Shown here one piece after another: positions 1 to 64,000 of a DNA stretch of 64,000 bases. The DNA is taken from NCBI GenBank assembly GCA_041662965.1, contig JBAZRI010000004.1, forward strand, positions 7,305-71,304, in the 5' to 3' direction. A program made the position numbers and the translations under genes. The notes beneath the pieces were generated by a model. That model worked only from the letters and a program-made list of their open reading frames with translations. It made no database searches and was not told the origin of the DNA. This DNA comes from Patescibacteria group bacterium. Its GTDB lineage: Bacteria > Patescibacteriota > Patescibacteriia > Patescibacteriales > GWC2-42-12. The first letter of the stretch is position 1. Each line of letters opens with the position of its first letter.

Positions 1-269
1 ATCGGCGGAATGATTAAATATAAAGCCGTGCCTAAAACGGAAAAAAATATAAAATATAAAAGCAGAACGCTGACTGAACGGGGAATTTTCTTTTTCTTAA
101 GCTTATCAACCCAAGGGTCAAGGGCGCTGGAAAATACCAAAGAAACAAAAAAGATTACTAAAATATCGCTGATTAAATATAAAAAGTACAGCAAAACAAA
201 AATAGCGATAGTTTTAATTATTGTTCCGCTGGTTATATTTATGCTGATTGGCTGTTTGTTTAATTCCAT
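1..269 (-). CDS. AI-2E family transporter (PerM-like), 5' part only; gene runs off the left edge
   Basis: Own minus-strand translation from ATG at 267-269: MELNKQPISINITSGTIIKTIAIFVLLYFLYLISDILVIFFVSLVFSSALDPW..., which fits the usual AI-2E N-terminal TM pattern. It is open at the window edge, so it is absent from the ORF track. It replaces the weak + ORF 10..360. Confidence 0.55.
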   Translation of the reverse strand, partial: MELNKQPISINITSGTIIKTIAIFVLLYFLYLISDILVIFFVSLVFSSALDPWVDKLKKKKIPRSVSVLLLYFIFFSVLGTALYLIIPP

Positions 270-595
270 ATTGGTCAAACTAGTTTTATGCTTACATTAT
301 AAATCATCGCTGAAATTAGAGCAAACTAAATTATTTAAGCTCTTCTTAAAATACAATTAAAAATCACTTGGGGGTTCGGGGGTTGGAGTTGGCGCCAAGG
401 CTTACAGAGATAAGATTAATCAACGAGATAGCCAATCGGAAACCCCCGAGACTTTTTGCTTACTTTTTAGTCATAAAAAGTAAGTCCTAGCGAAGCGCCA
501 CGAATGTAAAATTTAAGAAAAAGCATACAAAAATATTTTAAATGACAATAAAAAAGCGGCCCGAGCGGAGCGGAAAGATTAAATGAATTTCAATA

Positions 596-630
596 ATAAA
601 AATAGGGCAGTTTATTAAACTGTCCTATTT
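596..630 (-). terminator. Intrinsic terminator downstream of groEL
   Basis: Hairpin AGGGCAGTTT/AAACTGTCCT (one mismatch), followed on the minus strand by a T-run. Confidence 0.55.
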
Positions 631-680
631 AAATATTATAAATTTTATTTTTATTTATAGTCCGAGGCCTTGGCTGGTGA

Positions 681-2454
<1,774 letters not shown>

Positions 2455-2493
2455 AAAAAGACAATTACTCGCAACAAAAAGTTTAATTATTAA

Positions 2494-2784
2494 TTATTCT
2501 AGTATTCCCAATATATCCCCCTCACTGATGATTAGATATTCCACGCCGTCAACTTTTATTTCATCCGGAGAATATTTTTTAAACATAACTTTATCCCCGA
2601 CCTTAACGCTCATCGGCGCTCTTTGGCCGTTATCCAATAACTTGCCATCGCCCACGGCCACGACTTCGCCTTTTTCCGGCTTTTCTTTATCTATGGTGTC
2701 GGGCAAGACAATGCCGGACTTGGTAATTTCGTTTTCACTGATCGGCTTGACCACAATATGGTCATGCAAAGGTTTTAGCTTCAT
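2494..2784 (-). CDS. groS: Co-chaperonin GroES (10 kDa)
   Basis: 96 aa, MKLKPLHDHIVVKP...GEVVAVGDGK..., immediately upstream of groEL. Confidence 0.96.
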   Translation of the reverse strand: MKLKPLHDHIVVKPISENEITKSGIVLPDTIDKEKPEKGEVVAVGDGKLLDNGQRAPMSVKVGDKVMFKKYSPDEIKVDGVEYLIISEGDILGILE

Positions 2785-2818
2785 AAATCTTATAACTCAT
2801 AGCGCATAACTGCTCTTT

Positions 2819-2848
2819 TTGTCATTCCCGCGCAGGCGGGAATCCAGG
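2819..2848. repeat. Palindromic repeat TTGTCATTCCCGCGCAGGCGGGAATCCAGG
   Basis: Perfect hairpin TTCCCGC-GCAG-GCGGGAA; member of the dispersed family. Confidence 0.85.
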
Positions 2849-2923
2849 AGTATGCGCGCTAGAGTTTATTAATTATTATTTATTAAAAATTCGCAATTGA
2901 TAATTCGTAATTTTTAATTGAAT

Positions 2924-2950
2924 TTAGCACTTGCCTAGCTAGAGTGCTAA
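2924..2950. promoter_or_regulatory. CIRCE operator (HrcA binding site) of the groESL operon
   Basis: TTAGCACTT-GCCTAGCTA-GAGTGCTAA matches the consensus TTAGCACTC-N9-GAGTGCTAA with one mismatch. It lies just downstream of the predicted promoter. Confidence 0.85.
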
Positions 2951-2961
2951 TCTATTATTGT

Positions 2962-2990
2962 ATTTTAACCGCTCAATCAACTGTTGTCAA
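2962..2990 (-). promoter_or_regulatory. Sigma70-type promoter of groESL
   Basis: On the minus strand, TTGACA (2985-2990), a 17-nt spacer, then TAAAAT (2962-2967). CIRCE overlaps the expected transcription start. Confidence 0.65.
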
Positions 2991-3028
2991 GTATTTAAAT
3001 TTTCAGCTAATTTTTAATAAAAAATTAC

Positions 3029-3057
3029 CTGTCATTCCCGCGCAGGCGAGAATCCGG
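3029..3057. repeat. Palindromic repeat CTGTCATTCCCGCGCAGGCGAGAATCCGG
   Basis: Near-identical to the copy at 2819-2848. Confidence 0.8.
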
Positions 3058-3170
3058 AGGTAAGCCATAAAAACGTTTTTACTTTAACCAGCTAATTTAA
3101 AAAATAAAAAGGGCTGGAGAATAAAATTTTCTCCGCCCTTTGCGTTTTGTTTTCAACGACGCCTTTTCGT

Positions 3171-3959
3171 CTATTTTGGCGACGTCTGAGATTGAAGTCT
3201 TTTTTTTATAAAACTGCCGGCATAAGCTATCACCAGAGATACCAAGCAAGCAGCAGCTAAGAATACAAAATAAATTACTGGCGCTTCGTATCTTTCGGAT
3301 AGAAACACGTTTGCAGATAAACCTACCAACACGCCTGTTGACCCCATCAGTAGCCTGCTCGGCATCTTGTTTTCAATCGTGCCAGCTAACCAGCCAAGAA
3401 ACACGCCAATAACCGCCACTATACCTATACTAGTAAGAAACGAGTCAATAGCAGCAATGGCCGTCTCTATTATAACTATAGCAAGTAAGCAGCCGTAAAA
3501 TAAAAAAAGATTACGAATTTTCATTCCTATTGACAAGCGATTAATTATGCTTACTGTTAAAATAAAAATCGCAGACATTAAAAGGACATTGCTTAAAATA
3601 AAATCAGATTTTATTTCGGTTCGAGGAATTTTTGAACTGCTCCATCCAGTTGCCGGTCCGTAGCTTATCGCACTGTCCGAGTATTCCCTTTTTACTTGGA
3701 CAGGAAAGCTAAAAATAAATGTTGTTTTTTCTTTTTTTCCTTTAACCACGATTTTATCGCCGAAGCTACCTTTTACAAGTCTGTCTGCGTCTTCCGGTGA
3801 GAGTCCTTTAGGCACGTTGGGAATTCTTTTTATTTCTTTTATTTCGGTAATGATAAGCGTGCCGTTTTCTAACGACACCTCCTCCTTCGCTTCCGCCGGC
3901 AAAATAACAAAAACAATAGACAAAAACACAACCGCCAAAACCGCCAGAATTCTTTTCAT
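3171..3959 (-). CDS. Membrane protein, function unknown
   Basis: Signal/anchor MKRILAVLAVVFLSIVFVILPAEA followed by several C-terminal TM helices. Start taken at the second Met. Confidence 0.7.
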   Translation of the reverse strand: MKRILAVLAVVFLSIVFVILPAEAKEEVSLENGTLIITEIKEIKRIPNVPKGLSPEDADRLVKGSFGDKIVVKGKKEKTTFIFSFPVQVKREYSDSAISYGPATGWSSSKIPRTEIKSDFILSNVLLMSAIFILTVSIINRLSIGMKIRNLFLFYGCLLAIVIIETAIAAIDSFLTSIGIVAVIGVFLGWLAGTIENKMPSRLLMGSTGVLVGLSANVFLSERYEAPVIYFVFLAAACLVSLVIAYAGSFIKKRLQSQTSPK

Positions 3960-4112
3960 GACCATCTCCTTCCATTTTTGAATTTTAATTTATTTTTAAA
4001 AAAGCTTTCCTTTATCTGAATAATATATTATACAAAACTATCGGAATTTGTCAATAAAAAATCCGCGAACTTACGCCCGCGGAATTAAGGTGAAACAAAA
4101 TTATTCAACTAT

Positions 4113-4928
4113 TTATTCAACTATGAAGCCATCAACTTTAATCTTGCCGTTAAATTGGCTAGCCGCTCGCTCGGCGATTTCTTTTAACTCATCAAGCTGC
4201 TTTTGATTATTAGCCGAAACCACGATATAGAAAGGATTGTCTTTATCAAACCTTTCGCCAAAACCATGGTCGCCTAAAGGAATTTTGGCCAGTGTAACCA
4301 GCTCAACTTCCTGATCTTTTGGATTAAAACCAAGATCCGGACCGCTGCACATAAAGCCGGCCGGCAATTCCGGCAAAGCCGACGGATTAAACTTGCCCGT
4401 ACCGTCAAGGTAAATCGCCCGTTCGTTATGCATAGTGTTAAGCATTTTGGTATGCTCATACTCCGCCCCTAGCCTTCTGGCTAGCTCTTGGCTGTAGTAG
4501 ATGCCCAGCTCGTCCGAAGTATTAACGCCTTCAGGCAGCTTTTCGCCAGCCGCCTGCATCAAATCAAACTTTATTTTCGCGGCGCCGCAGTGATCATGGC
4601 TCTTTACTTTTTTTATCTTGCCCTTATTGGCGAGAATAAACTTTTCCAGTTTAGTTTGATCTTTACTCTTGTCGAACATGGAATCAAAAAAAAGAAGAAT
4701 ACCATTCCCGGCTGTGCCCAGGCGATGTTCATCCTCGTCGCAGATTCTACCGTCACTACAACCTGCCACCTCGGATTTTTCGGCAAAAGCTTCAGCCGTA
4801 TCAAGCTGGCTCATTATTTCCGCCACGCTCTTCCCGGCCTTTAACCCCCTAATAAATTCCAATTTTTCTGATTCTTCCCAAAGGTTTTGTGCCTCTTCGG
4901 CGTGGCTTTTGGTTTGCTCGTTATTCAT
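4113..4928 (-). CDS. Hypothetical protein with beta-carbonic-anhydrase-like CxDxR / HxxC motifs
   Basis: CSDGRI and SHDHCGAAK motifs. The start at MNNEQTK is supported by the SD AAGGGGGAG 8 nt upstream. Confidence 0.7.
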   Translation of the reverse strand: MNNEQTKSHAEEAQNLWEESEKLEFIRGLKAGKSVAEIMSQLDTAEAFAEKSEVAGCSDGRICDEDEHRLGTAGNGILLFFDSMFDKSKDQTKLEKFILANKGKIKKVKSHDHCGAAKIKFDLMQAAGEKLPEGVNTSDELGIYYSQELARRLGAEYEHTKMLNTMHNERAIYLDGTGKFNPSALPELPAGFMCSGPDLGFNPKDQEVELVTLAKIPLGDHGFGERFDKDNPFYIVVSANNQKQLDELKEIAERAASQFNGKIKVDGFIVE

Positions 4929-4984
4929 AATTGTTTCTCCCCCTTCTATTATATTATTTTGTCCCATTTTATTATAATTTATTT

Positions 4985-5422
4985 TTATTCAATATTTTTA
5001 ATTTTCCGCCATCTTTTAATCGCCTTGGTTCTGGCTAATTCTCGCTCTATGGCGGCGTTGACTTCAACGAAATCAACGTTTTCGCCGCGGCGCGCTTTTT
5101 CTTTAAGCTCGACGGCCCTTTTGCGAGCTTCTTCAACCCGACCCAGATCAATCTCTTCGGCGCGCTCGGCCGTATCGGCTAAAATCACCACCTTGTCTTT
5201 TAAAACTTCTAAAAACCCTCCGGAAATCGACATAATTTCTTCTTCGCCATTTTTCTTTTTAACATGAACCACTCCCGGCTGAAGGCTTGATACCAGCGGA
5301 ATATGGTTAGGCAAAACCGTAATCTCCCCGACTTTGGTCGGTACGGTAATTTGCGTTATTTCTTCGCGCAAAACCACGCGCTCCGGAGTGACGATTTCAA
5401 ATTTTATGAATTTATTGTCCAT
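4985..5422 (-). CDS. atpC: F1 ATP synthase subunit epsilon
   Basis: 145 aa, last gene of the atp operon, with an epsilon-like N-terminal beta domain and C-terminal helices. Confidence 0.9.
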   Translation of the reverse strand: MDNKFIKFEIVTPERVVLREEITQITVPTKVGEITVLPNHIPLVSSLQPGVVHVKKKNGEEEIMSISGGFLEVLKDKVVILADTAERAEEIDLGRVEEARKRAVELKEKARRGENVDFVEVNAAIERELARTKAIKRWRKIKNIE

Positions 5423-5443
5423 ATATTTATTGTCATAAACTTA

Positions 5444-5513
5444 TTGTCATTGCGGGCTCCGACCCGCAATCCACCCCGCATTTTGCGGGGCGGCTCGGAG
5501 GCCGGAATGACAG
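5444..5513. repeat. Palindromic repeat cluster between atpD and atpC
   Basis: TTGTCATTGCGGGCTCCGACCCGCAATCC, CCCCGCA-TTT-TGCGGGG, and GGCCGGAATGACAG. Confidence 0.8.
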
Positions 5514-5519
5514 CAAATG

Positions 5520-6929
<1,410 letters not shown>

Positions 6930-7901
6930 TTATTCCGCTAAAGCATTCGCTCCCGCGCTAATTTCCGCTATTTCCGCCGTAATGCTGGCTTGTCTGGCTT
7001 TATTGTATGATAAGGTCAATTCATTCACCATGTCCCCGGCCGCGTCCGTGGCCTGATGCATGGCCGCCATGCGCGCCGAATGTTCGGAGGCGTTAGACTC
7101 TAAGAGCGCCTGATAAAGCTGGATTTCAATCAAACGGGGCAGCATCTGGTCCAAAACTTCTTCCGGGCTGGGTTCAAAAACATATTCATAATTAAATTGT
7201 CCGCTTTGCAAATATTTCTTTTCCTTCTGTTCTACGAATTCTTTATCCAAGCCAAGCCTGGTGTCTTCGCCAACTATGCCCAAAGCATCGTCAATTTTAT
7301 CAATTTCTATGGGCAAAATTTGCTTAACTCTGGGAATTTGCTTTGACGAGCTGACAAAATCCGTATAAGCCACCATAACTTTATCATACTGGCCGCTTAA
7401 ATATTCGCCGATAACTAAATTGGCTACCGGCACGATTTCGTTGACCTCGCTGGCTAAATCAAGCTTGGGGAAATCAGCCGTAATCGTTTGGCCGTGGCGG
7501 CTGATGGCCGCGCCCTTTTTACCGACTAAAATAAATTCCGCTTCTATTATCGTCTGCTCGCCCATGGTTTGATATTTTTTAATTGACTCGTGCACTTTAT
7601 TGATAATCGCCGCGTTAAAACCACCGCACAGCCCGCGGTTGGAAGTAATTAAAATAATGCCGACTTTCTTGATTTCTTTCCTTGGAGTTAAAAGCTGGTG
7701 CAGCGGCTGATTATTGCTGTTTGCCGACCGGGACAAATTCAAAACCGTCAGCCAGCTTAAATTAGCGTAAGTCCTGGTACGCAGCACGGCTTCAATGGCT
7801 TTGCGCATTTTTGACGCCGCCACCATTTCCATGGCCTTGGTGATTTTTTTGGTATTGCCGATGGATTTTATTCTGTTTTTTATATCTCGGCCTGATGGCA
7901 T
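6930..7901 (-). CDS. atpG: F1 ATP synthase subunit gamma
   Basis: KKITKAMEMVAASKMRKA N-terminus and ITAEIAEISAGA C-terminus. Confidence 0.95.
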   Translation of the reverse strand: MPSGRDIKNRIKSIGNTKKITKAMEMVAASKMRKAIEAVLRTRTYANLSWLTVLNLSRSANSNNQPLHQLLTPRKEIKKVGIILITSNRGLCGGFNAAIINKVHESIKKYQTMGEQTIIEAEFILVGKKGAAISRHGQTITADFPKLDLASEVNEIVPVANLVIGEYLSGQYDKVMVAYTDFVSSSKQIPRVKQILPIEIDKIDDALGIVGEDTRLGLDKEFVEQKEKKYLQSGQFNYEYVFEPSPEEVLDQMLPRLIEIQLYQALLESNASEHSARMAAMHQATDAAGDMVNELTLSYNKARQASITAEIAEISAGANALAE

Positions 7902-7902
7902 A

Positions 7903-9459
7903 TTATTTTATCAAATAATCCAAATTATTTTTATAATCCATAATTAAGCTCTTCATCTCCGCTTCTAATTTTTCATCTAAGTCTTTCTTTTCAGAAATAT
8001 CTTTTAAAATCTTTGCCCCAGAGCTGGCCGCGTATTTATACAAGCCGGCCTCAAAGTCGGAAATTTTTTCTACCGGCACGTCATCGGTTAAGCCGTTAAT
8101 CAGGGCGAAAAAAATTAAAATCTGGTTGGCTACAGAGACCGGCGAATACTGGTCTTGCTTGAATATTTCCTGCAGCCTTTTGCCGCGTTCCAGCTTCGCC
8201 TTAGTATCTTTATCCAGCTCCGAACCGAATTGGGCGAAAGCGGCTAATTCTCTAAACTGGGCGGCTTCTAATTTCATTTTTCCGGCTACTTTCTTCATGG
8301 CTTTAATCTGGGCGCTTGAACCGACGCGGGAAACCGATAGGCCGGCGTCAATAGCCGGACGGCTGCCTTGATAAAACAGCTCGGGCATTAAATAAATTTG
8401 GCCGTCGGTTATGGAAATAACGTTGGTCGGAATATAAGCCGACATATCGCCGGATTGAGTTTCAATAATCGGCAAAGCCGTGATTGAGCCGCCGCCGTAT
8501 TCTTGATTTAGCTTGCAGGCGCGCTCTAAAAGCCGAGAATGCAGATAAAAAACGTCGCCCGGATAAGCTTCTCTTCCTGGCGGACGGCGCAGTAGCAGAG
8601 AAATTTCCCGATAAGCCACCGCGTGCTTTGATAAATCATCATAAACTATTAAAACATCCTCGCCTTTATCTAAAAAGTATTCGGCCATGGCGCAGCCGGC
8701 GTAAGGCGCGATATACAAAAGTGACGCCGGGTCGCTGGCGCCGGCTAAAACCACGGTAGTATAAGCTAGCGCGCCGGCTTGCTCAAGCTTAGCCACAATG
8801 CCCGCCACTTTAGATTCTTTCTGTCCAATGGCCACATAAATACATTTCATATTCTGGCCTTTTTGGTTGATGATGGCGTCAATGGCGATAGCGCTCTTGC
8901 CGATCTGGCGGTCGCCGATAATCAACTCCCTTTGGCCGCGGCCGATCGGAATAATCGCGTCAATGGCTTTAATGCCGGTTTGCACCGGCTGTCTGACCGA
9001 TTCGCGGGTAATTACGCCCGGAGCGATTTTTTCCACCGGATAAAATTTATCCGCTTGAATCTCGCCTTTGCCGTCCAGCGGCGCGCCTAAAGGATTAACT
9101 ACGCGGCCGATTATGCCATTGCCAACCGGCACCTCTAAAATTTTATTTAAGCATTTAACTTCATCGCCTTCTTTAATGCCGAGATAATCGCCCAAAATAA
9201 TCGCGCCCACGCGGTCTTCTTCCAAATTCAGGGCCATGCCGTAGACAGAGCCGCTGGCTGTTTTTTTGTCCCCCGTAGCTTTAGCGGAGGGGGAAAATTC
9301 CAACATCTCCGACATCATGGCTTCGGAAATGCCTTCAACGCGAGCTATGCCGTCGCCGATTTCAATCACCCGGCCGACGGTTTCATGCTTAATCCCGGCC
9401 TTAAAGCCGGAAATCTGCTCTTTAAGCTGCTCAACGATAAAATCTTTGGTAGAACTCAT
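7903..9459 (-). CDS. atpA: F1 ATP synthase subunit alpha
   Basis: GDRQIGKS Walker A and alpha-subunit sequence. Confidence 0.97.
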
Positions 9460-9529
9460 AATATTTAGAATTTCTAATTTTAATTTCTAATTTCTAAACA
9501 ATTGAAAATTAATTCATTAAAAATTGTTT

Positions 9530-9557
9530 GAAAATTGAAAATTGAAAATTGAAAATT
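9530..9557. repeat. 4 x GAAAATT heptamer tandem repeat
   Basis: Read directly from the sequence; abuts the atpH stop codon in the atpH-atpA spacer. Confidence 0.9.
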
Positions 9558-9957
9558 ATTTAACTAATTTACTTTTTAATTCCTCTAACTGCGTTTTCAG
9601 GCTCCCGTCAATTATCTTATCGCCATATCTCACTATCACTCCGCCTAAAATATTCTTATCAATTTTTTCGCTTATTAAAACTTCCTTGGCGCCGGAAAGT
9701 TTAATGATATAATTTTCTAATAATTTAATATTCGCTTTGTCCAGCTTATTGGCGCCCGCGGCTTCGGCTTCTATGATGCCGCGTTTTTCATTCCAAATTT
9801 TTATAAACTGGGCTATAATCTTATCCTCTTTAGCCAGCATATTTTTCTCGGCTAAAAGTTCAATGAATTTGGCAATAACCGCCTTAACCTGGCTGGGCGA
9901 TTTTCCGTCCACTGATTCGTATAAGCTTAAAGCTAATTGTTTCGGCTTTATTCTCAT
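9556..9957 (-). CDS. atpH: F1 ATP synthase subunit delta (OSCP)
   Basis: 133 aa at the position between atpF and atpA, with a GGVIVRYGDKIIDGS motif. Confidence 0.85.
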   Translation of the reverse strand: MRIKPKQLALSLYESVDGKSPSQVKAVIAKFIELLAEKNMLAKEDKIIAQFIKIWNEKRGIIEAEAAGANKLDKANIKLLENYIIKLSGAKEVLISEKIDKNILGGVIVRYGDKIIDGSLKTQLEELKSKLVK

Positions 9958-9959
9958 AT

Positions 9960-10448
9960 TTACCTTATCATTTTTTTAATCATTTCCCTATCTTTTTTTT
10001 CATCAATTTTTTCGCCTAAAATCTTCTCCACCGCCGCAATAACCAAATCCGCCGCTTCTTTCTTTATTTCTTTTAAAGTAATTTCTTTTTCTGTCTGCAT
10101 TTTCTGTTTTTCCTGGTTGATAATCGCCCCGATTTCTTCTTTGGCGCGCGCGATCATCTCCTGTTTACGCGCGTCGGCGTCAACCGCGGCTTTCTCTAAA
10201 ATAATATTGGCTTGCTGCTTGGCTAGAACCATGGCTTTATTGAATTCCGCCTGCGTCTCGCTTAATTTTTCTTCAACTTTTTTCGCGTCTAAAAGCCCTT
10301 TTTCAATTTTAGCCGTTCTCTCGGCCATAACGCGGGCTATGGGCTTAAAAGCAAACCAATACAAAACCGCGAACACAATGGCAAAATTAACCATCTGCGC
10401 GATTATCAATTTAACGTCAATGTGGAATGTTTCTATCAAATTTTCCAT
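9960..10448 (-). CDS. atpF: Fo ATP synthase subunit b
   Basis: Single N-terminal TM helix followed by a long charged helix; operon position. Confidence 0.85.
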   Translation of the reverse strand: MENLIETFHIDVKLIIAQMVNFAIVFAVLYWFAFKPIARVMAERTAKIEKGLLDAKKVEEKLSETQAEFNKAMVLAKQQANIILEKAAVDADARKQEMIARAKEEIGAIINQEKQKMQTEKEITLKEIKKEAADLVIAAVEKILGEKIDEKKDREMIKKMIR

Positions 10449-10527
10449 ATATATTATGTTTATACAATTAATAATTTCACCACTGCCCCGATTAATTTAG
10501 CCGGAGCAGTCCGTAAAACCACTAAAA

Positions 10528-10767
<240 letters not shown>

Positions 10768-10812
10768 TTAAACGTAACGATATTACTTTTAAATTATTTA
10801 TAATTTAACTAT

Positions 10813-10914
10813 TAGTTGGCCTGAATTTGTAAAATTTTCGTGCGAGGACTGTTTGAGCTTCGCGGCAGCGAAGCGAGTTCCGCAGTAGAAAATTTTTTAA
10901 ATTCAGGCCAACTA
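10813..10914. ncRNA. Copy A of a ~100-nt conserved-core hairpin element (candidate structured RNA or mobile hairpin)
   Basis: Outer stem TAGTTGGCCTGAATTT/AAATTCAGGCCAACTA; invariant blocks AAATTTTCGTGCGAGGACTGTTTGAGC and GCGAGTTCCGCAGTAGAAAATTT; apical stem GCTTCGC-GGCA-GCGAAGC. Located in the atpB-atpE spacer. Confidence 0.6.
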
Positions 10915-10945
10915 TCAAATGTCGCAGCCTATACTCTAATATTGT

Positions 10946-11872
10946 CTAATGCTCCTCTTCTACCGTGTTCATAGATAAATATGCTAAAATCAAAACCGCG
11001 AAAATAAAAGCTTGGACTAAGCCGACGATTATTTCTAAAAACATAAAGGGAATGGGCAAACCGAAAGCCAATAAGGCCGACATGGAGGCGAGCAATACTT
11101 CGCCGGCGAAAATATTGCCGAAAAGACGAAAGGACAGGCTGGCGACTTTGGCCGCTTCGCCGACGATTTCTATCAAGCCGACGAATACTTTAATCGGGTT
11201 GACGAAAATAATCGCCGGATCCTTAATGACTTTCTTGGGTATTTCCAGCAGGGCTTTGATATTTATGAATTTATTTATATATTTCCAAAAGCCTAAAGCG
11301 ATTACGGAAAAAATATGGCTGAAAACCACGCCGATAATGGCTAGGGCTAAAGTGGTATTTAAATCAGCCGTGCCGCCGCGGAAAAAAGGAATAAAAACTT
11401 TTTCGCCATGTTCGGCCGCTACTTGCCCGATTGAACCGACACCGGGCAAAAGACCGAGCCAATTATTCAATAAAATAAAAACGAAAAAACTTAAGACAAA
11501 AGGAAAATATTTTAAAGTCTTCGGCCGCGAACCGGTTACCGAATCAAATATGTCTAAAAGCATTTCTATAACCGCCTCCACCGCGTTCTGAACGCCTTTG
11601 GGCACAAGCTTGATTCTTGATCTTAAAAATAAGCCGAAAATAACCACCAATAAAACTACCAGCCAAGTATTAAGCAGAGAATTGGTTATGGGGAAATTAT
11701 GGAATTTAAAAATCTGCTCGGAGAATAAAGTGCTCTCCGTCTTTATCTCGTTAAATTGTTCGCTGCTGTGAGCTCCGGCTTCGCCGGATTTAACGGGGTA
11801 AATCTCGGAAGGCGTTGCCTGAATTTCAGTTTCAGCGGCCGCTGGCGGCAATATCATAAGATAATAAAACAA
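10946..11872 (-). CDS. atpB: Fo ATP synthase subunit a
   Basis: Multi-TM protein with the LSFRLFGNIFAGE motif. The exact start is uncertain (M1 or M6), and the N-terminal ~50 aa include a translated repeat. Confidence 0.9.
   Translation of the reverse strand: MFYYLMILPPAAAETEIQATPSEIYPVKSGEAGAHSSEQFNEIKTESTLFSEQIFKFHNFPITNSLLNTWLVVLLVVIFGLFLRSRIKLVPKGVQNAVEAVIEMLLDIFDSVTGSRPKTLKYFPFVLSFFVFILLNNWLGLLPGVGSIGQVAAEHGEKVFIPFFRGGTADLNTTLALAIIGVVFSHIFSVIALGFWKYINKFINIKALLEIPKKVIKDPAIIFVNPIKVFVGLIEIVGEAAKVASLSFRLFGNIFAGEVLLASMSALLAFGLPIPFMFLEIIVGLVQAFIFAVLILAYLSMNTVEEEH
11747..11798. repeat. CCCCGTTAAAT-type palindromic element inside the atpB 5' coding region
   Basis: CTCGTTAAAT...TCCGGC-TTC-GCCGGA...ATTTAACGGGG; translates in frame as YPVKSGEAGAHSSEQFNE. 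Confidence 0.7.
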
Positions 11873-11917
11873 AAAAATTGGGTTTTTATATCCAAAATTT
11901 TAGATAAATTTATTTAA

Positions 11918-12217
11918 TTATTTATTTTTATCCGACTCTCCGCTTTTACCTAACTCGCTGATTTTTTTATACTCGGCGATGGTATTTTTTATCAAACCGG
12001 CCATTGAGGCGATAAAAGCGATGCCGATGCAAAGTAATAGCAGTTTGGGCGCGCTGTCATATTTCTTATCAAGCCATTTGCCAAGATACAGGGCGATAAT
12101 TATCGGCGCGGCTATCCAAACCGATAATCTGGAAACTATCATTACCGCCGGCTGCCACCAGGCCGCTTGGCTTAATTTTCTCCCGGCTGGCTTTTCCGGA
12201 TTTGTCTCCTCCGCCAT
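11918..12217 (-). CDS. AtpZ/AtpI-like small membrane protein (ATPase_gene1 family)
   Basis: 99 aa with two TM helices; first gene of the atp operon. Confidence 0.65.
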   Translation of the reverse strand: MAEETNPEKPAGRKLSQAAWWQPAVMIVSRLSVWIAAPIIIALYLGKWLDKKYDSAPKLLLLCIGIAFIASMAGLIKNTIAEYKKISELGKSGESDKNK

Positions 12218-12228
12218 ATTTGCTTTAT

Positions 12229-12281
12229 CAAGTTAAAATTTAATGGCCGAAGAGCTTGGCTCGCTATTAAATTTTAACTTG
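12229..12281. other. Long perfect hairpin 12 nt upstream of the first atp-operon start codon
   Basis: 16-bp stem CAAGTTAAAATTTAAT/ATTAAATTTTAACTTG enclosing a GC-rich insert. Confidence 0.6.
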
Positions 12282-12433
12282 ATACATTATATTTTTTGAA
12301 AATATTAAAAACTTTTTTTGAAAAAGTTTTTAAAAATTCTAGAAAATATTCAAGGGCGATGCCGTCCTTGAATTTTTTCTATTTATAAACAGTTGCCCAC
12401 TTATTTTATACAGCAAAATTGAAAAATAGTCAA

Positions 12434-12485
12434 CCCCGCGAAATCCGCTTTTGCGAAAATTCGTTCGCGAATTTATTTAACGAGG
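12434..12485. repeat. Intergenic copy of the CCCCG..AAAT / ATTTAACG.GG palindromic element
   Basis: CCCCGCGAAATCCGCTTTTGCGAAAATTCGTTCGCGAATTTATTTAACGAGG. Confidence 0.6.
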
Positions 12486-12513
12486 CCAACCCGGTTAAAA
12501 ATCTGGCTATAGG

Positions 12514-13353
12514 CTAAATATTAAAAATTTTTCTAGCGTTATTTGTGCTAATTTCAGCTATTCTTTCAAAGCTTAAATTCTTAATCTCCGCGATTCTTTC
12601 CGCCACTTTTTTAACTAACAATGGCTCATTGCGCTGGCCGCGAAACGGCTCCGGCGTCATAAAAGGGCAGTCGGTTTCAACCATAAATTTATCATTAGGT
12701 ATGCGCCGGATTAAATCATCCCATTTGGCGGAAAAAGTTATCAGCCCGGTAAAAGAAATATTTAAGCCTAAGCTAAAATATTGCCAAGCCAATTCTTCGT
12801 CGCCGGAGAAACAATGCATTACGCCCCAAGCCTTATCTTTAGGCAGGCTGGCTTTATGGTCCTTTTTAAAAGTTTTTAAAATTTCCAGCATATCATCATG
12901 CGCCTGGCGGCAGTGGATGATAACCGGCAATTTTAAATTATCGGCTAATTCAAGCTGGCGCAAAAAAACTTCTTTTTGCTTCTGCTTAACCGCGGCCAGA
13001 TCGGATTTTACGTCAACATGATAATAATCCAAACCGATTTCGCCTACGGCCACCACTTTTTTAAACTGCGCTAATTTTTCATAAACGTCATAGCTGAATT
13101 CTTCCTCGCGCGTAGTAAAATCATAATCATCTCCTCGGGCTTCCTGCTCGTGCGTATGCATAGGGTGCAATCCGACCGCGGCATAAACACCCTTCTCGTA
13201 TTTATTGGCGTACTCTAAAGCGCGCTTGGAAGTTTTTGTTTCCGCGCCGACTAAAATCATAAAAGTATCATTAGCTAAAGAGCGGCGTATCACCTCGTCG
13301 GCGTCGTCTTTAAAGGCGTTAAAATTTATATGCGCGTGGGTATCGATTAACAT
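12514..13353 (-). CDS. tatD: TatD family metal-dependent hydrolase/DNase
   Basis: MLIDTHAHINF start and TatD motifs (GEIGLDY, HCRQAHDD, ETDCPF). The extra 7 codons of the track ORF come from a hairpin repeat. Confidence 0.9.
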   Translation of the reverse strand: MLIDTHAHINFNAFKDDADEVIRRSLANDTFMILVGAETKTSKRALEYANKYEKGVYAAVGLHPMHTHEQEARGDDYDFTTREEEFSYDVYEKLAQFKKVVAVGEIGLDYYHVDVKSDLAAVKQKQKEVFLRQLELADNLKLPVIIHCRQAHDDMLEILKTFKKDHKASLPKDKAWGVMHCFSGDEELAWQYFSLGLNISFTGLITFSAKWDDLIRRIPNDKFMVETDCPFMTPEPFRGQRNEPLLVKKVAERIAEIKNLSFERIAEISTNNARKIFNI

Positions 13354-13395
13354 ATTTATTACCCCCTTTAACAAAGGGGGTTAGGGGGGATTTTA

Positions 13396-14028
13396 TTATT
13401 TTCTCAAAACTTTTATATTTTTAATATCCCTAATATCTACTAGCCTTGACGGCTTGGTTCTTTTGCATTCTCCGGCGTCAATTACTAAATCCGGGAAATA
13501 TTTAAAATGCTTATCTAGATTTTTTACATTGGTCAGCGGCTTTTCTCCTTTTTTATTTAGACTGGTAGAGACAATCGGCAGGCCGACCCCATTGATTATT
13601 TTAATCAAAAAATCATTATCTGGCAATCTGACGCCGATGCTGTTTAAGCCGCCGGTTAATTCAACCGGTAAATTCGGCCGTCTTTTTAAAATTACGGTAA
13701 CCGGCCCTAAAACTCCTCTCCTTGCTAAGGAGAAGCTAGGGTGAGGTCTTTCCCAAATATCCTTTAAATATTCCATCTGCTCTAAATTCACAAAGCAATA
13801 TTTTTTTAGCATCTCAAAATCGCTAATTAAAATAAGCAATGGCTTAGCTCTTTTCTCGCCCTTAATTTTATTTATTCTTTTTATGGCTTCGGCGTTTAGC
13901 GCGTCGCAACCTAGCCCATAAATCGTATCGGTCGGATACGCTAATACTTGCCCGCGCTTTAAATAATCCGCAATCAAGCTTATCTCCTCCTGAACAATTT
14001 TATTTACATCTATTTTTATACTTTGCAT
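13396..14028 (-). CDS. tsaC: L-threonylcarbamoyladenylate synthase (YrdC/Sua5 domain)
   Basis: AYPTDTIYGLGCDA and VSTSLN motifs; 210 aa. Confidence 0.88.
   Translation of the reverse strand: MQSIKIDVNKIVQEEISLIADYLKRGQVLAYPTDTIYGLGCDALNAEAIKRINKIKGEKRAKPLLILISDFEMLKKYCFVNLEQMEYLKDIWERPHPSFSLARRGVLGPVTVILKRRPNLPVELTGGLNSIGVRLPDNDFLIKIINGVGLPIVSTSLNKKGEKPLTNVKNLDKHFKYFPDLVIDAGECKRTKPSRLVDIRDIKNIKVLRK
13711..13747. repeat. In-frame palindromic insert (TCTCCTTGCTAAGGAGA...GGGTGAGG type) inside tsaC
   Basis: ACTCCTCTCCTTGCTAAGGAGAAGCTAGGGTGAGG; translates as PHPSFSLARRGV. About 80% identical to 15445-15482. Confidence 0.75.
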
Positions 14029-14037
14029 GTTATATAC

Positions 14038-14121
14038 TTGTCATTCCCGCGTAGGCCTGCCTATCCGGTAGGCAGGCGGGAATCCCCGCCCGCCATCGCT
14101 ACGCTTAGGCGTTAGCGGGCG
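14038..14121. repeat. Composite palindromic repeats between the MTAP-like gene and tsaC
   Basis: A TTGTCATTCCCGCGTAGG..CGGGAATCC element with the nested hairpin GCCTGCC-TATCCGGTA-GGCAGGC, followed by a GCCCGC...GCGGGC hairpin. Confidence 0.8.
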
Positions 14122-14139
14122 CGGCATTTCCTTATAATT

Positions 14140-14814
14140 TTATAATAATTTTTTCACTATACTTTCAACTGTTTTTAAATTGTTCAGCGCGCCGGTTTTA
14201 TAATCTAGATGCCCGGAAACGCCGTTCGCGTAATTATCAATTGAACTAACGGCGGCGATTGGCAAGCCGATTTCCGCGGCTAAAATAACCTCTGAAGCTA
14301 AGGTCATGCCGACCACGTCGGCGAATTTAGAAAACATTTTTATTTCAGCCGCGGTTTCAAACCTCGGCCCGGCCGCCTGTAAATACACTCCTTTTTTATA
14401 AATAGGCAAATTTATCTGTCCGCAAATTTTTATTAACAACTCTCTTAATTCTTGAGAAAAAACCGGCGTGGTGTGGACGATTTTATCGTTAAAAAAAGTC
14501 TGATTGCCGTTTAAACTGATAAAGTCATGGGGTATTAAAAATCCGGGCGCTTTTACGCTTTTTTTCAAACTGCCGGCCGAGTTGAAAGAAATAATTTTTT
14601 TAACGCCGTAATCGGCCAAAGCCTTAAAGTATGCTTTGAAATTAATCCGCTGCGGCGGTAAATTCCCCTGATGCCGCTGAATAAAAAAAACTTCTTCGCG
14701 GCGGTAAATAACCGCCCGCCCGTATTTATTTTTTATTTTTACCGGCTTAAAATCGTTAAATAAATCCGACGACATTAAGCCGCTGCCGCCGATTAAGCAA
14801 GTTTTTTGTTTCAT
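14140..14814 (-). CDS. Purine nucleoside / 5'-methylthioadenosine phosphorylase family protein
   Basis: PNP_UDP_1-like pattern: GPRFETAAEI and VGMTLASEVILAAE. Confidence 0.8.
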   Translation of the reverse strand: MKQKTCLIGGSGLMSSDLFNDFKPVKIKNKYGRAVIYRREEVFFIQRHQGNLPPQRINFKAYFKALADYGVKKIISFNSAGSLKKSVKAPGFLIPHDFISLNGNQTFFNDKIVHTTPVFSQELRELLIKICGQINLPIYKKGVYLQAAGPRFETAAEIKMFSKFADVVGMTLASEVILAAEIGLPIAAVSSIDNYANGVSGHLDYKTGALNNLKTVESIVKKLL

Positions 14815-14824
14815 AAATTAATAT

Positions 14825-15802
14825 TTATAGCGTCGTTATCGGCCTGGATTGAGTAATATAAAATTTACCGCGAGCAAAAGCCCATTCTATATCTTGCGGC
14901 TTTTTATAATGCTTCTCTATATTAGCACAAATTTTAGTTAATTCAATAATCTGTTTGCCATTTAGTTTTTGTTTTTCCTGTTTAGCTTTTGGCACAACCG
15001 CGCGCTTAATTCCACCGCCGGTTTTTCTAATTATCATTATTTTCTGCTTAGCAATATTTATATCCATTATTGATAAATTTTGTTTGTCAATAACATAGGC
15101 GTCCGGTGTTATTTGGCCTGACACTATGGCTTCGCCTAGCCCCCAGCCGGCTTCAATAATCATCTGATTTTTATCTTTGGTCACCGGGTGCACGGTAAAA
15201 GCGATGCCGGAAATTTCCGACTCTATCATATGTTGGATAACCACGGCTACGCTAACTTTGGTTTTTAATAATTTTTTTTCATGACGATAAAAAATCGCTC
15301 GCGGCGTAAAAAGCGATGACCAACATTTTTTAACATTTTCTATTAAATCTTTTTTGGTTGTATCTAAATAAGTTTCTAATTCTCCGGCCCAGGAAGCCAC
15401 GGACGAATCTTCGGCCGTAGCCGACGAGCGCACGGCCACGAAGAACTCCCTCTCTTTGCTAAGGAGAGGGCGGGGGTGAGGTTTTCCTCTTAATTTATAA
15501 TATTCCGCTAAAATTTCTTTTTTTATGTCGTCCGGCATAGCCTGATCATGGATTAAACCGCGGATAACATTTGACGCCTTATCTACCGAATTTATATCTT
15601 TATAATTTACTTTCTTTAAAATCGCCGCTACGTCAACGCCTAAGTCGGTTTCTTCTAAAAACCGATCGAAAGCCGCGGCTAAAACCACAAACCCGGGCGG
15701 AACAGGCATTTTGGTTTTTGTCATCTCCCCTAAGTTAGCTCCCTTACCTCCAGCCTCGCCCGCGTCTTTATAAGAAAGTTGTTTAAAAATTTTGGTAAAC
15801 AT
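14825..15802 (-). CDS. PEP synthase/PPDK N-terminal ATP-grasp domain protein (stand-alone)
   Basis: GGKGANLGEM, VAVRSSATAEDS and RPITTL motifs. Only the nucleotide-binding domain is present. Confidence 0.88.
   Translation of the reverse strand: MFTKIFKQLSYKDAGEAGGKGANLGEMTKTKMPVPPGFVVLAAAFDRFLEETDLGVDVAAILKKVNYKDINSVDKASNVIRGLIHDQAMPDDIKKEILAEYYKLRGKPHPRPLLSKEREFFVAVRSSATAEDSSVASWAGELETYLDTTKKDLIENVKKCWSSLFTPRAIFYRHEKKLLKTKVSVAVVIQHMIESEISGIAFTVHPVTKDKNQMIIEAGWGLGEAIVSGQITPDAYVIDKQNLSIMDINIAKQKIMIIRKTGGGIKRAVVPKAKQEKQKLNGKQIIELTKICANIEKHYKKPQDIEWAFARGKFYITQSRPITTL
15445..15482. repeat. In-frame palindromic insert inside the ATP-grasp gene
   Basis: ACTCCCTCTCTTTGCTAAGGAGAGGGCGGGGGTGAGG; translates as PHPRPLLSKERE. 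Paralogous to 13711-13747. Confidence 0.75.
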
Positions 15803-15810
15803 GTTATTTA

Positions 15811-17244
15811 TTATTTTATTATCTTTACAATCCCCTTATCCGCATCAACTTCCACTAAATCGCCGTCATGCAAAATTTTAGTAGCGATTTTGGTACCAAT
15901 TATACAGGGTTTATTCATCTCGCGGGAAATAATGGCCGCATGGCAGGTTACTCCTCCTTCATCCGTTATAAAGCCAATGGCTTTTTTCATGGCCTGAATA
16001 TAATCGGGCGTGGTCATGGCAGTCGCCAGAAAGTCTCGGTTTTTTACCTTTCCGGCTTCTTTCCCCGACACCAGCACTTTAACGACTCCGCGATAAATTT
16101 TTTTATTGCCGCGACAGGCAACTTGGCCCTTGATTTCGGCCGGTTTAAATCGCTTGCTTAAATCTTTAAGAAAAATTTTTGTTTCTTTTAATTTCATTAA
16201 CCGGCGTTTACCTGAATCGTATTTTACGATAAATTGCTTTTTTATTCTCTCTTCTGCCAATTTAAAAACCAACTCGCGGTCTTTAGCCAACGGCAGCTCA
16301 TCAATGAATAAATATTTTAAATGCTTATAATCCAGCTTATACCTTCCGCCTAATTCCAAAAGAATCAAACCATAAATATAATTAAGCCGGTAATCGTATT
16401 TTTTTCTTTCGTCAATCCAGACGCCAAAGGTTCTCGCCGCCTCAATTAGTTTAAGCTCGGATGGCGTAAAATCATATTTTTTTAATAATTTAAATCTGTT
16501 ATTTTTTTCCGCCAAATCTTTTTTATTAATCCGTTTTAACTGATTCTCGATTTTTACCAAAGACATTTTTTCTTTCAGCAGTTTTTTAAGAAAATATTTT
16601 TTATCCCAATATACCGGTCCGTCGTAATTATACGGCAGCCAGCCGTAATCATCCGCTAATCTTTCGGCCGCGGCCGCGGCCTTTAATTTTTTATTTTTTA
16701 ATGCTTTTAAATTTTTTAAATAATCAATTTCAAATTTCAAAACCTGGGTTTTTTCTTTGGGCATCGTTAAGGCGGGCAAATCTTCTGGGCTAATTTTTAA
16801 TTTCTTTCCCAATAATTCTAAATAATAATCGCCTCCCAGATGCCAAGCGTAAACATTAGCTAATTCAAAATCCGTCCATACTTTTTTGATTTTTAAGGCC
16901 TGCTTTATCAGATTATCCAAACTAATTTTTGAAAAATTAACTGATTTTATTTCATTTATCAAATTTTTAATTCTTTTTCTGCGCGCCGCCACCTGATATT
17001 CCAAATTTTTAAAGTATGTTTTTCCTTTCATCATCCTGCCGGCGATATACTTGCCCATTCTTTCCCATTCATTTTTCAAATAAATTGATCTTGCCCTGCC
17101 TGCTTGAAAAATAATCCAGGTATATCTTAAATATTTCCCGTAAATTTGTTTTAATTTTGGTGATGTCTGGACTTCTGCATTCCAAATGTTTGGTGTCAGC
17201 ATGAGCTCTCGGTCTCTTAAAATTAAATATTTTTCTTCAGACAT
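15811..17244 (-). CDS. Protein with C-terminal PEP-utilising swivel phosphohistidine domain (paralog 1)
   Basis: C-terminal ITDEGGVTCHAAIISREMNKPCIIGT. The ~390-aa N-terminal part has unknown function. Confidence 0.85.
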   Translation of the reverse strand: MSEEKYLILRDRELMLTPNIWNAEVQTSPKLKQIYGKYLRYTWIIFQAGRARSIYLKNEWERMGKYIAGRMMKGKTYFKNLEYQVAARRKRIKNLINEIKSVNFSKISLDNLIKQALKIKKVWTDFELANVYAWHLGGDYYLELLGKKLKISPEDLPALTMPKEKTQVLKFEIDYLKNLKALKNKKLKAAAAAERLADDYGWLPYNYDGPVYWDKKYFLKKLLKEKMSLVKIENQLKRINKKDLAEKNNRFKLLKKYDFTPSELKLIEAARTFGVWIDERKKYDYRLNYIYGLILLELGGRYKLDYKHLKYLFIDELPLAKDRELVFKLAEERIKKQFIVKYDSGKRRLMKLKETKIFLKDLSKRFKPAEIKGQVACRGNKKIYRGVVKVLVSGKEAGKVKNRDFLATAMTTPDYIQAMKKAIGFITDEGGVTCHAAIISREMNKPCIIGTKIATKILHDGDLVEVDADKGIVKIIK

Positions 17245-17279
17245 ATTTATCTAATATTAGATTAAATTATCCACAAACA

Positions 17280-17308
17280 TTGACAAATTTACTAATTTAT
17301 GCTATATT
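17280..17308 (+). promoter_or_regulatory. Sigma70-type promoter of the GC-rich ORF
   Basis: TTGACA (17280-17285), 17-nt spacer, then TATATT with TG upstream (17303-17308). Confidence 0.6.
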
Positions 17309-17382
17309 AATAAGTCATGAAATTGTTTATGGCATGGTTCAGATGAGCCATCATCTTTCACAATATAATGAGGAGGTAGGAA

Positions 17383-17823
17383 ATGAAACAGATTATTATT
17401 GTAACACACGGTGACAAGTTCTCGGGTGCAAACCCGAGTATGACGGAAAAAGGTTTTGAGCAGATCAAGGCTCTTCGTCCTCTTCTCCCGGACAACCTCG
17501 CGAACGTGGCCTGCGGAACTGGTCGTCGTCACGGTGACGTGGCTAAAGCTCTTGGGCTCACTCCGAACCGCTACTCGTCGGTTTTCGGGGACGGAGAATC
17601 CATGGAAAAGGTAGGCGACGTGTACATGGTGATTCTCACCGACGGTACGAAGCTGCCGATGCAGGCTCACACCACGCTCTTTTCAAAAACCGGGATCATA
17701 GATGAGCCAAAAGCTTATTCTGTGACCCGGTTTTTACATTGTCAAAATACTATTTCAACTTTTTTACTATACCCTTATTCGCATCCACCTCCACCAAATC
17801 GCCATCATGCAAAACACTGGTAG
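17383..17823 (+). CDS. GC-rich orphan protein, histidine-phosphatase (SixA/PGAM)-like N-terminus
   Basis: Strong SD (GAGGAGG) before the ATG. IIIVTHGDK...MTEKGFEQ...GTGRRHGD resembles the RHG-type fold. A hairpin at ~17688-17748 lies inside the ORF, so the 3' end is uncertain; the tail is antisense to the next gene. Confidence 0.55.
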   Translation: MKQIIIVTHGDKFSGANPSMTEKGFEQIKALRPLLPDNLANVACGTGRRHGDVAKALGLTPNRYSSVFGDGESMEKVGDVYMVILTDGTKLPMQAHTTLFSKTGIIDEPKAYSVTRFLHCQNTISTFLLYPYSHPPPPNRHHAKHW

Positions 17824-19093
17824 CAATTTTTGTCCCGATTATGCAGGGCTTATTCATCTCGCGAGATACAATGGCCGCATGGCTGGTGATGCCGCCTTCG
17901 TCGGTAATAAAACCCGCGGCCTTATGCATTAACGGCAGCATTTCCGGAGTGGTCATGGGTGAGACCAAAATATCCCCTGTCCTAACTTTTTTAAAATCTT
18001 CTCGACTTGATACTATTTTAACTCTCCCCTTTATATAACCTCTAGAAGCAATAAAACCTTTAAACTCTTTAATCTGCTGGCCGTCTTCTTGAAATACTTT
18101 TTTCAAAAAATTATAAATCTTCCCGGTGTAGCATACGCCAACTCCGTTTATTTCTACCACAACATGGCTCTTCATTCTTTTTTTTATTTCCGCTTTTGGT
18201 GGAATCTTACCTAAAAGAAACTCATCTTTGGTGCAAAAAAGAAGTTCTTTGTAAGTCAACCCTCTTCGTCTAGCCTCAGCTTTTAATTTTGGGATGTAAA
18301 AATAAGAGGCTATATTCATAATATCAGTCCGCTGGGTACGGTAAAAAATTATGTACTGCATAATATCTATAATGTGCGACTTATCTTTCCCGATTATTTT
18401 TTTAGCTTCGGCCAAAGCGGTTTTTAGCTTTTTCTTGTTTTTTTTATATTCTTTTAAAAATTTAGCTTTATTTATATTTTTTAATTTTTCTCTGGCTTCC
18501 GCCAGGCTGTAGGCTCGTTCGTCTCCGTATCTTGAATAGATCCACTCGTATTTTTTAACGTGTTTCTTTAAATTTTTGGCGGTTAATAAATTGAGCTCTT
18601 CTTTTTTATAAAAATTATCTTTTAAAGGAAGTCTTATTAAATTTAAAAGTTCAGCCGCATTATTTTTACCGACTTTTTTTATTAAAATATTTTTAGCCAG
18701 ATCGTAAAAAATTTCACCGAAATAAATTAAATTCATTGACGGCATGTAATTGCGAAATTCTTCAAAAAATGTGTTTGTGTCTTTATTAACGGAAGCCAAA
18801 AGTTTTTTTTCTTTTACCGAAAATACCTTTTTTATTCTTGCGACCGCTTTTTTACTATTCCATTCTTTTACTATTATTTTTTTGCCAATTATCTCGTCGG
18901 CCTTATAATAATACCAAATATAATCCAAGCAAACGATATCTCTTCTTGAATATGGCGTTTTTATGACGTCTTGATAAATTTTTTCATCGGCGCTGGAGCC
19001 AATCATTAAAGACGAATAAAAAGGCGGGTAATCCCGCTTCACGGTTTTCACGTATTTTTCTTTTTTTATCTTAAAAATATCGCTTTTCTTCAT
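17750..19093 (-). CDS. Protein with C-terminal PEP-utilising swivel phosphohistidine domain (paralog 2)
   Basis: C-terminal ITDEGGITSHAAIVSREMNKPCIIGT..HDGDLVEVDANKGIV, nearly identical to the C-terminus of paralog 1. Confidence 0.85.
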   Translation of the reverse strand: MKKSDIFKIKKEKYVKTVKRDYPPFYSSLMIGSSADEKIYQDVIKTPYSRRDIVCLDYIWYYYKADEIIGKKIIVKEWNSKKAVARIKKVFSVKEKKLLASVNKDTNTFFEEFRNYMPSMNLIYFGEIFYDLAKNILIKKVGKNNAAELLNLIRLPLKDNFYKKEELNLLTAKNLKKHVKKYEWIYSRYGDERAYSLAEAREKLKNINKAKFLKEYKKNKKKLKTALAEAKKIIGKDKSHIIDIMQYIIFYRTQRTDIMNIASYFYIPKLKAEARRRGLTYKELLFCTKDEFLLGKIPPKAEIKKRMKSHVVVEINGVGVCYTGKIYNFLKKVFQEDGQQIKEFKGFIASRGYIKGRVKIVSSREDFKKVRTGDILVSPMTTPEMLPLMHKAAGFITDEGGITSHAAIVSREMNKPCIIGTKIATSVLHDGDLVEVDANKGIVKKLK

Positions 19094-19138
19094 TTTTTTA
19101 TTTAATTATTTTAACCATTTATCAATCCGCTGCAACGT

Positions 19139-20167
19139 TTAATTTTGTTTATTTTTCATATCCTCAAAAACTATTCGGGAAATATTTTTTATCGCCTCAA
19201 CCATTTTTTCAAAATTTGACCCGCGAGTCATAATGCAAAGCAAATACGGGGAAGCCTGATTATAAACAATCCCGCAATCATGCAGCTGATTAAACTCCTG
19301 TCCGCCAATCAAAATTTTCCTCTCGCCGAATTTATGCGCCACTTTTACGTCCTTATCAACCCCGGCGACTATTCCATCTTTAAAATCGCTCGCGGAAAGA
19401 ATCTCCAAGGCTTTTTCCGAATAATCCCTGCTTAAATAAGAAGCATTGTAAAGTATCCTAAAAAAAGAAGCGTATTCTTTAACTGACATAAAATCATCAG
19501 CCGTCCTGATATTAGGAAGCGAAAGGCCTAAGTCTTGGTAGCAGCGATCTAAAGCCGCGCTGTCAATTTTTAAAAATAATAAATCCAAAGCTTTATTATC
19601 GGAAAAAACAATCATCCTTCTTAATAAATCGCTCACTGAATAGCTCTGGCCAAAAACCACTTTTTCCGCTGGATTAAAATTTTGAATCAAATCGTCGCCT
19701 TCCGTGTGTTCGTTAAAAACAATTTTTTCTTCCAATAGTTGCGGATTCTTTTCCGCTTCCTTAAAATAAGCCATTAAAATCGGCACTTTAAGCAAGCTGG
19801 CTGGATAAAAATTTTCCTTTTCGTTGATCCCGGACCAGGGGCCATTGTTTAAATCACGGAGATAAACCGACACGCTTACAATTTCTTTTTTATCAACTTT
19901 CTCTTCAATAAAATCCAAAATATGATTTTTAAAAGAAAACAGATTGGTTTTATCACTCATTTCAATCTCGCATTCCAACAGCGGATTTATAAATTTATAA
20001 CCGCTCTGTCTGACGGGATGAACGTTATCGGAATTAACTTCATTTTGGCTTAAAGCGCTTTTCTCAAAAATAATCCCTAGCGACCGCCCGGCCAAAATTC
20101 CCAAAATAAAAATTATCAGCCAAAGGACGCTGCTGGAAATTTTACCTTGATTAAAAATTTTATTCAT
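19139..20167 (-). CDS. Class A beta-lactamase-like serine hydrolase, membrane anchored
   Basis: N-terminal TM helix; SLLK (SxxK), SDN and KFG (KTG-like) motifs in the expected order. Confidence 0.7.
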   Translation of the reverse strand: MNKIFNQGKISSSVLWLIIFILGILAGRSLGIIFEKSALSQNEVNSDNVHPVRQSGYKFINPLLECEIEMSDKTNLFSFKNHILDFIEEKVDKKEIVSVSVYLRDLNNGPWSGINEKENFYPASLLKVPILMAYFKEAEKNPQLLEEKIVFNEHTEGDDLIQNFNPAEKVVFGQSYSVSDLLRRMIVFSDNKALDLLFLKIDSAALDRCYQDLGLSLPNIRTADDFMSVKEYASFFRILYNASYLSRDYSEKALEILSASDFKDGIVAGVDKDVKVAHKFGERKILIGGQEFNQLHDCGIVYNQASPYLLCIMTRGSNFEKMVEAIKNISRIVFEDMKNKQN

Positions 20168-20188
20168 ATAAATTTTGCTCCATAAACC

Positions 20189-20689
20189 CTAAATTACCCC
20201 CTTAATCCTATCTAAGAGCCCGGGTAAAAGCGGCATGATGACTTTAGTGTAGCTGACTAAAAACGGCGCCATTTTTGAACCGTCCAGCCAACCGCTAAAG
20301 CCTGTTTGAGAAATAAATAATAAAGCCAAGCCTAAAACCAGTCCGCCTTCAATAAAACCTAAGGCTGCGCCGGCCAGCCGATTAATAGTTTTTAAAAAAG
20401 GGATAATGGAAATTAGGTCAAAAGTTCGGTCCAGAAGCACAAAAATAAAACCGATCAGCCGGTTGATTAAAGTGAATAAAATAAAAAAAGTAATAATTTT
20501 ACCGGATAATTCATGGCCGAAAAATAAATTTTTTACCCAGCCGAAAACATCTAAATAAAAAATAAGGGTTAGCCATAGGCCGCCGACCATGGCGAATAAT
20601 GAGCCAACAGTTCTGATTAAGCCGAAAAACAAGCCGTAAAAAACAAAACCGGCTAAAATAATCAGAAGAACGATGTCAAAAATTAGCAT
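20189..20689 (-). CDS. cvpA: CvpA family membrane protein
   Basis: 166 aa, 4 TM helices, with the typical CvpA N-terminus MLIFDIVLLIILAGFVFYG. Confidence 0.75.
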   Translation of the reverse strand: MLIFDIVLLIILAGFVFYGLFFGLIRTVGSLFAMVGGLWLTLIFYLDVFGWVKNLFFGHELSGKIITFFILFTLINRLIGFIFVLLDRTFDLISIIPFLKTINRLAGAALGFIEGGLVLGLALLFISQTGFSGWLDGSKMAPFLVSYTKVIMPLLPGLLDRIKGVI

Positions 20690-20703
20690 ATTGTTTATTT
20701 TAT

Positions 20704-22122
20704 TTATATTCTTGGGAACAACGGCTCGCCTTTTTTAATCTCTTTAGCGCTGAATTGCTTGATAATTTTTTCTGATATAGCCGGCATAAACGGTTTTAAT
20801 AAGCCAGCCACGTTTAATATATCCTGGGCAATCGGCTCTAAAATGTTTTTGATTTCTTTTTGATCTTTTAATTTCCACGGTTTTTTATCGCTTAAAACCG
20901 TGTCGCCGTTTCTTAGCTTTTCCCATAAAACTTTCAGCGCTTCGTCAAATTTAAAATCTTGCATCTCCGTCTGATAAGCTTTGATTAATTTTTTATCATT
21001 GCCGATTTTCAATTTTAATTCCAGCTTGTTTATTTCTAATAAATTCGCGACTCGCGCCGTTAAATTACCTAGGCCATTAGCCAAATCGGCATTATATTTG
21101 TCGTCAAATTTTTCCCAGCCGATATCGCCGTCATGTCCGAAGGCGGTAGCGCTCATTATTAAATAGCGGGCGGCGTCAACTCCGTATTTTTTTATTAAAT
21201 CCCGGGGCGCGATGGCGTTACCTAAAGATTTGCTCATTTTCTGCCCGTTAACCTGAAAATGGCCGTGGACAAAGATAATTTCCGGTAAAGGCAAATTCAG
21301 AGACAATAACATGGCCGGCCAAATGGTTGAATGCACGCGCAGAATATCTTTGCTCATAAGCTGCACCGACGCCGGCCAAAATTTCGGCAGCTGCCCGGCC
21401 TCGCCGTTCCAGCCCAAACCAGTTAAATAATTTAAAAAAGCATCGGCCCAAACGTAAACCGTATGTGATTTATCCCAAGGGATGGGTATGCCCCAATTAA
21501 CGTTTTTGCGGGAAAATGATATATCCTGAAGTCCCTCCTTCTCGTAAAAACTGATAATTTCATTTTTGCGGCCGGCCGGCAGTATTTTAAATTTATCTTT
21601 TTTTATCAGCTTTAGCAATTCGTCCTGATATTTTGAAAGTTTAAAATTATAACATTCTTCGCTTATTTTTTCCGGAGCGGTTTTATGGTCCGGGCATTCG
21701 CCATTAACTAAATCGCGCTCATTTTTATATTGTTCGCAGCCGCGGCAATACAAGCCTTCATACTTTCCCAAATAAATATCGCCCTTTTCATACATAAACT
21801 GCAAAGCTTTTTGCGCGGCCGCCATGTGCGCCGCGTCAGTAGTGCGCAAAAAATTATCATGGGAAATATTTAATTCTTGCCAGGCCTGCTTAAAGGCGGC
21901 CGCGATTTGGTCCGCGTATTGCTTCGGCTCTAACTTCATTTCTTTAGCCTTGGTTTCAATTTTTGCTCCATGCTCATCCGTGCCGGTCAAAAAGAAAGTT
22001 TCTTCGCCAAGCGCGCGATGATAGCGCGCCAAAACATCAGCCGCCACCGTCGTATAAGTATGGCCGATATGCGGCACATCATTAACGTAATAAACAGGAG
22101 TTGTAATATAAAATTTTTTCAT
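20704..22122 (-). CDS. metG: Methionine--tRNA ligase (short form)
   Basis: HIGH-type PHIGHTYT and KMSKS motifs. Confidence 0.95.
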   Translation of the reverse strand: MKKFYITTPVYYVNDVPHIGHTYTTVAADVLARYHRALGEETFFLTGTDEHGAKIETKAKEMKLEPKQYADQIAAAFKQAWQELNISHDNFLRTTDAAHMAAAQKALQFMYEKGDIYLGKYEGLYCRGCEQYKNERDLVNGECPDHKTAPEKISEECYNFKLSKYQDELLKLIKKDKFKILPAGRKNEIISFYEKEGLQDISFSRKNVNWGIPIPWDKSHTVYVWADAFLNYLTGLGWNGEAGQLPKFWPASVQLMSKDILRVHSTIWPAMLLSLNLPLPEIIFVHGHFQVNGQKMSKSLGNAIAPRDLIKKYGVDAARYLIMSATAFGHDGDIGWEKFDDKYNADLANGLGNLTARVANLLEINKLELKLKIGNDKKLIKAYQTEMQDFKFDEALKVLWEKLRNGDTVLSDKKPWKLKDQKEIKNILEPIAQDILNVAGLLKPFMPAISEKIIKQFSAKEIKKGEPLFPRI

Positions 22123-22161
22123 ACAGACACTAATTTATAAATTTACTCTAATCTCTAATGC

Positions 22162-22965
22162 CTATTTTCCCACTATCACCACAAACTCCCCTTTTTGGTC
22201 ATTAGTACTGGCTTTTATTTTTTCAATAATCCGATTAATCTCTCCGCGATAAACCGTTTCGTGCATTTTTGAAAGTTCGCGGCAGACTACGACTGAAGTT
22301 AAATTTATCGGCTTATTTTCCAATTCGCCCTTTTTATTCATTTCCGTATTTTCTTCGGCCGCTTTTTTCAATTCTTCAAGAAAATGCACTATCCGATGCT
22401 TTGATTCATAAACTACCGCCGGATAATCGCTTTTTAAAATGCGCCGGATAAAAGTCTGCCGGCCCTTTTTATGGGGCGGAAAACCCATAAAAATAAATTT
22501 ATCGGTTGGCATGCCGGAAATTGACAGCGAAGCGGTTACGGCCGAAGGGCCGGGCACGGATTCTATTTTTACCCCGTTAAATAATTCCGCCTCCGGCGGA
22601 ATTCCGGCAGAGCCGGATTTAACGGGGTGAACAGCATCTTCGTTTGTTGCTATACCGAATTCTTCAATAACTCGTTGGATTAATCTTCCGCCCGGGTCGG
22701 AAATTCCCGGTGTGCCGGCGTCGGAAACTAGCGCTAAATTTTTTTCGCTGGATAATAAATTAATCACCTCTTCCACCTTATTTTCGCTGGAATGCTGATG
22801 ATAAGAAATGGTTGGCGTATTAATTTTATAATGCGCCAGCAATTTCCTGGTAACGCGCGTATCTTCGCATAAAATAAAATCAACTTCGCCTAAAATGCGA
22901 AGCGCTCTTAAACTTATATCTTCTAAATTGCCGATCGGCGTGCCAACGATATATAAAGTTGCCAT
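22162..22965 (-). CDS. rsmI: 16S rRNA (cytidine1402-2'-O)-methyltransferase
   Basis: LYIVGTPIGNLEDIS, CEDTR, DAGTPGISDPG and VPGPSA motifs; carries a 28-aa repeat-derived insert. Confidence 0.92.
   Translation of the reverse strand: MATLYIVGTPIGNLEDISLRALRILGEVDFILCEDTRVTRKLLAHYKINTPTISYHQHSSENKVEEVINLLSSEKNLALVSDAGTPGISDPGGRLIQRVIEEFGIATNEDAVHPVKSGSAGIPPEAELFNGVKIESVPGPSAVTASLSISGMPTDKFIFMGFPPHKKGRQTFIRRILKSDYPAVVYESKHRIVHFLEELKKAAEENTEMNKKGELENKPINLTSVVVCRELSKMHETVYRGEINRIIEKIKASTNDQKGEFVVIVGK
22570..22653. repeat. In-frame palindromic element inside rsmI
   Basis: CCCCGTTAAAT (22572-22582) and ATTTAACGGGG (22617-22627) flank the nested hairpins AATTCCGCC-TCC-GGCGGAATT and CCGGC-AGA-GCCGG. 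Encodes IATNEDAVHPVKSGSAGIPPEAELFNGV. Confidence 0.8.
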
Positions 22966-22974
22966 AAATAATCA

Positions 22975-24627
22975 CTACATAATTTCTTCTTTCCTCTCTT
23001 TCACATATTTAGTCCAATCTTCGGCGATATCAACAAAAATCTTAAACGGCGCTTCAATAATAAAATCCAAAACGAAAACAAAAAAGTTTATGCGGGAAAA
23101 CTTTTCATTAAGCCATTTGCCGACTTCAATAATCGGCACATAGAAAAAATCCGTGATAAAGGAAAAAATATTTTCCCGACTTTCAACAATATACATTTCG
23201 CGCGCCACTTTCCTGATTCTTAAGCTAAAAAAGCTTACTAAGGTTAAAAAGAAAAGGAAAATTATGATGCTGACAAAAGTAAAATGAATTTTATCCAAAA
23301 AATAAATTACCAGCCCGAAAGTTATGAAAAAAGTAACGGCATAAATTACGGTAAAAGTGGTGCTAACGCCTTGGCCGCGCTTTGATAACTGCCTTAAAAC
23401 TATCGGTTCTTTACGCTCTTTTTCCATAAAGACGATTTCTTCAACGCCCTGAATAATTTTTTGGGTATTGGCTTCCGACGGCGTCCTAGTGCATAACACT
23501 ATTAAAAATAATAACAAAGGCGGAAAAATTATGTTGATGGCCAAAGAATTATAATTTAAAATCTCACCCATCCATAAAGTAACCGGCACTTCAAGTATAA
23601 AAGCCAAGACCATTTTGGTTAAAAATATATAGATAATACTCCTGACCGCGGCGCGGCGCAGTTTTACCTTGGCTTCGTGATACCTTTTTTGCGTAAACTT
23701 TTTAACTAAGCGGGGGAAAGCCTTAGGATCGGCCTTAAAGCTTTCATAAACCCCTACCGGGTCATCCGAAACAACATCATTTAAAATCGTGAAATAAACC
23801 GCGTAGCGATTAATAATTTTATTTAATTGAGCGATTAGCGGATGATTCATTTGCGCGTCAATTTCCGATTTCATAGCTTCCAGGCGACTGGCTAAAAATT
23901 TTATTTCTTGATCTCCCGCCTTAGTCCAGTTGGCGTTATAATATTTAAGCAGCAAAAATTCCAGCATGTCGTCGTCAAATTTCATGAAAATCCGGTTGAT
24001 GCTAAGATATATTTGAATCTCTCGATCCGGCTTATAAATCGAGCCGTCAGGCAAAGCGATATGCTCGGACAATAATTCGTAGATATTGCCGATAGCGGTT
24101 TGCATCACCGGATTAACGTTTAACGTCTCTTCAATTTCCGCCGCCGCCAAAGTAAAAATCCATTTACCGATTTTATTCCTGACTTTTTCATCTTTAATTT
24201 CAGGCAAGCCTAAAGACCTTAAGCTTAAATATTTTTTTATGACTGCGGCTGTTTCGCCAATTTTGGTCTCCGGCAGTTTATTATTCGGCAGATAACCGGC
24301 CCTGATTAATTCCAGCAATAAATTTTTAGCAATCTCTTCGGCGTTAATAGTTTTTAAAGAACCTTCTAAGACAACCTGCCTTTTTAAATTTCTTAAAATG
24401 GAATTTTTCCTTAATAAATATTCCTCTTTATAATCAACCGAATTGCGGATTTTTTCATAATAAAAAGCTAGCCGGGAAATCAGCTCGGAAACTTTTATTT
24501 TTGGCGTATCATTATCTTCTTCCGGCTTATTTTTTTCTCGGTAGATTACCTGAAATAATTTTTTTGCGCTTTCGTTGGGAGTAAAAATTACATCTTCTTT
24601 CTTGGAAATAGTTGGATTTAAGGGCAT
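22975..24627 (-). CDS. Hypothetical protein, soluble N-terminal region plus C-terminal TM bundle
   Basis: 550-aa ORF with consistent AT-rich codon usage and several C-terminal TM helices. Confidence 0.75.
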   Translation of the reverse strand: MPLNPTISKKEDVIFTPNESAKKLFQVIYREKNKPEEDNDTPKIKVSELISRLAFYYEKIRNSVDYKEEYLLRKNSILRNLKRQVVLEGSLKTINAEEIAKNLLLELIRAGYLPNNKLPETKIGETAAVIKKYLSLRSLGLPEIKDEKVRNKIGKWIFTLAAAEIEETLNVNPVMQTAIGNIYELLSEHIALPDGSIYKPDREIQIYLSINRIFMKFDDDMLEFLLLKYYNANWTKAGDQEIKFLASRLEAMKSEIDAQMNHPLIAQLNKIINRYAVYFTILNDVVSDDPVGVYESFKADPKAFPRLVKKFTQKRYHEAKVKLRRAAVRSIIYIFLTKMVLAFILEVPVTLWMGEILNYNSLAINIIFPPLLLFLIVLCTRTPSEANTQKIIQGVEEIVFMEKERKEPIVLRQLSKRGQGVSTTFTVIYAVTFFITFGLVIYFLDKIHFTFVSIIIFLFFLTLVSFFSLRIRKVAREMYIVESRENIFSFITDFFYVPIIEVGKWLNEKFSRINFFVFVLDFIIEAPFKIFVDIAEDWTKYVKERKEEIM

Positions 24628-24693
24628 ATTATTTATCTAAAATTCAATTCTGCTGTTATTAATTTAATATTTATATAATAACATTTATCAGCT

Positions 24694-24726
24694 AAAAAAA
24701 CAAGGCGGGAAAATTACCCCGCCTTG
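24694..24726 (-). terminator. Intrinsic terminator
   Basis: CAAGGCGGG/CCCGCCTTG stem followed by a T7 run on the minus strand. Confidence 0.7.
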
Positions 24727-24750
24727 ATGATTAGCTATTTAACCGGCTGG

Positions 24751-24978
24751 CTAAAATTTAAAATATTTTTCAATTTCTTTTTTAAGCCACCAGGCCTTAT
24801 AGGCCAGATAAAAAAACATATAAGCGACGATTATGGCTAAAAGCCCTACCACCAGCTTTAGAAAAAAATCCGTCCAAACGATTAAAATCGCGGCCATAAC
24901 TAAAATTAAGCCGGACGCGAAAAAATGAATAATCGCACTGTCGGCCGCCGTCTTGATTTTTTTGAATAAATTTTGCAT
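24751..24978 (-). CDS. Small two-TM membrane protein
   Basis: 75 aa, hydrophobic, followed by a terminator. Confidence 0.6.
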   Translation of the reverse strand: MQNLFKKIKTAADSAIIHFFASGLILVMAAILIVWTDFFLKLVVGLLAIIVAYMFFYLAYKAWWLKKEIEKYFKF

Positions 24979-25026
24979 AAATTTTATAAATTATATACTA
25001 AAATACTAATAGCTGTATTATAGCAT

Positions 25027-26082
25027 CTATCCATAACTTTTAAAATACTCAAGCAATTTCTGCCTTTTTAAAAAAATATAAACCAGTAAAAAAGTCGGCA
25101 CGGTCAATAGAATTAAATTAATGCGCGGATAAAAAACCCATAAAGTAATGTCAATTACGATCCAATGGTAAATATAGATTGCCAGCGTAGAATCGCCTAA
25201 CAGCCTGATTAAAGCTAAAAAATAATTGACCGCCGGCCGCCTAAGCCTCTCCAAAAAATAAAAAATATAAATTAATAAATACATAAGAGCAAAGCTGGAA
25301 AAAACATAAAACAATTTTAAAGGGTACATCTGGCCGGAAAAACTAACCGAACCGAAATCGTTAAATTGCAATATGCCAGAAATCATAGCTAAGGCGGAAA
25401 AAATCAATAATAATCTACCCTTATACTTCTCAAAGCCCAGCATGCTTAAATAAAAACAGATTAAAAACGGCGTCAGCCAAAGAATTAAAGGAAACATAAT
25501 ATTATTTTTGGCATAAAGAAAATTCGTTATAAGGCTCGACGGCAGCGGAAAAAAATAACCAAAATAAATAACAGCGGCCGAGAGGACGCCAATCCCCAAT
25601 TTAGGATATTTAATTTTGGACAAATATAAAAATAACGGCGAAACCATTAAAAAAATTCCGATGGTTAAAATTATGGAAATCGGCGCGGTAAAAGCCTGCA
25701 ATAACAAAATATCGCTTAAATCCATTTTCCCCGCGGCAATAAACTGATTATAAAATGGCTCCGCGGAAAAATTATAAATATACAATTTTATAATATTATA
25801 TAAAAAATAAACAGCGATCAGTTCGCCGCCGCGCCTGAATAATTTTTTTGAGGCCTTAAGCATCTCGTATTTGCCGTAGGCCAAAAAAGTCAATCCGCCG
25901 GCCGTGGCGATAAAAAATAGAACGCTCGGATAAAGCAGTTCTTTAAAATAAAAAATGTTTTTTGACAAAATCAGGCCTGACCAGTCTAAGAGATGTATCA
26001 GCATGATAGAAATAATCGCCCAACCCTTAATATAGGAAAAATAATAATTGCGCTTGGTTTTTGCTTTAAAAAATACATTCAT
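25027..26082 (-). CDS. Polytopic membrane protein, acyltransferase-3-like
   Basis: ~10 TM helices; the N-terminal IKGWAIISIMLIHL pattern resembles the acyltransferase_3 family. Confidence 0.6.
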   Translation of the reverse strand: MNVFFKAKTKRNYYFSYIKGWAIISIMLIHLLDWSGLILSKNIFYFKELLYPSVLFFIATAGGLTFLAYGKYEMLKASKKLFRRGGELIAVYFLYNIIKLYIYNFSAEPFYNQFIAAGKMDLSDILLLQAFTAPISIILTIGIFLMVSPLFLYLSKIKYPKLGIGVLSAAVIYFGYFFPLPSSLITNFLYAKNNIMFPLILWLTPFLICFYLSMLGFEKYKGRLLLIFSALAMISGILQFNDFGSVSFSGQMYPLKLFYVFSSFALMYLLIYIFYFLERLRRPAVNYFLALIRLLGDSTLAIYIYHWIVIDITLWVFYPRINLILLTVPTFLLVYIFLKRQKLLEYFKSYG

Positions 26083-26085
26083 AAA

Positions 26086-27369
26086 TTAGCCCCGGCTTAA
26101 AGTTACAAACATAGCCAGGCTGGAAAAAAGCATAATGATAAAAGTCAGCCAAAGAAAAAACCGCGACAGCCGGCCGCTTTTATGTTCGCCCATTATTTTC
26201 CCGTCGCTGGCGATTTTATTAATTAAAAATAACAACGGCACGGAAACCACCCCGTTAATTACGGCGGTAAAAATCAAAGCTTTAATCGGATTAATGCCGA
26301 TATAATTAATCATTAAGCCGATAACCGTCGCCGCGGTAATAACGCCGTAAAAACCATGCGCCTTTTTAAATTTTAAATTCAAACCTTCGTTCCAGTTAAA
26401 AGCTTCCGAGACCGCGTAAGAGGCCGAAGCCGAAAGTACCGGTATAGATAAAAGGCCAAGACCGACTATGCCGAAAGCGAAAATGACTTTAGCCCATAAA
26501 CCGGCGTTAGGAAAAGTATTAACTAAAGGCTCTAGCGCCCGAGCCGCGTCAGCCGCGGTTGCGACATCAGTAATGCCGTTATTATGCAGCACGGTGCCGG
26601 CCACCACAATAATGCACCAGGCCGCGATTTGCGAAAACAGCATGCCTAAAAAATTATCCAGCCTTAGATTACGCATGAATCTTTCGCTTAATTTCGGCCG
26701 GCCGTGATTAAACAGATGATGGCTTTTTTCCTCTTCTACTTCTTCCGAAGCCTGCCAAAAGAACATATAAGGAGAAATCGTCGTGCCTAAAACTCCGACG
26801 ATGATAAATAAAAAACCAAAACTAAATTCAATATGCGGTATAAAAGTGGCCTTGATTAACTCCCGCCAAGGGTGATTAACTAAAAAAACTGTAAGGGGAT
26901 AAGCGATCAAAGATAAGGCGCACCATTTTAAAAATTTGGCATAAACTTTATACGATAAAAAAATCTCTAAAATTAAAATCAGGGCCGTAAAAAATAAAGT
27001 TAAAATACTGAAATTCAAAGGAATAACAAGGCGCGTGGCTTCGGCCATGGCGCCGATATCGGCGCCGATATTTATAGTGTTGGCGACTAAAATTAAAATT
27101 ACGGCCGAAGACAAAACTTTTTTGCTGTAATATTTTTTTATAACCGCGGCTAAACCTTTGCCCGTGACTGCGCCGATGCGCGCGCAAGCTTCCTGAACCG
27201 CGGTCATGAGCGGCAATATAAATATCATGGTCCAAAGCTGATTATAGCCGAATCTGGCGCCGGCTTGAGTGTAAGTCGCGATACCGGATGGATCATCGTC
27301 AGCCGCGCCCGTAATCACGCCCGGGCCGATTATCTTAAGAAATTTTTTCATTTTTTTAATTAATATCAT
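26086..27369 (-). CDS. NRAMP family divalent metal transporter
   Basis: GPGVITGAADDDPSGIATYTQAGARFGY signature. Confidence 0.88.
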   Translation of the reverse strand: MILIKKMKKFLKIIGPGVITGAADDDPSGIATYTQAGARFGYNQLWTMIFILPLMTAVQEACARIGAVTGKGLAAVIKKYYSKKVLSSAVILILVANTINIGADIGAMAEATRLVIPLNFSILTLFFTALILILEIFLSYKVYAKFLKWCALSLIAYPLTVFLVNHPWRELIKATFIPHIEFSFGFLFIIVGVLGTTISPYMFFWQASEEVEEEKSHHLFNHGRPKLSERFMRNLRLDNFLGMLFSQIAAWCIIVVAGTVLHNNGITDVATAADAARALEPLVNTFPNAGLWAKVIFAFGIVGLGLLSIPVLSASASYAVSEAFNWNEGLNLKFKKAHGFYGVITAATVIGLMINYIGINPIKALIFTAVINGVVSVPLLFLINKIASDGKIMGEHKSGRLSRFFLWLTFIIMLFSSLAMFVTLSRG

Positions 27370-27398
27370 GTAACTAATTATACTATATTTTAATATTT

Positions 27399-27439
27399 AA
27401 AAAAAGACGTCGGATGTCCAGCGAGACGTCCGACGTCTT
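27399..27439 (-). terminator. Intrinsic terminator after typA
   Basis: 11-bp stem AAGACGTCGGA/TCCGACGTCTT plus a T-run on the minus strand. Confidence 0.75.
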
Positions 27440-27456
27440 GATTTATCTTAATTATT

Positions 27457-29250
27457 TTATTTCACCCTAAGAGCCTTTGTCCGATCATTTTTAGTTAAAT
27501 ACATCTTGCGCAGCCGGATATTTTTAGGAGTAACTTCCAGATATTCATCTTCTTTCATAATGCCCAGTCCTCGCTCTAAAGTAATTTCGTAAGGCGGCGT
27601 CAGTTTAATGGCCTCATCCGCGCCTGAAGCGCGCATATTGGTTAACTGTTTGCCTTTAATCGGATTAACTTCAAGATCATTGCCTTTGGCTACGTTGCCG
27701 ATAACCATGCCTTCATAAACTTCAATATTAGCGCCGATATATAAAGTGCCTCGCTCCTGAAGATTCCATAAAGAAAACGCCAAAGCTTTGCCCGACACCA
27801 TGGAGACCATTGAGCCTAATTCACTTTTGAAAATTTCACCGACATGCGGCTTAAAACCGGCCACATGCGTGCAAATTATGCCCTCGCCTCTAGTATCTAC
27901 CACAAACTCATTGCGATAGCCTAAAAGTCCTCTGACCGGTATTTCAAAAACCATTCTGACGCCGGCATGCTCCGGATTCATTTCTTTCATTAAGCCTTTG
28001 CGTTTTGCCATCTTTTCAATAACTACGCCTGAAGATTCCTGCGGCACGTCAATAGTGACTTCTTCAAACGGCTCAAGCTTAATGCCGGCTTCTTCCTTGA
28101 TAATTACCGTGGGCTGGGAAACCTGCATTTCAAAGCCTTCGCGGCGCATATTTTCCAAGAGGATAGCAATATGCAATTCTCCCCGGCCGTAAACTTTATA
28201 ATAGTCTCCGGATGAAAAATCAATTTTTAAACCCACGTTTACTTCAAGTTCTTTCTCTAATCTTTCTTTTATCTGCCGGCTGGTAACATATTTGCCTTCG
28301 CGGCCGGCAAACGGAGAATTATTAACTAAAAAATTTAAGGAAATAGTCGGCTGATCAACCGAGATCGCCGGTAAAGCCTCTTGGGCGGCATCCGCGCAAA
28401 TGGTTTCGCCGATATCAATATCAGGCAATCCGGCAATCATAACGATATCTCCGGCCTCGGCAACTTTTACTTCTTTTCTGGAAATGCCTGCGAAAGTAAA
28501 TAATTTAGTGATTTTCCCGGTCCTGGTTTCTCCACTGGGCTTTTTAATTATTACATTATCCGCCTGCTTAACCGCGCCTTCATAAATCCGGCCGATAGCC
28601 AGCCGGCCGATAAAATTATCATAAGCTAAATTAAACGGCTGGATTCTTAAGGGCAATTCAGCTCCGGCGGCCGATGAAGCCGGCTTAACTTTTTCTAAAA
28701 TAGCGTCTAAGAGCGGATTTAAATTGTCGCTTTGGTCCGCCATATTCTTTTTAGCTATGCCTTGCTTGGCGATAGCGTAGACCACGGCGAAATCCAGCTG
28801 TTCATCATTCGCGCCCAAATCCAAAAATAATTCATAAATTTTTTCCAAAGTCCATTCAACTCTGGCCGCCGGCTTATCAATTTTGTTTATCACCACGATG
28901 GGTTTAAGTCCGAGTTCCAAAGATTTTTTTAAAACAAATTTGGTTTGCGGCATGGGCCCTTCCTGCGCGTCCACGACTAAAAGCACGCTATCAATGGAAC
29001 GCAAAACCCGCTCCACTTCCGAACCGAAATCAGCGTGCCCGGGCGTATCAACGATATTTATTTTAGCACCCTTATACATCACTGAAGTATTTTTTGAATA
29101 AATCGTGATGCCGCGTTCAAGCTCTAAAGCGTTTGAGTCCATGCTGACGCCCGACTCGGTCATGCCGGTTTGCTGCATTAACCTGTCGGTTAGAGTGGTT
29201 TTCCCATGGTCTACATGGGCGATAATGGCGATATTTCTAATCTCTGTCAT
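27457..29250 (-). CDS. typA: Translational GTPase TypA/BipA
   Basis: [25 protein letters not shown] and NKID motifs. True start is MTEIRN (ATG 29248-29250). Confidence 0.95.
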
Positions 29251-29369
29251 ATTTGAGGATAATAAAAAGCGCCCTAGAAGCCAGGCAACTTTATTGCTTA
29301 ATATACAATATCTTTTAAAAATAGTCAAGCTTTATCCCCACGCCTAAATTTTAGGTGTAGGGGAAAATT

Positions 29370-30044
29370 TTATTTTATCGATTGATTTTTCCCTTGATCA
29401 TCATTAGGCATTTTGTCTTTCTCAATAATATCGGAAAAATCCCTAAGGCTTTTCCATCTGGTCCGAAAATTTTCCGCTTCAAGATAGCCGGCGAATTTAT
29501 GATACTGGGAATGAGTGTGCTCTATCCGCCTGGCGTATTTTATCGGGCACCAGAATCTTTCCGTCCGGCCGCCGATTTCCACCGCGTAGCGGAATACATT
29601 ATTGACATAACTGCAATAAAGGCAATTAAATTTTTCCAGCCAGTTAAGATAAGGCAAAAGTTGGCGGTCGTAAATAAAAAATTCTTTTTTATTTACCAAA
29701 GGAATGCCGTAAATTCTGAAGCAAACTTGGTGATAAATTTCTAGGCAGATGCTAAAAAGCACCACCGGGAAAAACATGCCGTAAATAAAGGGCATGCTAA
29801 AAAGATATTTAAAATTAACCGGCCAAATCGTTTTAAAAATTCCCACCCGCCAACTTCTAAGCTTTTCACGCCTTAATTCAATTTCTTTCATTAAATTCCT
29901 TCCGCCGGCGGCTGATTCAATGGCGCTCGTAAAAGCCCGCCTGACTTCATCGTTTAATCGTTCCAGCTTATTAACGCCGATTTCTTTACTCGCGATAATA
30001 GACTGCTCTACTTTTTTAATTTTTTCCAAAAGTTCTTTTCTCAT
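29370..30044 (-). CDS. Hypothetical membrane-associated protein with Cys/His cluster
   Basis: 224 aa with CLYCSY...CPIKY...HTH. Confidence 0.65.
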   Translation of the reverse strand: MRKELLEKIKKVEQSIIASKEIGVNKLERLNDEVRRAFTSAIESAAGGRNLMKEIELRREKLRSWRVGIFKTIWPVNFKYLFSMPFIYGMFFPVVLFSICLEIYHQVCFRIYGIPLVNKKEFFIYDRQLLPYLNWLEKFNCLYCSYVNNVFRYAVEIGGRTERFWCPIKYARRIEHTHSQYHKFAGYLEAENFRTRWKSLRDFSDIIEKDKMPNDDQGKNQSIK

Positions 30045-30078
30045 AATATAAATATATAAGTTATACAGTTTATATTAG

Positions 30079-30182
30079 TTGGCTCCGCGAATAATGGCAA
30101 ATTTTCGTGCGAGGACTGTTTGAGCCCGCCAGCGGGCGGGCGAGTTCCGCAGTAGAAAATTTGCTGTTATTCGCGGAGCCAA
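30079..30182. ncRNA. Copy B of the conserved-core hairpin element
   Basis: Outer stem TTGGCTCCGCGAATAA/TTATTCGCGGAGCCAA; same invariant blocks as copy A; apical stem GCCCGCC-AGCG-GGCGGGC. Confidence 0.6.
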
Positions 30183-30219
30183 AACTGTTTTATAACAAAT
30201 ATAATTTTAATTACGCAAT

Positions 30220-30984
30220 TTAAACATGCCAGCGCTTAGATTCAAAATCATAACCCGGTTTAAAGGCCAGCCTAACCGCCTCGCGGCTTGGCTTAACTTT
30301 AACCTTTTTAACATTAGTTAAAATCTTGCTGTGGTCGGCGTAAGCCGTGGCCCGGCCTCTGCCTATTTCTACGGTTATCCCCTGATCCGGAACAACCGCG
30401 CGCAAAGATTTCTTGGTGCAAATTGATTTTATGGCCAGCTGATTGGCGCCTAAAGATATTATGGCTCCGCCGGCCGCGTAATTATAGGCCGTACTGCCCT
30501 GAGGCGTGGAAATAATAACGCCGTCGCCGTCAAATTCATGTTTGGGAAAATTTTTAGTCCCTTTAATAGCTCCGACGATACGGTCATTGCCGCGCGAAGC
30601 TTTAATGTAAAAATCATTAAAAGCATAAAAATTCTTCGCCTGCTTCGCGCCGGCCGCGGTAAACTCGCCTTTAAGCATATTAAGCTTAATTAATTTACAA
30701 GCGGAAAAATTTAAAAAAACTTTAGCCAATTCTTCGGCCGAAGCAATTTGATTTAATAAAAATCCGCTGGTGCCGCGGTTAATGCCGAAAAACGGCTTGT
30801 TATATTTTCTAAACAGGCTGATGGCGCGAAGCAAAGCGCCGTCGCCGCCCGCCACCACGAACCAATCGGCTCGCGCCGGATTAACGGCAAGCTTTAGCGA
30901 GCCGCTTAGGCCTTTTTCCTTAAACCACCTGTTTATATCTCGGTTTCGCTTATCTTGATTTGTTAATAAATATACATGTTTCAT
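30220..30984 (-). CDS. nadK: NAD kinase
   Basis: GGDGALLRA and NRGTSGFL motifs. Confidence 0.88.
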   Translation of the reverse strand: MKHVYLLTNQDKRNRDINRWFKEKGLSGSLKLAVNPARADWFVVAGGDGALLRAISLFRKYNKPFFGINRGTSGFLLNQIASAEELAKVFLNFSACKLIKLNMLKGEFTAAGAKQAKNFYAFNDFYIKASRGNDRIVGAIKGTKNFPKHEFDGDGVIISTPQGSTAYNYAAGGAIISLGANQLAIKSICTKKSLRAVVPDQGITVEIGRGRATAYADHSKILTNVKKVKVKPSREAVRLAFKPGYDFESKRWHV

Positions 30985-31094
30985 TGTTATATCTTCAAAT
31001 TTTCTTATTAATTTATCAATACATTTGCCTTAAACATAATATTAAGATACCATAAAAATAGACAAATAACTAATAAAACTATCTACCATCAATT

Positions 31095-31811
31095 ATGAAA
31101 AAACCCAAATATAAAAGAATTCTTTTAAAAATTTCCGGCGAAGCCATGAAAGGCGAAAGAGAATACGGCATTGATCCGGAATATGTTTCTTATCTGGCCA
31201 AAGAAATAGAGTCGGCTCATAAAACCGGAACGCAAATCGCCATCGTGGTCGGCGGCGGCAATATTTTCCGCGGCGTGGCCGGCTCTAAGCGCGGCATGGA
31301 CAGAGTAACCGCCGATTACATGGGCATGCTAGCCACGATTTTTAACGCCATGGCCCTGCAGGACGCTTTAGAAAGGCTTAAAATAACCACTAGATTGCAA
31401 ACCGCCATAGAAATGAAGCAAATCGCGGAAACTTTCATCCGCCGGAAAGCCTTAAGGCATTTGGAAAAAGGTCGGGTAGTTATTCTGGGCGGCGGCACCG
31501 GCCTGCCTTTTATCACAACCGACACGACCGCGGCCATGCGCGGCCTTGAACTTGGCTGCGAGGCGATTTTTAAAGCGACTAAGGTCGACGGGGTTTACGA
31601 TGACGACCCGCTGAAAAATGTTAATGCTAAAAAATTCACTACTTTAACCCTTGATCATGCTTTTCAAAATGATAAAATAAAAATCATGGATAAATCCGCC
31701 ATCTCTTTGTGCCGCGCCAATAATATCCATATTATCGTTTTTAAGCTTAACCAAAAAGGCAACTTTAAAAAATCGGTTATGGGAGAAAAGATCGGCACGA
31801 CTATTTGCTAA
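31095..31811 (+). CDS. pyrH: UMP kinase
   Basis: YKRILLKISGEA, VVGGGNIFRG and TKVDGVYDDDP motifs. Confidence 0.95.
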   Translation: MKKPKYKRILLKISGEAMKGEREYGIDPEYVSYLAKEIESAHKTGTQIAIVVGGGNIFRGVAGSKRGMDRVTADYMGMLATIFNAMALQDALERLKITTRLQTAIEMKQIAETFIRRKALRHLEKGRVVILGGGTGLPFITTDTTAAMRGLELGCEAIFKATKVDGVYDDDPLKNVNAKKFTTLTLDHAFQNDKIKIMDKSAISLCRANNIHIIVFKLNQKGNFKKSVMGEKIGTTIC

Positions 31812-31835
31812 AATTTTTTAACACAAAATAAGCAC

Positions 31836-31866
31836 AAAAAAAAGACGCTTTTAAAGCGTCTTTTTA
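31836..31866. terminator. Bidirectional intrinsic terminator
   Basis: AAAGACGCTTT/AAAGCGTCTTT stem flanked by A- and T-runs, between convergent genes. Confidence 0.75.
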
Positions 31867-31877
31867 AACTCTATTAA

Positions 31878-32648
31878 TCAAATCCGCTCTTCCGCGGCCA
31901 CAGCTTCCAATTCCAATTTTCTTATTTTTAAGCCAAGAATTTTTACGGTGATATATTTAACAATATATTTTACTGAAAAATTTATATAATATCCCATTAA
32001 AGCGAAAAAATTCTTCGGCGCCGTAACATTTTTAAATTTGCCGTATTTTATGGCCTGGAGCACGCTCTCGGCGGTTAAATCTACCGCTTCAATTATGGCA
32101 AAATCCGTATCAAGTTTTTTAAGCACATGCACGTCGGCCGTGGAGATAATCGGTTTTTTAAAGCGCCCGGCGATAGCGACGGCTCTCTGATTGTGAAAAT
32201 TCATTTTTTTTGAATAAGCGGCCGAATATTCTATAGCATCGAATAAATCAATATATTTTTTTAATTTTCTGGCGCCGACGGAGATAAAGCGGTTATAAGT
32301 CGGATGCGGAGCTAAAATAAATATTTCCGGATGCTCGCCTTTATATTTATGAAGCTGTTTAAAAGTTCTGACTTTTTCTATGGTCTTATCGCAATTTAAA
32401 ATAATTACGTGCTTGTTTAAAAAACGGCCCAGGCCGCGTTCAACGCCCGGAATTAAAAGTAGACCTTTCTTTTTGGCATATTCAGCAAATTCTTCTTTGA
32501 AAACAAATTTATTATGGGGCGTAAAGCCTAAAACATTAAAGCCGCTTTTTTTCGCCTCGTCAATCAAATTATAAACGTTATAGTTTATTATGTGACCGTC
32601 TTTTTTGTCTTCGCTGGTGTGAATATGCAAACTCGCCTTTAACTGCAT
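31878..32648 (-). CDS. PHP domain phosphoesterase
   Basis: LKASLHIHTSEDKKDGH N-terminus typical of the PHP family. Confidence 0.75.
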   Translation of the reverse strand: MQLKASLHIHTSEDKKDGHIINYNVYNLIDEAKKSGFNVLGFTPHNKFVFKEEFAEYAKKKGLLLIPGVERGLGRFLNKHVIILNCDKTIEKVRTFKQLHKYKGEHPEIFILAPHPTYNRFISVGARKLKKYIDLFDAIEYSAAYSKKMNFHNQRAVAIAGRFKKPIISTADVHVLKKLDTDFAIIEAVDLTAESVLQAIKYGKFKNVTAPKNFFALMGYYINFSVKYIVKYITVKILGLKIRKLELEAVAAEERI

Positions 32649-32729
32649 GCTGTAATTAAAATAATAATTAAACTACTTGCTATCTTATTATATCTAAAAT
32701 TAACACTTAAAACAAATTTTATGGTTTGG

Positions 32730-33470
32730 CTAGCGCCCTGAACCGATATTGTCAAAAATTATTTTTTCCCAAAGCGCCTGGCCAGCGGCCGATGGATGAA
32801 AAGCATCCGCGGCATAATAAATGTTTTTTTCAGAAAACGCCGCCTTAGTCGGCTCGGCAATATCTATATATTTAGCCCCGTAAGCCTCGGCCAACTCTTT
32901 AATAATGTTATTGAAGTCTGACGTTTGCCGGTCAAAATAACTGTTATAGGGCGGTAAAAAAGCGTTAGCGCCGATATACGGCAGGCTAATAGTGTAAATT
33001 TCAGCTGTAGTTTCTTTGGTTAAACGCCCTAAAATATATTTATAATTGGCAGTAAATTTTTCCCGGCCGTAAAAACCATGGACGTCATTAGTGCCGATCA
33101 ATAAAGTAATAATCTGCGGCCTGGCCGCTATGGCCGGTTCCAATAAATTTTTTATTAAATCGTCCGTGCGGTAGCCGGGATAAGAAAAATTTTGCAAAGT
33201 TACTCTGCCCTTCTCCGATAAATCCTCGGCTAATAAATAAGGAAAAGCTTCTTCATATTTATTTAAACCCATGCCCGAGGTTAAGCTGTCGCCAATCGCG
33301 GCGTAAGTTAAATTATCCCCCGCGGCCGCGCCGTTGAAGACATAAGAGTTTTGAACCGTCGGAGCTTTTAAACCGACGCGCCTGAACATATAATAAGCGT
33401 AAGCATTGGCCAAATATAAATATAAGCTAATGGCTAAAAGTAAAAATATTATAATAAATAATTTTTTCAT
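32730..33470 (-). CDS. SGNH/GDSL hydrolase, secreted
   Basis: Signal peptide MKKLFIIIFLLLAIS plus GDSLTSG, GTNDV and DAFHP blocks. The 10 extra codons in the track come from a repeat. Confidence 0.85.
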   Translation of the reverse strand: MKKLFIIIFLLLAISLYLYLANAYAYYMFRRVGLKAPTVQNSYVFNGAAAGDNLTYAAIGDSLTSGMGLNKYEEAFPYLLAEDLSEKGRVTLQNFSYPGYRTDDLIKNLLEPAIAARPQIITLLIGTNDVHGFYGREKFTANYKYILGRLTKETTAEIYTISLPYIGANAFLPPYNSYFDRQTSDFNNIIKELAEAYGAKYIDIAEPTKAAFSEKNIYYAADAFHPSAAGQALWEKIIFDNIGSGR

Positions 33471-33493
33471 AATTATTTTTTCCAATCCTCTCT

Positions 33494-33536
33494 CTGTCAT
33501 TGCGAGGAGGCCGTACTCAGCCGACGAAGCAATCTC
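33494..33536. repeat. CTGTCATTGCGAGGAG...GACGAAGCAATCTC repeat
   Basis: Same family as the TCATTGCGAGGAG copy at 2348. Confidence 0.7.
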
Positions 33537-33765
33537 ATTCTCTTATTACTTCTTCCAATCTTCAATAATTATTTTCCATTCTTCTGAATTACCCCAATCA
33601 TACCCAAATATAACGTCTTTACTTATTGCTCCGTTTTTTTATTTTTTTACTAATTATACTGTTATATTTTACCATTTTCCATCCCCAAAAATCAAGCTGG
33701 GGAGATAAAGGTTTGTTGAATAAAAAAACAACCTAACTAACCGTGGCAATGGCGCAAATACTGCC

Positions 33766-33794
33766 TTGACAATTTGTTAGCTTTAAAGTAAAGT
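33766..33794 (+). promoter_or_regulatory. Sigma70-type promoter of the GC-rich ORF 33861..34220
   Basis: TTGACA, 17-nt spacer, then TAAAGT. Confidence 0.5.
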
Positions 33795-33860
33795 TTTAAT
33801 AAAAATAATGGGCTATCGTACCATCAAACAAACAAATAAACAAAAAAGGGAGGTTATTGC

Positions 33861-34220
33861 ATGGTAAAATTTGCTCTAAAAAATGGGCAGGGCGCACGGC
33901 TTGATGTTAAGGCGGTACATAACATTTCCCGGAATCGTTGCCGATGCGATGGCGCCAATTGCGCCGTTATTATCGGTAATGTCTCGTCCGGCACCTTCCA
34001 GGTCGGAGACGAAATCGTCCTTGTAGACAATTCCGGCAAAAAGTTGCTCGAAGACAAAGTTGCCCGGTTGGAAATCAGCTGCCGGAAACATTTTGAAGTA
34101 TCAAAGGACAACCGCGTGGGGCTGTTGCTTGAGAAACACGACCCTAAAGATCTTCTTAAGCTCGGCATATCACTTCATAAGGTGCGCGCCACTCAATCCG
34201 CACACCCTTATGGGCCATAA
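33861..34220 (+). CDS. GC-rich orphan protein, translation-factor domain-II-like beta barrel
   Basis: SD GGGAGG before the ATG. GNVSSGTFQVGDEIVLVD...ARLEI...VSKDNRVGLLL resembles EF-Tu domain 2. A terminator follows. Confidence 0.6.
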   Translation: MVKFALKNGQGARLDVKAVHNISRNRCRCDGANCAVIIGNVSSGTFQVGDEIVLVDNSGKKLLEDKVARLEISCRKHFEVSKDNRVGLLLEKHDPKDLLKLGISLHKVRATQSAHPYGP

Positions 34221-34252
34221 CATAAATCAACCTAACTAATCGCCGTTCACCC

Positions 34253-34290
34253 GGGAAGCGCTAATTTCAACCTAGCACTTCCCTTTTTTT
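34253..34290 (+). terminator. Intrinsic terminator
   Basis: GGGAAG..CTTCCC stem plus a T7 run. Confidence 0.7.
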
Positions 34291-34372
34291 ATTTTCCACC
34301 CCTAAAAATTAAGCTTGCTAATCTGAACAACAAAAAAACAGGGCTTTTACAGCCCTGTTTTTTTAGTATCTT

Positions 34373-35035
34373 TTATAAATCACTGTCGGCTTCCGAGGTA
34401 TTCAAGTCTTGTCCCATTTCCACTTTGCAGCTTTTTAAATCAGTCTTATAAGCATCAAAAACAGTTTTTACGCTTTCTTTATATTTATCTTTAGCTTCAT
34501 TTTTAGCCTTTCTATAAGCCGTAAAAGCATTAACCATGGCCTTGGTTCTCTCTTGTTTGTCGCTTATGGCTAAAGCCGCCACATAGGCGTTTTTTCTGGT
34601 TTCCATGGCCGTTTTTATGGCCGCGGTATAGGCGTCTAGAGCGCTGATAACCGCGTTATCTTTTTTTATTAAAGCTGCCTGAACGCAAGCGATCGCCTCG
34701 GCGGAAATTTCAGTAGAGGAAATAACATCATTCATTTTTTTATAGCCATAAAGAGAATTGCCCATTTTTCTGATTTTAGTGAAATTTTTGATTTCCGCCA
34801 GGTTGGGGATTTTTTCTTCCAGCTTGGCTATCATCGTTTTAATCATGCGATAGCCATAAAGCGCTTCGCCCATTTTTCTGATTTTAGTGAAATTTTTGAT
34901 CTCCGCCGGCGTGGAAATTTTTTCTTCCTGCGCGGAAATAGTAACCGCCTCGGCCGTGTCCTCGGCTTTAGTCGGCATAGCCGCGAAAGGCAAAACCAAC
35001 ATGGCCATAGTCAGAATAACTAAAACTTTTTTCAT
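34373..35035 (-). CDS. Secreted protein with 36-aa internal duplication
   Basis: Signal peptide; AEIKNFTKIRKMG.(A/S)LYGY occurs twice (DNA repeats 34742-34799 and 34850-34907). Confidence 0.75.
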   Translation of the reverse strand: MKKVLVILTMAMLVLPFAAMPTKAEDTAEAVTISAQEEKISTPAEIKNFTKIRKMGEALYGYRMIKTMIAKLEEKIPNLAEIKNFTKIRKMGNSLYGYKKMNDVISSTEISAEAIACVQAALIKKDNAVISALDAYTAAIKTAMETRKNAYVAALAISDKQERTKAMVNAFTAYRKAKNEAKDKYKESVKTVFDAYKTDLKSCKVEMGQDLNTSEADSDL

Positions 35036-35106
35036 AGATTTTTATTTGGAGGCTAATTTGTTAAATTAGCTAATCCTTAATTAATTATAATCTTTAAAAA
35101 CTAGGC

Positions 35107-35688
35107 TTATTTGCCGGCCTGAATCTTCTCGGCGAACTTAGCGCCGATTTTTACCAGCTCATCGCCTGTAACGGCATCATGGACATAATGCATCCGGATA
35201 TATTTGTCGCCACCTAAAATTAAAACCACTTGCCAGACCTCGTTAGTATTATTACGCACGACGTAATTATCCATGCCGATTGACGGGTCGGTGCCATATT
35301 TACTGCCGTGCGTCTCGTTATAGGCTTTATCTTTGGCAAAGTCTTCGGTATCATAAACCGCTACGACCGGAGTTCCTCCCGGCTTGTCGCCGTATGGCGT
35401 ATGGTCATAATCATCGCTATAAAAAGTGTAATAAAAACAATTCTCGCTGCCGGTAATCGGCACTTCAACTTTAACGATCGGTTTGCCGATCGCGCTTTCT
35501 ATCAATTCTTTGGGAAAATAATTGCAGACATCGGCAAGGCCGCCAGCTTTTGTCTCCTCTGTTTTAGCTTCTTTTTGTTTAACTGCTCCTTGTTTGTCCA
35601 TTTCTTCCAATTTAGACACAACTTTCTTTTGCCCGCAGCCGGAAAGCACTAAAGCGAAAAATAATAATAAAATAACAATTTTTTTCAT
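35107..35688 (-). CDS. Lipoprotein, function unknown
   Basis: Lipobox LVLSGC; shares a domain with the protein at 38525..39520. Confidence 0.75.
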   Translation of the reverse strand: MKKIVILLLFFALVLSGCGQKKVVSKLEEMDKQGAVKQKEAKTEETKAGGLADVCNYFPKELIESAIGKPIVKVEVPITGSENCFYYTFYSDDYDHTPYGDKPGGTPVVAVYDTEDFAKDKAYNETHGSKYGTDPSIGMDNYVVRNNTNEVWQVVLILGGDKYIRMHYVHDAVTGDELVKIGAKFAEKIQAGK

Positions 35689-35731
35689 AATTTTATAGTT
35701 ATTTATAAATTGTGCCAGCTAATAATTATCT

Positions 35732-35833
35732 AGGCTGGGTTATATTTAGAAAATTTTCGTGCGAGGACTGTTTGAGCCCCGCAGTAGCGGGGCGAGTTCC
35801 GCAGTAGAAAATTTACTAAATATAACCCAGCCT
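35732..35833. ncRNA. Copy C of the conserved-core hairpin element
   Basis: Outer stem AGGCTGGGTTATATTTAG/CTAAATATAACCCAGCCT; same invariant blocks as copy A; apical stem GCCCCGC-AGTA-GCGGGGC. Confidence 0.6.
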
Positions 35834-35872
35834 TTACTGTCATAACTAACACAATCCATTTTACCTAGACAG

Positions 35873-38503
35873 CTAATACGTAATATAGCCGGGAAAATTT
35901 TGCGGCAAAACGTCTTCCATGGTGTATTGCTCGAATTTATCAACCGTGAACATATCGGTAAAGCCGGTAATGGCATTAACCGGATTGTCTAAAATGCCGA
36001 GAAAATAGCCGCCAATCTGCCTCCAGCTGGTACTGATTTTTGTGGTGGGCGGTTTTTGCGGATACCAAGTGATAAGCTTCTTATCCATATGATAGCCGGA
36101 CAACGCGCCTGAACCGTCGCCATCTGTTCCGATCACGCCTTTTTTCTGCACTCTGACCCACATTTTTACTTTAAAATTACTGTCCCAACTTACCGGAACA
36201 TTATTAAAGGTAAATACTTTTGACTTGGAATTTAAAGGATCTTGAGCCGAGCTCCAGAAGCCCTCATCGCTCCAAATTTCCTGACCGCCGGATTCTATGG
36301 CGACTTTATAAACGTCTATCTGTGTTTTTTTAGTGGAACAGCTGCCGGCCGCGATGGTGATCGGAATATCAATCGCCGAAGTTTCAATCGCGCCATCGCC
36401 TTCAACTTTATTGCATTCCCAGGCATCGCCTCTTGTGTTTATCACCAGTTTGCTGATTTTCGTCTGGCTGTCTGATTTATTAAAATCCATACCCATTTTT
36501 ACATTGCCCATCCCCCACCAGATATCAACATTATATTCCGGGATGAAAAATGAATTGGCCGGCGTGCCTTCGTGCTGGTGCCAAGAAACAATGTTCGCTC
36601 CGCGCTCCACGTGATTGGCGGTGGACGGTTTATACATCACCAAGTCATAATTATATTCATTGCCGGCCAAAATAGTTTCCGTAAATTCAGTATTAATAAA
36701 AGTCGGTTTTTTAAAAGTAAATTTTTTATTATTGCCGGCATTGATATTTAAATTAAAATGTCCGTCGGCGGCCGTGGTGCCGAGCATAGTGCCGTTTACA
36801 TAAATATCCGTGCTGGCCAAACCGTTGCCTTCATCGTCGGTCACTCGTCCGGAAAAATAAGCGGTTATGCCCGGAGCCATGGTTTTATCCAAAGCCTGAG
36901 TTGATAAAGGCGCTATAGCATAATTTGATTCTATAATTCTATTATAACCTTCGCGCGCAAATCTTAAGGTGTATGTTCCGCCGTTCAATAAAAAGCCATA
37001 TTTGCCTTGCGCGTCAGTTACAGCTTCTAGTCCTGCGCCTTCAATTCTAACCTTAGTCCAAGGTAAAACCGCGCCGGCCGTATTTTTTACAGTTCCGGAC
37101 AATAAAGCTTTTTTGTCCAGCTGATAATTAAAATAAGTCGTGTCTTCACTGTTTTTATTATAATTTAAGGTTTGGCTAATCGGGCGGTAACCCGGATAAG
37201 TTATATTAAGCGCGTAGCTGGCCGAGCCCGGACGATTTTCAAAAACCACGCTGCCATTAGTTATGGTTTTCGTCTCGCTGTTATTTAATTTTACCGTGGC
37301 TCCGTTTATAGGCTGGCCGTCTTCATCGCTGACATTAATAAATAAACAAGGGCAGGACAGTTGCGCCGGTTTTTCTCTAATTGAAATTAAATAGTTTAAT
37401 ATATTATTAGCTTCATTGGTTTCCGGTATGACATTTGTATAATCAAGTTTGGCGACTAAACCGACGATTGAACCTACCGGCACCGTGGTGGGAATTTTTC
37501 CAAATAAAGAAAAATCTTTAAACCAATTTTTAGCAATCGGACCAACGTTTTCCTCGCCAATTTTTATTAAGTTATCCGGATTACTGGGCAAGTAGTAAAA
37601 CAGCCCGACTTTTACATTCGGTATCACCGCTACATTATTATTGCGCACGCGCAAATTCATCATGGTATTTAAACCCGTGTAAGTGAATCTTGGTTTATAA
37701 TTTATGTCTTGCTGACTTAATATTAAATCCGGCGCGGTTAAATTTAAAAGATATATTTTTTCATTGTTAAGCTCATTGGTTTCAATAACCGTGCTATCCG
37801 GATCAGCTGCCGCCCTGATTGGATAGTCGGCTCCCGGAATATTATTCGGTACGGTCCAGGAAAAAGATTTTGCTGAAACTGAATTTTTATTGATACTGGG
37901 AATATTAATGGTAAAATTCGGCGTGCCGGTATTATCGCCTAAATAAACGTTAAGCCTGGCGTTAACCGCTTTAGTATCGCCGGTATTTTTTACTTTTACT
38001 TGTATGGAAACCTTCTGCCCGGCCTTAGGCTTAGAAACGCTGGTTTTTACTGAATCTATGGTTAAATCAATTTTTGCCCGGCTGACATTAGCGTTCATTT
38101 CCGCCGTGTTATTATTCTCGTTGCTTTCAATAATCGTCTTATCCGGGTCAGCCGTTGCCTTAAATATAACCGCTCCGGAAAGATTGAGCGGCAAAGTATA
38201 TTGATAATTTACAACGCTTTTGCCTTTTTTAGAAATAGAAATGATGTTTTTGCTGTAAACTTCGGCACCGTTAAAATAAAATTTTATTTTAACATTACTC
38301 GCCTTAGCCGTACCGCTATTAGCTACCGTGGCTTTAAGCGTAATTTTATCTCCGCCTTTGTAGCTCGCCGGCGTAATTTTTAAATCCGCGGCGCTAACCG
38401 ATAAATCAACGCTCGCGATGTCGGCAGCCGTGGCCGAAGCGATTAATATTGGGCACAATAGTATCGCCATCACGGCCAAAGAGAAGATTAAAAATTTTTT
38501 CAT
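35873..38503 (-). CDS. Large secreted protein with tandem CARDB-like and carboxypeptidase-regulatory-like domains
   Basis: Signal peptide; repeated DL.V....A.PG..V.I...V.N.G pattern; DEDGQPINGATVKLN segments. Confidence 0.8.
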   Translation of the reverse strand: MKKFLIFSLAVMAILLCPILIASATAADIASVDLSVSAADLKITPASYKGGDKITLKATVANSGTAKASNVKIKFYFNGAEVYSKNIISISKKGKSVVNYQYTLPLNLSGAVIFKATADPDKTIIESNENNNTAEMNANVSRAKIDLTIDSVKTSVSKPKAGQKVSIQVKVKNTGDTKAVNARLNVYLGDNTGTPNFTINIPSINKNSVSAKSFSWTVPNNIPGADYPIRAAADPDSTVIETNELNNEKIYLLNLTAPDLILSQQDINYKPRFTYTGLNTMMNLRVRNNNVAVIPNVKVGLFYYLPSNPDNLIKIGEENVGPIAKNWFKDFSLFGKIPTTVPVGSIVGLVAKLDYTNVIPETNEANNILNYLISIREKPAQLSCPCLFINVSDEDGQPINGATVKLNNSETKTITNGSVVFENRPGSASYALNITYPGYRPISQTLNYNKNSEDTTYFNYQLDKKALLSGTVKNTAGAVLPWTKVRIEGAGLEAVTDAQGKYGFLLNGGTYTLRFAREGYNRIIESNYAIAPLSTQALDKTMAPGITAYFSGRVTDDEGNGLASTDIYVNGTMLGTTAADGHFNLNINAGNNKKFTFKKPTFINTEFTETILAGNEYNYDLVMYKPSTANHVERGANIVSWHQHEGTPANSFFIPEYNVDIWWGMGNVKMGMDFNKSDSQTKISKLVINTRGDAWECNKVEGDGAIETSAIDIPITIAAGSCSTKKTQIDVYKVAIESGGQEIWSDEGFWSSAQDPLNSKSKVFTFNNVPVSWDSNFKVKMWVRVQKKGVIGTDGDGSGALSGYHMDKKLITWYPQKPPTTKISTSWRQIGGYFLGILDNPVNAITGFTDMFTVDKFEQYTMEDVLPQNFPGYITY

Positions 38504-38524
38504 AAAATTTATGTTAATTTTATT

Positions 38525-39520
38525 TTATGGATTATTGGCTATTTCATGAATCAGCCAAACGCCGCCGGCATTTTTTTCCAATGTTATCCAGCGGAAATTT
38601 TTTCCATTTTCCCAGCCCAGTCGCTCGCCTTCCGGCTTTACCTTAACCTCTAATTCTACTTTAAAAGTCTGGCGGGTCGGCGTCCATTCTTCTTTAAACG
38701 CTTCTTCCGTTTTATTAATTTTCAAAGATTCTATGGTATTGAAATTTACACCCCAGCCTTGCTTGGTATTCTCGTTCGCGTCCATCATCTGCAAAGCTTC
38801 GTCAATTTTTTTACCGCTTAGCTTGTCCAGAAATGAAATGGCAACGGCTTCTTGGCTCTCGCCCATTTCCGCTTTTTTAATCTCTGCTAAATCAATCGGA
38901 TTTTTCTCAATGTTTATTTTTAAGCGGCCATTTATTTTATCGGCCATAGCCGCGGCCAAAGTTATCAATTCGTCATCAGTAATCGCTTTATGCGAATAAT
39001 TCGCCCAGACAAAACGGTTAGGATTAATTATTAAATCAATCGACCAGATGCTTTTGTCCTTGCGATAACTGACAATATTTTCCATATTTATTCTCTGGCT
39101 TGTTTCAAGAGTTAGGCCTAAAAATTCCCGGCCTTCTTTTTGCTTGGCAACGCTTAAATTATCCAAGACAATAGAAATACTCGGCCCGCCGGCGCCGACA
39201 TAATCATATTTGGCGTCTTTATAAAAATCGTCCTTATAATCAGTAAAATAATCGCAGGCATAAACGGTCGCCAGCTTTGACGGCTCGACCCTGACAATCG
39301 GCTTTTTAATTATGGAGTAAATAAAATCGGCCGTAAATTCCTCGCAAATATTAGTACTAATATCGCCTTTCTTAGCTTTTTCTTCTTTTTGGCTTGATTT
39401 ATCTTCCACCTGGATAAAACCGCCCTTGCCGTCAGCTACGGTTATGGTGTTTTTCTTAGCGCAGCCGGCCAAGCCGAAAAGCAAGGCGATTGATAATAGC
39501 GAGAAAATAATTTTTTTCAT
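38525..39520 (-). CDS. Lipoprotein, function unknown
   Basis: Lipobox LFGLAGC; N-terminal domain paralogous to 35107..35688 (..C..F....I.S.I.KPIV.VE..). Confidence 0.75.
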   Translation of the reverse strand: MKKIIFSLLSIALLFGLAGCAKKNTITVADGKGGFIQVEDKSSQKEEKAKKGDISTNICEEFTADFIYSIIKKPIVRVEPSKLATVYACDYFTDYKDDFYKDAKYDYVGAGGPSISIVLDNLSVAKQKEGREFLGLTLETSQRINMENIVSYRKDKSIWSIDLIINPNRFVWANYSHKAITDDELITLAAAMADKINGRLKINIEKNPIDLAEIKKAEMGESQEAVAISFLDKLSGKKIDEALQMMDANENTKQGWGVNFNTIESLKINKTEEAFKEEWTPTRQTFKVELEVKVKPEGERLGWENGKNFRWITLEKNAGGVWLIHEIANNP

Positions 39521-39695
39521 ATTTTTAAAAAAATTAAGCTTATTATTTATTTAAAACTAACATAAAATGTTAAAAAAAGCAAGGCGATATTTACCCTGGT
39601 TTTTGTCCAACTTTTGTTCTATTCATTTAAACTCGGCAACGTCTCTTTTTATTATCATAAATAAAAAATCAGCTATTTAACTGATTTTTTGTTCT

Positions 39696-39743
39696 AAAAA
39701 AATTTTAGTAGGCAGGCAGAAGCGCGTTGGCTTCTGCCTGCCT
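39696..39743 (-). terminator. Intrinsic terminator
   Basis: 14-bp stem AGGCAGGCAGAAGC/GCTTCTGCCTGCCT plus a T-run on the minus strand. Confidence 0.65.
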
Positions 39744-39753
39744 GCTGCCTTTT

Positions 39754-39873
39754 TTATTTGCCATTATAGGCAAGTTTTCCGCAAAGCGGACAAATCGCTA
39801 TATGTCCGTTGCCATATTTTTCCAACTTTACTTTTACTTCTTCCTTGCAAGCCAAACAAATCACTTTTTCCAT
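39754..39873 (-). CDS. 39-aa zinc-ribbon micro-protein
   Basis: Own translation: MEKVICLACKEEVKVKLEKYGNGHIAICPLCGKLAYNGK (CxxC...CxxC), with the SD AGAGGGGGAG upstream and a terminator downstream. Below the ORF-track length cut-off. Confidence 0.55.
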   Translation of the reverse strand: MEKVICLACKEEVKVKLEKYGNGHIAICPLCGKLAYNGK

Positions 39874-39938
39874 TGCTCCCCCTCTTTTAGTTTTTCTGAT
39901 TAAAACATTAAAAATTATCTTTTAAATACGCGATCTAA

Positions 39939-41873
39939 CTAATTGCCATGCTGATACTTATACGACTTTTTCATAGCCTTCCAAAATACTTCTTTATTGA
40001 CGCAGTGCGGATTGGTTCCGTCGCAATCTTTATTTTCTAGAACATTGCCGTATTTGGCAAAAGTGTTTGAGTCTTCGTACTCATAGGCGTTTTGCTGCAT
40101 TTTTTTAACCACTTCCGCGTGCGCCTTGTCCGTGTCTCCGCCGAATTTGCCTAATTCTTCCTGCATGCCGAGATTATAAGCGCGCACTAAACCGCGAAAT
40201 TCCTTGGATTTAGCTTCTCCCTTGACTACGTCTAAGGCCTCGCCGATGACCGTCGTGGTTATGCCGACCGTCTTACCGGTTATTTCGCCGAAAATCGTTT
40301 CAATAACTTTATCTTTAACCGCGTCTCCAACCTGTCCCTGAATGGCATTATTAACCATATCCATATTGCGCTTGACGTCCTCGCCGAATTCCGATAAACC
40401 TTCGTTGATTGATTGCTGGCGCTCCAGCATGCGCTCATAAAAACGCAGTTGTTCATCCAATTTAGCTTCTCCCTCACTCGGGCCTGATTTCCAGATTTTA
40501 AACTTGTCCACCACATTACCCATCTTCTCATTCCAGCGGTCTTTAAGCAATTTAGCGTCATCCATTTGCTCAATATCGTTATTCGGATCGCTGATAAATT
40601 TGTAATAATCCTTAAAAGCGTCAAGTTGCTCCTGGGTCATCTTAAAGCCCTTAGCTTTTAGATTTTCATTAAGATTGATTAATTTATCCTTTGATTCGCG
40701 ATCAAGATCCCCGACCGCATAATCGCCGAGAATATCCTTATTAATCGGATCAGATTGTTTTTCATATTCGGCCTTATTGGTTTTAGTTAAGACGTCAATC
40801 ATATCTTTTCTTTTGTCTTCAAGCCCTTTAAGCTGTTTTTCCAAATCAGCGTCCGAACCGTCTTTTAAATATTTTTTAAGTTCATCAATCTGATTGTCCA
40901 CGGCGATAACGTCAGCCGAATCAATTTTATCGCCTAATTGCGCGCGGCAGTCGCTCTTAGCGGCGCCGGTTAGCATTTTACAGCCGGCCGGATTTTCATA
41001 TTTAATAGCTATGCCCAAAAAGCATTCTTCTTGCGTATAGCTCATTAGGCCGCCCTTGATCCGCTTGCAAACTTCAAGGTCGCCGGTATTCTCGGCGATA
41101 TTAAGATAGCATTTATCTCTGGGTGGGTTAGAACCGGCATCTTTGAATTTCTCGCCTTTAATCCGTTCGCAATCATCCGGATTCCCGCTCTGCATAGCCG
41201 ACGCCTGGTAGCAATGGTCGCTGTCAGGCATAATCATGCAAATAACATCCTCTAGCTGGCTTAAACAGCCGGTAGTTAAAAACGACAATGCCAAAAGCAA
41301 CCCGGCCAGCTCAACAGTATTTTTTCCAGGCTTAAATTTCTTTACAACTATTACAATAATTATAACAGCCAGCCAGACAACCGCGGTCGAGAGCATAAAT
41401 AATGAGGCATTGCGAATCGGCTCAACTAAAAAATCCAAAACCAGGCGGGCGATGTCGGTATATCTAGGCTCTTTAGCTAAAGCCTCGGCTAAAAAATACC
41501 ACGGCGCGTAAATCAGGGCGAGTATAATCGGATTGACCGGGGAAAACTTGCTTAAGTGAACTAACTTTTTCAGCCCCAGGAAAATATAACCAAAAATTAA
41601 TGACAAAAAACCAAGTATTAATCCGCCATAAACGCCATAATTATTAAAAATTTCCAAAAATTTATAATCAGTTAAGTCCTTAATCCGAGCAATCGTATTA
41701 AAATTCAAATAATAGACAAAGGCGAAAATAAGCATAGCGGCTACCGGGAATAAGGCATTGGTTAAAAGACATTTTCTTTTTGGCTTGTCAATTTTTTCTT
41801 CTGTGCCGGCCGCAATTTTTTTGTCCGCCGAAACTTCAGCGTCGGCCGAAGCCGTTTGTTTTATTTCTTCCAT
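39939..41873 (-). CDS. Membrane protein with Cys-repeat and coiled-coil extracellular region
   Basis: ~6 N-terminal TM helices, four C..(I/L).....(D/G)..C..(I/L).G repeats, then a long charged region. Confidence 0.75.
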   Translation of the reverse strand: MEEIKQTASADAEVSADKKIAAGTEEKIDKPKRKCLLTNALFPVAAMLIFAFVYYLNFNTIARIKDLTDYKFLEIFNNYGVYGGLILGFLSLIFGYIFLGLKKLVHLSKFSPVNPIILALIYAPWYFLAEALAKEPRYTDIARLVLDFLVEPIRNASLFMLSTAVVWLAVIIIVIVVKKFKPGKNTVELAGLLLALSFLTTGCLSQLEDVICMIMPDSDHCYQASAMQSGNPDDCERIKGEKFKDAGSNPPRDKCYLNIAENTGDLEVCKRIKGGLMSYTQEECFLGIAIKYENPAGCKMLTGAAKSDCRAQLGDKIDSADVIAVDNQIDELKKYLKDGSDADLEKQLKGLEDKRKDMIDVLTKTNKAEYEKQSDPINKDILGDYAVGDLDRESKDKLINLNENLKAKGFKMTQEQLDAFKDYYKFISDPNNDIEQMDDAKLLKDRWNEKMGNVVDKFKIWKSGPSEGEAKLDEQLRFYERMLERQQSINEGLSEFGEDVKRNMDMVNNAIQGQVGDAVKDKVIETIFGEITGKTVGITTTVIGEALDVVKGEAKSKEFRGLVRAYNLGMQEELGKFGGDTDKAHAEVVKKMQQNAYEYEDSNTFAKYGNVLENKDCDGTNPHCVNKEVFWKAMKKSYKYQHGN

Positions 41874-41978
41874 TTTTTTAGTTATTAATAATATTTATAT
41901 TTAAAATTTACCATAGAATCATCAATTATTCAATAAGCTTACAAAAACAGTTTAATATGTTATAATATATAATAATAT

Positions 41979-43325
41979 ATGACATTTATTTTATCATTTC
42001 TCGAACGCCGCTGGCGATATTTTATCGCTTTAATTTTTATGCTTGCGATAATTGCCGGCCAAGCTGTCGCTTCGCCTTCGTCGGACGCTATCGCGATCCG
42101 CGTTATCCCTAATCCTAACCACTATTCACCGCTACGCGGGTACAAAGAGCAGAAATTCACCAGCTCTCCGCAATCTATAGTCATAGACGGCTATGAGGCT
42201 GTCCGCGACGGCCGCACGGTTTACGTTAACGCGGCCAATATAGCTAATGATAATTTTTACACCAATATTTATATCATCTCATATAACCAAGACGCGGCCG
42301 GCGACACGGTGGATATTTTCGGCCAGATATTAATCCATTGGAAATTTAATACCAACTTAGCCGCGGCTAATTTCTGTGAAGCAAATAATGCGACTAATTG
42401 TTTAACCAATTCCGATTGCCCAAAAAACGATTATTGTCTTTCCGCTAAAGCAAAAGCGATCCGCGATACTAAGCGCCTGGCCGATCTAAAAGATATAAAA
42501 ACCGCTCTGGAAAATTATAAACAGGCCAAAGGATATTATCCGGCTTTAAGCGCGGGCAGCTATATGGCTAATAAAACAATTTCGGTTTGGCCGAGCTGGA
42601 AAACCCTTTCCGGCGAAATTAGTTTTAACATGCCGCTTGATCCGATAAATAAATTAGGAGCTTGCGGCGCGGAAGGTTATGACCCGATAACCTGCTGGGA
42701 TGAAAAAGAAAAAAAATTTGCTGATCCTGATCCGCTTAACAACGAATTAAATTTGCCCGATGGAAGCCATGCCTATATTTATACCACGAACGCGGCTGGC
42801 GCTTCCTACAACATTTGCGCTAATACTGAATCCGGGCTGATCGCACCGGCAGATGGAAGTTGTTTGGAAAATATTTCAATGAACGCCGTAACTTGCACTG
42901 ACGCCGATAATGACAGCTACAACCTTGAAGGCGGCGGCTGCGGTCCAATTGATTGCGATGACGCAAAAAATTTTATCTACCCGGGAGCTAACGAGTCTTG
43001 CGATACTTTTGACAATAATTGCAACGGCAATATTATTGATGAAGGCTGTGATGACGACCGAGATGGTTATTGCGACGGATCAATGAGAATTTATAATAAT
43101 ACCAGCATGTGCCTTAACACCAATTTTATCAGCAATGGAATGTACGGCGATGACTGTAATGATAGTAACGCCGGCATACATCCCGGAGCTGGTTGTGCCT
43201 ATACTTACTGCGGTGACAGCATTATTCAAAATATTCCTGAAAACGATGATGGCATAGCGGAAGCTTGCGATGACGGCAATGCCGCTAGCGGCGATGGCTG
43301 CGATGAAAATTGCCAGATTGAATAA
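41979..43325 (+). CDS. Secreted protein with Cys-rich MopE-like / CxxDDGN metal-binding repeats
   Basis: Signal anchor plus repeats: CTDADNDSY...CDDAKNFIYPGANESCDTFDNNCNG and ACDDGNAASGDGCDENC. Confidence 0.8.
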   Translation: MTFILSFLERRWRYFIALIFMLAIIAGQAVASPSSDAIAIRVIPNPNHYSPLRGYKEQKFTSSPQSIVIDGYEAVRDGRTVYVNAANIANDNFYTNIYIISYNQDAAGDTVDIFGQILIHWKFNTNLAAANFCEANNATNCLTNSDCPKNDYCLSAKAKAIRDTKRLADLKDIKTALENYKQAKGYYPALSAGSYMANKTISVWPSWKTLSGEISFNMPLDPINKLGACGAEGYDPITCWDEKEKKFADPDPLNNELNLPDGSHAYIYTTNAAGASYNICANTESGLIAPADGSCLENISMNAVTCTDADNDSYNLEGGGCGPIDCDDAKNFIYPGANESCDTFDNNCNGNIIDEGCDDDRDGYCDGSMRIYNNTSMCLNTNFISNGMYGDDCNDSNAGIHPGAGCAYTYCGDSIIQNIPENDDGIAEACDDGNAASGDGCDENCQIE

Positions 43326-43405
43326 CTTATAATTTAAATATATTATGCCTAATTTCTTATCTAAAAAATCATTTTTATATTTATTGACCACTGGCTTTTT
43401 CTCTA

Positions 43406-45781
43406 TTGTTTTTTTTTCTGGCATTTTTTTCTTTGCCACTATTCAGCGCTTCTTATTGTAATATAGGGGTTGATGCTGACAGATGCAATCCAAGAATTCC
43501 CAACCGGATACAGGCTTGCGGCAATTGCGACGCGGATTCGGATAATGAATGGTGTAATACCATTGACTGCGCAACTACCGGGAAAATATGCCTTAACGGG
43601 ACTTGCCATAATTCAATAAACTGCGCTGACGCCGATAACGACGGTTATGGCGCAATCGGCTCAACCGGCTGTGCCCAATCCGGTGTTGACTGTAACAACA
43701 ATAACGCCGCTATCCATCCGAACGCCGCCGAAATTTGCGGCAACGGCATTGACGAAGACTGCGCGGGCGGCGATCAGCTCTGTAGCACGAATATCATAAT
43801 TTCCGTGCTGCAGCCGATTTCCTCTGAATTTCTTATTAAAGATAATATTAATTTCTCCGCTTCGGCTATCGGCGGAAGCTACCCTTATAAATATGCTTGG
43901 CAATCAAATAAAGATGGAATTTTATATTCCGGTCTTACCAACAATTTTGCGACTAGTAATTTATCGGCCGGAACGCATACTATTAATTTAACCGTTACCG
44001 ATAGTTTAGGCGCGACCAAACAGCAAACGTTGAATCTAACAGTTTATAATGCCAATACGTTATTCGCGGCTATTAATACTCCTTATAACGGAGAAGAATT
44101 TCCTCTTGGTAATTTGATTTATTTTAATTCCAGCCTGGCCGGAGCTATCTCGCCGGCTAATTATGCTTGGGCATCGGATCGTGATGGCGTGATTAGCGCC
44201 TCTGATCATTTTTCAATTTCCACTTTATCGCTCGGCGATCATAAAATTACTTTAACCGTAACCGACGACGCCGCGAAAACCTTTGTTAAATCTATAAATA
44301 TTAAAATAATCTCCGGCCTGGTATTAAAAATATATCAGCCAACTCCCGGAGCTTACGAACAGGGCATAAATATATTTTTTAACGCCGGAGTCAACGGCGG
44401 CGCCTCGCCTTATGCTTTTTCTTGGAGCTCGAATAAAGACGGAAAAATCGACGGCAGCGTCGATAAAGACCGTAGCGGTAAGAGTAGCGGCCGCGAGATC
44501 GGCGGCGGAATTATTAAAAACGACCTTTCCTTGGGCACGCATCTGATAACCGTGGTTGCCACCGACGCGGCCGGAGCCACGGCCAGTGAATCAGTTACTA
44601 TAGAAATTGTTGAGCCTCTGTGCCTTGATGACGATAAAGACGGCTATGGAAAAACCAGCGGCCTTAACTGCTTAAGCGCGGGGATAGATTGCGATGACGC
44701 CAATCCGAATATCAATCCGGCGGCCACTGAAATTTGCGGAAACACGATTGATGAAAATTGCAACTACAACACAACTGATTGCCCGGTGACTCTTACGGTT
44801 TTATCTCCGGCCGGTAACGGACAAACCTTTGTCTGGGGCAGTAAGTTGAGTATCAAGATTAAAGGCGCTCCAATTACTAGCGCCAGCATGAATATTTATA
44901 ATTCAGCTAATGCGCCTGTTAAGTATATATTATTATATAATGACGGTACTCATAATGACGGAGCGGCTAACGATGATATCTGGGGCGCGGACTTACAGCT
45001 GGTTTTCCCTAATGGCAATTATCATCTCAACGCGACCGTTAACGCCTTGCCGCATAATAATATTATAAATTTTAATATTAGCGACACGCCAACCTGCACG
45101 ACTATTGTTAATAACGGCAATAGCGCCGATAAACTGGATATTGTTTTTATCGCTGATAAATATACGAGCTCGGAAATACCGAATTTTATCGCTAAAGTCC
45201 AAGCCGCCTACGGCTATTTATTCGGGATTGTACCGTTTAACGCGCAAAACTCCAAAATCAATATTCATCGAGTGGATTCTCCAATGAATTTAGGCTGCGC
45301 CGGCTGGAGCACTCACCAGCCGGACTGCAACGCTTCTAATATTTCACCAATCGCCAGCCTTTGCCCGGGCGATAGAACTATAGTCATGGTTGACGGCAAT
45401 TTCCGATCGTACGCCTATAAAGGCGGCTACGCGATTGTTGCAGCCAATGACTCAAACTTCAAAGGCGTGGTTGTTCATGAATTCGGACATAGCCTTGGAC
45501 AATTAGACGATGAATATGTTGATAGCGTCGTTCCGGATCGAGGAGCCACTATCGTAAACTTAAGCGTTAATTGCGATACCAGTTCGGTTTGCACTAAATG
45601 GAGAACGCCGCAAACAGCGCAAGGCGCCCTATTGTCCGGTACCGGCTGCTACACGGGCTGCGATTACCGTAATACCTATTATCGATCAATCAGCAACGGT
45701 ATAATGAGAAATCATACAGTAACGGATTTTGGCGTTATAAATATAAATCAGATTAATAAATTATTTAATTCATACAGATAA
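43406..45781 (+). CDS. Secreted multidomain protein: MopE-like Cys repeats, four PKD-like repeats, C-terminal M64 (IgA-peptidase-like) metalloprotease domain
   Basis: HEFGHSLGQLDDEY zinc motif; repeated Y.W.S..DG...L..G.H.I.LTVTD units. The track start is a TTG; a better ATG at 43345 is one frame off across a T9 run. Confidence 0.8.
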   Translation: MFFFLAFFSLPLFSASYCNIGVDADRCNPRIPNRIQACGNCDADSDNEWCNTIDCATTGKICLNGTCHNSINCADADNDGYGAIGSTGCAQSGVDCNNNNAAIHPNAAEICGNGIDEDCAGGDQLCSTNIIISVLQPISSEFLIKDNINFSASAIGGSYPYKYAWQSNKDGILYSGLTNNFATSNLSAGTHTINLTVTDSLGATKQQTLNLTVYNANTLFAAINTPYNGEEFPLGNLIYFNSSLAGAISPANYAWASDRDGVISASDHFSISTLSLGDHKITLTVTDDAAKTFVKSINIKIISGLVLKIYQPTPGAYEQGINIFFNAGVNGGASPYAFSWSSNKDGKIDGSVDKDRSGKSSGREIGGGIIKNDLSLGTHLITVVATDAAGATASESVTIEIVEPLCLDDDKDGYGKTSGLNCLSAGIDCDDANPNINPAATEICGNTIDENCNYNTTDCPVTLTVLSPAGNGQTFVWGSKLSIKIKGAPITSASMNIYNSANAPVKYILLYNDGTHNDGAANDDIWGADLQLVFPNGNYHLNATVNALPHNNIINFNISDTPTCTTIVNNGNSADKLDIVFIADKYTSSEIPNFIAKVQAAYGYLFGIVPFNAQNSKINIHRVDSPMNLGCAGWSTHQPDCNASNISPIASLCPGDRTIVMVDGNFRSYAYKGGYAIVAANDSNFKGVVVHEFGHSLGQLDDEYVDSVVPDRGATIVNLSVNCDTSSVCTKWRTPQTAQGALLSGTGCYTGCDYRNTYYRSISNGIMRNHTVTDFGVININQINKLFNSYR

Positions 45782-45785
45782 AAAT

Positions 45786-46493
45786 ATGAAAATCTTTAAA
45801 TTTTTATTGCTTATCGGCGCCTTGTTCTATGCCGCAGCGGCATTCGCACAAACACAGCAAATTTTTTTAGTGGAAATCCAATTTAACCGCGGTCAGGTGA
45901 AAATCGGCGAAGTTATGAACGGCCAGGGCTATGTTTCGGAGCCGGAAAAAGAGCTGGAAATAGGGCCTTATCAATACTGGCTGGAAATGATTTCGTCGTC
46001 AGGGCAAGTGCTGGACATGAGAAAATTATCACTTGATCCGCGCGTTTCGCCAAGACCGCCTTATCCTGGAGAAATTACTGAACCGATAAACGACAATATG
46101 GCGGATGAATTCAGTAAAACGATTGCTTTGCCCTATTATCCAGACGTTCAACTGCTTAGTCTTTACGATGCCAATAAAAATTTATTGGATCAAAAAGATG
46201 TAAGCTATCTAATCCCCGGCTGCGGAGACGCGAAGTGCGGTGAAAAAGAAAATTACCTTGTCTGCGCATCTGATTGCCCGGCCGGCGGAAAAGACGGCTG
46301 GTGCAATAAAGGTTTGGCTGACTTAGACCCGGATTGCCCGAAAACCGAGCCGGCGGTAAACGCGGCGGCCTCGGAGCAAAAACCTCCCTTAAAGCCTTAT
46401 ATCCTTCTTGTCGGCGGCGGTTTGGTAATATTTTTAATTATTGCCGGCTTAGTAATATATCTTGCGACAAAAAGAAAAACTGAAAACTTATAA
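45786..46493 (+). CDS. Secreted, C-terminally anchored protein
   Basis: Signal peptide, Cys cluster and a C-terminal TM helix. Confidence 0.7.
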   Translation: MKIFKFLLLIGALFYAAAAFAQTQQIFLVEIQFNRGQVKIGEVMNGQGYVSEPEKELEIGPYQYWLEMISSSGQVLDMRKLSLDPRVSPRPPYPGEITEPINDNMADEFSKTIALPYYPDVQLLSLYDANKNLLDQKDVSYLIPGCGDAKCGEKENYLVCASDCPAGGKDGWCNKGLADLDPDCPKTEPAVNAAASEQKPPLKPYILLVGGGLVIFLIIAGLVIYLATKRKTENL

Positions 46494-46542
46494 TCCGGCA
46501 TTATTATTGCCGGCATATTTCCTAACCGATTCCGCTAATTAT

Positions 46543-47613
46543 ATGCTTACAAATTTAAAATATCCGCGCAAAATTATTTTTACCTTAGCCTTATTGACTA
46601 TGCTTTTCTTGTCTTTAGCGGTCGAAGGCGCGCATTATGCCGGAGAAGCCACCGGTTATATTCTTTTGCAAGTGGAAGCTAACGGCGAAGCCTGGTATGT
46701 TTATCCGATAAACGGCAAAGCCTATTACCTGGGCCGGCCGGCCGATGCTTTTAAAATTATGAAATCGCTGGCGCTTGGTGCCAAACATGATTTTATCGCT
46801 AACACGGATATTTTTCCGGAGAGATTATCTGGTATGATTCTTTTGGACGTGGAACAGAATGGTGAAGCTTATTATATCTACCCGGAAAATAATAAAAAAT
46901 ATTATTTGGGCCGGCCGGACGATGCTTTTAAAATTATGCGCGAATTGGGCCGGGGCGTGAGCAATTTGGATTTAGCCAATATTCCGATCGGCATAATCGG
47001 CGAACCGCTAGCCTTTTTTGATATCCATAAAAAAGTGCTGCTTGCTAACGTGCCTTTTACCGCGCAGGCGCCTTTCGGCGATTGGGCGGATCAGCGCCAG
47101 CAAGACGGCTGTGAAGAGGCCTCGGCTCTAATGGCCGTAAAATGGGCGCGCGGGCAAAGCTTAACTAAAGACGAGGCTTTAAAAGAAATTACCGGTATTT
47201 CGGACTGGCTTCTGAAAAAATACGGAGAATACCGCGATATCTCCGCCCAGGACGCGGTTGACTGGATTTTTAAAGACTATTTTAATTATGGCAAGGTGGT
47301 TTTGGTCAGAGACATAACCGTCAATGATATTATTGAAGAATTGGCTAAGGGCAACCTGGTAATTACGCCCATGAACGGCCAAATCATGCATAACCCAAAT
47401 TATAAAGCGCCCGGACCGCCCCGGCATATGGTGGTTGTCCGCGGCTATGATCCGGCCATAAAAGAATTCATCACTAACGATCCGGGAACCAGGCTGGGCG
47501 AACTTTACCGCTACGACGCCACTGTTTTTTATGAAGCCATCCGCGATTATCCCACCGGCTACCATGAAATCATCAAACAGATAGGCAAAGATATGATTGT
47601 GGTAAGCAAATAA
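46543..47613 (+). CDS. Peptidase C39-like domain protein with two N-terminal ~45-aa repeats
   Basis: Start at MLTNLKYPRK (signal anchor). Repeats are E.NGEA.Y.YP.N.K.YYLGRP.DAFKIM; the C-terminal QDGCEEASALMAV cysteine-peptidase-like core follows. Confidence 0.75.
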   Translation: MLTNLKYPRKIIFTLALLTMLFLSLAVEGAHYAGEATGYILLQVEANGEAWYVYPINGKAYYLGRPADAFKIMKSLALGAKHDFIANTDIFPERLSGMILLDVEQNGEAYYIYPENNKKYYLGRPDDAFKIMRELGRGVSNLDLANIPIGIIGEPLAFFDIHKKVLLANVPFTAQAPFGDWADQRQQDGCEEASALMAVKWARGQSLTKDEALKEITGISDWLLKKYGEYRDISAQDAVDWIFKDYFNYGKVVLVRDITVNDIIEELAKGNLVITPMNGQIMHNPNYKAPGPPRHMVVVRGYDPAIKEFITNDPGTRLGELYRYDATVFYEAIRDYPTGYHEIIKQIGKDMIVVSK

Positions 47614-47635
47614 ATTATAAAAATAGCATAAAATA

Positions 47636-47665
47636 AAAAATCACCCTTTGAGCGGGGTGATTTTT
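47636..47665. terminator. Bidirectional intrinsic terminator
   Basis: TCACCC/GGGTGA stem flanked by A- and T-runs, between convergent genes. Confidence 0.7.
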
Positions 47666-47693
47666 ATTTAAACCTTGCGCGGGAACTTAAAAA

Positions 47694-48092
47694 CTATTCC
47701 GTGACCGCGCCGTCAAATTCAGCTTCGTTGGCTTCGGCTTCCGCTTTAGTGGCGCGCACGATGCCGTCTTTATGGTGCGCCGGAGAATAAATCGTGTAGA
47801 GCTTTAAATCCTCGCTCGCGGAAACGTTAATAACATTATGGTTGGCGCCGGCCGGCACGACTATAGCCGAGCCGTCTTTGACTTCATATTCATTGCCGTC
47901 AATAACGCATTTGCCCTGCCCTGCCTCAAAGCGAAAAAATTGGTCGTTATCCTTATGCACTTCCATGCCGATTTCTTCTTTGGGTTTTAAAGACATTAAA
48001 ACCAGCTGGCTGTGCTTTCCTGTATAAAGCACCTGGCGAAAATTATTATTGGCCAAAGTGTCTTTTTCAATGTTGGCGTTAAATCCTTTCAT
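47694..48092 (-). CDS. Cupin domain protein
   Basis: 132 aa with G.E...H.......F and VPAGANHNVIN cupin motifs. Confidence 0.75.
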   Translation of the reverse strand: MKGFNANIEKDTLANNNFRQVLYTGKHSQLVLMSLKPKEEIGMEVHKDNDQFFRFEAGQGKCVIDGNEYEVKDGSAIVVPAGANHNVINVSASEDLKLYTIYSPAHHKDGIVRATKAEAEANEAEFDGAVTE

Positions 48093-48110
48093 AAATTTTA
48101 ATTTAGTTAT

Positions 48111-48770
48111 TTAGTTGATAATTTTTCTCTTATGGGTGATTAAACAATAAATATAGACTATGACCACGGTTGTCAGCGCGCCTAAAATATTCATAGTTAA
48201 ATCGTTGGCCGTATCCGCTCCGGGCCCCAGCCGATTGGTATGGAAAAAAATATCTTCTAAATATTCCTCTACCTCGTAAAGCGCTCCTAGGCCGATGGTT
48301 GAAGTTGTAGAAAGAAATAAGGCGAGTTTTAACCGGCCTTGCTTAAACAGCAGGCAAAATTCAAATTTATCAATCCAAAAAGCATTGATGATAGCGAAGA
48401 GAGTGAAATTAATAATAGCGCTGACTGAATAATGGACGGCTTGATCCCACCAAATTATGTTGCCGTATAAATGAAAAAAATCCCCGGCCGCGTCTAGGCC
48501 TAAGGCAATAGTTACTATTATCCAAACAGACCAATGGAGGTAATGGCCTTTTTTTTGCCTATACCTGGAGGCCGTTATTTCTAAAAGGGCAAAACAAAAA
48601 ATAGCCGTAATCACTAATCCCAGCCAGGTAAACTGGGTGTTAAATTGTAAAATTTTGAGAAAATTCAAAATTTCAAAAATTATCAAACCGGCGAATAAAA
48701 AGCGGGCAAAATTTATTACGGCTAAAGTATTGGTTTTCTCTTCGCTCTGGCGATTAAAAATTTTCAGCAT
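48111..48770 (-). CDS. Membrane protein, function unknown
   Basis: 219 aa, ~6 TM helices. Confidence 0.65.
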   Translation of the reverse strand: MLKIFNRQSEEKTNTLAVINFARFLFAGLIIFEILNFLKILQFNTQFTWLGLVITAIFCFALLEITASRYRQKKGHYLHWSVWIIVTIALGLDAAGDFFHLYGNIIWWDQAVHYSVSAIINFTLFAIINAFWIDKFEFCLLFKQGRLKLALFLSTTSTIGLGALYEVEEYLEDIFFHTNRLGPGADTANDLTMNILGALTTVVIVYIYCLITHKRKIIN

Positions 48771-48789
48771 ATTAATAACTTATTAATTA

Positions 48790-49155
48790 TTAAAAACTCA
48801 TCCAAAAGAACCAAGCGCCAATAAGGAATATTATGCCGCCCCAAAACATCTGTCCGCCTTTGAACATTTGGGCCTTTTTATTAACACGATCGGGAAACCC
48901 AATTTTTTCAATACCTTTAAATAACGTAGTCCAGCCTAAAATAGTAATGGTAATTCGCCAGTCGGCAACCCAAATATTATGCGCGACAACGGTAGCCAGC
49001 CCCAGTAAAAAGGTAATATAACCGGTAGAAATAGTAATGGTTTTATCTTCGGTATACTCTATAATTCTGCCCAACAACTTTGCGCCTACAGACATCGCGC
49101 CAAGAATCATAAAAAGACTGCCCCAAAATTTTGCCAAAAAAATTGTAATTTCCAT
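48790..49155 (-). CDS. Membrane protein, function unknown
   Basis: 121 aa, 4 TM helices. Confidence 0.65.
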   Translation of the reverse strand: MEITIFLAKFWGSLFMILGAMSVGAKLLGRIIEYTEDKTITISTGYITFLLGLATVVAHNIWVADWRITITILGWTTLFKGIEKIGFPDRVNKKAQMFKGGQMFWGGIIFLIGAWFFWMSF

Positions 49156-49176
49156 ATTATTTAATCATTAAACGAT

Positions 49177-49347
49177 TTAATCAAAAGTTTTTTTATTCTT
49201 TATTAATCCTATAATTCCGATGATAACCGCTATCAGCCCCATTAATTGCCCACCGGGGCTATCGTCATATTCACCGTAGACAAACATAAACACGCCGAAT
49301 AATATTACCAAAACAAAATAGATTATTCTTCTGTAATATTTTTTCAT
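49177..49347 (-). CDS. 56-aa two-TM micro-protein
   Basis: Own translation: MKKYYRRIIYFVLVILFGVFMFVYGEYDDSPGGQLMGLIAVIIGIIGLIKNKKTFD. Below the ORF-track cut-off. Confidence 0.45.
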   Translation of the reverse strand: MKKYYRRIIYFVLVILFGVFMFVYGEYDDSPGGQLMGLIAVIIGIIGLIKNKKTFD

Positions 49348-49409
49348 AGTTTGATTTTTTGTTATGTATTAATTATATCAAAAATTAATAAAAAATTCTA
49401 ACATCCAGT

Positions 49410-49598
49410 TTAAAACATAAACAATTCATCAATCGTTGTCTTTAACACTTTAGCCACGTCATGAGCCAGGTTTAAAGAAGGATTATACTTTCCTCCTTCA
49501 AGAAAAACAATAGTCTCCCTTCTAACGCCGACTTTTTTAGCTAAATCCTCCTGAGTAAAATTATATTTAGCTCTAAATTCTTTAATTCTATTTTTCAT
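49410..49598 (-). CDS. XRE-family HTH transcriptional regulator (small, YozG-like)
   Basis: [29 protein letters not shown]. Confidence 0.85.
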
Positions 49599-49607
49599 AC
49601 TTTTTTG

Positions 49608-50027
49608 TTATTCGCCTCTTTTATTTAAATACCAATAAGATAATCCAAAAATTATTGCCATACCGGCGATGCCTATGCTTGGCACCGAACTAGCCGGAAT
49701 GCTTAAGTTAAAATAATCAATAGCCATACTTAAGCCAAGCAACCAGTAAATGCCAATATAAAAAGCATAAGCCCCGGCTTTTGTTTCCAGCTTTCTTGAC
49801 CTTTCGTCTTTTAACGGCTCGCCATATTTAAGACTTTGATATTTATTTTTAATTAATTTAAAGCCAAACACAACCAAAATCAGAGGAATAACTAATACGC
49901 CAACGCCTGACTTTTTGCCAGTGTTTAAATAACCAAGCATGCCCCAAGCAGAAATAGTAACGATCAAAAGACCCAAAAGAACAGTTATTAATATAAATCT
50001 TTTTTTGTCGTTTTTTTTATTTTCCAT
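49608..50027 (-). CDS. Membrane protein co-transcribed with the HTH regulator
   Basis: 139 aa, 4 TM helices, 9-nt gap to the regulator gene. Confidence 0.7.
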   Translation of the reverse strand: MENKKNDKKRFILITVLLGLLIVTISAWGMLGYLNTGKKSGVGVLVIPLILVVFGFKLIKNKYQSLKYGEPLKDERSRKLETKAGAYAFYIGIYWLLGLSMAIDYFNLSIPASSVPSIGIAGMAIIFGLSYWYLNKRGE

Positions 50028-50132
50028 ATAATTGTTATTTATTTATAATATTATGTTAAATATACCTAACTTAATGTTATCTTATTCTAACATAATTGTC
50101 AAGGGAATTTACACACAATCAAAATACTAAAA

Positions 50133-50160
50133 AATAACGCTAAAATTAGCGTTATTTTTT
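50133..50160. terminator. Bidirectional terminator at the left border of the accessory block
   Basis: AATAACGCTA/TAGCGTTATT stem flanked by A- and T-runs. Confidence 0.65.
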
Positions 50161-50170
50161 TGTTATGTAA

Positions 50171-50303
50171 GGCTCCGATTTTACGCCGAAGTTCGAATTG
50201 AATTCAAAAAAAGGTTTTAAACTATTTTATATCAAGCTTTTAAAAGCGCCCCCAGCCCCCGCTTTTAAAAGCAAAATTTACCCGCGGGCAAAGCCCGGCT
50301 TTA
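50171..50303. repeat. Inverted repeat arm X (133 bp, perfect partner at 56188-56320)
   Basis: Base-by-base comparison found no mismatch. Starts with GGCTCC and contains the hairpin GCTTTTAAAAGCG-CCCCCAGCCCC-CGCTTTTAAAAGC. Confidence 0.95.
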
Positions 50304-50376
50304 GGCGATTTCAAGTTTTTCCGCGGGCAAAAGCCCGCTCCGCCCCGCTCCGGCGGGGCGATTTGGCGGCAAATTC

Positions 50377-50883
50377 TTACATGAGTAATTTTTTCAGGTC
50401 ATCATAAAAAGATTTACCCCATAAATATTTATCTCTATCACGAAGCGAGCTACCCGCTATGGCCATAACTTTTTTCAAATATTCTGCAAAATATAAATTA
50501 ACAGCATCTTTTTTGTACGATATATCTTTCTCCATGCCAATCTCATTTCTAACACGAATATCATATACAGTAAAAATATCCGGATATAAAACCGTTAAAA
50601 TAGCAGACGCCATCGGTAGCGCAAAACCATAATCAATCAAAATTTTTAATTTAACTTTATTCTCTTTTTCGTTAAATATTTGATTTGTAATCTTTTTAAC
50701 AGCAACGTCCAAATCACTATCGATGGTCTTAACCCTGTTTTTTATTTTACTTTTAGCACGGTTAGCTTTCCAAATAACAATGCAAAAAAATTCTTGCGCC
50801 GTTAAATAACCATGATTTAAAAAATTATCATGTACTTCACCAAAAATATACTTTTCTAAATCGTAATATTTACTATAATCCAT
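50377..50883 (-). CDS. Hypothetical protein, possible OGG-fold/HhH-like
   Basis: 168 aa, last gene of a 5-gene operon. The segment ALPMASAILTVLYPDIFTVYDIRV resembles the HhH element of OGG-fold proteins (from memory only). Confidence 0.7.
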   Translation of the reverse strand: MDYSKYYDLEKYIFGEVHDNFLNHGYLTAQEFFCIVIWKANRAKSKIKNRVKTIDSDLDVAVKKITNQIFNEKENKVKLKILIDYGFALPMASAILTVLYPDIFTVYDIRVRNEIGMEKDISYKKDAVNLYFAEYLKKVMAIAGSSLRDRDKYLWGKSFYDDLKKLLM

Positions 50884-50892
50884 GGTTTTATA

Positions 50893-52269
50893 TTATTTGA
50901 CAAAAAGGTCATCTAGCGTCTTTGCTTTTAATATATTTTCTAATTTTGTATATTTTGGTCCTTGTGGTTTTAAGTGACGATTTTTACCCAAACCAATACC
51001 ATGTGACAACTTTACAGGATTACCTTCCAAATATAATTTATATTTCCCCGTATTTTCAAATTGTTCAATACGATCAACCTTACCATAATAGGTAATTTGT
51101 GAAATAGGAGCGACCTGATATATCGCTATGTATTTTATGGATGATAATGTCTTTGGATTTAAACGCACTGCCCACCATGCTTTTTGTTCTAAAAACGCTC
51201 TCCTAAAACCATCCTCTTTTGCTGCACAAACTAAAGTATCCCATTTTGGCTTATAATCTCTGTCTCCAAGTTCTTTTTCTTTAATATCTTCATGTACAAT
51301 AATAGCGGGCTCAAATTGTTCTTCAATATTAAAGTCTTTTTTTCTTTTTATTCCGAATCTCCCCCTGTATTCGTCGTCTACTTCATCATAATGTTTCAAA
51401 ATAATAGCGGCCAAATCTTCGCCATCAATCAGTTTTATGGGAACCTTACCTGAAGCCTGCGCTTCTTCGGTAGCAGAAGAAGTGAATGAAGATAAAGTTA
51501 TAAAGCAACCATGTTCTTCTTGCTTTAGGGTACCCCTTAAAGCTAATATTTGTTGATTAGAAATAGATCCTCTTACTCTTTTGACCTGTATTCTCAAAAC
51601 TACATTTGCTAATCCTTCCGCATCTAAAATACCATTTACATCTATTCCACTGTCTCCAACATATTGGGTCGTCTCTGCGGTAAATCCAATAATTTCTAAT
51701 ATATGTTTTATAAATTCTTCAAATTCTCTACCATCTAAGTCGTATAGGCCATCGAGTATCAAGTCCCTTATTCTTTGCGGTTTATCGGCTGGTGTATATA
51801 TTTCTCCAGCGATTAATGCGTCTAATTCTTTAGCATATCTATCAAGGGAAAAAATGGTTAAAGTTGCACCAAGCGCATATGCTAAGTTGGTAGACATATC
51901 CTCTTTTAAAACAGTTTTTTGCCAGACCATTTTGCGGCGATGTTTATACTGGCAGGTACCTATTGGATTTTCCTCAAAGTAATAATCTCCTGCCACACCT
52001 ACCAAGTATTCACCCTTACCTTTTGGTGAGAGGATGGTATCCCCACTTTTCATCTCTAACCCAAAACGATGCAACTGGCCAGATTGAGCTGATATTTGCG
52101 AATCCGAGTACTCATAGCTGGTTTTTGTGAGTGCCTTTTTAATCGCATCTAAATTGCCTAACTTAGTCAGGTCAGACACCTCATTCCAGCCGACAGCAAT
52201 AAAATTATTCTTATAACCTTCTTCAACGTATTTTGAACCTTCGCCTATACGGACTAAATAGTATGACAT
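50893..52269 (-). CDS. Mrr-type restriction endonuclease core flanked by PUA/EVE/ASCH-like domains (type IV-like)
   Basis: REFEEFIKHILE..GDSGIDVNG..LRIQVKR matches a PD-(D/E)xK Mrr_cat core. N-terminal MSYYLVRIGEGSKY..FIAVGW; C-terminal WWAVRLNP..IAIYQV. Confidence 0.8.
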   Translation of the reverse strand: MSYYLVRIGEGSKYVEEGYKNNFIAVGWNEVSDLTKLGNLDAIKKALTKTSYEYSDSQISAQSGQLHRFGLEMKSGDTILSPKGKGEYLVGVAGDYYFEENPIGTCQYKHRRKMVWQKTVLKEDMSTNLAYALGATLTIFSLDRYAKELDALIAGEIYTPADKPQRIRDLILDGLYDLDGREFEEFIKHILEIIGFTAETTQYVGDSGIDVNGILDAEGLANVVLRIQVKRVRGSISNQQILALRGTLKQEEHGCFITLSSFTSSATEEAQASGKVPIKLIDGEDLAAIILKHYDEVDDEYRGRFGIKRKKDFNIEEQFEPAIIVHEDIKEKELGDRDYKPKWDTLVCAAKEDGFRRAFLEQKAWWAVRLNPKTLSSIKYIAIYQVAPISQITYYGKVDRIEQFENTGKYKLYLEGNPVKLSHGIGLGKNRHLKPQGPKYTKLENILKAKTLDDLFVK

Positions 52270-52291
52270 AATTTATGTTATTAAATTTTAT

Positions 52292-53002
52292 CTAGGAGCG
52301 ACGAGTGGCATGTTCATCCAAAAGTCGCATTAGTAAACTAGCAAGGGATAAATATTCAATAGTTTTAAGTGGATCGCTTTGTATAAAGTTAAGATGGGCT
52401 TTTTTATCTCTCACACCAACAATACCTTTAAAGAGATTCATTAATCCTCGCTGTTCAGTTTTATCGAGACTAGTTTGTAAGTCATTAAATTTAATTTTCG
52501 GCGTTTGATTATCGCAACCAAAAATATGGTTCATTAAATCATCACCATCAAATTCTTTCCCGTTGCTATTTTTAGGATGACCGGCCTTTATTTTAACCTG
52601 ATTTATCACCTCGACAAGTGCATTTTGAATTGCCTCTTTAAAGTATCCGTCTTCAAATTGATCAAAGGCAACTTTTTTCACCAACGGATGAAAGTCATAT
52701 CGTATAAAAAGTTCTGTTCTCTGCCCGGGTATGGATGTTATAGGATGTTTCTGAATATACTTCCATTTGCCAGACTCTTTAACGCGAATCAAAAAATTAC
52801 TGTTTTTAACTGCGCGCATCAACGCAACGCTAAGACTTGAAGATTTAAAATGATAACCTTTCGCAGCAAATCCACCAGAAATTTCAGAGAGCTCCCTGCT
52901 TGTAGAAAAAAATCCCTCTTGCCAAAGAGTCTTTAAAAGATTTGGTAAAGATATAAAATTTTTGCTTTTTTCTTTTTGCATAAGCTTTTTACTGTTCTCC
53001 AT
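52292..53002 (-). CDS. TIGR02391-like protein with N-terminal wHTH-like region
   Basis: FEDGYFKEAIQNALVEV...LMNLFKGIVGVRDKKAH...YLSLASLLMRLLDE. Confidence 0.7.
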   Translation of the reverse strand: MENSKKLMQKEKSKNFISLPNLLKTLWQEGFFSTSRELSEISGGFAAKGYHFKSSSLSVALMRAVKNSNFLIRVKESGKWKYIQKHPITSIPGQRTELFIRYDFHPLVKKVAFDQFEDGYFKEAIQNALVEVINQVKIKAGHPKNSNGKEFDGDDLMNHIFGCDNQTPKIKFNDLQTSLDKTEQRGLMNLFKGIVGVRDKKAHLNFIQSDPLKTIEYLSLASLLMRLLDEHATRRS

Positions 53003-53007
53003 CCAAG

Positions 53008-53223
53008 TTAAATCTGGTATTTATATATCTTATCCTCTTTTTTCCGTTTAATTTTCTCTCTTCTCAATAAAAAAAGTAAATTCACTCGGACTTCCTCAAG
53101 CCTTATGTTATATCCAAACGCGTCTTTAAGTTCTTTCTTTATTTCTTCCGCGGTCCTTAGTCTTTTATCAACTATTCTCATAATTTTTTCGGCAACGCTT
53201 ACTCTTTGTTTTTTCTTTTTCAT
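53008..53223 (-). CDS. Small basic protein (71 aa)
   Basis: Tightly packed in the operon (5-nt and 18-nt gaps). Confidence 0.55.
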   Translation of the reverse strand: MKKKKQRVSVAEKIMRIVDKRLRTAEEIKKELKDAFGYNIRLEEVRVNLLFLLRREKIKRKKEDKIYKYQI

Positions 53224-53241
53224 AAAAAATAATATTAAATA

Positions 53242-53613
53242 TTATTTCCCGTAGACCCATTTTCCGTCAACCTTTTTACGACCTAACAATTTTTTTTGAA
53301 CTAGCCCTATAACCACACCAGACAAAGTGGTGGTGGGATAAAGATAGCCGATCCTTTCCAGGGCCTCTGCAATTTCCCCAAGCGTTTTTGGTTTAGCAAA
53401 AAAATCATCCTCTCGTAATTCAATGATAAGATCGGAAGCTGCGCGCCTTTTATTTTCGTCCTTTTTTTTCTTAGTTTCCTCGGATACCTTTGTTTTTATT
53501 TGTTGGACGGCAGACATTCTGTCATAATCAGAAAGTATTCTCGCCAACTCCTCCTTAGTCCCCTCTATTGTTATAACAGATCCTGTTTTTGACTTAATAA
53601 CCGCTTTAGGCAT
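53242..53613 (-). CDS. Small protein with C-terminal winged-helix-like segment (123 aa)
   Basis: First gene of the operon; LGEIAEALERIGYLYPTTTLSGVVIGLVQKKLL. Confidence 0.6.
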   Translation of the reverse strand: MPKAVIKSKTGSVITIEGTKEELARILSDYDRMSAVQQIKTKVSEETKKKKDENKRRAASDLIIELREDDFFAKPKTLGEIAEALERIGYLYPTTTLSGVVIGLVQKKLLGRKKVDGKWVYGK

Positions 53614-53651
53614 ATTTTTTTTAAAATTAGTTACTTATTGCTACTATCCTT

Positions 53652-53680
53652 ATGGTATATTATTGTTATAACTTTGTCAA
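53652..53680 (-). promoter_or_regulatory. Candidate promoter of the 5-gene operon
   Basis: On the minus strand: TTGACA, 17-nt spacer, then TACCAT. Confidence 0.4.
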
Positions 53681-53757
53681 GCAGAAGACAGCTTTAGTTA
53701 ATAACTCTAAATTTCCGTCATAGATAGGCCTAATTGATCATTGTGGATAAATATATG

Positions 53758-53786
53758 TTGTTAAAAATAAGGTATCATAGTATAAT
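53758..53786 (+). promoter_or_regulatory. Promoter of the methyltransferase; predicts a leaderless mRNA
   Basis: TTGTTA, 17-nt spacer, TATAAT. The ATG begins 7 nt after the -10 box and has no SD. Confidence 0.5.
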
Positions 53787-53792
53787 ATATAC

Positions 53793-54887
53793 ATGCCTAA
53801 CAACCAAACTTTCAAAGCCATTTATTTTTCTGACCATAAAGAAATAAACCCAAATGCAAAGGGGGTTGTATTAGCTTTTGGAGAAAGAAATAAAGATTTG
53901 TATCAGAATATAGCCGACCTGGGTAGTAATGAATTGCGCAATTTACTCGGCACCGATTCCTATATCGAACTTGAACAGCGGGCTCAACAAGAAGGACTGC
54001 CGGTAAATACATATTGCCTTTGGTATTTGCGAAAAAATATTAATGTAGAAAAAAAGACGGATGTTAAAACAAACAAAAGTTGCCGAAAAACAATACACGA
54101 CTTAATAAATCAAGTAATTGAAGGGAATTGTTTAGAGGTGATGAAAAATTTTCCCGATAAATCAGTAGATATGATTTTATGCGATTTGCCTTACGGCACA
54201 ACGCAAAATCATTGGGATAGTATTATCCCCCTTGATCAACTATGGGCACATTACGAACGCATAATTAAAGATAACGGCGTTATTGCGCTTACGGGGCAAG
54301 GTTTGTTTACCGCAAATCTTATGTTGTCTAATCCTAAATTATTTAAGTACAAAATAACTTGGGTTAAATCAAAGCCGACAAATTTTTTAAACGCAAAAAA
54401 ACAGCCGCTACGTAAGCATGAGGATATTTGTATCTTTTACAAAAATCAACCTGCATATAACCCGCAGATGACTTACGGCGAGCCGTATAATAAAGGTTTT
54501 AGAAAAGATCAGTTGACCGGCAGTTATGGAGATTTTAAAACTGTTGAGGTTAAAAGTAATGGGGAAAGATACCCGACAGATGTTGTTTATTTCAAAACAG
54601 CCGAAAGTGAAGGAGAAGTCTATCACCCAACACAAAAACCGGTAGAACTTGGTCGCTACTTGGTTCGTACATTCACGAAAGAAGGTGATATTGTTTTGGA
54701 TAATACTTGTGGCAGCGGGAGTTTTTTAGTCTCCGCTGTTTTAGAGGGTAGAAAATTTATTGGGATTGAGAAAAACGAAGAGGTCTATCTGTTCAAAAAG
54801 CACGAGGTAGATTATATTGATATTTGCAAACAACGTATCAAAGAAGCTGAACGAAAATATAAAATAGAATCTAATAAACTATTCTAA
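53793..54887 (+). CDS. DNA methyltransferase, beta-class (N6-adenine or N4-cytosine)
   Basis: DLPYG (motif IV) precedes HPTQKP and DNTCGSGS (motif I). Confidence 0.88.
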   Translation: MPNNQTFKAIYFSDHKEINPNAKGVVLAFGERNKDLYQNIADLGSNELRNLLGTDSYIELEQRAQQEGLPVNTYCLWYLRKNINVEKKTDVKTNKSCRKTIHDLINQVIEGNCLEVMKNFPDKSVDMILCDLPYGTTQNHWDSIIPLDQLWAHYERIIKDNGVIALTGQGLFTANLMLSNPKLFKYKITWVKSKPTNFLNAKKQPLRKHEDICIFYKNQPAYNPQMTYGEPYNKGFRKDQLTGSYGDFKTVEVKSNGERYPTDVVYFKTAESEGEVYHPTQKPVELGRYLVRTFTKEGDIVLDNTCGSGSFLVSAVLEGRKFIGIEKNEEVYLFKKHEVDYIDICKQRIKEAERKYKIESNKLF

Positions 54888-55801
54888 ATTCCGCTATATG
54901 GCTCCTCTTGAAGAATTTGGCGCGCTTTTTCGATTTCAACATCGGTAACCGCGCCTTTTTCTTTTAGGTATTTTAATAAATGAAAATATTGGTTTGAATG
55001 TAAAATTGGTTTTACAATTTTTTCTAGCTTTGTATCATTTTTAACAAAGGTAAGATGTTTTTCAGTGAGAACACCACGACCGATAAGATCGTAAGTGATT
55101 CTCACCGCATCAACAGAGGTTAAATTAAGATCGCCTTTGTGTATTTTGTCTTTTTCTACATCTGCTGGCTCAATACTCAATAAATCTTCCACCTTCTCTA
55201 AACCATTCAAATTACGGTTATAGAGTTCGATTTCTTGCCCACGATATGTAAACCATGTTCGTCCTTGCTCTGTTAGTGAACCGCGTGGCAGATAAACGCC
55301 CTCATTAGAAACTCGCACTTTTGATACCCATCCGCATATATAAAGTATCCACTTTCTTTGTCGTTTAGTACCCGGAAGCACTCTATTGCTGGGAGTTTCT
55401 AAATGGGTCATTACATAAATATCTGCATCTAAATTCTCGTCATGAATTTGGCGAGCAAAAAAATTATGTTTTGCTTCTCTCGCAATTCCATCACTACTCT
55501 CATATTCTTCTTTAAAGGGAAGCGCGCCACCGCGACATTTCACATCAACTTTAACACCGGAAGGAAGTAAAAGGTCATACCCGAGAGGATGATTTTCTGG
55601 ATTGATTTCTGGCATTCCTAGCTTATTGCGGATAACCATCTCGGCAAGTGCGCCGAATCCTTGCTCTTCAGAACTTCCTCGTTCTGCGCCAGTTCGGTTT
55701 CGATTGGCAGCAATATATTCCGCTGCTTTTTGTCTCAAGCTAAAACCCCAATCATCAGTGAGTTTTAAAACTATCGGCTTTGGATGGTAATATTTATACA
55801 T
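54884..55801 (-). CDS. Putative type II restriction endonuclease
   Basis: PD-(D/E)xK-like GYD..(16)..VDVKC. Convergent with the methyltransferase, overlapping it by 4 bp, and preceded by a C gene. Confidence 0.65.
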   Translation of the reverse strand: MYKYYHPKPIVLKLTDDWGFSLRQKAAEYIAANRNRTGAERGSSEEQGFGALAEMVIRNKLGMPEINPENHPLGYDLLLPSGVKVDVKCRGGALPFKEEYESSDGIAREAKHNFFARQIHDENLDADIYVMTHLETPSNRVLPGTKRQRKWILYICGWVSKVRVSNEGVYLPRGSLTEQGRTWFTYRGQEIELYNRNLNGLEKVEDLLSIEPADVEKDKIHKGDLNLTSVDAVRITYDLIGRGVLTEKHLTFVKNDTKLEKIVKPILHSNQYFHLLKYLKEKGAVTDVEIEKARQILQEEPYSGI

Positions 55802-55803
55802 AA

Positions 55804-56025
55804 CTATTTTATGAAATAATTTAAATTTTTTTTATACAAACTCGCAAAGTGTTGTAATTCAATAATATCAATTCTCTGTTCTCCTTGTTCAACTTTTGAA
55901 ATATAAGACTGTGGCTTTTTAATTTTTTCAGCCACTACCTCTTGAGTTAAGCCAGATTCTATTCTGGCTTTTTTTAACTTTTCAGCAATTAGCTTATATT
56001 CATTTAAATATATTGCCTTAGTCAT
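55804..56025 (-). CDS. Controller (C) protein, XRE-family HTH
   Basis: 73 aa, LTQEVVAEKIKKPQSYISKVEQGEQRI, 2 nt upstream of the endonuclease gene. Confidence 0.8.
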   Translation of the reverse strand: MTKAIYLNEYKLIAEKLKKARIESGLTQEVVAEKIKKPQSYISKVEQGEQRIDIIELQHFASLYKKNLNYFIK

Positions 56026-56036
56026 ACTAATATGAT

Positions 56037-56060
56037 ATATTCAAATTAAGAATATTCAAA
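56037..56060. promoter_or_regulatory. Candidate C-box operator (two ATATTCAAA repeats 15 bp apart)
   Basis: Direct read of 56037-56045 and 56052-56060, just upstream of the C gene. Confidence 0.35.
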
Positions 56061-56187
56061 ATTAGAATAATTACAAAAGTCAAGGGGGTTAAGTCTACGA
56101 GAGTCGGATGTGCAAAAAAGAAAAGTTTGCTTTTGGCTTAAAATAAAGTTCGAGCCGATATTTTTTACAGGTTCTTTGGCAGTTTTT

Positions 56188-56320
56188 TAAAGCCGGGCTT
56201 TGCCCGCGGGTAAATTTTGCTTTTAAAAGCGGGGGCTGGGGGCGCTTTTAAAAGCTTGATATAAAATAGTTTAAAACCTTTTTTTGAATTCAATTCGAAC
56301 TTCGGCGTAAAATCGGAGCC
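56188..56320. repeat. Inverted repeat arm X' (partner of 50171-50303)
   Basis: Exact reverse complement of arm X. Confidence 0.95.
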
Positions 56321-56394
56321 ATGTCGCATATGCCTGCCTTCGGCAGGCAAGCGCCCACTCAAATTCAGCTAAAAATTCAAACTTTCCGCCTTGC
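56315..56394. repeat. Inverted repeat arm Y' (partner of 58430-58509)
   Basis: Exact reverse complement of the recombinase 3' coding end; overlaps X' on GGAGCC. Confidence 0.95.
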
Positions 56395-56509
56395 CCGAGC
56401 GAAAGCGAGGAAAGCCAAAGACAAACTTTTCTTTTTTCTTTCCAAAACAAAAAGACCGTTTTGAACATAAAGTTCATGGTCGGTCTTTTACCATTTGATG
56501 ATGCGGACA

Positions 56510-56941
56510 TTAATTCGCCGCCGTTTCCTTCGCCCAGCCGTTGGTCAGCATGTATTCCCTTGCCTTTTTGGGATCGGTGAATACGTTCTTGGCGAGCGAA
56601 ACAGCCTCTTTGCCTTCGGGCGTACTTTCATACAGCTTCTGGAACAGCGTTTTCTCATTGATCGTGAGCAGAAAACTTGTGAGCACGCTTTTGAAGCAAG
56701 CGATCATGAGCTCAAGCCTAACTGCCTGCGATTCGTTGAGATCGCCAACCTTGGCTATTTCCTCGGAAGCCCGGAAAAACTTCTGCATTGCGTCAAAAAC
56801 GTTCTTTGTGGTGCTTGTGTGCCCGTTGTTAACGTCATTCTGAAGAATGCCCTTGCCTTCTTTCAAAAGCTCCATAAACACGGTTCCGCCAAGAGATTCG
56901 TCTTCTGCCAGCATAAGCGCCACTTTTTGAATATCCATCAT
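56510..56941 (-). CDS. GC-rich orphan helical protein (143 aa)
   Basis: SD AAGGAGGA, consensus promoter, downstream terminator hairpin at ~56446-56483; ~48% GC. Confidence 0.65.
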   Translation of the reverse strand: MMDIQKVALMLAEDESLGGTVFMELLKEGKGILQNDVNNGHTSTTKNVFDAMQKFFRASEEIAKVGDLNESQAVRLELMIACFKSVLTSFLLTINEKTLFQKLYESTPEGKEAVSLAKNVFTDPKKAREYMLTNGWAKETAAN

Positions 56942-57003
56942 ATCCTCCTTTGCTCTTTAAAGTCTCTCGACTATTAGTTTGAAATGTTCAATTATATCGT
57001 ATA

Positions 57004-57032
57004 AATATAGCACACTTTTACATAATTGTCAA
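57004..57032 (-). promoter_or_regulatory. Sigma70-type promoter of the GC-rich ORF
   Basis: On the minus strand: TTGACA, 17-nt spacer, then TATATT preceded by TGC. Confidence 0.6.
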
Positions 57033-57071
57033 GAAAAAACAGCTAATTACAGCTATAATTAGCTAAAATAT

Positions 57072-58556
57072 ATGAAATACATCCTCTACGCCCGCAAATC
57101 AACCGATGAAGACGACAAACAAATTTTATCCATTGAATCCCAAGTGGCAGAATTAAAAGAATTTGCCGCCAAAGAAAAACTTGAAATCGCCGCCTCGCTC
57201 TGCGAGGCAAAAACTGCCAAAGAACCTGGCCGAATGAAATTCGGCGAAATGCTGACTTTAATTGAGCAAGGCAAAGCTGATGGCATACTCTCATGGCATC
57301 CGGATCGCTTAGCCCGTAATCCGATTGATGGCGGTAGAATTATTTATATGGTTGATACGGGCAAAATAAAATCTCTCAAATTCCCCTCTTTTTGGTTTGA
57401 GGACACACCGCAAGGAAAGTTTATGCTTAACATCGCTTTTGGGCAAAGCAAATATTTTATAGATAACCTTTCAGAAAACGTAAAACGAGGCTTAAGGCAG
57501 AAGCTAAGAAACGGCGTTTATCCTGGTTGGGCGCCGCTTGGCTATCTAAACGACTACAAAAACCATAATATAGTTATCCACACCGAAAAGCATAAACTTA
57601 TAAAAAGGATTTTTGAGCTCTACTCTGCCGGCGAATATACCTTGAAAAATTTAGCCGATAAATTTAATAATCTGGGGCTAACAAGCCACAACGGCAAAAA
57701 AGTAAGTCCGGGCATGATGTTGTTCATTTTAAAAAATCCTTTTTATTACGGCGTATTTAAATATAACGGCGAACTGCACGAAGGCAAGCACGAGCCAATT
57801 ATAACTAAGAAACTTTTTGACCAAGCGCAGGAAATGCTTAAAAAAAGAGGCCGGCACCATGAAAAGAAAATACACAATTATATTTTTACCGATTTTATGA
57901 AGTGCGGGACTTGCGGCTGTGCGATTACGGCCGAAAAGCACAAAGGCCATATTTATTATCGCTGTACCAAGAAAAAGGGTGTTTGCGCTGAAAAATATAT
58001 TAGAGAAAAACTATTAACCGACCAGCTTAAAAATATAATGCAAAAAGTTTCTTTGCCTGATGATTGGGCTGATAATATGCTCAATGAATTAAATAAAGAG
58101 AAAGCGACATCAGCCCAATCATCTATCGCCCTGGTTAATTCTTTAAATTTGGAAATTAAAGCGATTGAGAATAAACTTGATAATTTGCTTGATTATCATC
58201 TTGAGGGCGTAATTGATAAAAATGACTATTTAAGAAAGAAGGAGGAGCTAATCAACAAAAAGGTCGGCCTTGAGGAAAAAATCAAAAGAATTAACGATCA
58301 GGGCGATAATTGGCTCGAACCCATGAGAGATTTTATTTTGCGTTCAAGGTTAGCAAAAAAGACCGCCGACGAAGGCGATCTTTCCCAATTCAAAGCATTT
58401 CTAAAAAATATCGGCTCGAACTTTATTTTGCAAGGCGGAAAGTTTGAATTTTTAGCTGAATTTGAGTGGGCGCTTGCCTGCCGAAGGCAGGCATATGCGA
58501 CATGGCTCCCCAAAAAAAATTTCAGCGAACTTTTACCCTCGCCTTGCCGAATTTAA
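57072..58556 (+). CDS. Large serine recombinase (resolvase/invertase N-domain + recombinase domain + zinc ribbon + coiled coil)
   Basis: YARKSTDEDDKQILSIESQ catalytic N-terminus, DRLARN, CGTCGCAITAEKHKGHIYYRC. The last ~40 codons lie in repeats Y and Z, so the C-terminus is uncertain. Confidence 0.9.
   Translation: MKYILYARKSTDEDDKQILSIESQVAELKEFAAKEKLEIAASLCEAKTAKEPGRMKFGEMLTLIEQGKADGILSWHPDRLARNPIDGGRIIYMVDTGKIKSLKFPSFWFEDTPQGKFMLNIAFGQSKYFIDNLSENVKRGLRQKLRNGVYPGWAPLGYLNDYKNHNIVIHTEKHKLIKRIFELYSAGEYTLKNLADKFNNLGLTSHNGKKVSPGMMLFILKNPFYYGVFKYNGELHEGKHEPIITKKLFDQAQEMLKKRGRHHEKKIHNYIFTDFMKCGTCGCAITAEKHKGHIYYRCTKKKGVCAEKYIREKLLTDQLKNIMQKVSLPDDWADNMLNELNKEKATSAQSSIALVNSLNLEIKAIENKLDNLLDYHLEGVIDKNDYLRKKEELINKKVGLEEKIKRINDQGDNWLEPMRDFILRSRLAKKTADEGDLSQFKAFLKNIGSNFILQGGKFEFLAEFEWALACRRQAYATWLPKKNFSELLPSPCRI
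58430..58509. repeat. Inverted repeat arm Y
   Basis: Exact partner of 56315-56394; ends with GGCTCC. Confidence 0.95.
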
Positions 58557-58778
58557 TCCACAAAGCAAGGACTTGCCTGCCAAAGGCACGGCGCAAGCGA
58601 AAAGGAATTTAAAACAAAAAATTTAAAAGCGACAATCGGGGGCAAAGCCCACGCACCCCCAAAAAAGCGGGCGGGCAAAAAGGAAGGGGTTTAAGGGGAG
58701 GGAATTTTTGCCCGCCCGCTTGCCCGTCCGAAGCCGAAAGGCGTAGGAGGGCTTTTCCGCCCCGCCGTATTTTTTCGT
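58505..58778. repeat. Inverted repeat arm Z (274 bp, perfect partner at 63339-63612)
   Basis: Checked block by block with no mismatch. Rich in hairpins, e.g. GCGGGCGGGCAAAAA...TTTTTGCCCGCCCGC. Confidence 0.95.
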
Positions 58779-58881
58779 ATTCGCTTAATGCGAATACGCC
58801 GCCAATCAAAAAAATATGTTTACCTCGCCAACCTGCGCGTGCACAACATAATTATTACCTTTGTATAAATTTAAACATTTT

Positions 58882-60066
58882 TTATCTTTTTATCTTTAAC
58901 CAATAAGCCCCAAGCAAGGTAGCAATCGGCATTGACATAGCTACGCCGATACTACCGACCAATGTTCTGACGATTTCAGTGGCGATAATTTCATTATTGA
59001 TTACTTGGCTATAAGACAAAAATGGTTCTTGGTGAATTATAAACAAAAGCAATAATGGCAAGGAAACGCCAGCATAAGTTAAAAATAAAGTATTGACCAT
59101 TGTTCCCAGATGAGTATTACCCACCTTAAAAGCGGCTTTAAACACCTGGCTACTATCCATTTGCGGATTGGCTTCTTTAATTTGTTTTACCACCTCAATT
59201 TGGCTAACAATAACATCATCTAAAACACCGATGGCACCGATCAGCATGCCGGCTAATAATAAACCCTGAAAATTAATTGCATTCTTAGTTAAACCGATTA
59301 AATAAACTGTTTCATCTTGAGTCATGCCCGACAATCTGGTTAATTTTGTAAATAACACCGAGAAGATTAATGTAATAAATAAAGATATAAGGACACTCAA
59401 TACTGATAAATGTGATTTCTGCTTCCAGCCTTCGGTTAAATAAATCATTATAGTCAAGATAAAAAAGGCGCCGATAAGGCCAATATACAACGGGTTGCTT
59501 CCGTCTAATATTTTTGGCAGAATGAATTTAATGATAATAAAAAAACTAATAACTAAGCCTAGCAATGATTTTATCCCTTTCTTCCTGCCAATTAAAATAA
59601 TTATCGCGCAAAAAATGACTCCCAATAAATACAAATATCCTCGCCTAATAAAATCGGTAATATAATATTTTTCTTTGCCCTCAATGTCTGTAGATTTCTG
59701 CACCAGGACTTTATCGCCCACTTTATATATTCCGGCGCTGGCTACTTCAATATCGGAAATTCCTTCAAATTTTATTTCTTTATCTTTCCATTTTCCGTTT
59801 AAGCCTTTTAATAATAAATTCTGCTGGGTCGCTTTAGAGCCATCTTCCCGGTTAATTTCTTTTTGGTCTAAAATTTTTATTACTTTCGCTTCAAAAGTTT
59901 CTTCAGTGCTTGACAGTGGCGTGTCTTGTTCCGGCGGCATGGTTTCTTCTAAAATATTTTCTTCGTTATAATTTTCTGTTTCGTTGTTTTGAGCATAAGA
60001 AAAATTAGGAGTAAAAAAAACCACGCTAAATAAAATTATCAAGTACAGAAAAAAATATTTTTTCAT
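58882..60066 (-). CDS. YibE/F family membrane protein
   Basis: Signal peptide, extracellular N-domain and ~7 TM helices; GAIGVLDDVIVSQ motif. Confidence 0.7.
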   Translation of the reverse strand: MKKYFFLYLIILFSVVFFTPNFSYAQNNETENYNEENILEETMPPEQDTPLSSTEETFEAKVIKILDQKEINREDGSKATQQNLLLKGLNGKWKDKEIKFEGISDIEVASAGIYKVGDKVLVQKSTDIEGKEKYYITDFIRRGYLYLLGVIFCAIIILIGRKKGIKSLLGLVISFFIIIKFILPKILDGSNPLYIGLIGAFFILTIMIYLTEGWKQKSHLSVLSVLISLFITLIFSVLFTKLTRLSGMTQDETVYLIGLTKNAINFQGLLLAGMLIGAIGVLDDVIVSQIEVVKQIKEANPQMDSSQVFKAAFKVGNTHLGTMVNTLFLTYAGVSLPLLLLFIIHQEPFLSYSQVINNEIIATEIVRTLVGSIGVAMSMPIATLLGAYWLKIKR

Positions 60067-60075
60067 AATTAAAAC

Positions 60076-60483
60076 TTAGTCATCTAAACACATTGATTTT
60101 TTTGAGATTGTCCCCATAATTATTTGTTTAACACAGCCGGTTGGAAAATTATTTGCATAACATGTTCCGACTATATTATTTATAGGTTTATTGGCAAGTG
60201 TTGTTTTTTGTTCTTCGGTTAATACTGGCGGAAAACACACTCCGCTTTCGCATTGAGCTCCATCAGTACATATTTCACCAGCCTTTTTATCAGATAAAAG
60301 ACAATTCTTTTGATTATCAGACCATTCCCCGCCAGCACTTTCGCAAAATTGTTTATTTTTTTGCGGATGATGTTCAGGCAATGATGAATAATAAAAACCT
60401 AAAGCAATTCCCAATAAAATAACGGCTGCGAAGATTACAAAGATAATTATTATCTTTTTATTCGCGTATCTTAAAACTTTCAT
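60076..60483 (-). CDS. Anchored Cys-rich small protein
   Basis: 135 aa, N-terminal TM helix, 8 Cys residues. Confidence 0.6.
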   Translation of the reverse strand: MKVLRYANKKIIIIFVIFAAVILLGIALGFYYSSLPEHHPQKNKQFCESAGGEWSDNQKNCLLSDKKAGEICTDGAQCESGVCFPPVLTEEQKTTLANKPINNIVGTCYANNFPTGCVKQIIMGTISKKSMCLDD

Positions 60484-60487
60484 ATTT

Positions 60488-61249
60488 TTATTTCTTAGTT
60501 AATATTTTATTAGCGATTGATATTAAACTTTTGGTTATATTAGAATTATTATCCATAGCGAAAGGCTTGCCATTATCGCCGGAAATTACGATTTCCGAAT
60601 CTATCGGGATAGCTCCTAAAAATGGTATTTTATACTGCTTAGCAATTTTTGATCCGCCACCTTTTTTAAATAAATTTATTGTCTTGCCGCAATGCGGACA
60701 TTCCAGGCCGCTCATATTTTCAATTATACCATGAATTTTAAGTTTTAATTCTTTAGCAAAATTTATCGCTTTTTTTGAATCCAACAGTGATACATCTTGC
60801 GGAGTAGTAACTATAACCGCTCCGGACTTGGGCAATAGTTGAGCGATTGAAAGCGGTTCGTCGCCTGTGCCTGGCGGAGAATCAACTATCAGCCAGTCTA
60901 AATTTCCCCAGGTTACATCTTTAACAAATCTCTCAATAATTTTCATCTTAGCCGGGCCTCGCCAAATAATCGGGGCGTCTAATCTTGAAATGAAATAAGC
61001 CATTGAAACCAATGATAAATTTTTACTTATTTCTACTGGCAAAATTAGATTTTGGCCATAAGGAAAAACTGCCTTATCCTGCGCTCCAAGCATTAAGGCT
61101 AAGCTCGGGCCGTGGATATCGGCATCAAGCAAGCCAACTTTTAAACCTTTTTTCGCAAAAGTAATAGCTAAGTTAACAGCTACCGTTGATTTGCCCACGC
61201 CACCTTTGCCGGAAAAAACCAGCAAAGTATTTTTTATTTTATTTTCCAT
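60488..61249 (-). CDS. Mrp/NBP35 family ATP-binding Fe-S cluster carrier
   Basis: SGKGGVGKSTVAVNLA Walker A and the CPHCG motif. Confidence 0.88.
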   Translation of the reverse strand: MENKIKNTLLVFSGKGGVGKSTVAVNLAITFAKKGLKVGLLDADIHGPSLALMLGAQDKAVFPYGQNLILPVEISKNLSLVSMAYFISRLDAPIIWRGPAKMKIIERFVKDVTWGNLDWLIVDSPPGTGDEPLSIAQLLPKSGAVIVTTPQDVSLLDSKKAINFAKELKLKIHGIIENMSGLECPHCGKTINLFKKGGGSKIAKQYKIPFLGAIPIDSEIVISGDNGKPFAMDNNSNITKSLISIANKILTKK

Positions 61250-61252
61250 AAA

Positions 61253-61993
61253 TTAATGATCTAAAAATTTAACTATAAACATTAACAATATTCCTAAAAT
61301 AAATATTACATATGTTGCGGCTGATTTTTTTACATCTTTTTCGCCTCTTATTTCCGGAATGAGGTCGGAGGCGGCAATGTAGACGAATCCGCCGGCGGCA
61401 ATCGGTAAAATATATGGCAAAAAACCATCCAAGGACGAAAAGAAAAAATAACCGACAACGCCTCCTAGTATAACTGTTAAAGCTACTAAATAATTCACTA
61501 TCAAGGCTAACCTATATTTAAAACCGGCATGTATTAAAACTCCGAAGTCGCCCATTTCCTGCGGAATTTCATGCGCCGCTATTGCCAAGGTTGTTGCCAA
61601 TCCTAAATGTATATTAACCATAAAAGCGCCGGCAATAATCAATCCATCAATAAAATTATGAATACTGTCGCCCACTAAATTCATATAACCGAACGAATGT
61701 ATCGGGCAGTCTTCTTTATGGCAATGCCGCCAAAAAAGTAATTTCTCAATCAGGAAAAAACCGGCAAAGGAAATTAAAAAAATTATAAATAATAAATTTA
61801 TATCAATTTTTTCTGCCGCTTCCGGCATTAAATGCAAAAAAGCACCGCCCATCAGTGTGCCGGCAGAAAAGGCTACTAAAAATTTTACAATCTTACCTAG
61901 AAACTCTTTTTTAAAAAACATAAACAGGACGGCGACCCAAACACATAGGGTAATAAGAAAAGTAGAAAATACTATCGCTAAGAATGTAGGCAT
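61253..61993 (-). CDS. ZIP family metal (zinc) transporter
   Basis: HNFIDGL and HEIPQEMGDFGVL motifs. Confidence 0.85.
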   Translation of the reverse strand: MPTFLAIVFSTFLITLCVWVAVLFMFFKKEFLGKIVKFLVAFSAGTLMGGAFLHLMPEAAEKIDINLLFIIFLISFAGFFLIEKLLFWRHCHKEDCPIHSFGYMNLVGDSIHNFIDGLIIAGAFMVNIHLGLATTLAIAAHEIPQEMGDFGVLIHAGFKYRLALIVNYLVALTVILGGVVGYFFFSSLDGFLPYILPIAAGGFVYIAASDLIPEIRGEKDVKKSAATYVIFILGILLMFIVKFLDH

Positions 61994-61999
61994 AATTTT

Positions 62000-62293
62000 T
62001 TATTTTTTCTTAATTATTTTTATTGCCTTGCCGTTAACCAGAGCATCGGCGATTTTTTTATACGCTGAATAAAGTATCCTTTGATAGGTGCTTTGAGAAG
62101 TATGCATTTTTTCGGCCGCCTCTTGCTGTTCCATGTCGTTAATATGGCGCAAACGGTAGGCTTCCATTTCTTCAGTGGTAAGTTCTACAATTTCAAGCTC
62201 CCTCATAGGCACGCCTTGAGGTTTGAAATAAGTTATATTCGGATTAAAACTAATTTTTCTGCAAAGTCTTGGTCTAGACATATTATTTTTCAA
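62000..62293 (-). CDS. DUF134 (UPF0251) DNA-binding protein
   Basis: [18 protein letters not shown].......[11 protein letters not shown].......QEAAEKM..SQST. The start may instead be the internal Met (62281). Confidence 0.8.
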
Positions 62294-62828
62294 TAAAAAC
62301 TGCTACCGCAATTGCAGTAGTCCAAAGGCCTGTTTTATTTCCTTCCGCAGATTGGGTTATATTAGTTGTTTTAAAAATATAACCGGAGGCTTTATATACT
62401 TGCTCTCTTTCTTCCCATGCGGTATTAGAATTAAATTCAATTCCCATGGTTGTGGCCAACATTGTTGCCGCCAAATCTTCCGCATATTCTCCGGTTTTTT
62501 CTCTTTTTTCTCCAAAAGCATGATGCTCTGAAAGATAGCCATATTGTTTACCATCTTTAGGAATAGCTAGCCCGATAGACGCTGAGGTTAACCTGTTTGG
62601 TTCGTTACTTTCATTTCTCGCCATAACACAATAAGTTATTTCCCCCGGATTTAATAGTTTAATACCCTCGTCCTTTGATATCATTTTACAATTTGGAGGA
62701 AAAATAGAGGAAACACAAACTAAATTGCATTTTTCAATTCCAGCATTTCTCAAAGCCAATTCAAAACTTGCTAATTTATCCTTATGCACACCGACACCTT
62801 TTGTTAAAAAAACTTTTTTGGGAATCAT
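62283..62828 (-). CDS. pdaD: Pyruvoyl-dependent arginine decarboxylase
   Basis: [33 protein letters not shown], including the self-cleavage SS site. Confidence 0.85.
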
Positions 62829-62946
62829 ATATTTTCTAAATCACTATTTGCTTAATATTGAATAAATTTAATAACAATGCTATTATTTTGTTGAAAGAAG
62901 GCCACCCGGCCCCTTTTTACAAAGAGGCCGGTTCCCGCGCCTTCTT

Positions 62947-63183
62947 TTATTTTTGCTGGTCTTTTAAGGCTGTTTTTTCTTTTTTTACAGCTACTAATTC
63001 TTCTTCAAGTATTTTTTCTTCGTCTTCCAAAGCTGCTAGTTCATTTTTAGGAGAAATAAATCTCCTAAAACCGAAACCCCCACGGCAACCACGACCTAGT
63101 CTCATACCGCCCCCGCAAGGGCCTAGACCTCGGCCAGTTCCAGCGCCTTGTCCCATTGGACCAGTCCCATTTAATTTTGGCAT
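62947..63183 (-). CDS. DUF5320-like Gly-rich/coiled-coil small protein
   Basis: MPKLNGTGPMGQGAGTGRGLGPCGGG... with the SD AAGGGAGGTG. The track ORF start upstream overlaps the promoter. Confidence 0.75.
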   Translation of the reverse strand: MPKLNGTGPMGQGAGTGRGLGPCGGGMRLGRGCRGGFGFRRFISPKNELAALEDEEKILEEELVAVKKEKTALKDQQK

Positions 63184-63247
63184 AATTTTTTTCACCTCCC
63201 TTCTTAATTTTAATAGATAACTCGACCTTTGCCCGCTATCTATTATG

Positions 63248-63276
63248 AATATACACCCATAACATTTTATTGTCAA
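63248..63276 (-). promoter_or_regulatory. Promoter of the cassette-C operon
   Basis: On the minus strand: TTGACA (63271-63276), 17-nt spacer, TATATT (63248-63253). Confidence 0.55.
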
Positions 63277-63338
63277 TATTTTAAAAATTTAATAAAACAA
63301 TCATAGAAGTTTAGGCGGCGCGCTGGCGAATAGCCAGC

Positions 63339-63612
63339 ACGAAAAAATACGGCGGGGCGGAAAAGCCCTCCTACGCCTTTCGGCTTCGGACGGGCAAGCG
63401 GGCGGGCAAAAATTCCCTCCCCTTAAACCCCTTCCTTTTTGCCCGCCCGCTTTTTTGGGGGTGCGTGGGCTTTGCCCCCGATTGTCGCTTTTAAATTTTT
63501 TGTTTTAAATTCCTTTTCGCTTGCGCCGTGCCTTTGGCAGGCAAGTCCTTGCTTTGTGGATTAAATTCGGCAAGGCGAGGGTAAAAGTTCGCTGAAATTT
63601 TTTTTGGGGAGC
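63339..63612. repeat. Inverted repeat arm Z'
   Basis: Exact reverse complement of 58505-58778. Confidence 0.95.
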
Positions 63613-63838
63613 ATTGCTTAATGGAACGAACTCATCTCCAGTATTCCGCCTTAAGGCAGAAAAATTTTTAGACAGGTTTAAAGCCCCGCCCCGCACTTCG
63701 GGGGCGGGGCTTTGCATTTGAAGCGAATTAAAAAGATTTTTCCCTAAAACAAAAGAAATTTTAATGCTTTCGGGCGAATAGGTTATTTTTTGTTTTGAGG
63801 GCGGTATCAATTTTTTCTTTTTCTTTTTTTCAAATATT

Positions 63839-63975
63839 TGGTATAATAGGAGCGAACCCAATCCATACGCTCCGCGATTTTTTATTATAACTTAATTGTT
63901 GTAATACCAAAGGGGCAACTCCTGTCAATTTCGCGAAAGCGGGATTGGGTTCGCAGGGTTGCCCCTTTGGTTTTA
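63839..63975 (+). promoter_or_regulatory. Extended -10 promoter plus ~125-nt leader with mutually exclusive 13-bp helices (candidate attenuator, riboswitch or small RNA)
   Basis: TGgTATAAT at 63839-63847. P1 is GGAGCG/CGCTCC plus a U-run. Helix A pairs 63852-63864 with 63942-63954; helix B pairs 63907-63919 with 63958-63970 and is followed by UUUU. An ATG lies at 63981. Confidence 0.5.
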
Positions 63976-64000
63976 AAAATATGAATTATAAAAATTGCGC

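Follow-up and report, generated by a model that had tools for sequence, protein, structure and literature searches.

A hairpin element with a core nearly identical across bacterial phyla, tentatively read as a REP-like palindrome

We describe a repeated hairpin element, apparently of an undescribed family, whose asymmetric core of about 29 nt is near-identical in at least eight bacterial phyla; this cross-phylum core is our main result. The element was followed up from three copies in one 64-kb stretch of Patescibacteria DNA, here called the window, and its 22-base core pattern occurs at 120 or more loci. Repeated extragenic palindromes do not normally extend beyond one genus or family, and we know of no REP with a core nearly invariant across phyla. 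Tentatively, and without calling it probable, we favour the reading that the element is a REP-like, non-autonomous palindrome recognised as a folded single strand by a putative trans-acting factor.

Results

Three copies in the window

A first-pass annotation had reported three copies of about 100 nt, and all three are indeed present on the same (+) strand at the positions in Table 1. They share exact blocks of 27 and 23 nt; test patterns of 24 and 23 nt each gave three exact matches, and the block patterns gave none in 100 dinucleotide shuffles of the window. A covariance-model (CM) search of the 64 kb found no fourth copy. The copies are solitary and kilobases apart, thus not a CRISPR-style regular array with unique spacers, and a likeness to the type I-E CRISPR repeat (GAGTTCC plus a CCCGC hairpin) was rejected, since order and strand disagree and the copies form no array. 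Copy A occupies the atpB-atpE spacer, as had been noted, between the minus-strand genes for ATP-synt_A and ATP-synt_C, and is antisense to atp. Copies B and C also sit between co-directional minus-strand ORFs, namely a 224-aa ORF without Pfam match and a NAD kinase gene for B, and a 193-aa ORF and an 876-aa CARDB-domain gene for C. The window copies lie 31-39 nt past stop codons, with no T run after the hairpin on either strand.

Table 1. Positions of the element copies and their parts in the window
Feature	Position	Strand	Remarks
Copy A, whole hairpin	10813-10914	+	CM 71.1 bits, pattern matches, folding
Copy A, outer-stem 5' arm TAGTTGGCCTGAATTT	10813-10828	+	partner is 10899-10914
Copy A, outer-stem 3' arm AAATTCAGGCCAACTA	10899-10914	+	partner is 10813-10828
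Copy A, inner stem AAAATTTTC	10831-10839	+	pairs with 10888-10896; kept across Patescibacteria subfamily
Copy A, core 5' half CGAGGACTGTTTGAGC	10843-10858	+	CG pair, bulged A, GGAC, UGUUU bulge, GA, GC
Copy A, variable apical hairpin TTCGC-GGCA-GCGAA	10859-10872	+	
Copy A, core 3' half GCGAGTTCCGCAG	10873-10885	+	GC, GA, GUUC, CG, CAG bulge
Copy B, whole element	30079-30182	+	CM 71.7 bits
Copy B, outer stem	30079-30094 / 30167-30182	+	
Copy B, inner stem	30099-30106 / 30155-30162	+	
Copy B, core 5' half	30110-30125	+	
Copy B, variable apical hairpin CCGCC-AGCG-GGCGG	30126-30139	+	
Copy B, core 3' half	30140-30152	+	
Copy C, whole element	35732-35833	+	CM 75.0 bits
Copy C, outer stem	35732-35749 / 35816-35833	+	
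Copy C, inner stem	35751-35758 / 35807-35814	+	
Copy C, core 5' half	35762-35777	+	
Copy C, variable apical hairpin CCCGC-AGTA-GCGGG	35778-35791	+	
Copy C, core 3' half	35792-35804	+	

Folding and covariation of the stems

Each window copy folds into a single long hairpin, with + strand minimum free energies of -54.6, -70.3 and -60.2 kcal/mol for A, B and C (z about -9); the - strand folds less well, by 3-10 kcal/mol. The arms, including the inner stem, are 27-28 nt long and 93-96% complementary. The apical 7-bp stems differ in sequence among the three copies, yet all pair. The outer stems had been called unrelated between copies, which does not wholly hold: A and B share the start TAGTTGGC, arms of the A type (..GAATTTGTA) recur in four other Patescibacteria genomes (L032, L078, L010 and L028), and those of the B type (..ATAATGGC) in two more (L050 and L063). 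Thus, the outer stems are diverged homologues and not independent sequences.

The earlier proposal, that a conserved lopsided core with covarying helices shows a folded single strand of RNA or ssDNA to be under constraint, is borne out by further copies, in which compensatory pairing persists. Pair cells changed on both sides number 185 (57 ± 5 in shuffles), covariation is strong in the apical helix, and the orthologue of copy A in locus L152 is compensated. The apical insert between the invariant core halves ranges from 7 to about 45 nt, which rules out a fixed-spacing duplex site. Some copies have perfect Watson-Crick arms of up to 47-51 bp with about 3% G·T, and some arms end at the stop codon of the adjacent gene. 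GNA triloops closed by C-G, which have exceptional stability in DNA, are frequent apical loops; a nested hairpin is present in L028. On the + strand, G·T exceeds A·C by 87:42 over all copies compared, and by 24:6 in antisense and 14:7 in sense copies, indicating that the same strand is folded whatever the direction of the neighbouring gene. No arms "empty" of the core were found among the loci compared, all of which were chosen for carrying it.

The core and its resemblance to a k-turn

The core reads YG-A-GGAC-UGUYU-GA-GC ... GC-GA-GUUC-CG-CAG, and its parts follow in the order outer stem, 3' CAG bulge, CG/CG, bulged A, GGAC/GUUC with a G·U, UGUYU bulge, tandem G·A/A·G, GC/GC and variable hairpin. 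This core helix is nearly invariant across copies, while the stems change freely and stay paired. In 121 distinct copies, C12-G75 is invariant and the GA at columns 19-20 and that at columns 73-74 are invariant or nearly so. The core G·U is also invariant, and one variant creates a second G·U. An alternative register of GGAC/GUUC is excluded by a G10-to-A variant that pairs with U77.

Compared with the U4 snRNA 5' stem-loop, box C/D and Kt-7, the element, known here from DNA sequence, resembles a k-turn: as far as sequence goes, a tandem G·A/A·G lies beside an asymmetric bulge, a C-G closes the C stem, and the NC stem continues as Watson-Crick pairs, of which 4b-4n covaries (C-G, G-C, U-A and U·G). 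The 3b-3n pair is G-C in the U4 snRNA k-turn, as in the core. However, the bulge has 5 nt (UGUUU, or UGUCU in 8 copies) instead of the canonical 3, the conserved extra A bulge and the CAG bulge are foreign to k-turns, and most carrier phyla are without a known L7Ae-family partner; indeed, we know of no k-turn-binding L7Ae-type protein in bacteria outside Firmicutes.

Several other identities were rejected. The consensus positions of the hammerhead, hairpin-ribozyme, twister and T-loop do not fit, as judged by eye. A GAGC/GUUC pairing like that of group II intron domain V fails because the C of GAGC covaries with the G of GCGA (GAGG..CCGA, GAGU..ACGA), and a CUG/CAG pseudoknot because CAG changes to CAA with no change in the partner. 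For a σ54 promoter, the GG-to-GC spacing is off by one.

Distribution across bacteria

The core is carried by Patescibacteria, Beta- and Gammaproteobacteria, Desulfobacterota, Myxococcota, Coriobacteriia, Bacteroidaceae, Lachnospiraceae, Gastranaerophilales, Spirochaetota and Omnitrophota; many of the matches listed lie at contig ends. Plasmid, phage and E. coli collections gave no true match to the core, and 2.9 million viral contigs gave no exact and only two relaxed matches. That the element matches no known RNA family, as first stated, was upheld with Rfam 15: at the gathering threshold, nothing was found over the element in the window and 18 diverse loci, the sole match in the latter being a tRNA elsewhere in L004, and E-value thresholds yielded only chance miRNA, snoRNA, sRNA and lncRNA matches far below gathering scores; the Rfam comparison took in the window and 19 loci in all. 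A tRNA/tmRNA scan found none. Searching the literature for the core, written as DNA or as RNA, returned only unrelated primers, and the REP/RAYT papers describe no such core. The element also occurs in near-identical longer repeat units within one MAG, in tandem copies in L120, and within larger mosaic repeats in several phyla. Those of Gallionellaceae include GTAG-containing modules; a 271-nt composite from this family folds no better than shuffles (z = -0.34).

Insertion and conservation at the atp locus

In the closest relatives the atpB-atpE spacer is 27-34 nt long, and only the window and L152 have the element there, so it was inserted, giving an insertion polymorphism; L133 has a separate insertion, between atpE and atpF. 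Of 51 core bases, 50 are identical in the window and L152, against only about 60% of synonymous sites, and the core is under in-situ purifying selection at this orthologous locus. The outer arms of copy A differ from those of L152 at 6 positions (5' arm) and 5 (3' arm), with 5 pairs compensated. All 11 differences are transitions, which agrees with pairing being restored step by step via wobble intermediates, whether in RNA or in ssDNA. No consistent direct repeat that would mark a target-site duplication flanks the copies, and no conserved insertion motif was seen; a possible TTAATAATA duplication at L152 lies within AT-rich low-complexity sequence.

Gene context and orientation

BLAST clustering and Pfam found no transposase, integrase or RT enriched near 120 copies among the matches listed. 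No Y1 transposase was present in the 150 nearest ORFs or in all-against-all clustering of the neighbours. The sole trace of a RAYT is a C-terminal pseudogene that directly abuts a copy in L109. Both orientations occur, with an antisense bias of about 2:1 and a GC-skew bias of about 2:1, and of 28 low-GC co-directional cases, 20 have the + strand antisense to the genes on both sides. In L039, both orientations lie within 6 kb inside one co-directional gene cluster, so that orientation is not strictly coupled to replication or transcription. Each copy has flanks of its own, with no conserved promoter, and on the + strand of copy A promoter- and terminator-like sites are no more numerous than in shuffles. 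Among high-GC copies, a terminator-like hairpin plus T run lies 24-60 nt downstream on the + strand in 19 of 59, against 8 of 59 on the other strand. A second conserved hairpin (TTTGGTTnCTTT..AAAGnAAC) is found 57-95 nt downstream of the element in four phyla.

Discussion

A core fixed across at least eight phyla, on a free scaffold and with no linked gene, implies a conserved reader. We propose that the functional part is the core, which would be read only when the + strand folds on itself, on our reading as ssDNA rather than RNA. The folded core may be recognised, and possibly cut, by a conserved factor acting in trans from another part of the genome, a putative protein that would mobilise the element. 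The leading candidate is an ssDNA enzyme of the Y1 HUH kind (RAYT / TnpA-Y1), or else a universal host enzyme. For the outer arms and the apical hairpin, pairing would be enough, and they may therefore drift, compensate and lengthen until coding sequence is met.

Repeated and mobile behaviour (three copies in 64 kb, the many loci, the L120 tandem and the atp insertions) counts for this REP-like reading, as does the chromosomal-only occurrence. So do the signs of a strand read in folded form, in the varying apical insert and the apical covariation, along with the constraint on the core at the L152 locus and the folding of one strand irrespective of neighbouring transcription. We also count as DNA-like traits the long Watson-Crick arms with few G·T, the arms stopping at a stop codon, the GNA triloops and the 2:1 bias, and as REP-like company the GTAG modules of the Gallionellaceae mosaics and the L109 pseudogene. 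Against it count the mixed orientations in L039, and thus the lack of strict replication coupling, as well as the absence of an enriched mobility gene beyond that single pseudogene, of a conserved GT[AG]G foot and of a target-site duplication or insertion motif. The spread of the core beyond the lineage-specific range of REPs, its k-turn-like form, the terminator-like sites by about one third of high-GC copies and the all-transition arm changes also weigh against it.

The main rival is a structured RNA module: the + strand, transcribed alone or as part of longer transcripts, would form a long helix with a k-turn-like kink that recruits a conserved RNA-binding protein or sets a point of processing, stability or termination, spread being secondary. 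We consider this quite possible, if short of likely, considering that the core obeys the k-turn rules except in bulge length and has a covarying 4b-4n pair, that the core has an invariant G·U and in one variant a second, that the G·T excess and the better folding are on the + strand, and that selection in situ, compensated transition-only arm substitutions, downstream terminator-like sites and the second conserved hairpin would all suit an RNA. On the other hand, the copy-specific flanks have no conserved promoter, the signals of copy A are at shuffle level, the + strand is mostly antisense to both neighbours where these are co-directional and low in GC, and both orientations occur; 40-50 perfect Watson-Crick pairs with scarcely any G·U would be unusual in an RNA, GNA triloops are found more typically in hairpins of DNA, the bulge is not of 3 nt, and no L7Ae-type k-turn binder is known from bacteria outside Firmicutes. 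If the hairpin were only an ordinary intrinsic terminator or mRNA-stabilising stem-loop, its intergenic place just past stop codons and its great stability would be accounted for, but the invariant core would be needless, the window copies have no T run and copy A lies inside the atp operon, which makes this very improbable.

It is also conceivable, but improbable, that the element is a selfish palindrome without a dedicated factor, in which the core does no more than nucleate hairpin extrusion, copies arise and arms grow by template switching (quasi-palindrome correction) during replication, and conservation comes from recent horizontal spread and gene conversion among copies. Copy-specific perfect arms ending at coding sequence, the tandem duplication in L120, the nested hairpin in L028 and the lack of a linked gene agree with it. 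However, template switching should erase asymmetric bulges rather than fix 29 nt across phyla, the orthologous core is far more conserved than neutral sites, no horizontal vehicle appears in the viral contigs (exact matches) or plasmids, and the all-transition arm changes between the window and L152 point to selection through wobble intermediates. Least credible of all is an attC- or dif-like recombination site, whose folded strand a tyrosine recombinase would recombine; the attC-like outline (paired arms, extrahelical bases, variable terminal structure) and the shared orientation of the window copies between co-directional genes recall one, while it is the outer ends that vary most, GTT...AAC runs in the opposite polarity to that of attC, no integrase is among the neighbours and the flanks are housekeeping genes (atp operon, NAD kinase), not cassettes.

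A further proposal, which we think possible though less likely than not, is that the core serves a very widely conserved partnership as its binding or active site, being either a new structured RNA class (a k-turn-like module or small ribozyme) on a selfish hairpin or an ssDNA signal for a universal host enzyme. Either option would explain 29 nt fixed from Patescibacteria to Proteobacteria, Actinomycetota and Bacteroidota without a linked gene or a viral or plasmid carrier.

The element would be a widespread and easily recognised addition to bacterial genome annotation; it breaks many MAG assemblies and is found inside operons as essential as atp. Its carriers include four cultured Betaproteobacteria, namely Aquabacterium sp. 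CECT 9606, Iodobacter sp. BJB302, Niveibacterium sp. 24ML and Caldimonas sp. KR1-144, so that the recognition and maintenance of such repeats can be put to a direct test. Should the core turn out to be a variant of the RNA kink-turn or a new DNA hairpin bound by protein, it would also offer a recognition module that is compact and portable.

Among known elements, a MITE had been set aside at first reading. Without conserved terminal inverted repeats, and with no IS nearby, the element is indeed not a classical MITE; it is nevertheless repeated and evidently mobile DNA, judging by its insertion relative to relatives, multiple copies, both orientations and mosaics. Correia/NEMIS, ERIC/IRU, RUP and BOX are likewise intergenic repeats of about 100-150 nt that form hairpins when transcribed, occur within operons and show insertion polymorphism, but their terminal inverted repeats are conserved, they have target-site duplications and none ranges beyond a genus or family, whereas the element varies at its termini, shows no detectable duplication and has a core that crosses phyla. 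With attC it shares a folded single strand, paired boxes, extrahelical bases, a variable terminal structure and the keeping of structure over sequence. However, attC keeps its outer R boxes, varies inside, needs IntI and follows cassette ORFs, none of which holds for the element, and the variable ends of the element (GTTGGCC...GGCCAAC) have the opposite polarity to the R''(RYYYAAC)...R'(GTTRRRY) of attC. IS200/IS605 hairpins and PATE, which are read as ssDNA by a Y1 HUH enzyme, resemble it in having irregular hairpins, an orientation bias with respect to replication and, as far as the flanks of the element show, no target duplication; they differ in having two ends with their own hairpins, usually with tnpA or tnpB nearby, while the element is a single hairpin with a bias of only about 2:1 and both orientations within 6 kb.

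REPs are 20-40 nt long with a 5' GT[AG]G foot, and each family is tied to one lineage and its own RAYT (PMC6006769, PMC3733652). The element differs from them in that its conserved part is an internal asymmetric core not restricted by lineage, and in that foot and arms are its most variable parts, the GT[AG]G foot not being conserved; GTAG in the window copies occurs only within the internal loop, where related copies have GAAG, ACGA or ACAA. In addition, no cognate RAYT was found near the copies, the L109 pseudogene remnant apart. The likeness to REP, REPIN and BIME, the nearest analogues, lies in multi-copy, extragenic, imperfect palindromes that are chromosomal and not plasmid- or phage-borne, are frequent between genes that converge or run in one direction, combine with other modules into mosaics, keep their pairing by compensatory change and contain no transposase. 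REP, REPIN and BIME are read as a folded single strand by RAYT/TnpA-REP of the Y1 HUH kind, and it is such a reading that we propose for the element.

Results

Three copies and their setting in the window

The first-pass annotation had described three copies of a roughly 100-nt hairpin element in one orientation, and all three were recovered on the + strand where it had placed them. Its claim of invariant internal blocks holds as well: two test patterns run on the window found the shared blocks identical in copies A, B and C, and a set of 100 dinucleotide-shuffled windows gave no match to either. Each copy folds on the + strand into a single long hairpin, as had been proposed (-54.6, -70.3 and -60.2 kcal/mol for A, B and C, z about -9), with the - strand fold 3-10 kcal/mol weaker, and the three are the strongest local inverted repeats in the window. 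The covariance-model search suggested at that stage returned no fourth copy in the window and, in 480 kb of related sequence, only the copies of L152 and L133 described below; the distribution is thus patchy. Copy A lies between the genes for the ATP synthase a and c subunits, which confirms its assignment to the atp operon (atpB-atpE), while copies B and C sit between unremarkable minus-strand genes: hypothetical ORFs and the genes for NAD kinase and a CARDB surface protein. Every copy has its + strand antisense to the genes beside it, in agreement with the gaps between co-directional minus-strand genes reported before.

Features located in the window and in loci from other genomes and metagenomes (L-numbers)
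Feature	Position	Strand	Basis or description
Element copy A	window 10813-10914	+	pattern match, fold
Element copy B	window 30079-30182	+	pattern match, fold
Element copy C	window 35732-35833	+	pattern match, fold
Hairpin after atpE, CGGACTGCTCCGG..CCGGGGCAGTGG	window ~10455-10520	-	atpE-atpF spacer
299-nt inverted repeat	window 58505-58803 / 63314-63612 (with 57072-58556)		96% complementary
Tandem whole-element copies	L120 (putative Polyangiaceae contig) 6162-6304	reverse	two copies, 98-nt period
Nested-hairpin copy	L028 3251-3350	+	extra 41-nt GC-rich hairpin between GAGTTCC and GCAG (CC/GCAG junction)
RAYT C-terminal pseudogene	L109 3930-4100		directly 3' of a composite element
IS200-type TnpA gene	L151 166-543		41% identity to Salmonella IS200 TnpA over 126 aa
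Second conserved hairpin	L009, L014, L023, L035, L037, L046, L053, L060, L077, L091, L108, L116 and others		

Elsewhere in the window, the arms of the 299-nt inverted repeat enclose a 4.5-kb segment with YibE/F, ParA/NUBPL-type ATPase, ZIP transporter and pyruvoyl arginine decarboxylase genes. A large serine recombinase gene (Resolvase + Recombinase + Zn_ribbon_recom) adjoins this segment and extends into the left arm; the segment could be invertible or integrated.

Insertion and constraint at the atp locus

Among 80 related atp loci from metagenomes, the atpB-atpE spacer measures 27-34 nt in relatives whose AtpB is 79-84% identical, against 205 nt in the window and 198 nt in the relative L152 (AtpB identity 86%), and these two carry the element at the same position and in the same orientation. 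Another relative, L133, holds an independent antisense copy in the adjoining spacer, atpE-atpF. From these alignments, the element was inserted at the atp locus and afterwards retained.

Third codon positions of identical residues agree at only about 60% between the window and L152 (atpB 119/200, atpE 42/67), whereas the 51 non-apical conserved bases of the element show one difference, GGAC to GGGC, which on the + strand still pairs, as G·U. The two 16-nt outer arms carry 6 and 5 differences, every one of the 11 a transition; compensation is complete at five pairs and leaves A·C at one. The apical stem is wholly replaced with pairing kept. Judged by this divergence, the core is thus under purifying selection at the atp locus, with the stems constrained only to pair.

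The spacers hold other features. The hairpin after atpE, a possible attenuator or processing stem of the atp operon, is kept with compensatory changes in L122, L124 and L133. Many unrelated hairpin or tandem-repeat insertions occur in the atpB-atpE and atpE-atpF spacers of relatives (L123, L130, L133, L136, L140, L152, L158), for example of the GTCATTGCGAGCG...CTCGCAACGAC type or as CCAATTT tandem repeats; both spacers look like hot spots of small-scale insertion. The TnpA gene of L151 also lies in a relative's atp region, with no element copy associated.

Anatomy of the core

A covariance model (R1) collected 126 copies (121 distinct) from 99 sources (alignment A2). Outermost is an outer stem specific to the lineage or copy; inward on the + strand follow a 3' bulge CAG (CAA in 7 copies), the two pairs formed by YG and CG, a bulged A, a GGAC/GUUC helix whose G·U is invariant, a bulge of 5 nt (UGUUU, or UGUCU in 8 copies), GA opposite GA, GC/GC pairing and an apical hairpin, free in sequence and 7 to about 45 nt long. 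The six pairs of the core helix are 98.9% paired without a single double change, and hence without covariation. The covariation claimed for the apical helix, between the fixed blocks, is borne out: double-sided changes fill 185 cells against 56.9 ± 5.4 in shuffles, and pairing is 97% in register but 25-48% with the partner slid by 1-3 columns; the pair just inside the tandem GA is variously C-G, G-C, U-A or U·G. Since an insert of variable length separates the invariant halves, they are read folded on each other rather than as a duplex site of fixed spacing.

Distribution, larger units and neighbouring genes

The element is not private to the window genome. Scanning 185,579 species-representative genomes with GGACTGTTTGAGC-N10-24-GCGAGTTCC matched at least 120 loci. 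The matches listed include Patescibacteria (Parcubacteria, Saccharibacteria, Gracilibacteria, Falkowbacteria, Uhrbacteria), Betaproteobacteria (Gallionellaceae, Aquabacterium, Thiobacillus, Methylophilaceae, Niveibacterium, Iodobacter, Caldimonas), one Gammaproteobacterium, Desulfobulbaceae, Polyangiaceae, Actinomycetota (Coriobacteriia and others), Bacteroidaceae, Lachnospiraceae, Gastranaerophilales, Spirochaetota and Omnitrophota, with four cultured isolates. Many of them have a contig end within a few hundred bases, as expected of a multi-copy repeat in short-read assemblies. The first reading could place the element in no familiar RNA family, and it matches none in Rfam 15. It is also absent from PLSDB plasmids, GenBank phages and 5,426 E. 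coli genomes; IMG/VR gave no exact match and two relaxed ones resembling proteobacterial host-type copies.

The core forms a single module within a 250-330-nt Gallionellaceae mosaic, which has GTAG-containing segments and GC-rich hairpins and is conserved across species at loci unrelated to one another. One Bacteroidaceae MAG carries a repeat that spans at least 290 nt, and in Eggerthellaceae copy-specific perfect arms (12-31 bp) enclose a conserved unit some 110 nt long. A second conserved hairpin, TTTGGTTnCTTT..AAAGnAAC, lies 57-95 nt downstream (3') of the core in 31 of 144 copies, from Betaproteobacteria, Desulfobulbaceae, Bacteroidaceae, Parcubacteria and Saccharibacteria, and is absent from copies A-C. 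Where it seems to stand alone, a divergent core usually lies upstream. Together with adjacent GC-rich hairpins, the second hairpin forms back-to-back terminator-like sites. Whole copies also occur in tandem (L120), and the L028 copy is a three-way-junction variant.

Compared all against all by BLAST, the ORFs lying within 3 kb of 120 copies revealed no shared gene family, the sole shared ORFs being spurious ones that span the repeat itself. The 150 nearest ORFs belong to 197 ordinary Pfam families, with no transposase, integrase or reverse transcriptase. UvrD/Rep-type helicase genes are nearest in 4 of the 150 (L013, L031, L035, L086), above expectation for a family of 1-3 genes per genome, although some of these loci may be orthologous. 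With IS200 TnpA and E. coli RAYT queries, tblastn gave one relevant match, the L109 pseudogene, a Y1 transposase remnant with in-frame stops, ..NVVDWPH*SFHRYVAKDLL.. (..KHGHVTNVVDWPH*SFHRYVAKDLLFRS*..). This is a suggestive but isolated case; the remnant may belong to the GTAG-type mosaic modules rather than to the core.

Discussion

We tentatively favour a non-autonomous palindrome whose asymmetric core is recognised on the folded + strand by a putative conserved trans-acting factor, while arms and apex would drift and lengthen freely. Outer-stem mismatches on the + strand are G·T in 87 cases and A·C in 42, and the excess recurs in copies antisense to both neighbours (24:6) and in sense copies (14:7); thus, the folded strand is the element's own + strand and not merely the strand transcribed with its neighbours. 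Low-GC genomes allow reliable ORF calls, and there the + strand runs antisense to both flanking genes in 20 cases against 8 sense ones; of 114 loci, 77 show negative GC skew on the element strand. This orientation bias has exceptions: L039 has copies in both orientations inside one co-directional gene cluster. Several features point to DNA: the Parcubacteria arms of 31-51 perfect Watson-Crick pairs, unrelated among copies, arm ends at or within 3 nt of a neighbouring stop codon, a low share of G·T pairs (about 3%), frequent C-GNA-G triloops and no conserved promoter around the copies.

The main rival, a structured RNA module with a k-turn-like kink, is possible at a somewhat lower probability. 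The invariant G·U, the compensated arm changes by transitions only, and terminator-like sites 24-60 nt downstream of high-GC copies (19/59 on the + strand, 8/59 on the other) point to RNA, as does the core itself, whose bulge ahead of tandem G·A/A·G, with a C-G closing pair, follows the k-turn pattern. However, the bulge has 5 nt where a k-turn has 3, and the extra A and CAG bulges belong to no k-turn. A selfish palindrome with no dedicated factor would leave the fixed bulges unexplained, and we consider it improbable. The attC-like and plain-terminator readings failed direct tests. The core may prove to be a recognition module of a new kind, RNA or ssDNA, whose partner is universal, though we hold this less likely than not.

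Repeated palindromes are an already known kind of element. The combination of an invariant cross-phylum internal core, variable termini and no linked gene had no match in Rfam, the literature searched (where the core was not found as a sequence string either) or the REP/RAYT papers. REP sequences are defined by a conserved GT[AG]G foot, a cognate RAYT and a lineage-specific family (PMC6006769; PMC3733652). The present element differs in lacking the conserved foot, in having no cognate RAYT seen near its copies and in forming a family that is not lineage-specific; yet it behaves as REPs, REPINs and BIMEs do in that it occurs in multiple extragenic copies on the chromosome, forms mosaics, carries no gene and is read as a folded strand.

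Follow-up and report, generated by a model that had tools for sequence, protein, structure and literature searches.

A dispersed 60-bp palindromic repeat, very probably inserted in frame, in the rsmI gene of a Patescibacteria group bacterium

The repeats of the REP/RAYT and IS200/IS605 systems are short, GC-rich hairpins in which a conserved tetranucleotide adjoins the stem. They are found as many dispersed copies with strand polarity, no target duplication and adjacent insertions at fixed spacing, and their structure is conserved over interior sequence. REPs are extragenic by name and rule, and REP families are usually species-specific. The Rickettsia palindromic elements (RPEs) are short palindromic repeats without coding capacity of their own, about 150 bp long, which form ten families and are confined to Rickettsia (PMC10969869). 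These elements lie in frame in unrelated housekeeping genes of a reduced-genome bacterium, where they are read through as an extra peptide compatible with the protein fold. Intergenic RPEs exist as well, and none has a known transposase (PMC10969869). In addition, occasional in-frame fusions of bacterial MITEs with host ORFs are on record (PMC10969869).

The DNA analysed here, hereafter the window, is a stretch of 64,000 nucleotides from a Patescibacteria group bacterium. Its rsmI gene contains a segment (22568-22631) that is very probably one copy of a dispersed palindromic repeat, which entered the gene in frame and is read through (Table 1). The RsmI protein, recorded in identical form (P0001) in NCBI, JGI, ENA and Logan sources, matches the Pfam family TP_methylase (E = 4.9e-28) and E. 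coli RsmI (PDB 5hw4; E = 1.2e-40). Residues 1-105 and 131-265 align with 5hw4, and approximately 25 residues between them are without a counterpart. The initial annotation had taken the extra segment to be 84 bp long, adding 28 aa. The segment is real, but filled and empty rsmI alleles differ by 60 bp, or 20 aa, and the first eight residues, IATNEDAV, precede the element and belong to a longer, lineage-specific loop that varies within the lineage. Element-free relatives have similar stretches, such as GVGTMHTSPV in P0035, and close relatives lack exactly 20 residues at the insertion site. The element itself, read on the minus strand, encodes residues 113-132 (HPVKSGSAGIPPEAELFNGV). The copy is in frame and the gene is intact; translation of the 20 extra residues is likely, judging by the frame statistics given below.

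Structure prediction gave residues 106-128 a pLDDT below 50 and no secondary structure, and placed the insert between helix 94-103 and strand 132-137, which are the last helix and the last strand of the RsmI N-terminal domain. The insert is thus predicted to form a disordered loop at the surface, where the insertion had been expected to map, and E. coli RsmI has no counterpart there. A possible remnant of the element in the empty allele of L001 (TAAC..GTA) was judged coincidental, because an 11-residue loop is the general element-free state.

Table 1. Coordinates of rsmI and of the palindromic repeats in the window.
Feature	Position	Strand	Evidence
rsmI, 16S rRNA C1402 2'-O-methyltransferase, 267 aa, intact host gene	22162..22965	-	ORF, Pfam, 5hw4 match
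Palindromic element including both 4-nt flanks	22568..22631		Covariance model, 64.4 bits; filled/empty comparison; folds
Left terminal arm TTTACCCCGTTAAAT, outer stem P1	22568..22582		Inverted-repeat search; arm common to genome-scan family matches
Right terminal arm ATTTAACGGGGTGAA, outer stem P1	22617..22631		Inverted-repeat search
Inner hairpin AATTCCGCC-TCC-GGCGGAATT, 9-bp stem	22583..22603		Inverted-repeat search and folds
Inner hairpin CCGGC-AGA-GCCGG, 5-bp stem	22604..22616		Inverted-repeat search and folds
Second copy, partly decayed, in frame, atpB N-terminal region	11742..11802		Covariance model, 44.5 bits
Third copy, degenerate, intergenic between a tatD-like gene and the atp operon	12430..12489		Covariance model, 15.4 bits, E = 0.15

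On the plus strand the rsmI copy reads TTTA, a 56-nt core and TGAA. The inverted repeat noticed at the outset lies where it had been placed, and its perfect part is 11 bp long (CCCCGTTAAAT at 22572-22582 and ATTTAACGGGG at 22617-22627, bounding 22572-22627). The arms reach 15 nt (22568-22582 and 22617-22631) with 93% complementarity; the right arm is complementary to the left except at one T.G position, an asymmetry that is family-wide. Both enclosed hairpins were also confirmed, at 22583-22603 and 22604-22616. Orthologous copies in L004 and L125 carry a compensatory variant of the 5-bp stem, CCCGC/GCGGG. A three-way junction without unpaired junction nucleotides was predicted for the 64-nt segment as DNA (plus strand, -26.2 kcal/mol, z = -8.5) and as RNA (mRNA strand, -36.9 kcal/mol, z = -6.0), and none of 200 shuffles folded as stably. 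The whole window gave no match in Rfam 15 at gathering score, and at a permissive threshold 22400-22800 gave chance-level matches only (all E >= 1).

The window contains two occurrences of CGTTAAAT-N20-50-ATTTAACG, where 100 shuffles gave an expectation of 0.00, and a relaxed scan found exactly three copies against 0.05 expected. The covariance model used to score them was built from copies outside the window. Related copies had earlier been reported from the atpB 5' region and an intergenic spacer; both are real, although the first lies inside the atpB ORF (10946-11872, minus strand), which reads it as YPVKSGEAGAHSSEQFNEI. The third copy is marginal by the covariance model and has three arm mismatches in the relaxed scan. 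All three window copies have orthologues in L003, where that of the second copy is intact in atpB (9679-9728) and that of the third occupies the same intergenic position (8947-8998).

Species-representative genomes were scanned with the pattern CCCCGTYAAAT-N25-50-ATTTRACGGGG, which matched at least 120 loci, with about 3.5 chance matches estimated. The matches listed comprise 123 distinct copies, and covariance-model matches bring some 8-kb loci to three or four copies. The listed matches come from many Patescibacteria lineages and from Omnitrophota, WOR-3, Stahlbacteria and Cloacimonadota. Taxonomic labels of MAGs are imperfect: L001, a Patescibacteria-like locus, and a MAG labelled 'Gammaproteobacteria' are one and the same assembly; therefore the phylum breadth rests mainly on the WOR-3, Stahlbacteria, Cloacimonadota and Omnitrophota MAGs. 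The repeat family is not confined to the source lineage but occurs in several candidate phyla. A scan of 2.9 million viral contigs gave zero matches, and a phage origin is not supported.

The ends of the family are conserved as TTYA-CCCCGTYAAAT...ATTTRACGGGG-TRAA, and in most listed copies TTYA / TRAA lies at the base of the outer stem. One TTTA arm is paired with one TTCA arm in 44 of the 54 copies with standard flanks. In Patescibacteria copies the interior consists of two short hairpins that are GC-rich and have covarying stems; 55 of the 123 listed copies have this two-hairpin fold, against 4% of shuffled interiors. Among 12 equal-length copies, 96.8% of cells pair, a percentage inflated by the choice of the set for folding, and 12 pairs are changed on both sides; none of 500 shuffles reached this. 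The outer stem covaries as well (GTC..GAC matched in eight copies, mixed in three). Hairpin loops are 3 nt long in 86 of 110 cases, 68 of these 86 being closed by C-G, and GAA/TTC and AAA/TTT are the dominant loops; such 3-nt, C-G-closed loops are typical of DNA hairpins. A literature search by literal sequence and by subject (Patescibacteria/CPR) found no description of the family, which is thus a large family of approximately 60-bp non-autonomous palindromic repeats that has apparently not been described before.

Long ORFs hold 23 of the 123 listed copies, and a census of frame-preserving and disruptive insertions among them found the frame preserved in all 23, with no frame-breaking copy. 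Core length is 2 mod 3 in these 23 of 23 copies, compared with 43 of 100 outside long ORFs (Fisher p = 1e-7). The frame PVK..FNG, in which PVK and FNG are the two arms read in the sole frame open at both ends, is used by 19 of the 23. About a third of the listed two-hairpin copies (19/55) are intragenic. The hosts include PolA, EF-G, RecG, UvrB, a radical-SAM protein, a GATase, a deacetylase and atpB, and in PolA copies lie at three different positions in three genomes. The module, its ends constant and its interior varying, is found between genes as well as in frame within proteins that are unrelated to one another. When a 30-aa query was searched against 1.84 billion protein representatives, one real extra host was found (P0121, 693 aa, two modules), and two further matches were spurious. 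A doubled-module profile recovered only 11 short hypothetical ORFs out of 122 candidates.

At the same RsmI site, the element is present in 11 of 119 close homologues, scattered over the tree, and missing from the other 108. Relatives with about 75-85% identity in protein share it, and most others lack it. All five of the sharing orthologues that were read at the DNA level have palindromic DNA, which favours the reading of the initial annotation. The rsmI insertion is old and patchily inherited, and not private to the source genome. Between orthologous copies the element DNA is 83-98% identical, compared with 72-83% for the flanking host gene, and at third codon positions the figures are 75-100% and 48-68% respectively. 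That the element is better conserved than its host gene is at odds with a decaying selfish remnant and leaves room for a host-level function. Loss, and homologous recombination of the tract around the site, may have produced the patchiness. In this unusually conserved DNA, the pairing of the hairpins and not the peptide would be what is constrained, either for mobility or through hairpin-templated correction.

The junctions bear on how the repeat moved. The filled allele of L125 reads GAA GT[T TAC CCC ... GGG GT]A AAA and the empty allele of L126 reads GAG GTG AAG; L127 and L128 show the same filled/empty behaviour. The 60-bp unit that was inserted spans 22568-22627 or 22572-22631. Junction ambiguity does not exceed 1-2 nt, and no target duplication of 3 nt or more is seen at rsmI, in what amounts to one insertion site with three non-independent pairs. 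Tandem pairs with unrelated interiors lie exactly 4 nt apart (L072, L004). Strictly polar insertion, with TTCA as target and an element ending in TAAA, fits the rsmI, PolA (L048), atpB (L003) and L037 junctions and the L072 tandem, but is not asserted here, as the L004 tandem gives no clean fit.

Searches for a partner covered the neighbourhoods of copies. End pairs 0.1-6 kb apart yielded only neighbouring or tandem small copies, and none enclosed a transposase-like ORF in 124 loci (approximately 0.9 Mb). Clustering of 1,693 ORFs around copies showed no enriched protein family; the recurring ones were all housekeeping (GspE-like ATPase, EF-G, ABC transporter and IleRS). No Y1/HUH transposase was found in 0.97 Mb around copies by tblastn with a single, approximate IS608 TnpA query and an HUH motif scan. 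No pair of near-identical genomes differing only by one copy was found, and copies within one genome have differing interiors, so that no recent transposition was caught. We infer that the family spreads, or has spread, as DNA by a structure-dependent route without target duplication. In the likeliest form of this route, a single strand would fold and be acted on by an enzyme whose gene lies elsewhere; movement through such a hairpin is offered tentatively.

A more far-reaching version, which we regard as rather doubtful, is that the family belongs to a class of mobile elements so far unrecognised. Its members would travel as hairpins of single-stranded DNA by means of a structure-specific nuclease or recombinase, insert next to TTYA without duplication in Patescibacteria, Omnitrophota and candidate phyla of the FCB group, and be maintained in essential genes. 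Such a class would be marked by 15-nt arms that are conserved and by an interior in which structure alone is conserved. Its long persistence in essential genes would come about through actively maintained pairing, possibly with a role for the host.

An unlikely alternative to insertion of a dispersed repeat is that selection on the host retains the element chiefly as a structured nucleic-acid module with a function, its intragenic presence being incidental. As DNA it might be a protein-binding or a replication/priming hairpin, and as RNA a stability or regulatory structure. The identity of the 15-nt arms across several phyla and the covarying stems agree with this, as do the orthologous rsmI copies that outconserve their gene, synonymous sites included. 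Likewise, the fixed T.G / C.A asymmetry of the stem implies that one strand matters, and for several WOR-3/Stahlbacteria copies a TTGACA-N17-TATAAT-like promoter follows about 15 nt downstream. However, copies occur in both orientations with respect to host genes (26 opposite, 13 same) and in arbitrary loops of unrelated proteins, the three places in PolA among them. Furthermore, most orthologues manage without the rsmI copy, the copies at 11742-11802 and 12430-12489 of the window are decaying, and no Rfam family is matched.

It is quite improbable that the element is an ordinary MITE, mobilized by cut-and-paste through a DDE transposase encoded elsewhere and leaving a short target duplication. 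Conserved terminal inverted repeats of 11-15 bp around a variable interior are a MITE hallmark, many copies are present per genome, and the TTYA / TRAA flanks could reflect a preferred AT-rich target. Against this, the filled and empty rsmI alleles allow a junction repeat of at most 1-2 nt, with no duplication of 3 nt or more, and the 4-nt flanks form an inverted pair and not a direct repeat. A longer element with the same ends was not seen in approximately 0.9 Mb, and DDE transposition does not require perfect, covarying inner hairpins.

Intervening sequences are known in rRNA genes of Patescibacteria. This precedent in the same bacterial group, together with the very stable fold of the mRNA strand (-36.9 kcal/mol), would suit removal of the element from the rsmI transcript, in the manner of an intron or intervening sequence, leaving the protein unchanged; but this is scarcely credible when all 23 intragenic copies keep the frame and avoid stops, which would be unnecessary if they were excised, when 60 nt without unpaired junction nucleotides leave no room for a ribozyme core, and when Rfam gives no match. 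There is equally little probability that the segment is a lineage-specific functional insertion of RsmI under peptide-level selection, with the palindrome as a by-product: 11 RsmI homologues do carry a similar sequence, KS[GR]SAGIPPEAELF, at the same site, but the module also occurs in intergenic DNA and unrelated proteins, the 75-100% third-position conservation is left unexplained, stem changes are compensatory in DNA though residues change (G to R, N to D), the insert is predicted to be disordered, and 108 of the 119 close homologues lack it.

With a dispersed, in-frame repeat as the preferred reading, Patescibacteria, among the smallest and most streamlined of bacterial genomes, appear to have tolerated and long kept a selfish-looking 60-bp palindrome in constrained genes such as those for EF-G, DNA polymerase I, UvrB and RsmI. 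The presence of selfish elements within coding sequences, until now regarded as peculiar to Rickettsia, would thereby be extended to much of the bacterial tree. Because the ends are conserved across phyla, phylogenetic profiling should be able to find the enzyme responsible. In MAG annotation, such inserts split domain matches, inflate loop lengths in alignments and create spurious small ORFs; once the PVK...FNG(V) signature is recognised, they can be masked. The hairpin-rich design with three-nucleotide loops also offers a natural data set on the maintenance of palindromes in coding DNA.

Among known systems, attC sites resemble the present element in being recognisable by structure while their sequence varies. 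The GTTAAAT and ATTTAAC of the arms presumably fit the attC core consensus GTTRRRY / RYYYAAC, and GTTAAAT would also match the outermost 7 nt of the XerD arm of E. coli; these two resemblances serve as leads only. An attC site was rejected, since the boxes run GTTRRRY ... RYYYAAC here on both strands and RYYYAAC ... GTTRRRY in attC. The neighbourhoods clustered (1,693 ORFs) contained no cassette ORFs or arrays and no integrase. The family is also like Correia/NEMIS, ERIC, Nezha and BOX in being small and non-autonomous, with many copies and terminal inverted repeats, the 11-nt arms being exact and common to all family matches listed. It departs from MITEs in that the rsmI alleles differ by exactly 60 bp with inverted flanks and no direct duplication. 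No parent IS with the same ends was present in the roughly 1 Mb examined, an absence that is provisional. Unlike most MITEs, moreover, the element is much shorter and its interior is under pairing constraint.

With the REP systems the present family shares short GC-rich hairpins, the tetranucleotide at the stem foot (TTYA / TRAA), the lack of target duplication, strand polarity, dispersed copies, a structure-conserved interior and tandems at fixed spacing. Unlike REPs, it is often intragenic (19/55 two-hairpin copies) and its ends are common to several phyla; it has no GTAG-type motif, and no RAYT or TnpA gene was found near its copies (0.97 Mb, approximate query). The parallel with RPEs drawn in the initial annotation is sound as a functional resemblance, a comparison by description in which the repeat would work like an RPE with no claim to membership; relatedness in sequence is not expected. 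Like RPEs, the family consists of short palindromes that code for nothing of their own and occurs both in frame in unrelated genes and between genes. In contrast to the approximately 150-bp RPEs, the present element is 60 bp long and resides in another host phylum, and its family combines 15-nt ends conserved across phyla with an interior of two covarying mini-hairpins.

The rsmI gene of the window encodes a protein whose alignment with E. coli RsmI covers residues 1-105 and 131-265, leaving about 25 residues with no E. coli counterpart. In the AlphaFold model, residues 106-128 have pLDDT <50 and no secondary structure; they are flanked by helix 94-103 and strand 132-137 and come directly before the conserved VPGPSA motif. 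The palindrome was read in the gene where the initial annotation had placed it, and two matches to its arm pattern were found in the window (0.00 expected). With its flanks, it folds into a three-way junction (z = -8.5 as DNA; z = -6.0 as RNA, mRNA strand).

The element is a discrete DNA unit with polarity, present or absent at homologous sites and not accompanied by a duplication. An insert with the motif xPVKS...(L)F[ND]GV was found at the same rsmI site in 11 of the 119 closest full-length RsmI homologues. Filled and empty sister proteins read EKFGGEV(YPVKSRSAGIPPEAELFDGV)KIES and EKFGSEVKIES in one pair, and EKLGGEV(HPVKFGSAGIPPEAELFNGV)KIES and EKLNGEVAIES in another. At the DNA level, filled alleles are longer by exactly 60 bases (a 56-nt core plus 4 nt), and the element is therefore 60 bp or 20 aa (residues 113-132), not 84 bp and 28 aa as first proposed. 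The larger segment also included IATNEDAV, which belongs to a loop extended in the window lineage and in some element-free relatives. Positional ambiguity at the filled/empty junction is only 1-2 nt, and comparison of the two alleles revealed no direct repeat there. The arms are asymmetric, one TTTA and one TTCA, in 44 of 54 standard-flank copies, so that one strand has T.G where the other has C.A; hence the polarity.

Structure is conserved within the family and interior sequence is not. Two architectures with common ends occur among the matches listed. Two perfect hairpins make up the interior in 55 of the 123 distinct copies, chiefly from Patescibacteria and Omnitrophota (only 4% of shuffled interiors fold in this way); the stems vary between copies, with pairing always kept. 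In the other copies, chiefly from the WOR-3/Stahlbacteria group, the interior is AT-rich, ~40 nt long and little structured, and the outer stem (GACGCAGATT...) is longer. Across 12 equal-length copies, 96.8% of cells were paired and both sides had changed in 12 of 26 pairs, values reached by none of 500 shuffles; in this set, selected for folding, the double-change count is what carries weight. Covariation extends to the outer stem, left GTC accompanying right GAC in eight copies, with three mixed. Of 110 hairpin loops, 86 have 3 nt, and C-G closes 68 of these 86; GAA/TTC and AAA/TTT predominate. Stable DNA mini-hairpins, rather than RNA hairpins, typically have this design.

In WOR-3 and Stahlbacteria, a long-stem variant (GACGCAGATT-TA-CCCC...GGGG-TGAATCTGCGTCC) is followed ~15 nt on by an TTTTTCCTTGACA-N17-TATAAT-like sequence in 3-4 of six aligned copies. 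This would mean either that a promoter is part of the repeat or that the repeat lands beside promoters.

Copies surviving in genes preserve the reading frame. Among the matches listed, 23 of 123 copies lie inside ORFs of at least 180 aa, and their core length is 2 mod 3 in every case, compared with 43 of 100 elsewhere (p = 1e-7). The conserved peptide ends, PVK (CCC GTT AAA) and FNG (TTT AAC GGG), result from translating the two DNA arms in the sole frame open at both ends, a frame used by 19 of the 23. The second frame (TPLN...LTG) usually meets TGA or TAA of the flank, and the third holds TAA. DNA polymerase I carries a copy in each of three genomes, each time at a different position, and EF-G carries one within the G domain, directly before the DTPGH motif. 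Further hosts are UvrB, the RecG wedge domain, a PurF-like amidotransferase, a radical-SAM enzyme and a polysaccharide deacetylase. Several copies can build up in one protein, since P0121, a proline/lysine-rich protein of 693 aa with no family assigned, holds one module reading VHPVKSDEVGISPKAKLFNRV and, apart from it, a second reading IDPVKSREAGIPPEEELFNRV. At locus L072 and in rsmI of locus L004, two copies with unrelated interiors lie in tandem, exactly 4 nt apart; the L004 pair lengthens the same RsmI loop by 37 residues (YPVKSPLKRGAEQFYGV + NPVKSRSAGITPEAELFDGV). This exact spacing points to an insertion site set by the element's own boundary.

A relaxed arm scan found exactly three copies in the window against 0.05 expected, and these were scored with a covariance model trained solely on copies from other genomes (see table). 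All three have positional orthologues in locus L003, including the copy in the N-terminal region of atpB. A second, unrelated repeat family also has three copies in the window. Each copy has a conserved core of ~64 nt (AAATTTTCGTGCGAGGACTGTTTGAGC-[covarying 5-6-bp hairpin]-GCGAGTTCCGCAGTAGAAAATTT) inside an 18-20-bp outer stem, whose sequence changes from copy to copy. This second family lacks an Rfam match and resembles either a structured RNA or a further mobile hairpin. Over window positions 1-64000, neither a tRNA gene nor an Rfam family at gathering score was found.

Coordinates of the repeats and related features
Feature	Locus	Position	Strand	Remarks
rsmI	window	22162-22965	minus	267-codon ORF; Pfam TP_methylase E = 4.9e-28; E. 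coli RsmI (5hw4) E = 1.2e-40
Element with flanks, in rsmI	window	22568-22631		plus strand TTTA CCCCGTTAAAT (AATTCCGCC TCC GGCGGAATT) (CCGGC AGA GCCGG) ATTTAACGGGG TGAA; covariance model 64.4 bits
Copy in N-terminal region of atpB	window	11742-11802		covariance model 44.5 bits
Third copy	window	12430-12489		covariance model 15.4 bits, marginal
Tandem pair in rsmI	L004	10324-10430
Copies in AUK068	L049	545-608, 2476-2539, 4643-4704, 7330-7376
Copies in AUK068	L083	2877-2940, 3654-3717, 4568-4631
Long-stem variant with promoter-like sequence	L073	~6950-7010
Long-stem variant with promoter-like sequence	L101	~4610-4660
Long-stem variant with promoter-like sequence	L104	~3620-3670
Long-stem variant with promoter-like sequence	L113	~1955-1990
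Second repeat family	window	10813-10914, 30079-30182, 35732-35833

In 596 Gb, with one genome per species, the pattern CCCCGTYAAAT-N25-50-ATTTRACGGGG was found at at least 120 loci, where ~3.5 were estimated by chance; the same pattern had zero matches in 2.9 million viral contigs. The matches listed include Moran-, Parcu-, Yanofsky-, Taylor-, Portnoy-, Doudna-, Levy-, Sacchari- and Gracilibacteria among the Patescibacteria, as well as Omnitrophota and WOR-3, Stahlbacteria, Cloacimonadota, Zixibacteria and Bacteroidota MAGs. These MAG labels need caution, as the 'Gammaproteobacteria' MAG CAZGKM01 holds the Patescibacteria-like locus L001 (with the close RsmI relative P0004) together with L093. 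MAGs labelled 'uncultured Gammaproteobacteria bacterium' (loci L001, L093, L006, L021, L045, L047, L098 and L109) carry Patescibacteria-type genes and the two-hairpin element, and their label looks wrong. The Omnitrophota MAG AUK068 holds 3-4 copies per 7-8 kb, much more densely packed than the three per 64 kb in the window. No Rfam family matches the element, and a literature search found no mention of its sequence or of such elements in Patescibacteria.

The 11 rsmI carriers are scattered on a neighbour-joining RsmI tree (loop masked), each usually sister to an element-free protein. All share one common interior, which makes the rsmI copies a single insertion lineage. The window, L001 and L003 are about equidistant (MetRS 84-86% identity; an adjacent 550-aa protein 90-92%), and L004, the outgroup, has the element in rsmI plus the second copy. 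L001 has no rsmI copy, but the family is present elsewhere in its genome (L093). The gene has a mosaic look in a small sample (window 22162-22965, L001 10001-10729, L003 3594-4397): over most of rsmI, window and L001 share 87-100% identity, whereas in the roughly 150 nt surrounding the element the window resembles L003 (89-96%) more than L001 (68-76%). Such sequence comparison suggests that homologous recombination of the flanking tract shuffles presence and absence, carrying the element in or out.

Orthologous rsmI copies have 83-98% nucleotide identity (third codon positions 75-100%), compared with 72-83% (48-68%) for the remainder of the gene. Their differences are mostly paired, such as GTT/AAC to GTC/GAC and CCGGC/GCCGG to CCCGC/GCGGG, and the host tree is compatible with that of the element, {window, L003, L127} versus {L004, L125}. 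The data are thus accounted for by vertical descent with pairing under constraint, and repeated re-insertion is unneeded. Conservation beyond the level of the host gene is the least ordinary trait of the element and can be read in three ways, as constraint for continued mobility, as hairpin-templated correction or as host function.

By analogy with REP/RAYT or IS200/IS605 systems, we infer that the element would move as a folded single strand handled by a trans-acting enzyme. Insertion is hypothesized to occur beside a TTYA tetranucleotide left intact, which fits the junction data and would explain the 4-nt tandem spacing; it is offered as a hypothesis because the L004 tandem departs from its strict version. 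Around the copies, neither a gene enclosed by a pair of element ends nor an enriched protein family was found, and an approximate Y1 transposase query had no match in 0.97 Mb. Orientation relative to genes is mildly biased (26 opposite, 13 same), which disfavours an obligatory sense-strand RNA role.

The initial annotation was essentially right in seeing a real in-frame palindromic repeat like the Rickettsia palindromic elements. The annotation overstated its size and implied too young an age, and the family reaches far beyond one genome. Noteworthy are the ends common to different phyla, the colonization of essential genes in minimal genomes and the unusual nucleotide-level conservation. Rickettsia palindromic elements, of ~150 bp and ten families with dozens of in-frame insertions in housekeeping genes (PMC10969869), are the closest analogue in behaviour. 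Membership is not claimed, because the element is shorter, differently built and found in other phyla, with ends conserved across them. Like REPs, the element has a tetranucleotide at the foot of the stem, a hairpin-based design and no duplication, but it is often intragenic. It does not qualify as a MITE in the ~1 Mb examined, where neither a target duplication nor a parent IS was found. As for an attC site, the arms fit the attC core consensus, but their order is wrong.

Follow-up and report, generated by a model that had tools for sequence, protein, structure and literature searches.

Abutting inverted repeats as probable attachment-site arms of two tandem large serine recombinase elements in a Patescibacteria group bacterium

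Three pairs of perfect inverted repeats abut one another in the window (the whole 64,000-nucleotide stretch of a Patescibacteria group bacterium contig that was analysed). The explanation that we favour, with a probability of roughly 0.7, is that they are the attachment-site arms of two side-by-side mobile elements, each with its recombinase gene downstream of a mirrored copy of its own attP. A sequence-only reading had left two options for the block: a stack of serine-recombinase site products appears essentially right, since the arms would be attP-type arms of two tandem large serine recombinase (LSR) elements with GGCTCC as crossover cores, while a shufflon-like module of several invertible segments is not supported, segment orientation being invariant over all informative loci. 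Judged by its sequence, the block appears to hold two LSR-driven integrative elements in tandem, and a related Parcubacteria contig and locus L024 are arrays as well. Element 1 would run from the W-X junction through cargo A, the X'-Y' junction and ORF143 to LSR1, which ends in Y; element 2 would follow as Z, cargo C, Z', a spacer, the V arm and LSR2, running off the window.

Exact reverse-complement comparison confirmed the three abutting pairs (coordinates are those of the window; features are on the plus strand unless stated otherwise). X (50171-50303) is the reverse complement of X' (56188-56320) over 133 nt, Y' (56315-56394) that of Y (58430-58509) over 80 nt and Z (58505-58778) that of Z' (63339-63612) over 274 nt, each at 100%; the Z pair stretches to 299 nt at 96% solely via a shared CGCCGCC behind two different hairpins. 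The overlap is GGAGCC between X' and Y' and GCTCC between Y and Z, and X opens with GGCTCC. Over the remaining 50 kb of the window X, Y and Z do not recur, and the longest other exact repeat in the window is 33 nt. The repeats are genuine, with independent MEGAHIT, Logan and JGI assemblies matching the window. MEGAHIT contig k141_199058 corresponds to 50284-58778 and spans X'-Y' and Y-Z, k141_779810 spans W-X, k141_1660615 comprises cassette C with 141 nt of Z on either side, JGI contig Ga0172379_10097142 corresponds to 56198-58492 and two Logan contigs end 30 nt inside X, all of them 100% identical to the window. MEGAHIT at k=141 passes through X and Y in a single orientation only; because Z (274 nt) exceeds the resolution of k=141, cassette C is oriented here as the window's own assembler placed it.

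At the left junction of element 1, X would be a P'-type arm (attL = W-X; core GGCTCC at 50171-50176), its inner end abutted by r2' (50304-50321), a GC hairpin insert of 40 nt (50322-50361) and r1' (50362-50378). Cargo A (50377-56025, minus strand) comprises, by Pfam and PADLOC, ORF168, a PDC-S02/Mrr-like nuclease, a Hypoth_Ymh/HEPN-like protein, two small ORFs, a type II N4/N6 methyltransferase (plus strand), ORF305, which is probably a restriction enzyme, and a C-protein-like HTH. The module upstream of the recombinase (56114-56437) is fully tiled by a (56114-56139), r5' (56140-56167), r3' (56168-56187), X', Y', a 17-nt linker and a' (56412-56437); folding predicts a closing stem of a and a' (fold z = -3.1), and X'-Y' would be an inverted full copy of attP, that is, of Y-X. 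Between module and recombinase gene lies the GC-rich ORF143 (56510-56941, minus strand), a lineage-specific insertion with no match in Pfam, PADLOC or PHROGs and no family assignment: the module stands ~35-60 nt from the ATG in most loci, with a gap of 530-680 nt only in the window, L010 and L011.

LSR1 (57072-58556), a 494-aa large serine recombinase with Resolvase, Recombinase and Zn_ribbon_recom domains (Pfam), has 7,891 homologues at E<=1e-20, the named ones mainly in Patescibacteria, and at most 28% identity to every LSR in phage and plasmid collections. Its coding region holds r1r2 (57157-57191), the g hairpin (57192-57208), r3 (57209-57228), r5 (58402-58429) and Y, the putative P arm of attP, which ends in the core TGGCTCC. 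The arms in the window are hairpin-rich, but the earlier impression that they are non-coding is wrong for Y, which codes for ~26 conserved residues in the C-terminal part of LSR1. As first read, the ORF passes through Y and stops in Z, which supplies the final 16 codons. The alignment of homologue C-termini breaks up directly past the residues W-L (TGGCTC), and by sequence the LSR tail is encoded by X, Z or a tRNA according to integration state.

The relatives point to the target. Of the 31 loci scanned, 25 have a minus-strand tRNA (Ser, Gln, Trp, Asn, Ala, Glu, Phe or Leu) that begins where the recombinase gene ends, L066 alone breaking the pattern. In ~25 relatives the CCA end of a tRNA gene forms the junction core, and comparison shows that most relatives are targeted to the very 3' (CCA) end of a tRNA gene converging on the recombinase gene, with the junction hexamer as the common crossover core. 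Counted from TGG (the reverse complement of CCA), a tRNA T-arm-like CGAAC motif begins at position 20 in 17/29 tRNA flanks and at position 25 in 25/41 X flanks. An attB/attP offset of ~5 bp has been described for LSRs (PMC11722253), and because CGAAC stands 5 bp further out in X we assign Y-X as attP, W-X as attL and X'-Y' as an inverted attP copy; this assignment draws on the right half-sites only, since the left half-sites Y and W carry no recognisable motif. Y would be the P arm and X the P' arm, and the excised circle would carry attP as Y-X. The motif conserved in X is a DNA-level signal, as Z keeps it in another reading frame. The window itself contains no tRNA, and its array may, by comparison with its relatives, have a tRNA-type target. 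Near-identical arms stand at different tRNA genes in L024-L027, from MAGs or genomes labelled Patescibacteria, Thermodesulfovibrio and Schleiferia. We looked for an excised circle or an empty site and found neither.

Equivalent arms recur beside homologous recombinases: a plan of B-X, cargo, X'-Y', an LSR gene ending in Y and an antisense tRNA is common to ~50 homologous LSR loci, mainly in Patescibacteria. The Y'/Y pair measures at least 70 nt in 50 loci and is perfect over 70 nt in 39 of these; in 30 loci a distal X copy of 73-145 nt, perfect in 19/30, stands upstream of the recombinase at a distance of 0.8-8 kb, the sequence beyond its core being unrelated. The module is tiled as in the window in L006 and ~24 other loci, and cargo is wholly different among loci with common arms. 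Phage-type LSR controls had a gene-flanking inverted repeat in 1 of 30 loci, a weak one. Minimal elements carry no rolling-circle, relaxase, other ssDNA-handling or replication genes, and no conserved candidate directionality factor was found in the elements. The inverted pairs would exist because each element has an inverted full attP copy (X'-Y' or Z'-V arm) just upstream of its LSR gene: attL would pair with one half of this mirrored copy and the 3' end of the gene with the other. Arm identity has a median of ~100% within loci and ~56% between them, and the mismatches (n=32) are without G.U bias, which at the family level supports the suggestion, first made from the absence of mismatches, that DNA-level copying such as gene conversion keeps the mirrored copy identical to the working arms.

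The recombinase gene is mirrored in smaller pieces too. The one inverted patch already reported beyond the arms is real, but measures 28 nt and not 27 (56140-56167, the reverse complement of 58402-58429). Three more are exact: 56168-56187 (of 57209-57228), r2' at 50304-50321 (of 57174-57191) and r1' at 50362-50378 (of 57157-57173). Together r2' and r1' make an inverted copy of recombinase nt 86-120 that is present, contiguous or hairpin-split, in 27 of the 30 loci and follows each locus's own gene sequence. In most homologues the g hairpin, GCCTCGC-TCT-GCGAGGC, is perfectly palindromic over 6-7 bp and shows compensatory changes, which alter amino acids.

In element 2, Z would be the P'-type arm at Y-Z, where attR of element 1 served as target, and its GCGAAC motif stands at attP-type distance. 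After integration attR (Y-tRNA) would keep a whole B'-type half-site, so that a further element could insert there, and Z may have come to abut Y by such an insertion; insertion into attR is non-canonical for LSRs and counts against our explanation. The Z-type sequence also follows the recombinase in L006 and L039, the latter having a Z/Z' pair of 238 nt at 87%. Cargo C (58882-63276, minus strand) holds, by Pfam, DUF5320, a pyruvoyl arginine decarboxylase, DUF134, a ZIP transporter, an Mrp/NUBPL ATPase, ORF135 and YibE/F, and in a related Parcubacteria contig homologous Z arms enclose unrelated cargo. Z', the inverted P'-type arm of the element 2 module, is followed by a spacer of 31 nt (63613-63643) that bears a GGAACGAAC motif and by the V arm (63644-63791), which is the inverted-repeat arm upstream of a second recombinase gene. 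The start of that gene, LSR2 (MNYKNC..., 63981-64000), is cut by the window end; it matches the start of the L008 LSR (3902-5380), and LSR2 is 26% identical to LSR1. Contig LCCP01000005 conserves both Z' and the V sequence, and there the arm architecture of the second LSR element is complete: the V-arm homologue (L008 3560-3711) pairs over 152 nt at 94% with 5172-5323, which lies at the 3' end of a 493-aa LSR and abuts X of the next element. L024 has arrays holding decayed recombinase remnants.

It is unlikely that the recombinase instead flips A, B and C between inverted sites in the manner of a shufflon, altering expression or its own C-terminal tail. Inverted arms with the core at their outer ends do recall P1 cin/cix, the LSR ORF extends past Y so that flipping B would exchange its tail, the orientation of C is not resolvable at k=141, and L066 has tRNA sequences on either side of the recombinase unit, which suggests that the mirrored copy can sometimes recombine. 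However, free inversion would yield both orientations, and the fixed orientation therefore argues against it: r3' adjoins X'-Y' in 24 loci and r2'r1' adjoins distal X in 27/30, the reverse being found in no locus, the tRNA follows the gene in 25 of the 31 loci scanned, and MEGAHIT spans X and Y one way round. Cargo operons, as read from the sequence, have their own promoters within the cassettes, and the enzyme is a 494-aa LSR with attP/attB-type half-sites, not a small invertase. The R64 shufflon employs the tyrosine recombinase Rci, 19-bp sfx sites and alternative pilV C-termini, and has many coexisting isomers; several inverted sites delimit adjacent segments in both systems, but Rci-type features and isomers were not seen here.

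Also improbable is that the repeat-bounded segments are excisable circles with palindromic sites (X'-X, Y-Y', Z'-Z), stitched in series by the recombinase as in integrons, which needs a palindromic central dinucleotide such as the putative GC in TG-GC-TCC. GC is indeed present in the common core, and such circles would account for the chains of abutting pairs in the window and LCCP01000005, for fixed orientation, sharp arm boundaries and exchange of cargo between conserved arms, with the contiguous palindrome as a route to arm homogenisation. Yet LSRs do not recombine two attP-type sites, circles of single cassettes were not seen, and the L024 cassettes that abut without a recombinase hold between them 62 nt remaining from the 3' end of a recombinase, pointing to decayed tandem full elements. 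Very unlikely is a role of mirrored arms and patches in single-stranded DNA or a long transcript, with Y-X paired to X'-Y' as a double-stranded attP and the patches and g hairpin locking a four-way junction. X::X', r2'r1'::r1r2, the covarying g hairpin and r3::r3' would join in one strand without unpaired bases, and the hairpin-rich arms are kept identical at the DNA level; minimal elements nevertheless lack rolling-circle, relaxase and other ssDNA-handling genes, r5::r5' and a::a' would by their geometry be incompatible with a simultaneous 213-bp duplex, and a folded circle, if used by a serine recombinase, would leave the chromosome linear unless a dimer were resolved later. Finally, although chimeric assembly can create perfect inverted repeats and numerous homologous contigs end at these ones, an artefact, or plain genome-wide intergenic repeats with no tie to a recombinase, is hardly credible given identical junctions in the MEGAHIT, Logan and JGI assemblies, the same architecture from different assemblers and in one isolate genome, the lack of other copies of X, Y and Z in the window, and arms invariably linked to an LSR and missing from phage-type LSR controls.

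Large serine integrases (phiC31, Bxb1, A118, SPbeta SprA, TnpX/TndX, CcrAB) share with the favoured two-element arrangement the Resolvase, Recombinase and zinc ribbon set, a short common core, an integrase gene at the element end and a P'-type outer motif ~5 bp further from the centre than the B'-type one. Here, in contrast, attP overlaps the integrase 3' end, integration is aimed at the CCA end of tRNA genes, the integrase gene is preceded by an inverted full attP copy, conserved candidates for a directionality factor are lacking and attR appears reusable as target. Serine invertases (Gin of the G segment, Cin of the C segment with 0.6-kb inverted repeats, Hin, Min of p15B) are small, ~190 aa, and their segments occur either way round and serve to switch promoters or the 3' ends of genes. 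They resemble our block in inverted repeats bounding a segment, crossover at the outer ends and an adjacent recombinase gene, and their enhancer lies in the 5' coding region of that gene, where a conserved nucleic-acid element is found here; unlike them, we find a 494-aa LSR, fixed orientation and self-contained cargo. In the yeast 2-micron plasmid the tyrosine recombinase FLP acts on FRT in 599-bp inverted repeats, giving equally abundant isomers and copy-number amplification. The predicted excised circle would similarly have two unique arcs, one with the recombinase, separated by two perfect inverted repeats that each hold the recombinase's site, whereas here a single arrangement is seen and minimal elements lack replication genes. 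With SSV1-type integrases and in mycobacteriophage integration-dependent immunity, attP lies inside a gene and integration changes the product; integration likewise replaces the 3' end of the attP-carrying gene here, but only the last 10-25 codons change. tRNA-targeting islands and tycheposons share tRNA 3'-end integration, variable defence and metabolic cargo and tandem accretion beside the tRNA. The great majority of those elements carry tyrosine integrases (910/937 in the tycheposon preprint); direct repeats of the tRNA end flank them, and no mirrored internal attP is described in them.

The mirrored copy might serve autoregulation and shield the gene from read-through, or might be an architectural or directionality partner where no obvious directionality factor exists; both may apply. 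Such a role alone leaves unaccounted the identity of stretches of 80-260 nt whose inner boundaries are sharp and conserved, the 20-37-nt recombinase-gene patches exactly abutting the arms and the covarying 7-bp hairpin inside the coding region. The conserved mirrored-attachment-site plan, present in dozens of uncultured bacteria, was not found in the literature searched and is apparently undescribed; its mirrored attP copy is in all likelihood a cis-acting recombinase site and not an inversion switch.

The three inverted-repeat pairs recognised in the sequence-only reading are exact reverse complements: X (50171-50303) with its inverted copy X' (56188-56320; 133 nt), Y' (56315-56394) with Y (58430-58509; 80 nt) and Z (58505-58778) with Z' (63339-63612; 274 nt). 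The arms abut, as had also been proposed, with adjacent arms overlapping in GGAGCC or GCTCC. The longest other exact repeat in the 64 kb is 33 nt, and no further arm copies are present in the window. Contigs from other assemblies are 100% identical to the window: in ENA assembly ERZ27249449, MEGAHIT contig k141_199058 (window 50284-58778) spans both the X'|Y' and Y|Z junctions, k141_779810 spans the junction of X with its left flank W, and k141_1660615 comprises cassette C with 141 nt of Z on either side, the orientation of C being beyond the resolution of k=141; a JGI contig corresponds to window 56198-58492, and two Logan contigs from other runs end 30 nt into X, in keeping with k=31. The junctions are therefore not the product of one assembler. 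The contigs k141_779810 and k141_199058 overlap by exactly the 141-mer 50284-50424, that is, a branch node, so that a second variant must be present alongside, parting from this sequence at 50283 or at 50425 and possibly with other cargo behind the same arm. The position of this node does not fit inversion at X, and we do not take it as evidence for inversion; more likely it would mark a cargo variant beginning at 50425.

Cassette A, the first of the segments cut by the arms, is a defence island with a PDC-S02/Mrr-like nuclease, a Hypoth_Ymh/HEPN-like protein, a type II methyltransferase with a C-protein, and a probable restriction enzyme. Cassette C holds a metal/polyamine operon. The promoter-like sites of the cargo operons are internal, and every cargo gene lies inside its cassette. 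Cassette B comprises the 494-aa large serine recombinase (LSR) LSR1 (57072-58556) and an unassigned GC-rich ORF, ORF143 (56510-56941, minus strand), which has a near-consensus promoter at ~57003-57031 (TTGACA-17-TATATT) and no match in Pfam, PADLOC or PHROGs. LSR1 carries the N-terminal resolvase catalytic (PF00239), recombinase (PF07508) and zinc-ribbon (PF13408) domains, each over its cut-off. Its family is very large (7,891 matches at E<=1e-20), and most of the members with a named source come from Patescibacteria. The LSRs in IMG/VR are all distant (<=47% identity), which gives no virus link; phage and plasmid collections returned nothing above 28% identity to LSR1, and no record was found for the 94%-identical cluster representative P0001.

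Other repeats in the window are of different kinds. A ~100-nt intergenic element occurs in three copies (10813-10914, 30079-30182 and 35732-35833), each with two invariant cores, AAAATTTTCGTGCGAGGACTGTTTGAGC and GCGAGTTCCGCAGTAGAAAATTT; its inner GC hairpin and outer 16-18-bp stem vary among copies with pairing kept. It has no Rfam match and resembles a structured RNA or a repeat of a kind not yet described. In or beside the ORF at 34373-35035, a 33-nt direct repeat is exact (34760-34792 and 34868-34900, 108 nt apart).

We compared the locus with 80 homologous loci from GTDB genomes and locus L006 by script. A recurring order emerges: B | X - r2'r1' - cargo - a r5' r3' - X' | Y' - linker - a' - LSR gene | antisense tRNA, where B is the left flank, a and a' are an outer pair, and the r' elements are inverted copies of patches of the recombinase gene, whose interior reads r1r2 g r3 ... 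r5 Y (g being an in-gene hairpin). The cargo is 0.8-8 kb of unrelated genes, mainly on the opposite strand, and minimal elements consist of the LSR and a single variable gene, which in some cases is an XRE-type HTH. Fifty loci have Y'/Y pairs of 70 nt or more (perfect over 70 nt in 39), and 30 have distal X copies of 73-145 nt (perfect in 19); arms of this kind do recur beside homologous recombinases, as the sequence-only reading had suggested looking for. As a negative control we took 30 phage-type LSR loci, of which a single one shows an inverted repeat flanking the gene, and a weak one. That the arms are ordinary genome-wide repeats, for example dispersed intergenic elements of the REP/MITE type, is not tenable: they always flank or abut an LSR gene and have no other copies in the 64 kb. 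Arm identity between loci is only ~56%, and the arms, which match within a locus, thus evolve in concert. The 32 arm mismatches show no G.U bias, which places the copying at the DNA level and led us to reject RNA-level selection on the arms.

Immediately at the end of the recombinase gene, 25 of the 31 relatives scanned with ARAGORN have a minus-strand tRNA gene (Ser, Gln, Trp, Asn, Ala, Glu, Phe or Leu), as in genomic islands that insert at the 3' ends of tRNA genes and regenerate the gene; the window itself contains no tRNA gene, and the array runs past its end. Near-identical arms (L024-L027) are found in genomes with the labels Patescibacteria, Thermodesulfovibrio and Schleiferia (the last an isolate), where the adjoining tRNA genes differ. 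Because such copies sit at different tRNAs in different phyla, the element would appear to be mobile and not bound to one host group.

The junctions B|X, X'|Y' and Y|tRNA have in common a core of 5-8 nt, outside which the flanks are unrelated between loci. On the complementary strand this core (TGGCGG, TGGCTG, TGGCTCC and similar) corresponds to CCA together with the discriminator and one to three bases of the acceptor stem. When half-sites are anchored on the T of TGG, a CGAAC motif starts at position 20 in right half-sites of tRNA flanks (17/29), corresponding to the T-loop, and at position 25 in X flanks (25/41); left half-sites (Y and B) have no visible motif, the offset being assessed on right half-sites alone. 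In LSR attB half-sites the outer motif lies ~5 bp nearer the centre than in attP half-sites (PMC11722253). Because the CGAAC offset matches this rule, X is assigned as a P'-type arm and the tRNA as B'. On this assignment attP is Y|X and attL is W|X (at 50171), and X'|Y' is a full inverted copy of attP directly upstream of the recombinase gene. In Z the motif lies at the distance seen in attP, but its reading frame differs from that in X; the motif is therefore best taken as a DNA signal and Z as a P'-type arm. We also considered whether the start of X is conserved as the tail of a circle-form recombinase, which proved ambiguous (codon-position conservation is mixed and CGAAC is in another frame in Z), and whether the reverse strand of the module encodes a small protein with a recombinase tail, which we rejected as, in the majority of loci, that strand lacks a start codon ahead of Y. 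An exact search of JGI metagenomes for the W|core junction, as an empty or alternative site, gave 0 matches, and a search for Y|X recovered only the modules of relatives and one same-strain contig, the circle junction being absent. The suggestion that the arms are non-coding fails for Y: it encodes a recombinase peptide (..QGKKFEFLAEFEW.LA....A.PNW) conserved in a 17-member alignment, where divergence starts straight after W-L, that is, TGGCTC. Several recombinase tails resemble antisense tRNA genes.

A second LSR gene, LSR2 (MNYKNC...), starts within the window's final 20 bases (63981-64000, plus strand). Its homologue on contig LCCP01000005 of Parcubacteria GW2011_GWC2_42_12 (493 aa; L008 3902-5380) has the same domain set as LSR1 at 26% identity to it, and the LSR2 family shares both the arm architecture and the GCTCC core; more than one recombinase family thus follows the plan. 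A 28-nt inverted repeat at 63892-63985 (caaaggggcaac ... gttgcccctttgg) forms a hairpin directly upstream of the LSR2 gene and is kept in LCCP01000005. On that contig the 493-aa LSR lies between an inverted pair of 152 nt (94%), of which the left arm corresponds to window 63644-63791 (the V arm) and the right arm ends at the core, touching the X arm of the next element. The order is LSR - Y|Z - cargo - Z'|V arm - LSR2 - arm|X - cargo - X'|Y' - LSR, which makes at least three serial elements. Given this order and the second LSR at the window end, Z/Z' are the P'-type arm pair of element 2, the element that begins at Z. The reading of the block as a stack of serine-recombinase site products is upheld, in the form of tandem LSR elements with attP-type arms and cores at the junctions. 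The Y|Z junction is read as the product of one element inserting at the att junction of the other; attR would keep a complete tRNA-type half-site, and its reuse as a target is plausible. In locus L024 one recombinase is preceded by two cassettes with a 62-nt remnant of a recombinase 3' end between them, indicating an older, decayed array member.

Just inside the Z copies (58779-58797 and 63320-63338), the inner ends bear hairpins that are equal in size but differ in sequence (ATTCGCTTAATGCGAAT and GCTGGCGAATAGCCAGC, respectively), as the earlier reading had remarked; both are followed by an identical CGCCGCC, a pattern that suggests exchange of a hairpin module.

The tract upstream of the recombinase gene (56114-56437, 324 nt) is wholly tiled as a | r5' | r3' | X' | Y' | 17 nt | a', and ORF143 is inserted between this module and the gene only in the window's lineage and in L010/L011. 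The r2'r1' patch is an inverted copy of recombinase nt 86-120 in the window (~84-120 across the family) and r3' of nt 138-157 (~137-156 across the family); the two directly abut the inner ends of X and X', respectively. Their in-gene counterparts bracket the 17-nt hairpin g, GCCTCGC-TCT-GCGAGGC (57192-57208), whose palindrome is perfect over 6-7 bp across homologues (~55/79) through compensatory, residue-changing substitutions (ASLCEA, ASFQEA, ASFEEA, DSLCES and others are encoded). Patches track the gene variants of their own locus, and in the subfamily without g the patches are also absent and the arms longer. In a folding model, a single strand could pair as X::X', r2'r1'::r1r2, g and r3::r3' to give a four-way junction with no gaps, but the r5 and a pairs could not then form as well. 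The arms are themselves hairpin-rich (fold z ~-3) and have no Rfam match at the gathering threshold or E<=1, nor is there any Rfam family in the window. At the centre of X/Z-type arms is a long hairpin, its loop rich in C (CCCCCAGCCCCC; TTCCCTCCCCTTAAACCCCTTCC; window 50236-50272 and 58665-58721 / 63396-63452), that is kept in many loci (e.g. L019-L031, L043, L049 and L051), with stems varying by locus and the loop reverse-complemented in some arms; covariation in these internal hairpins is limited to few compensatory pairs in a very divergent alignment.

Comparison among loci shows the nature of the arms, the position of the crossover core, the tRNA-end target in relatives, stacking, concerted evolution and fixed orientation. 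Beyond these, the mirrored attP copy may be a cis site for the recombinase, either autoregulating and insulating the gene or serving as a partner site in architecture or directionality, and gene conversion would hold it identical to the working arms. A more far-reaching proposal, to which we would give perhaps one chance in five, is that the mirrored copy, the 20-37-nt gene patches set flush against the arms and the covarying g hairpin make up one nucleic-acid device: a folded strand (ssDNA or the recombinase transcript) would rebuild double-stranded attP with a four-way-junction lock, and through this fold the element would sense or control its integrated versus its free state, the DNA or RNA itself standing in for a directionality factor. 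If so, the device would belong to a serine-recombinase element whose target is the conserved T-arm/CCA end of tRNA genes and which is therefore free of any one host. Rival accounts are a palindromic-site cassette model and a folded single-strand intermediate.

A third rival, the inversion switch, corresponds to the shufflon-like multi-segment module offered in the sequence-only reading. As in invertase and shufflon systems, inverted sites bound every segment here, but in those systems segments occur in both orientations, inversion switches promoters or gene ends, and the serine invertases are small (~190 aa, with a C-terminal HTH), whereas here only the last codons of the recombinase would change, the enzyme is a 494-aa LSR, and a single orientation is found in the relatives and in the k=141 contigs, which span X and Y. 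The r3' patch adjoins X'|Y' in 24 loci, r2'r1' adjoins distal X in 27/30 loci, and the tRNA lies 3' of the recombinase gene in 25. No flipped cargo or recombinase segment is seen among the informative loci; free inversion would yield both states, and we therefore do not favour a shufflon, although rare flips might still show up in reads. Flipping of the 2-micron type, where repeat recombination gives circles in two isomers, or integration via either attP copy is dismissed since only one of four possible integrated arrangements is seen. The sole odd case is L066 (9123-10835 of Bacteroidota MAG contig JAZDMK010000009), in which a recombinase unit without X' has a sense tRNA-Ala on one side and, on the other, a tRNA-Ala-like sequence in inverted orientation; recombination of the mirrored attP copy with a second tRNA gene, inverting a chromosome segment, would fit this arrangement.

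We rate the elements as belonging among the LSR integrative elements, with several features that go beyond current LSR models. The literature that we searched holds no description of this architecture, and we know of no counterpart in LSR directionality or regulation to a mirror attP copy kept base-perfect, arm-abutting gene patches and a covarying coding hairpin. The signature, two abutting inverted pairs round an LSR gene with the right arm of one pair formed by the gene's 3' end, permits exact delimiting of such islands in MAGs, where they break assemblies at the repeats. The tRNA T-arm/CCA end is an unusual LSR target, and its recognition by the recombinases would account for near-identical elements in three phyla; it may also be of interest for finding integrases with conserved, ubiquitous landing sites. 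With dozens of loci following the plan, both within Patescibacteria and in other phyla, they represent a widespread, unrecognised class of elements that carries defence and metabolic cargo and stacks at tRNA genes.
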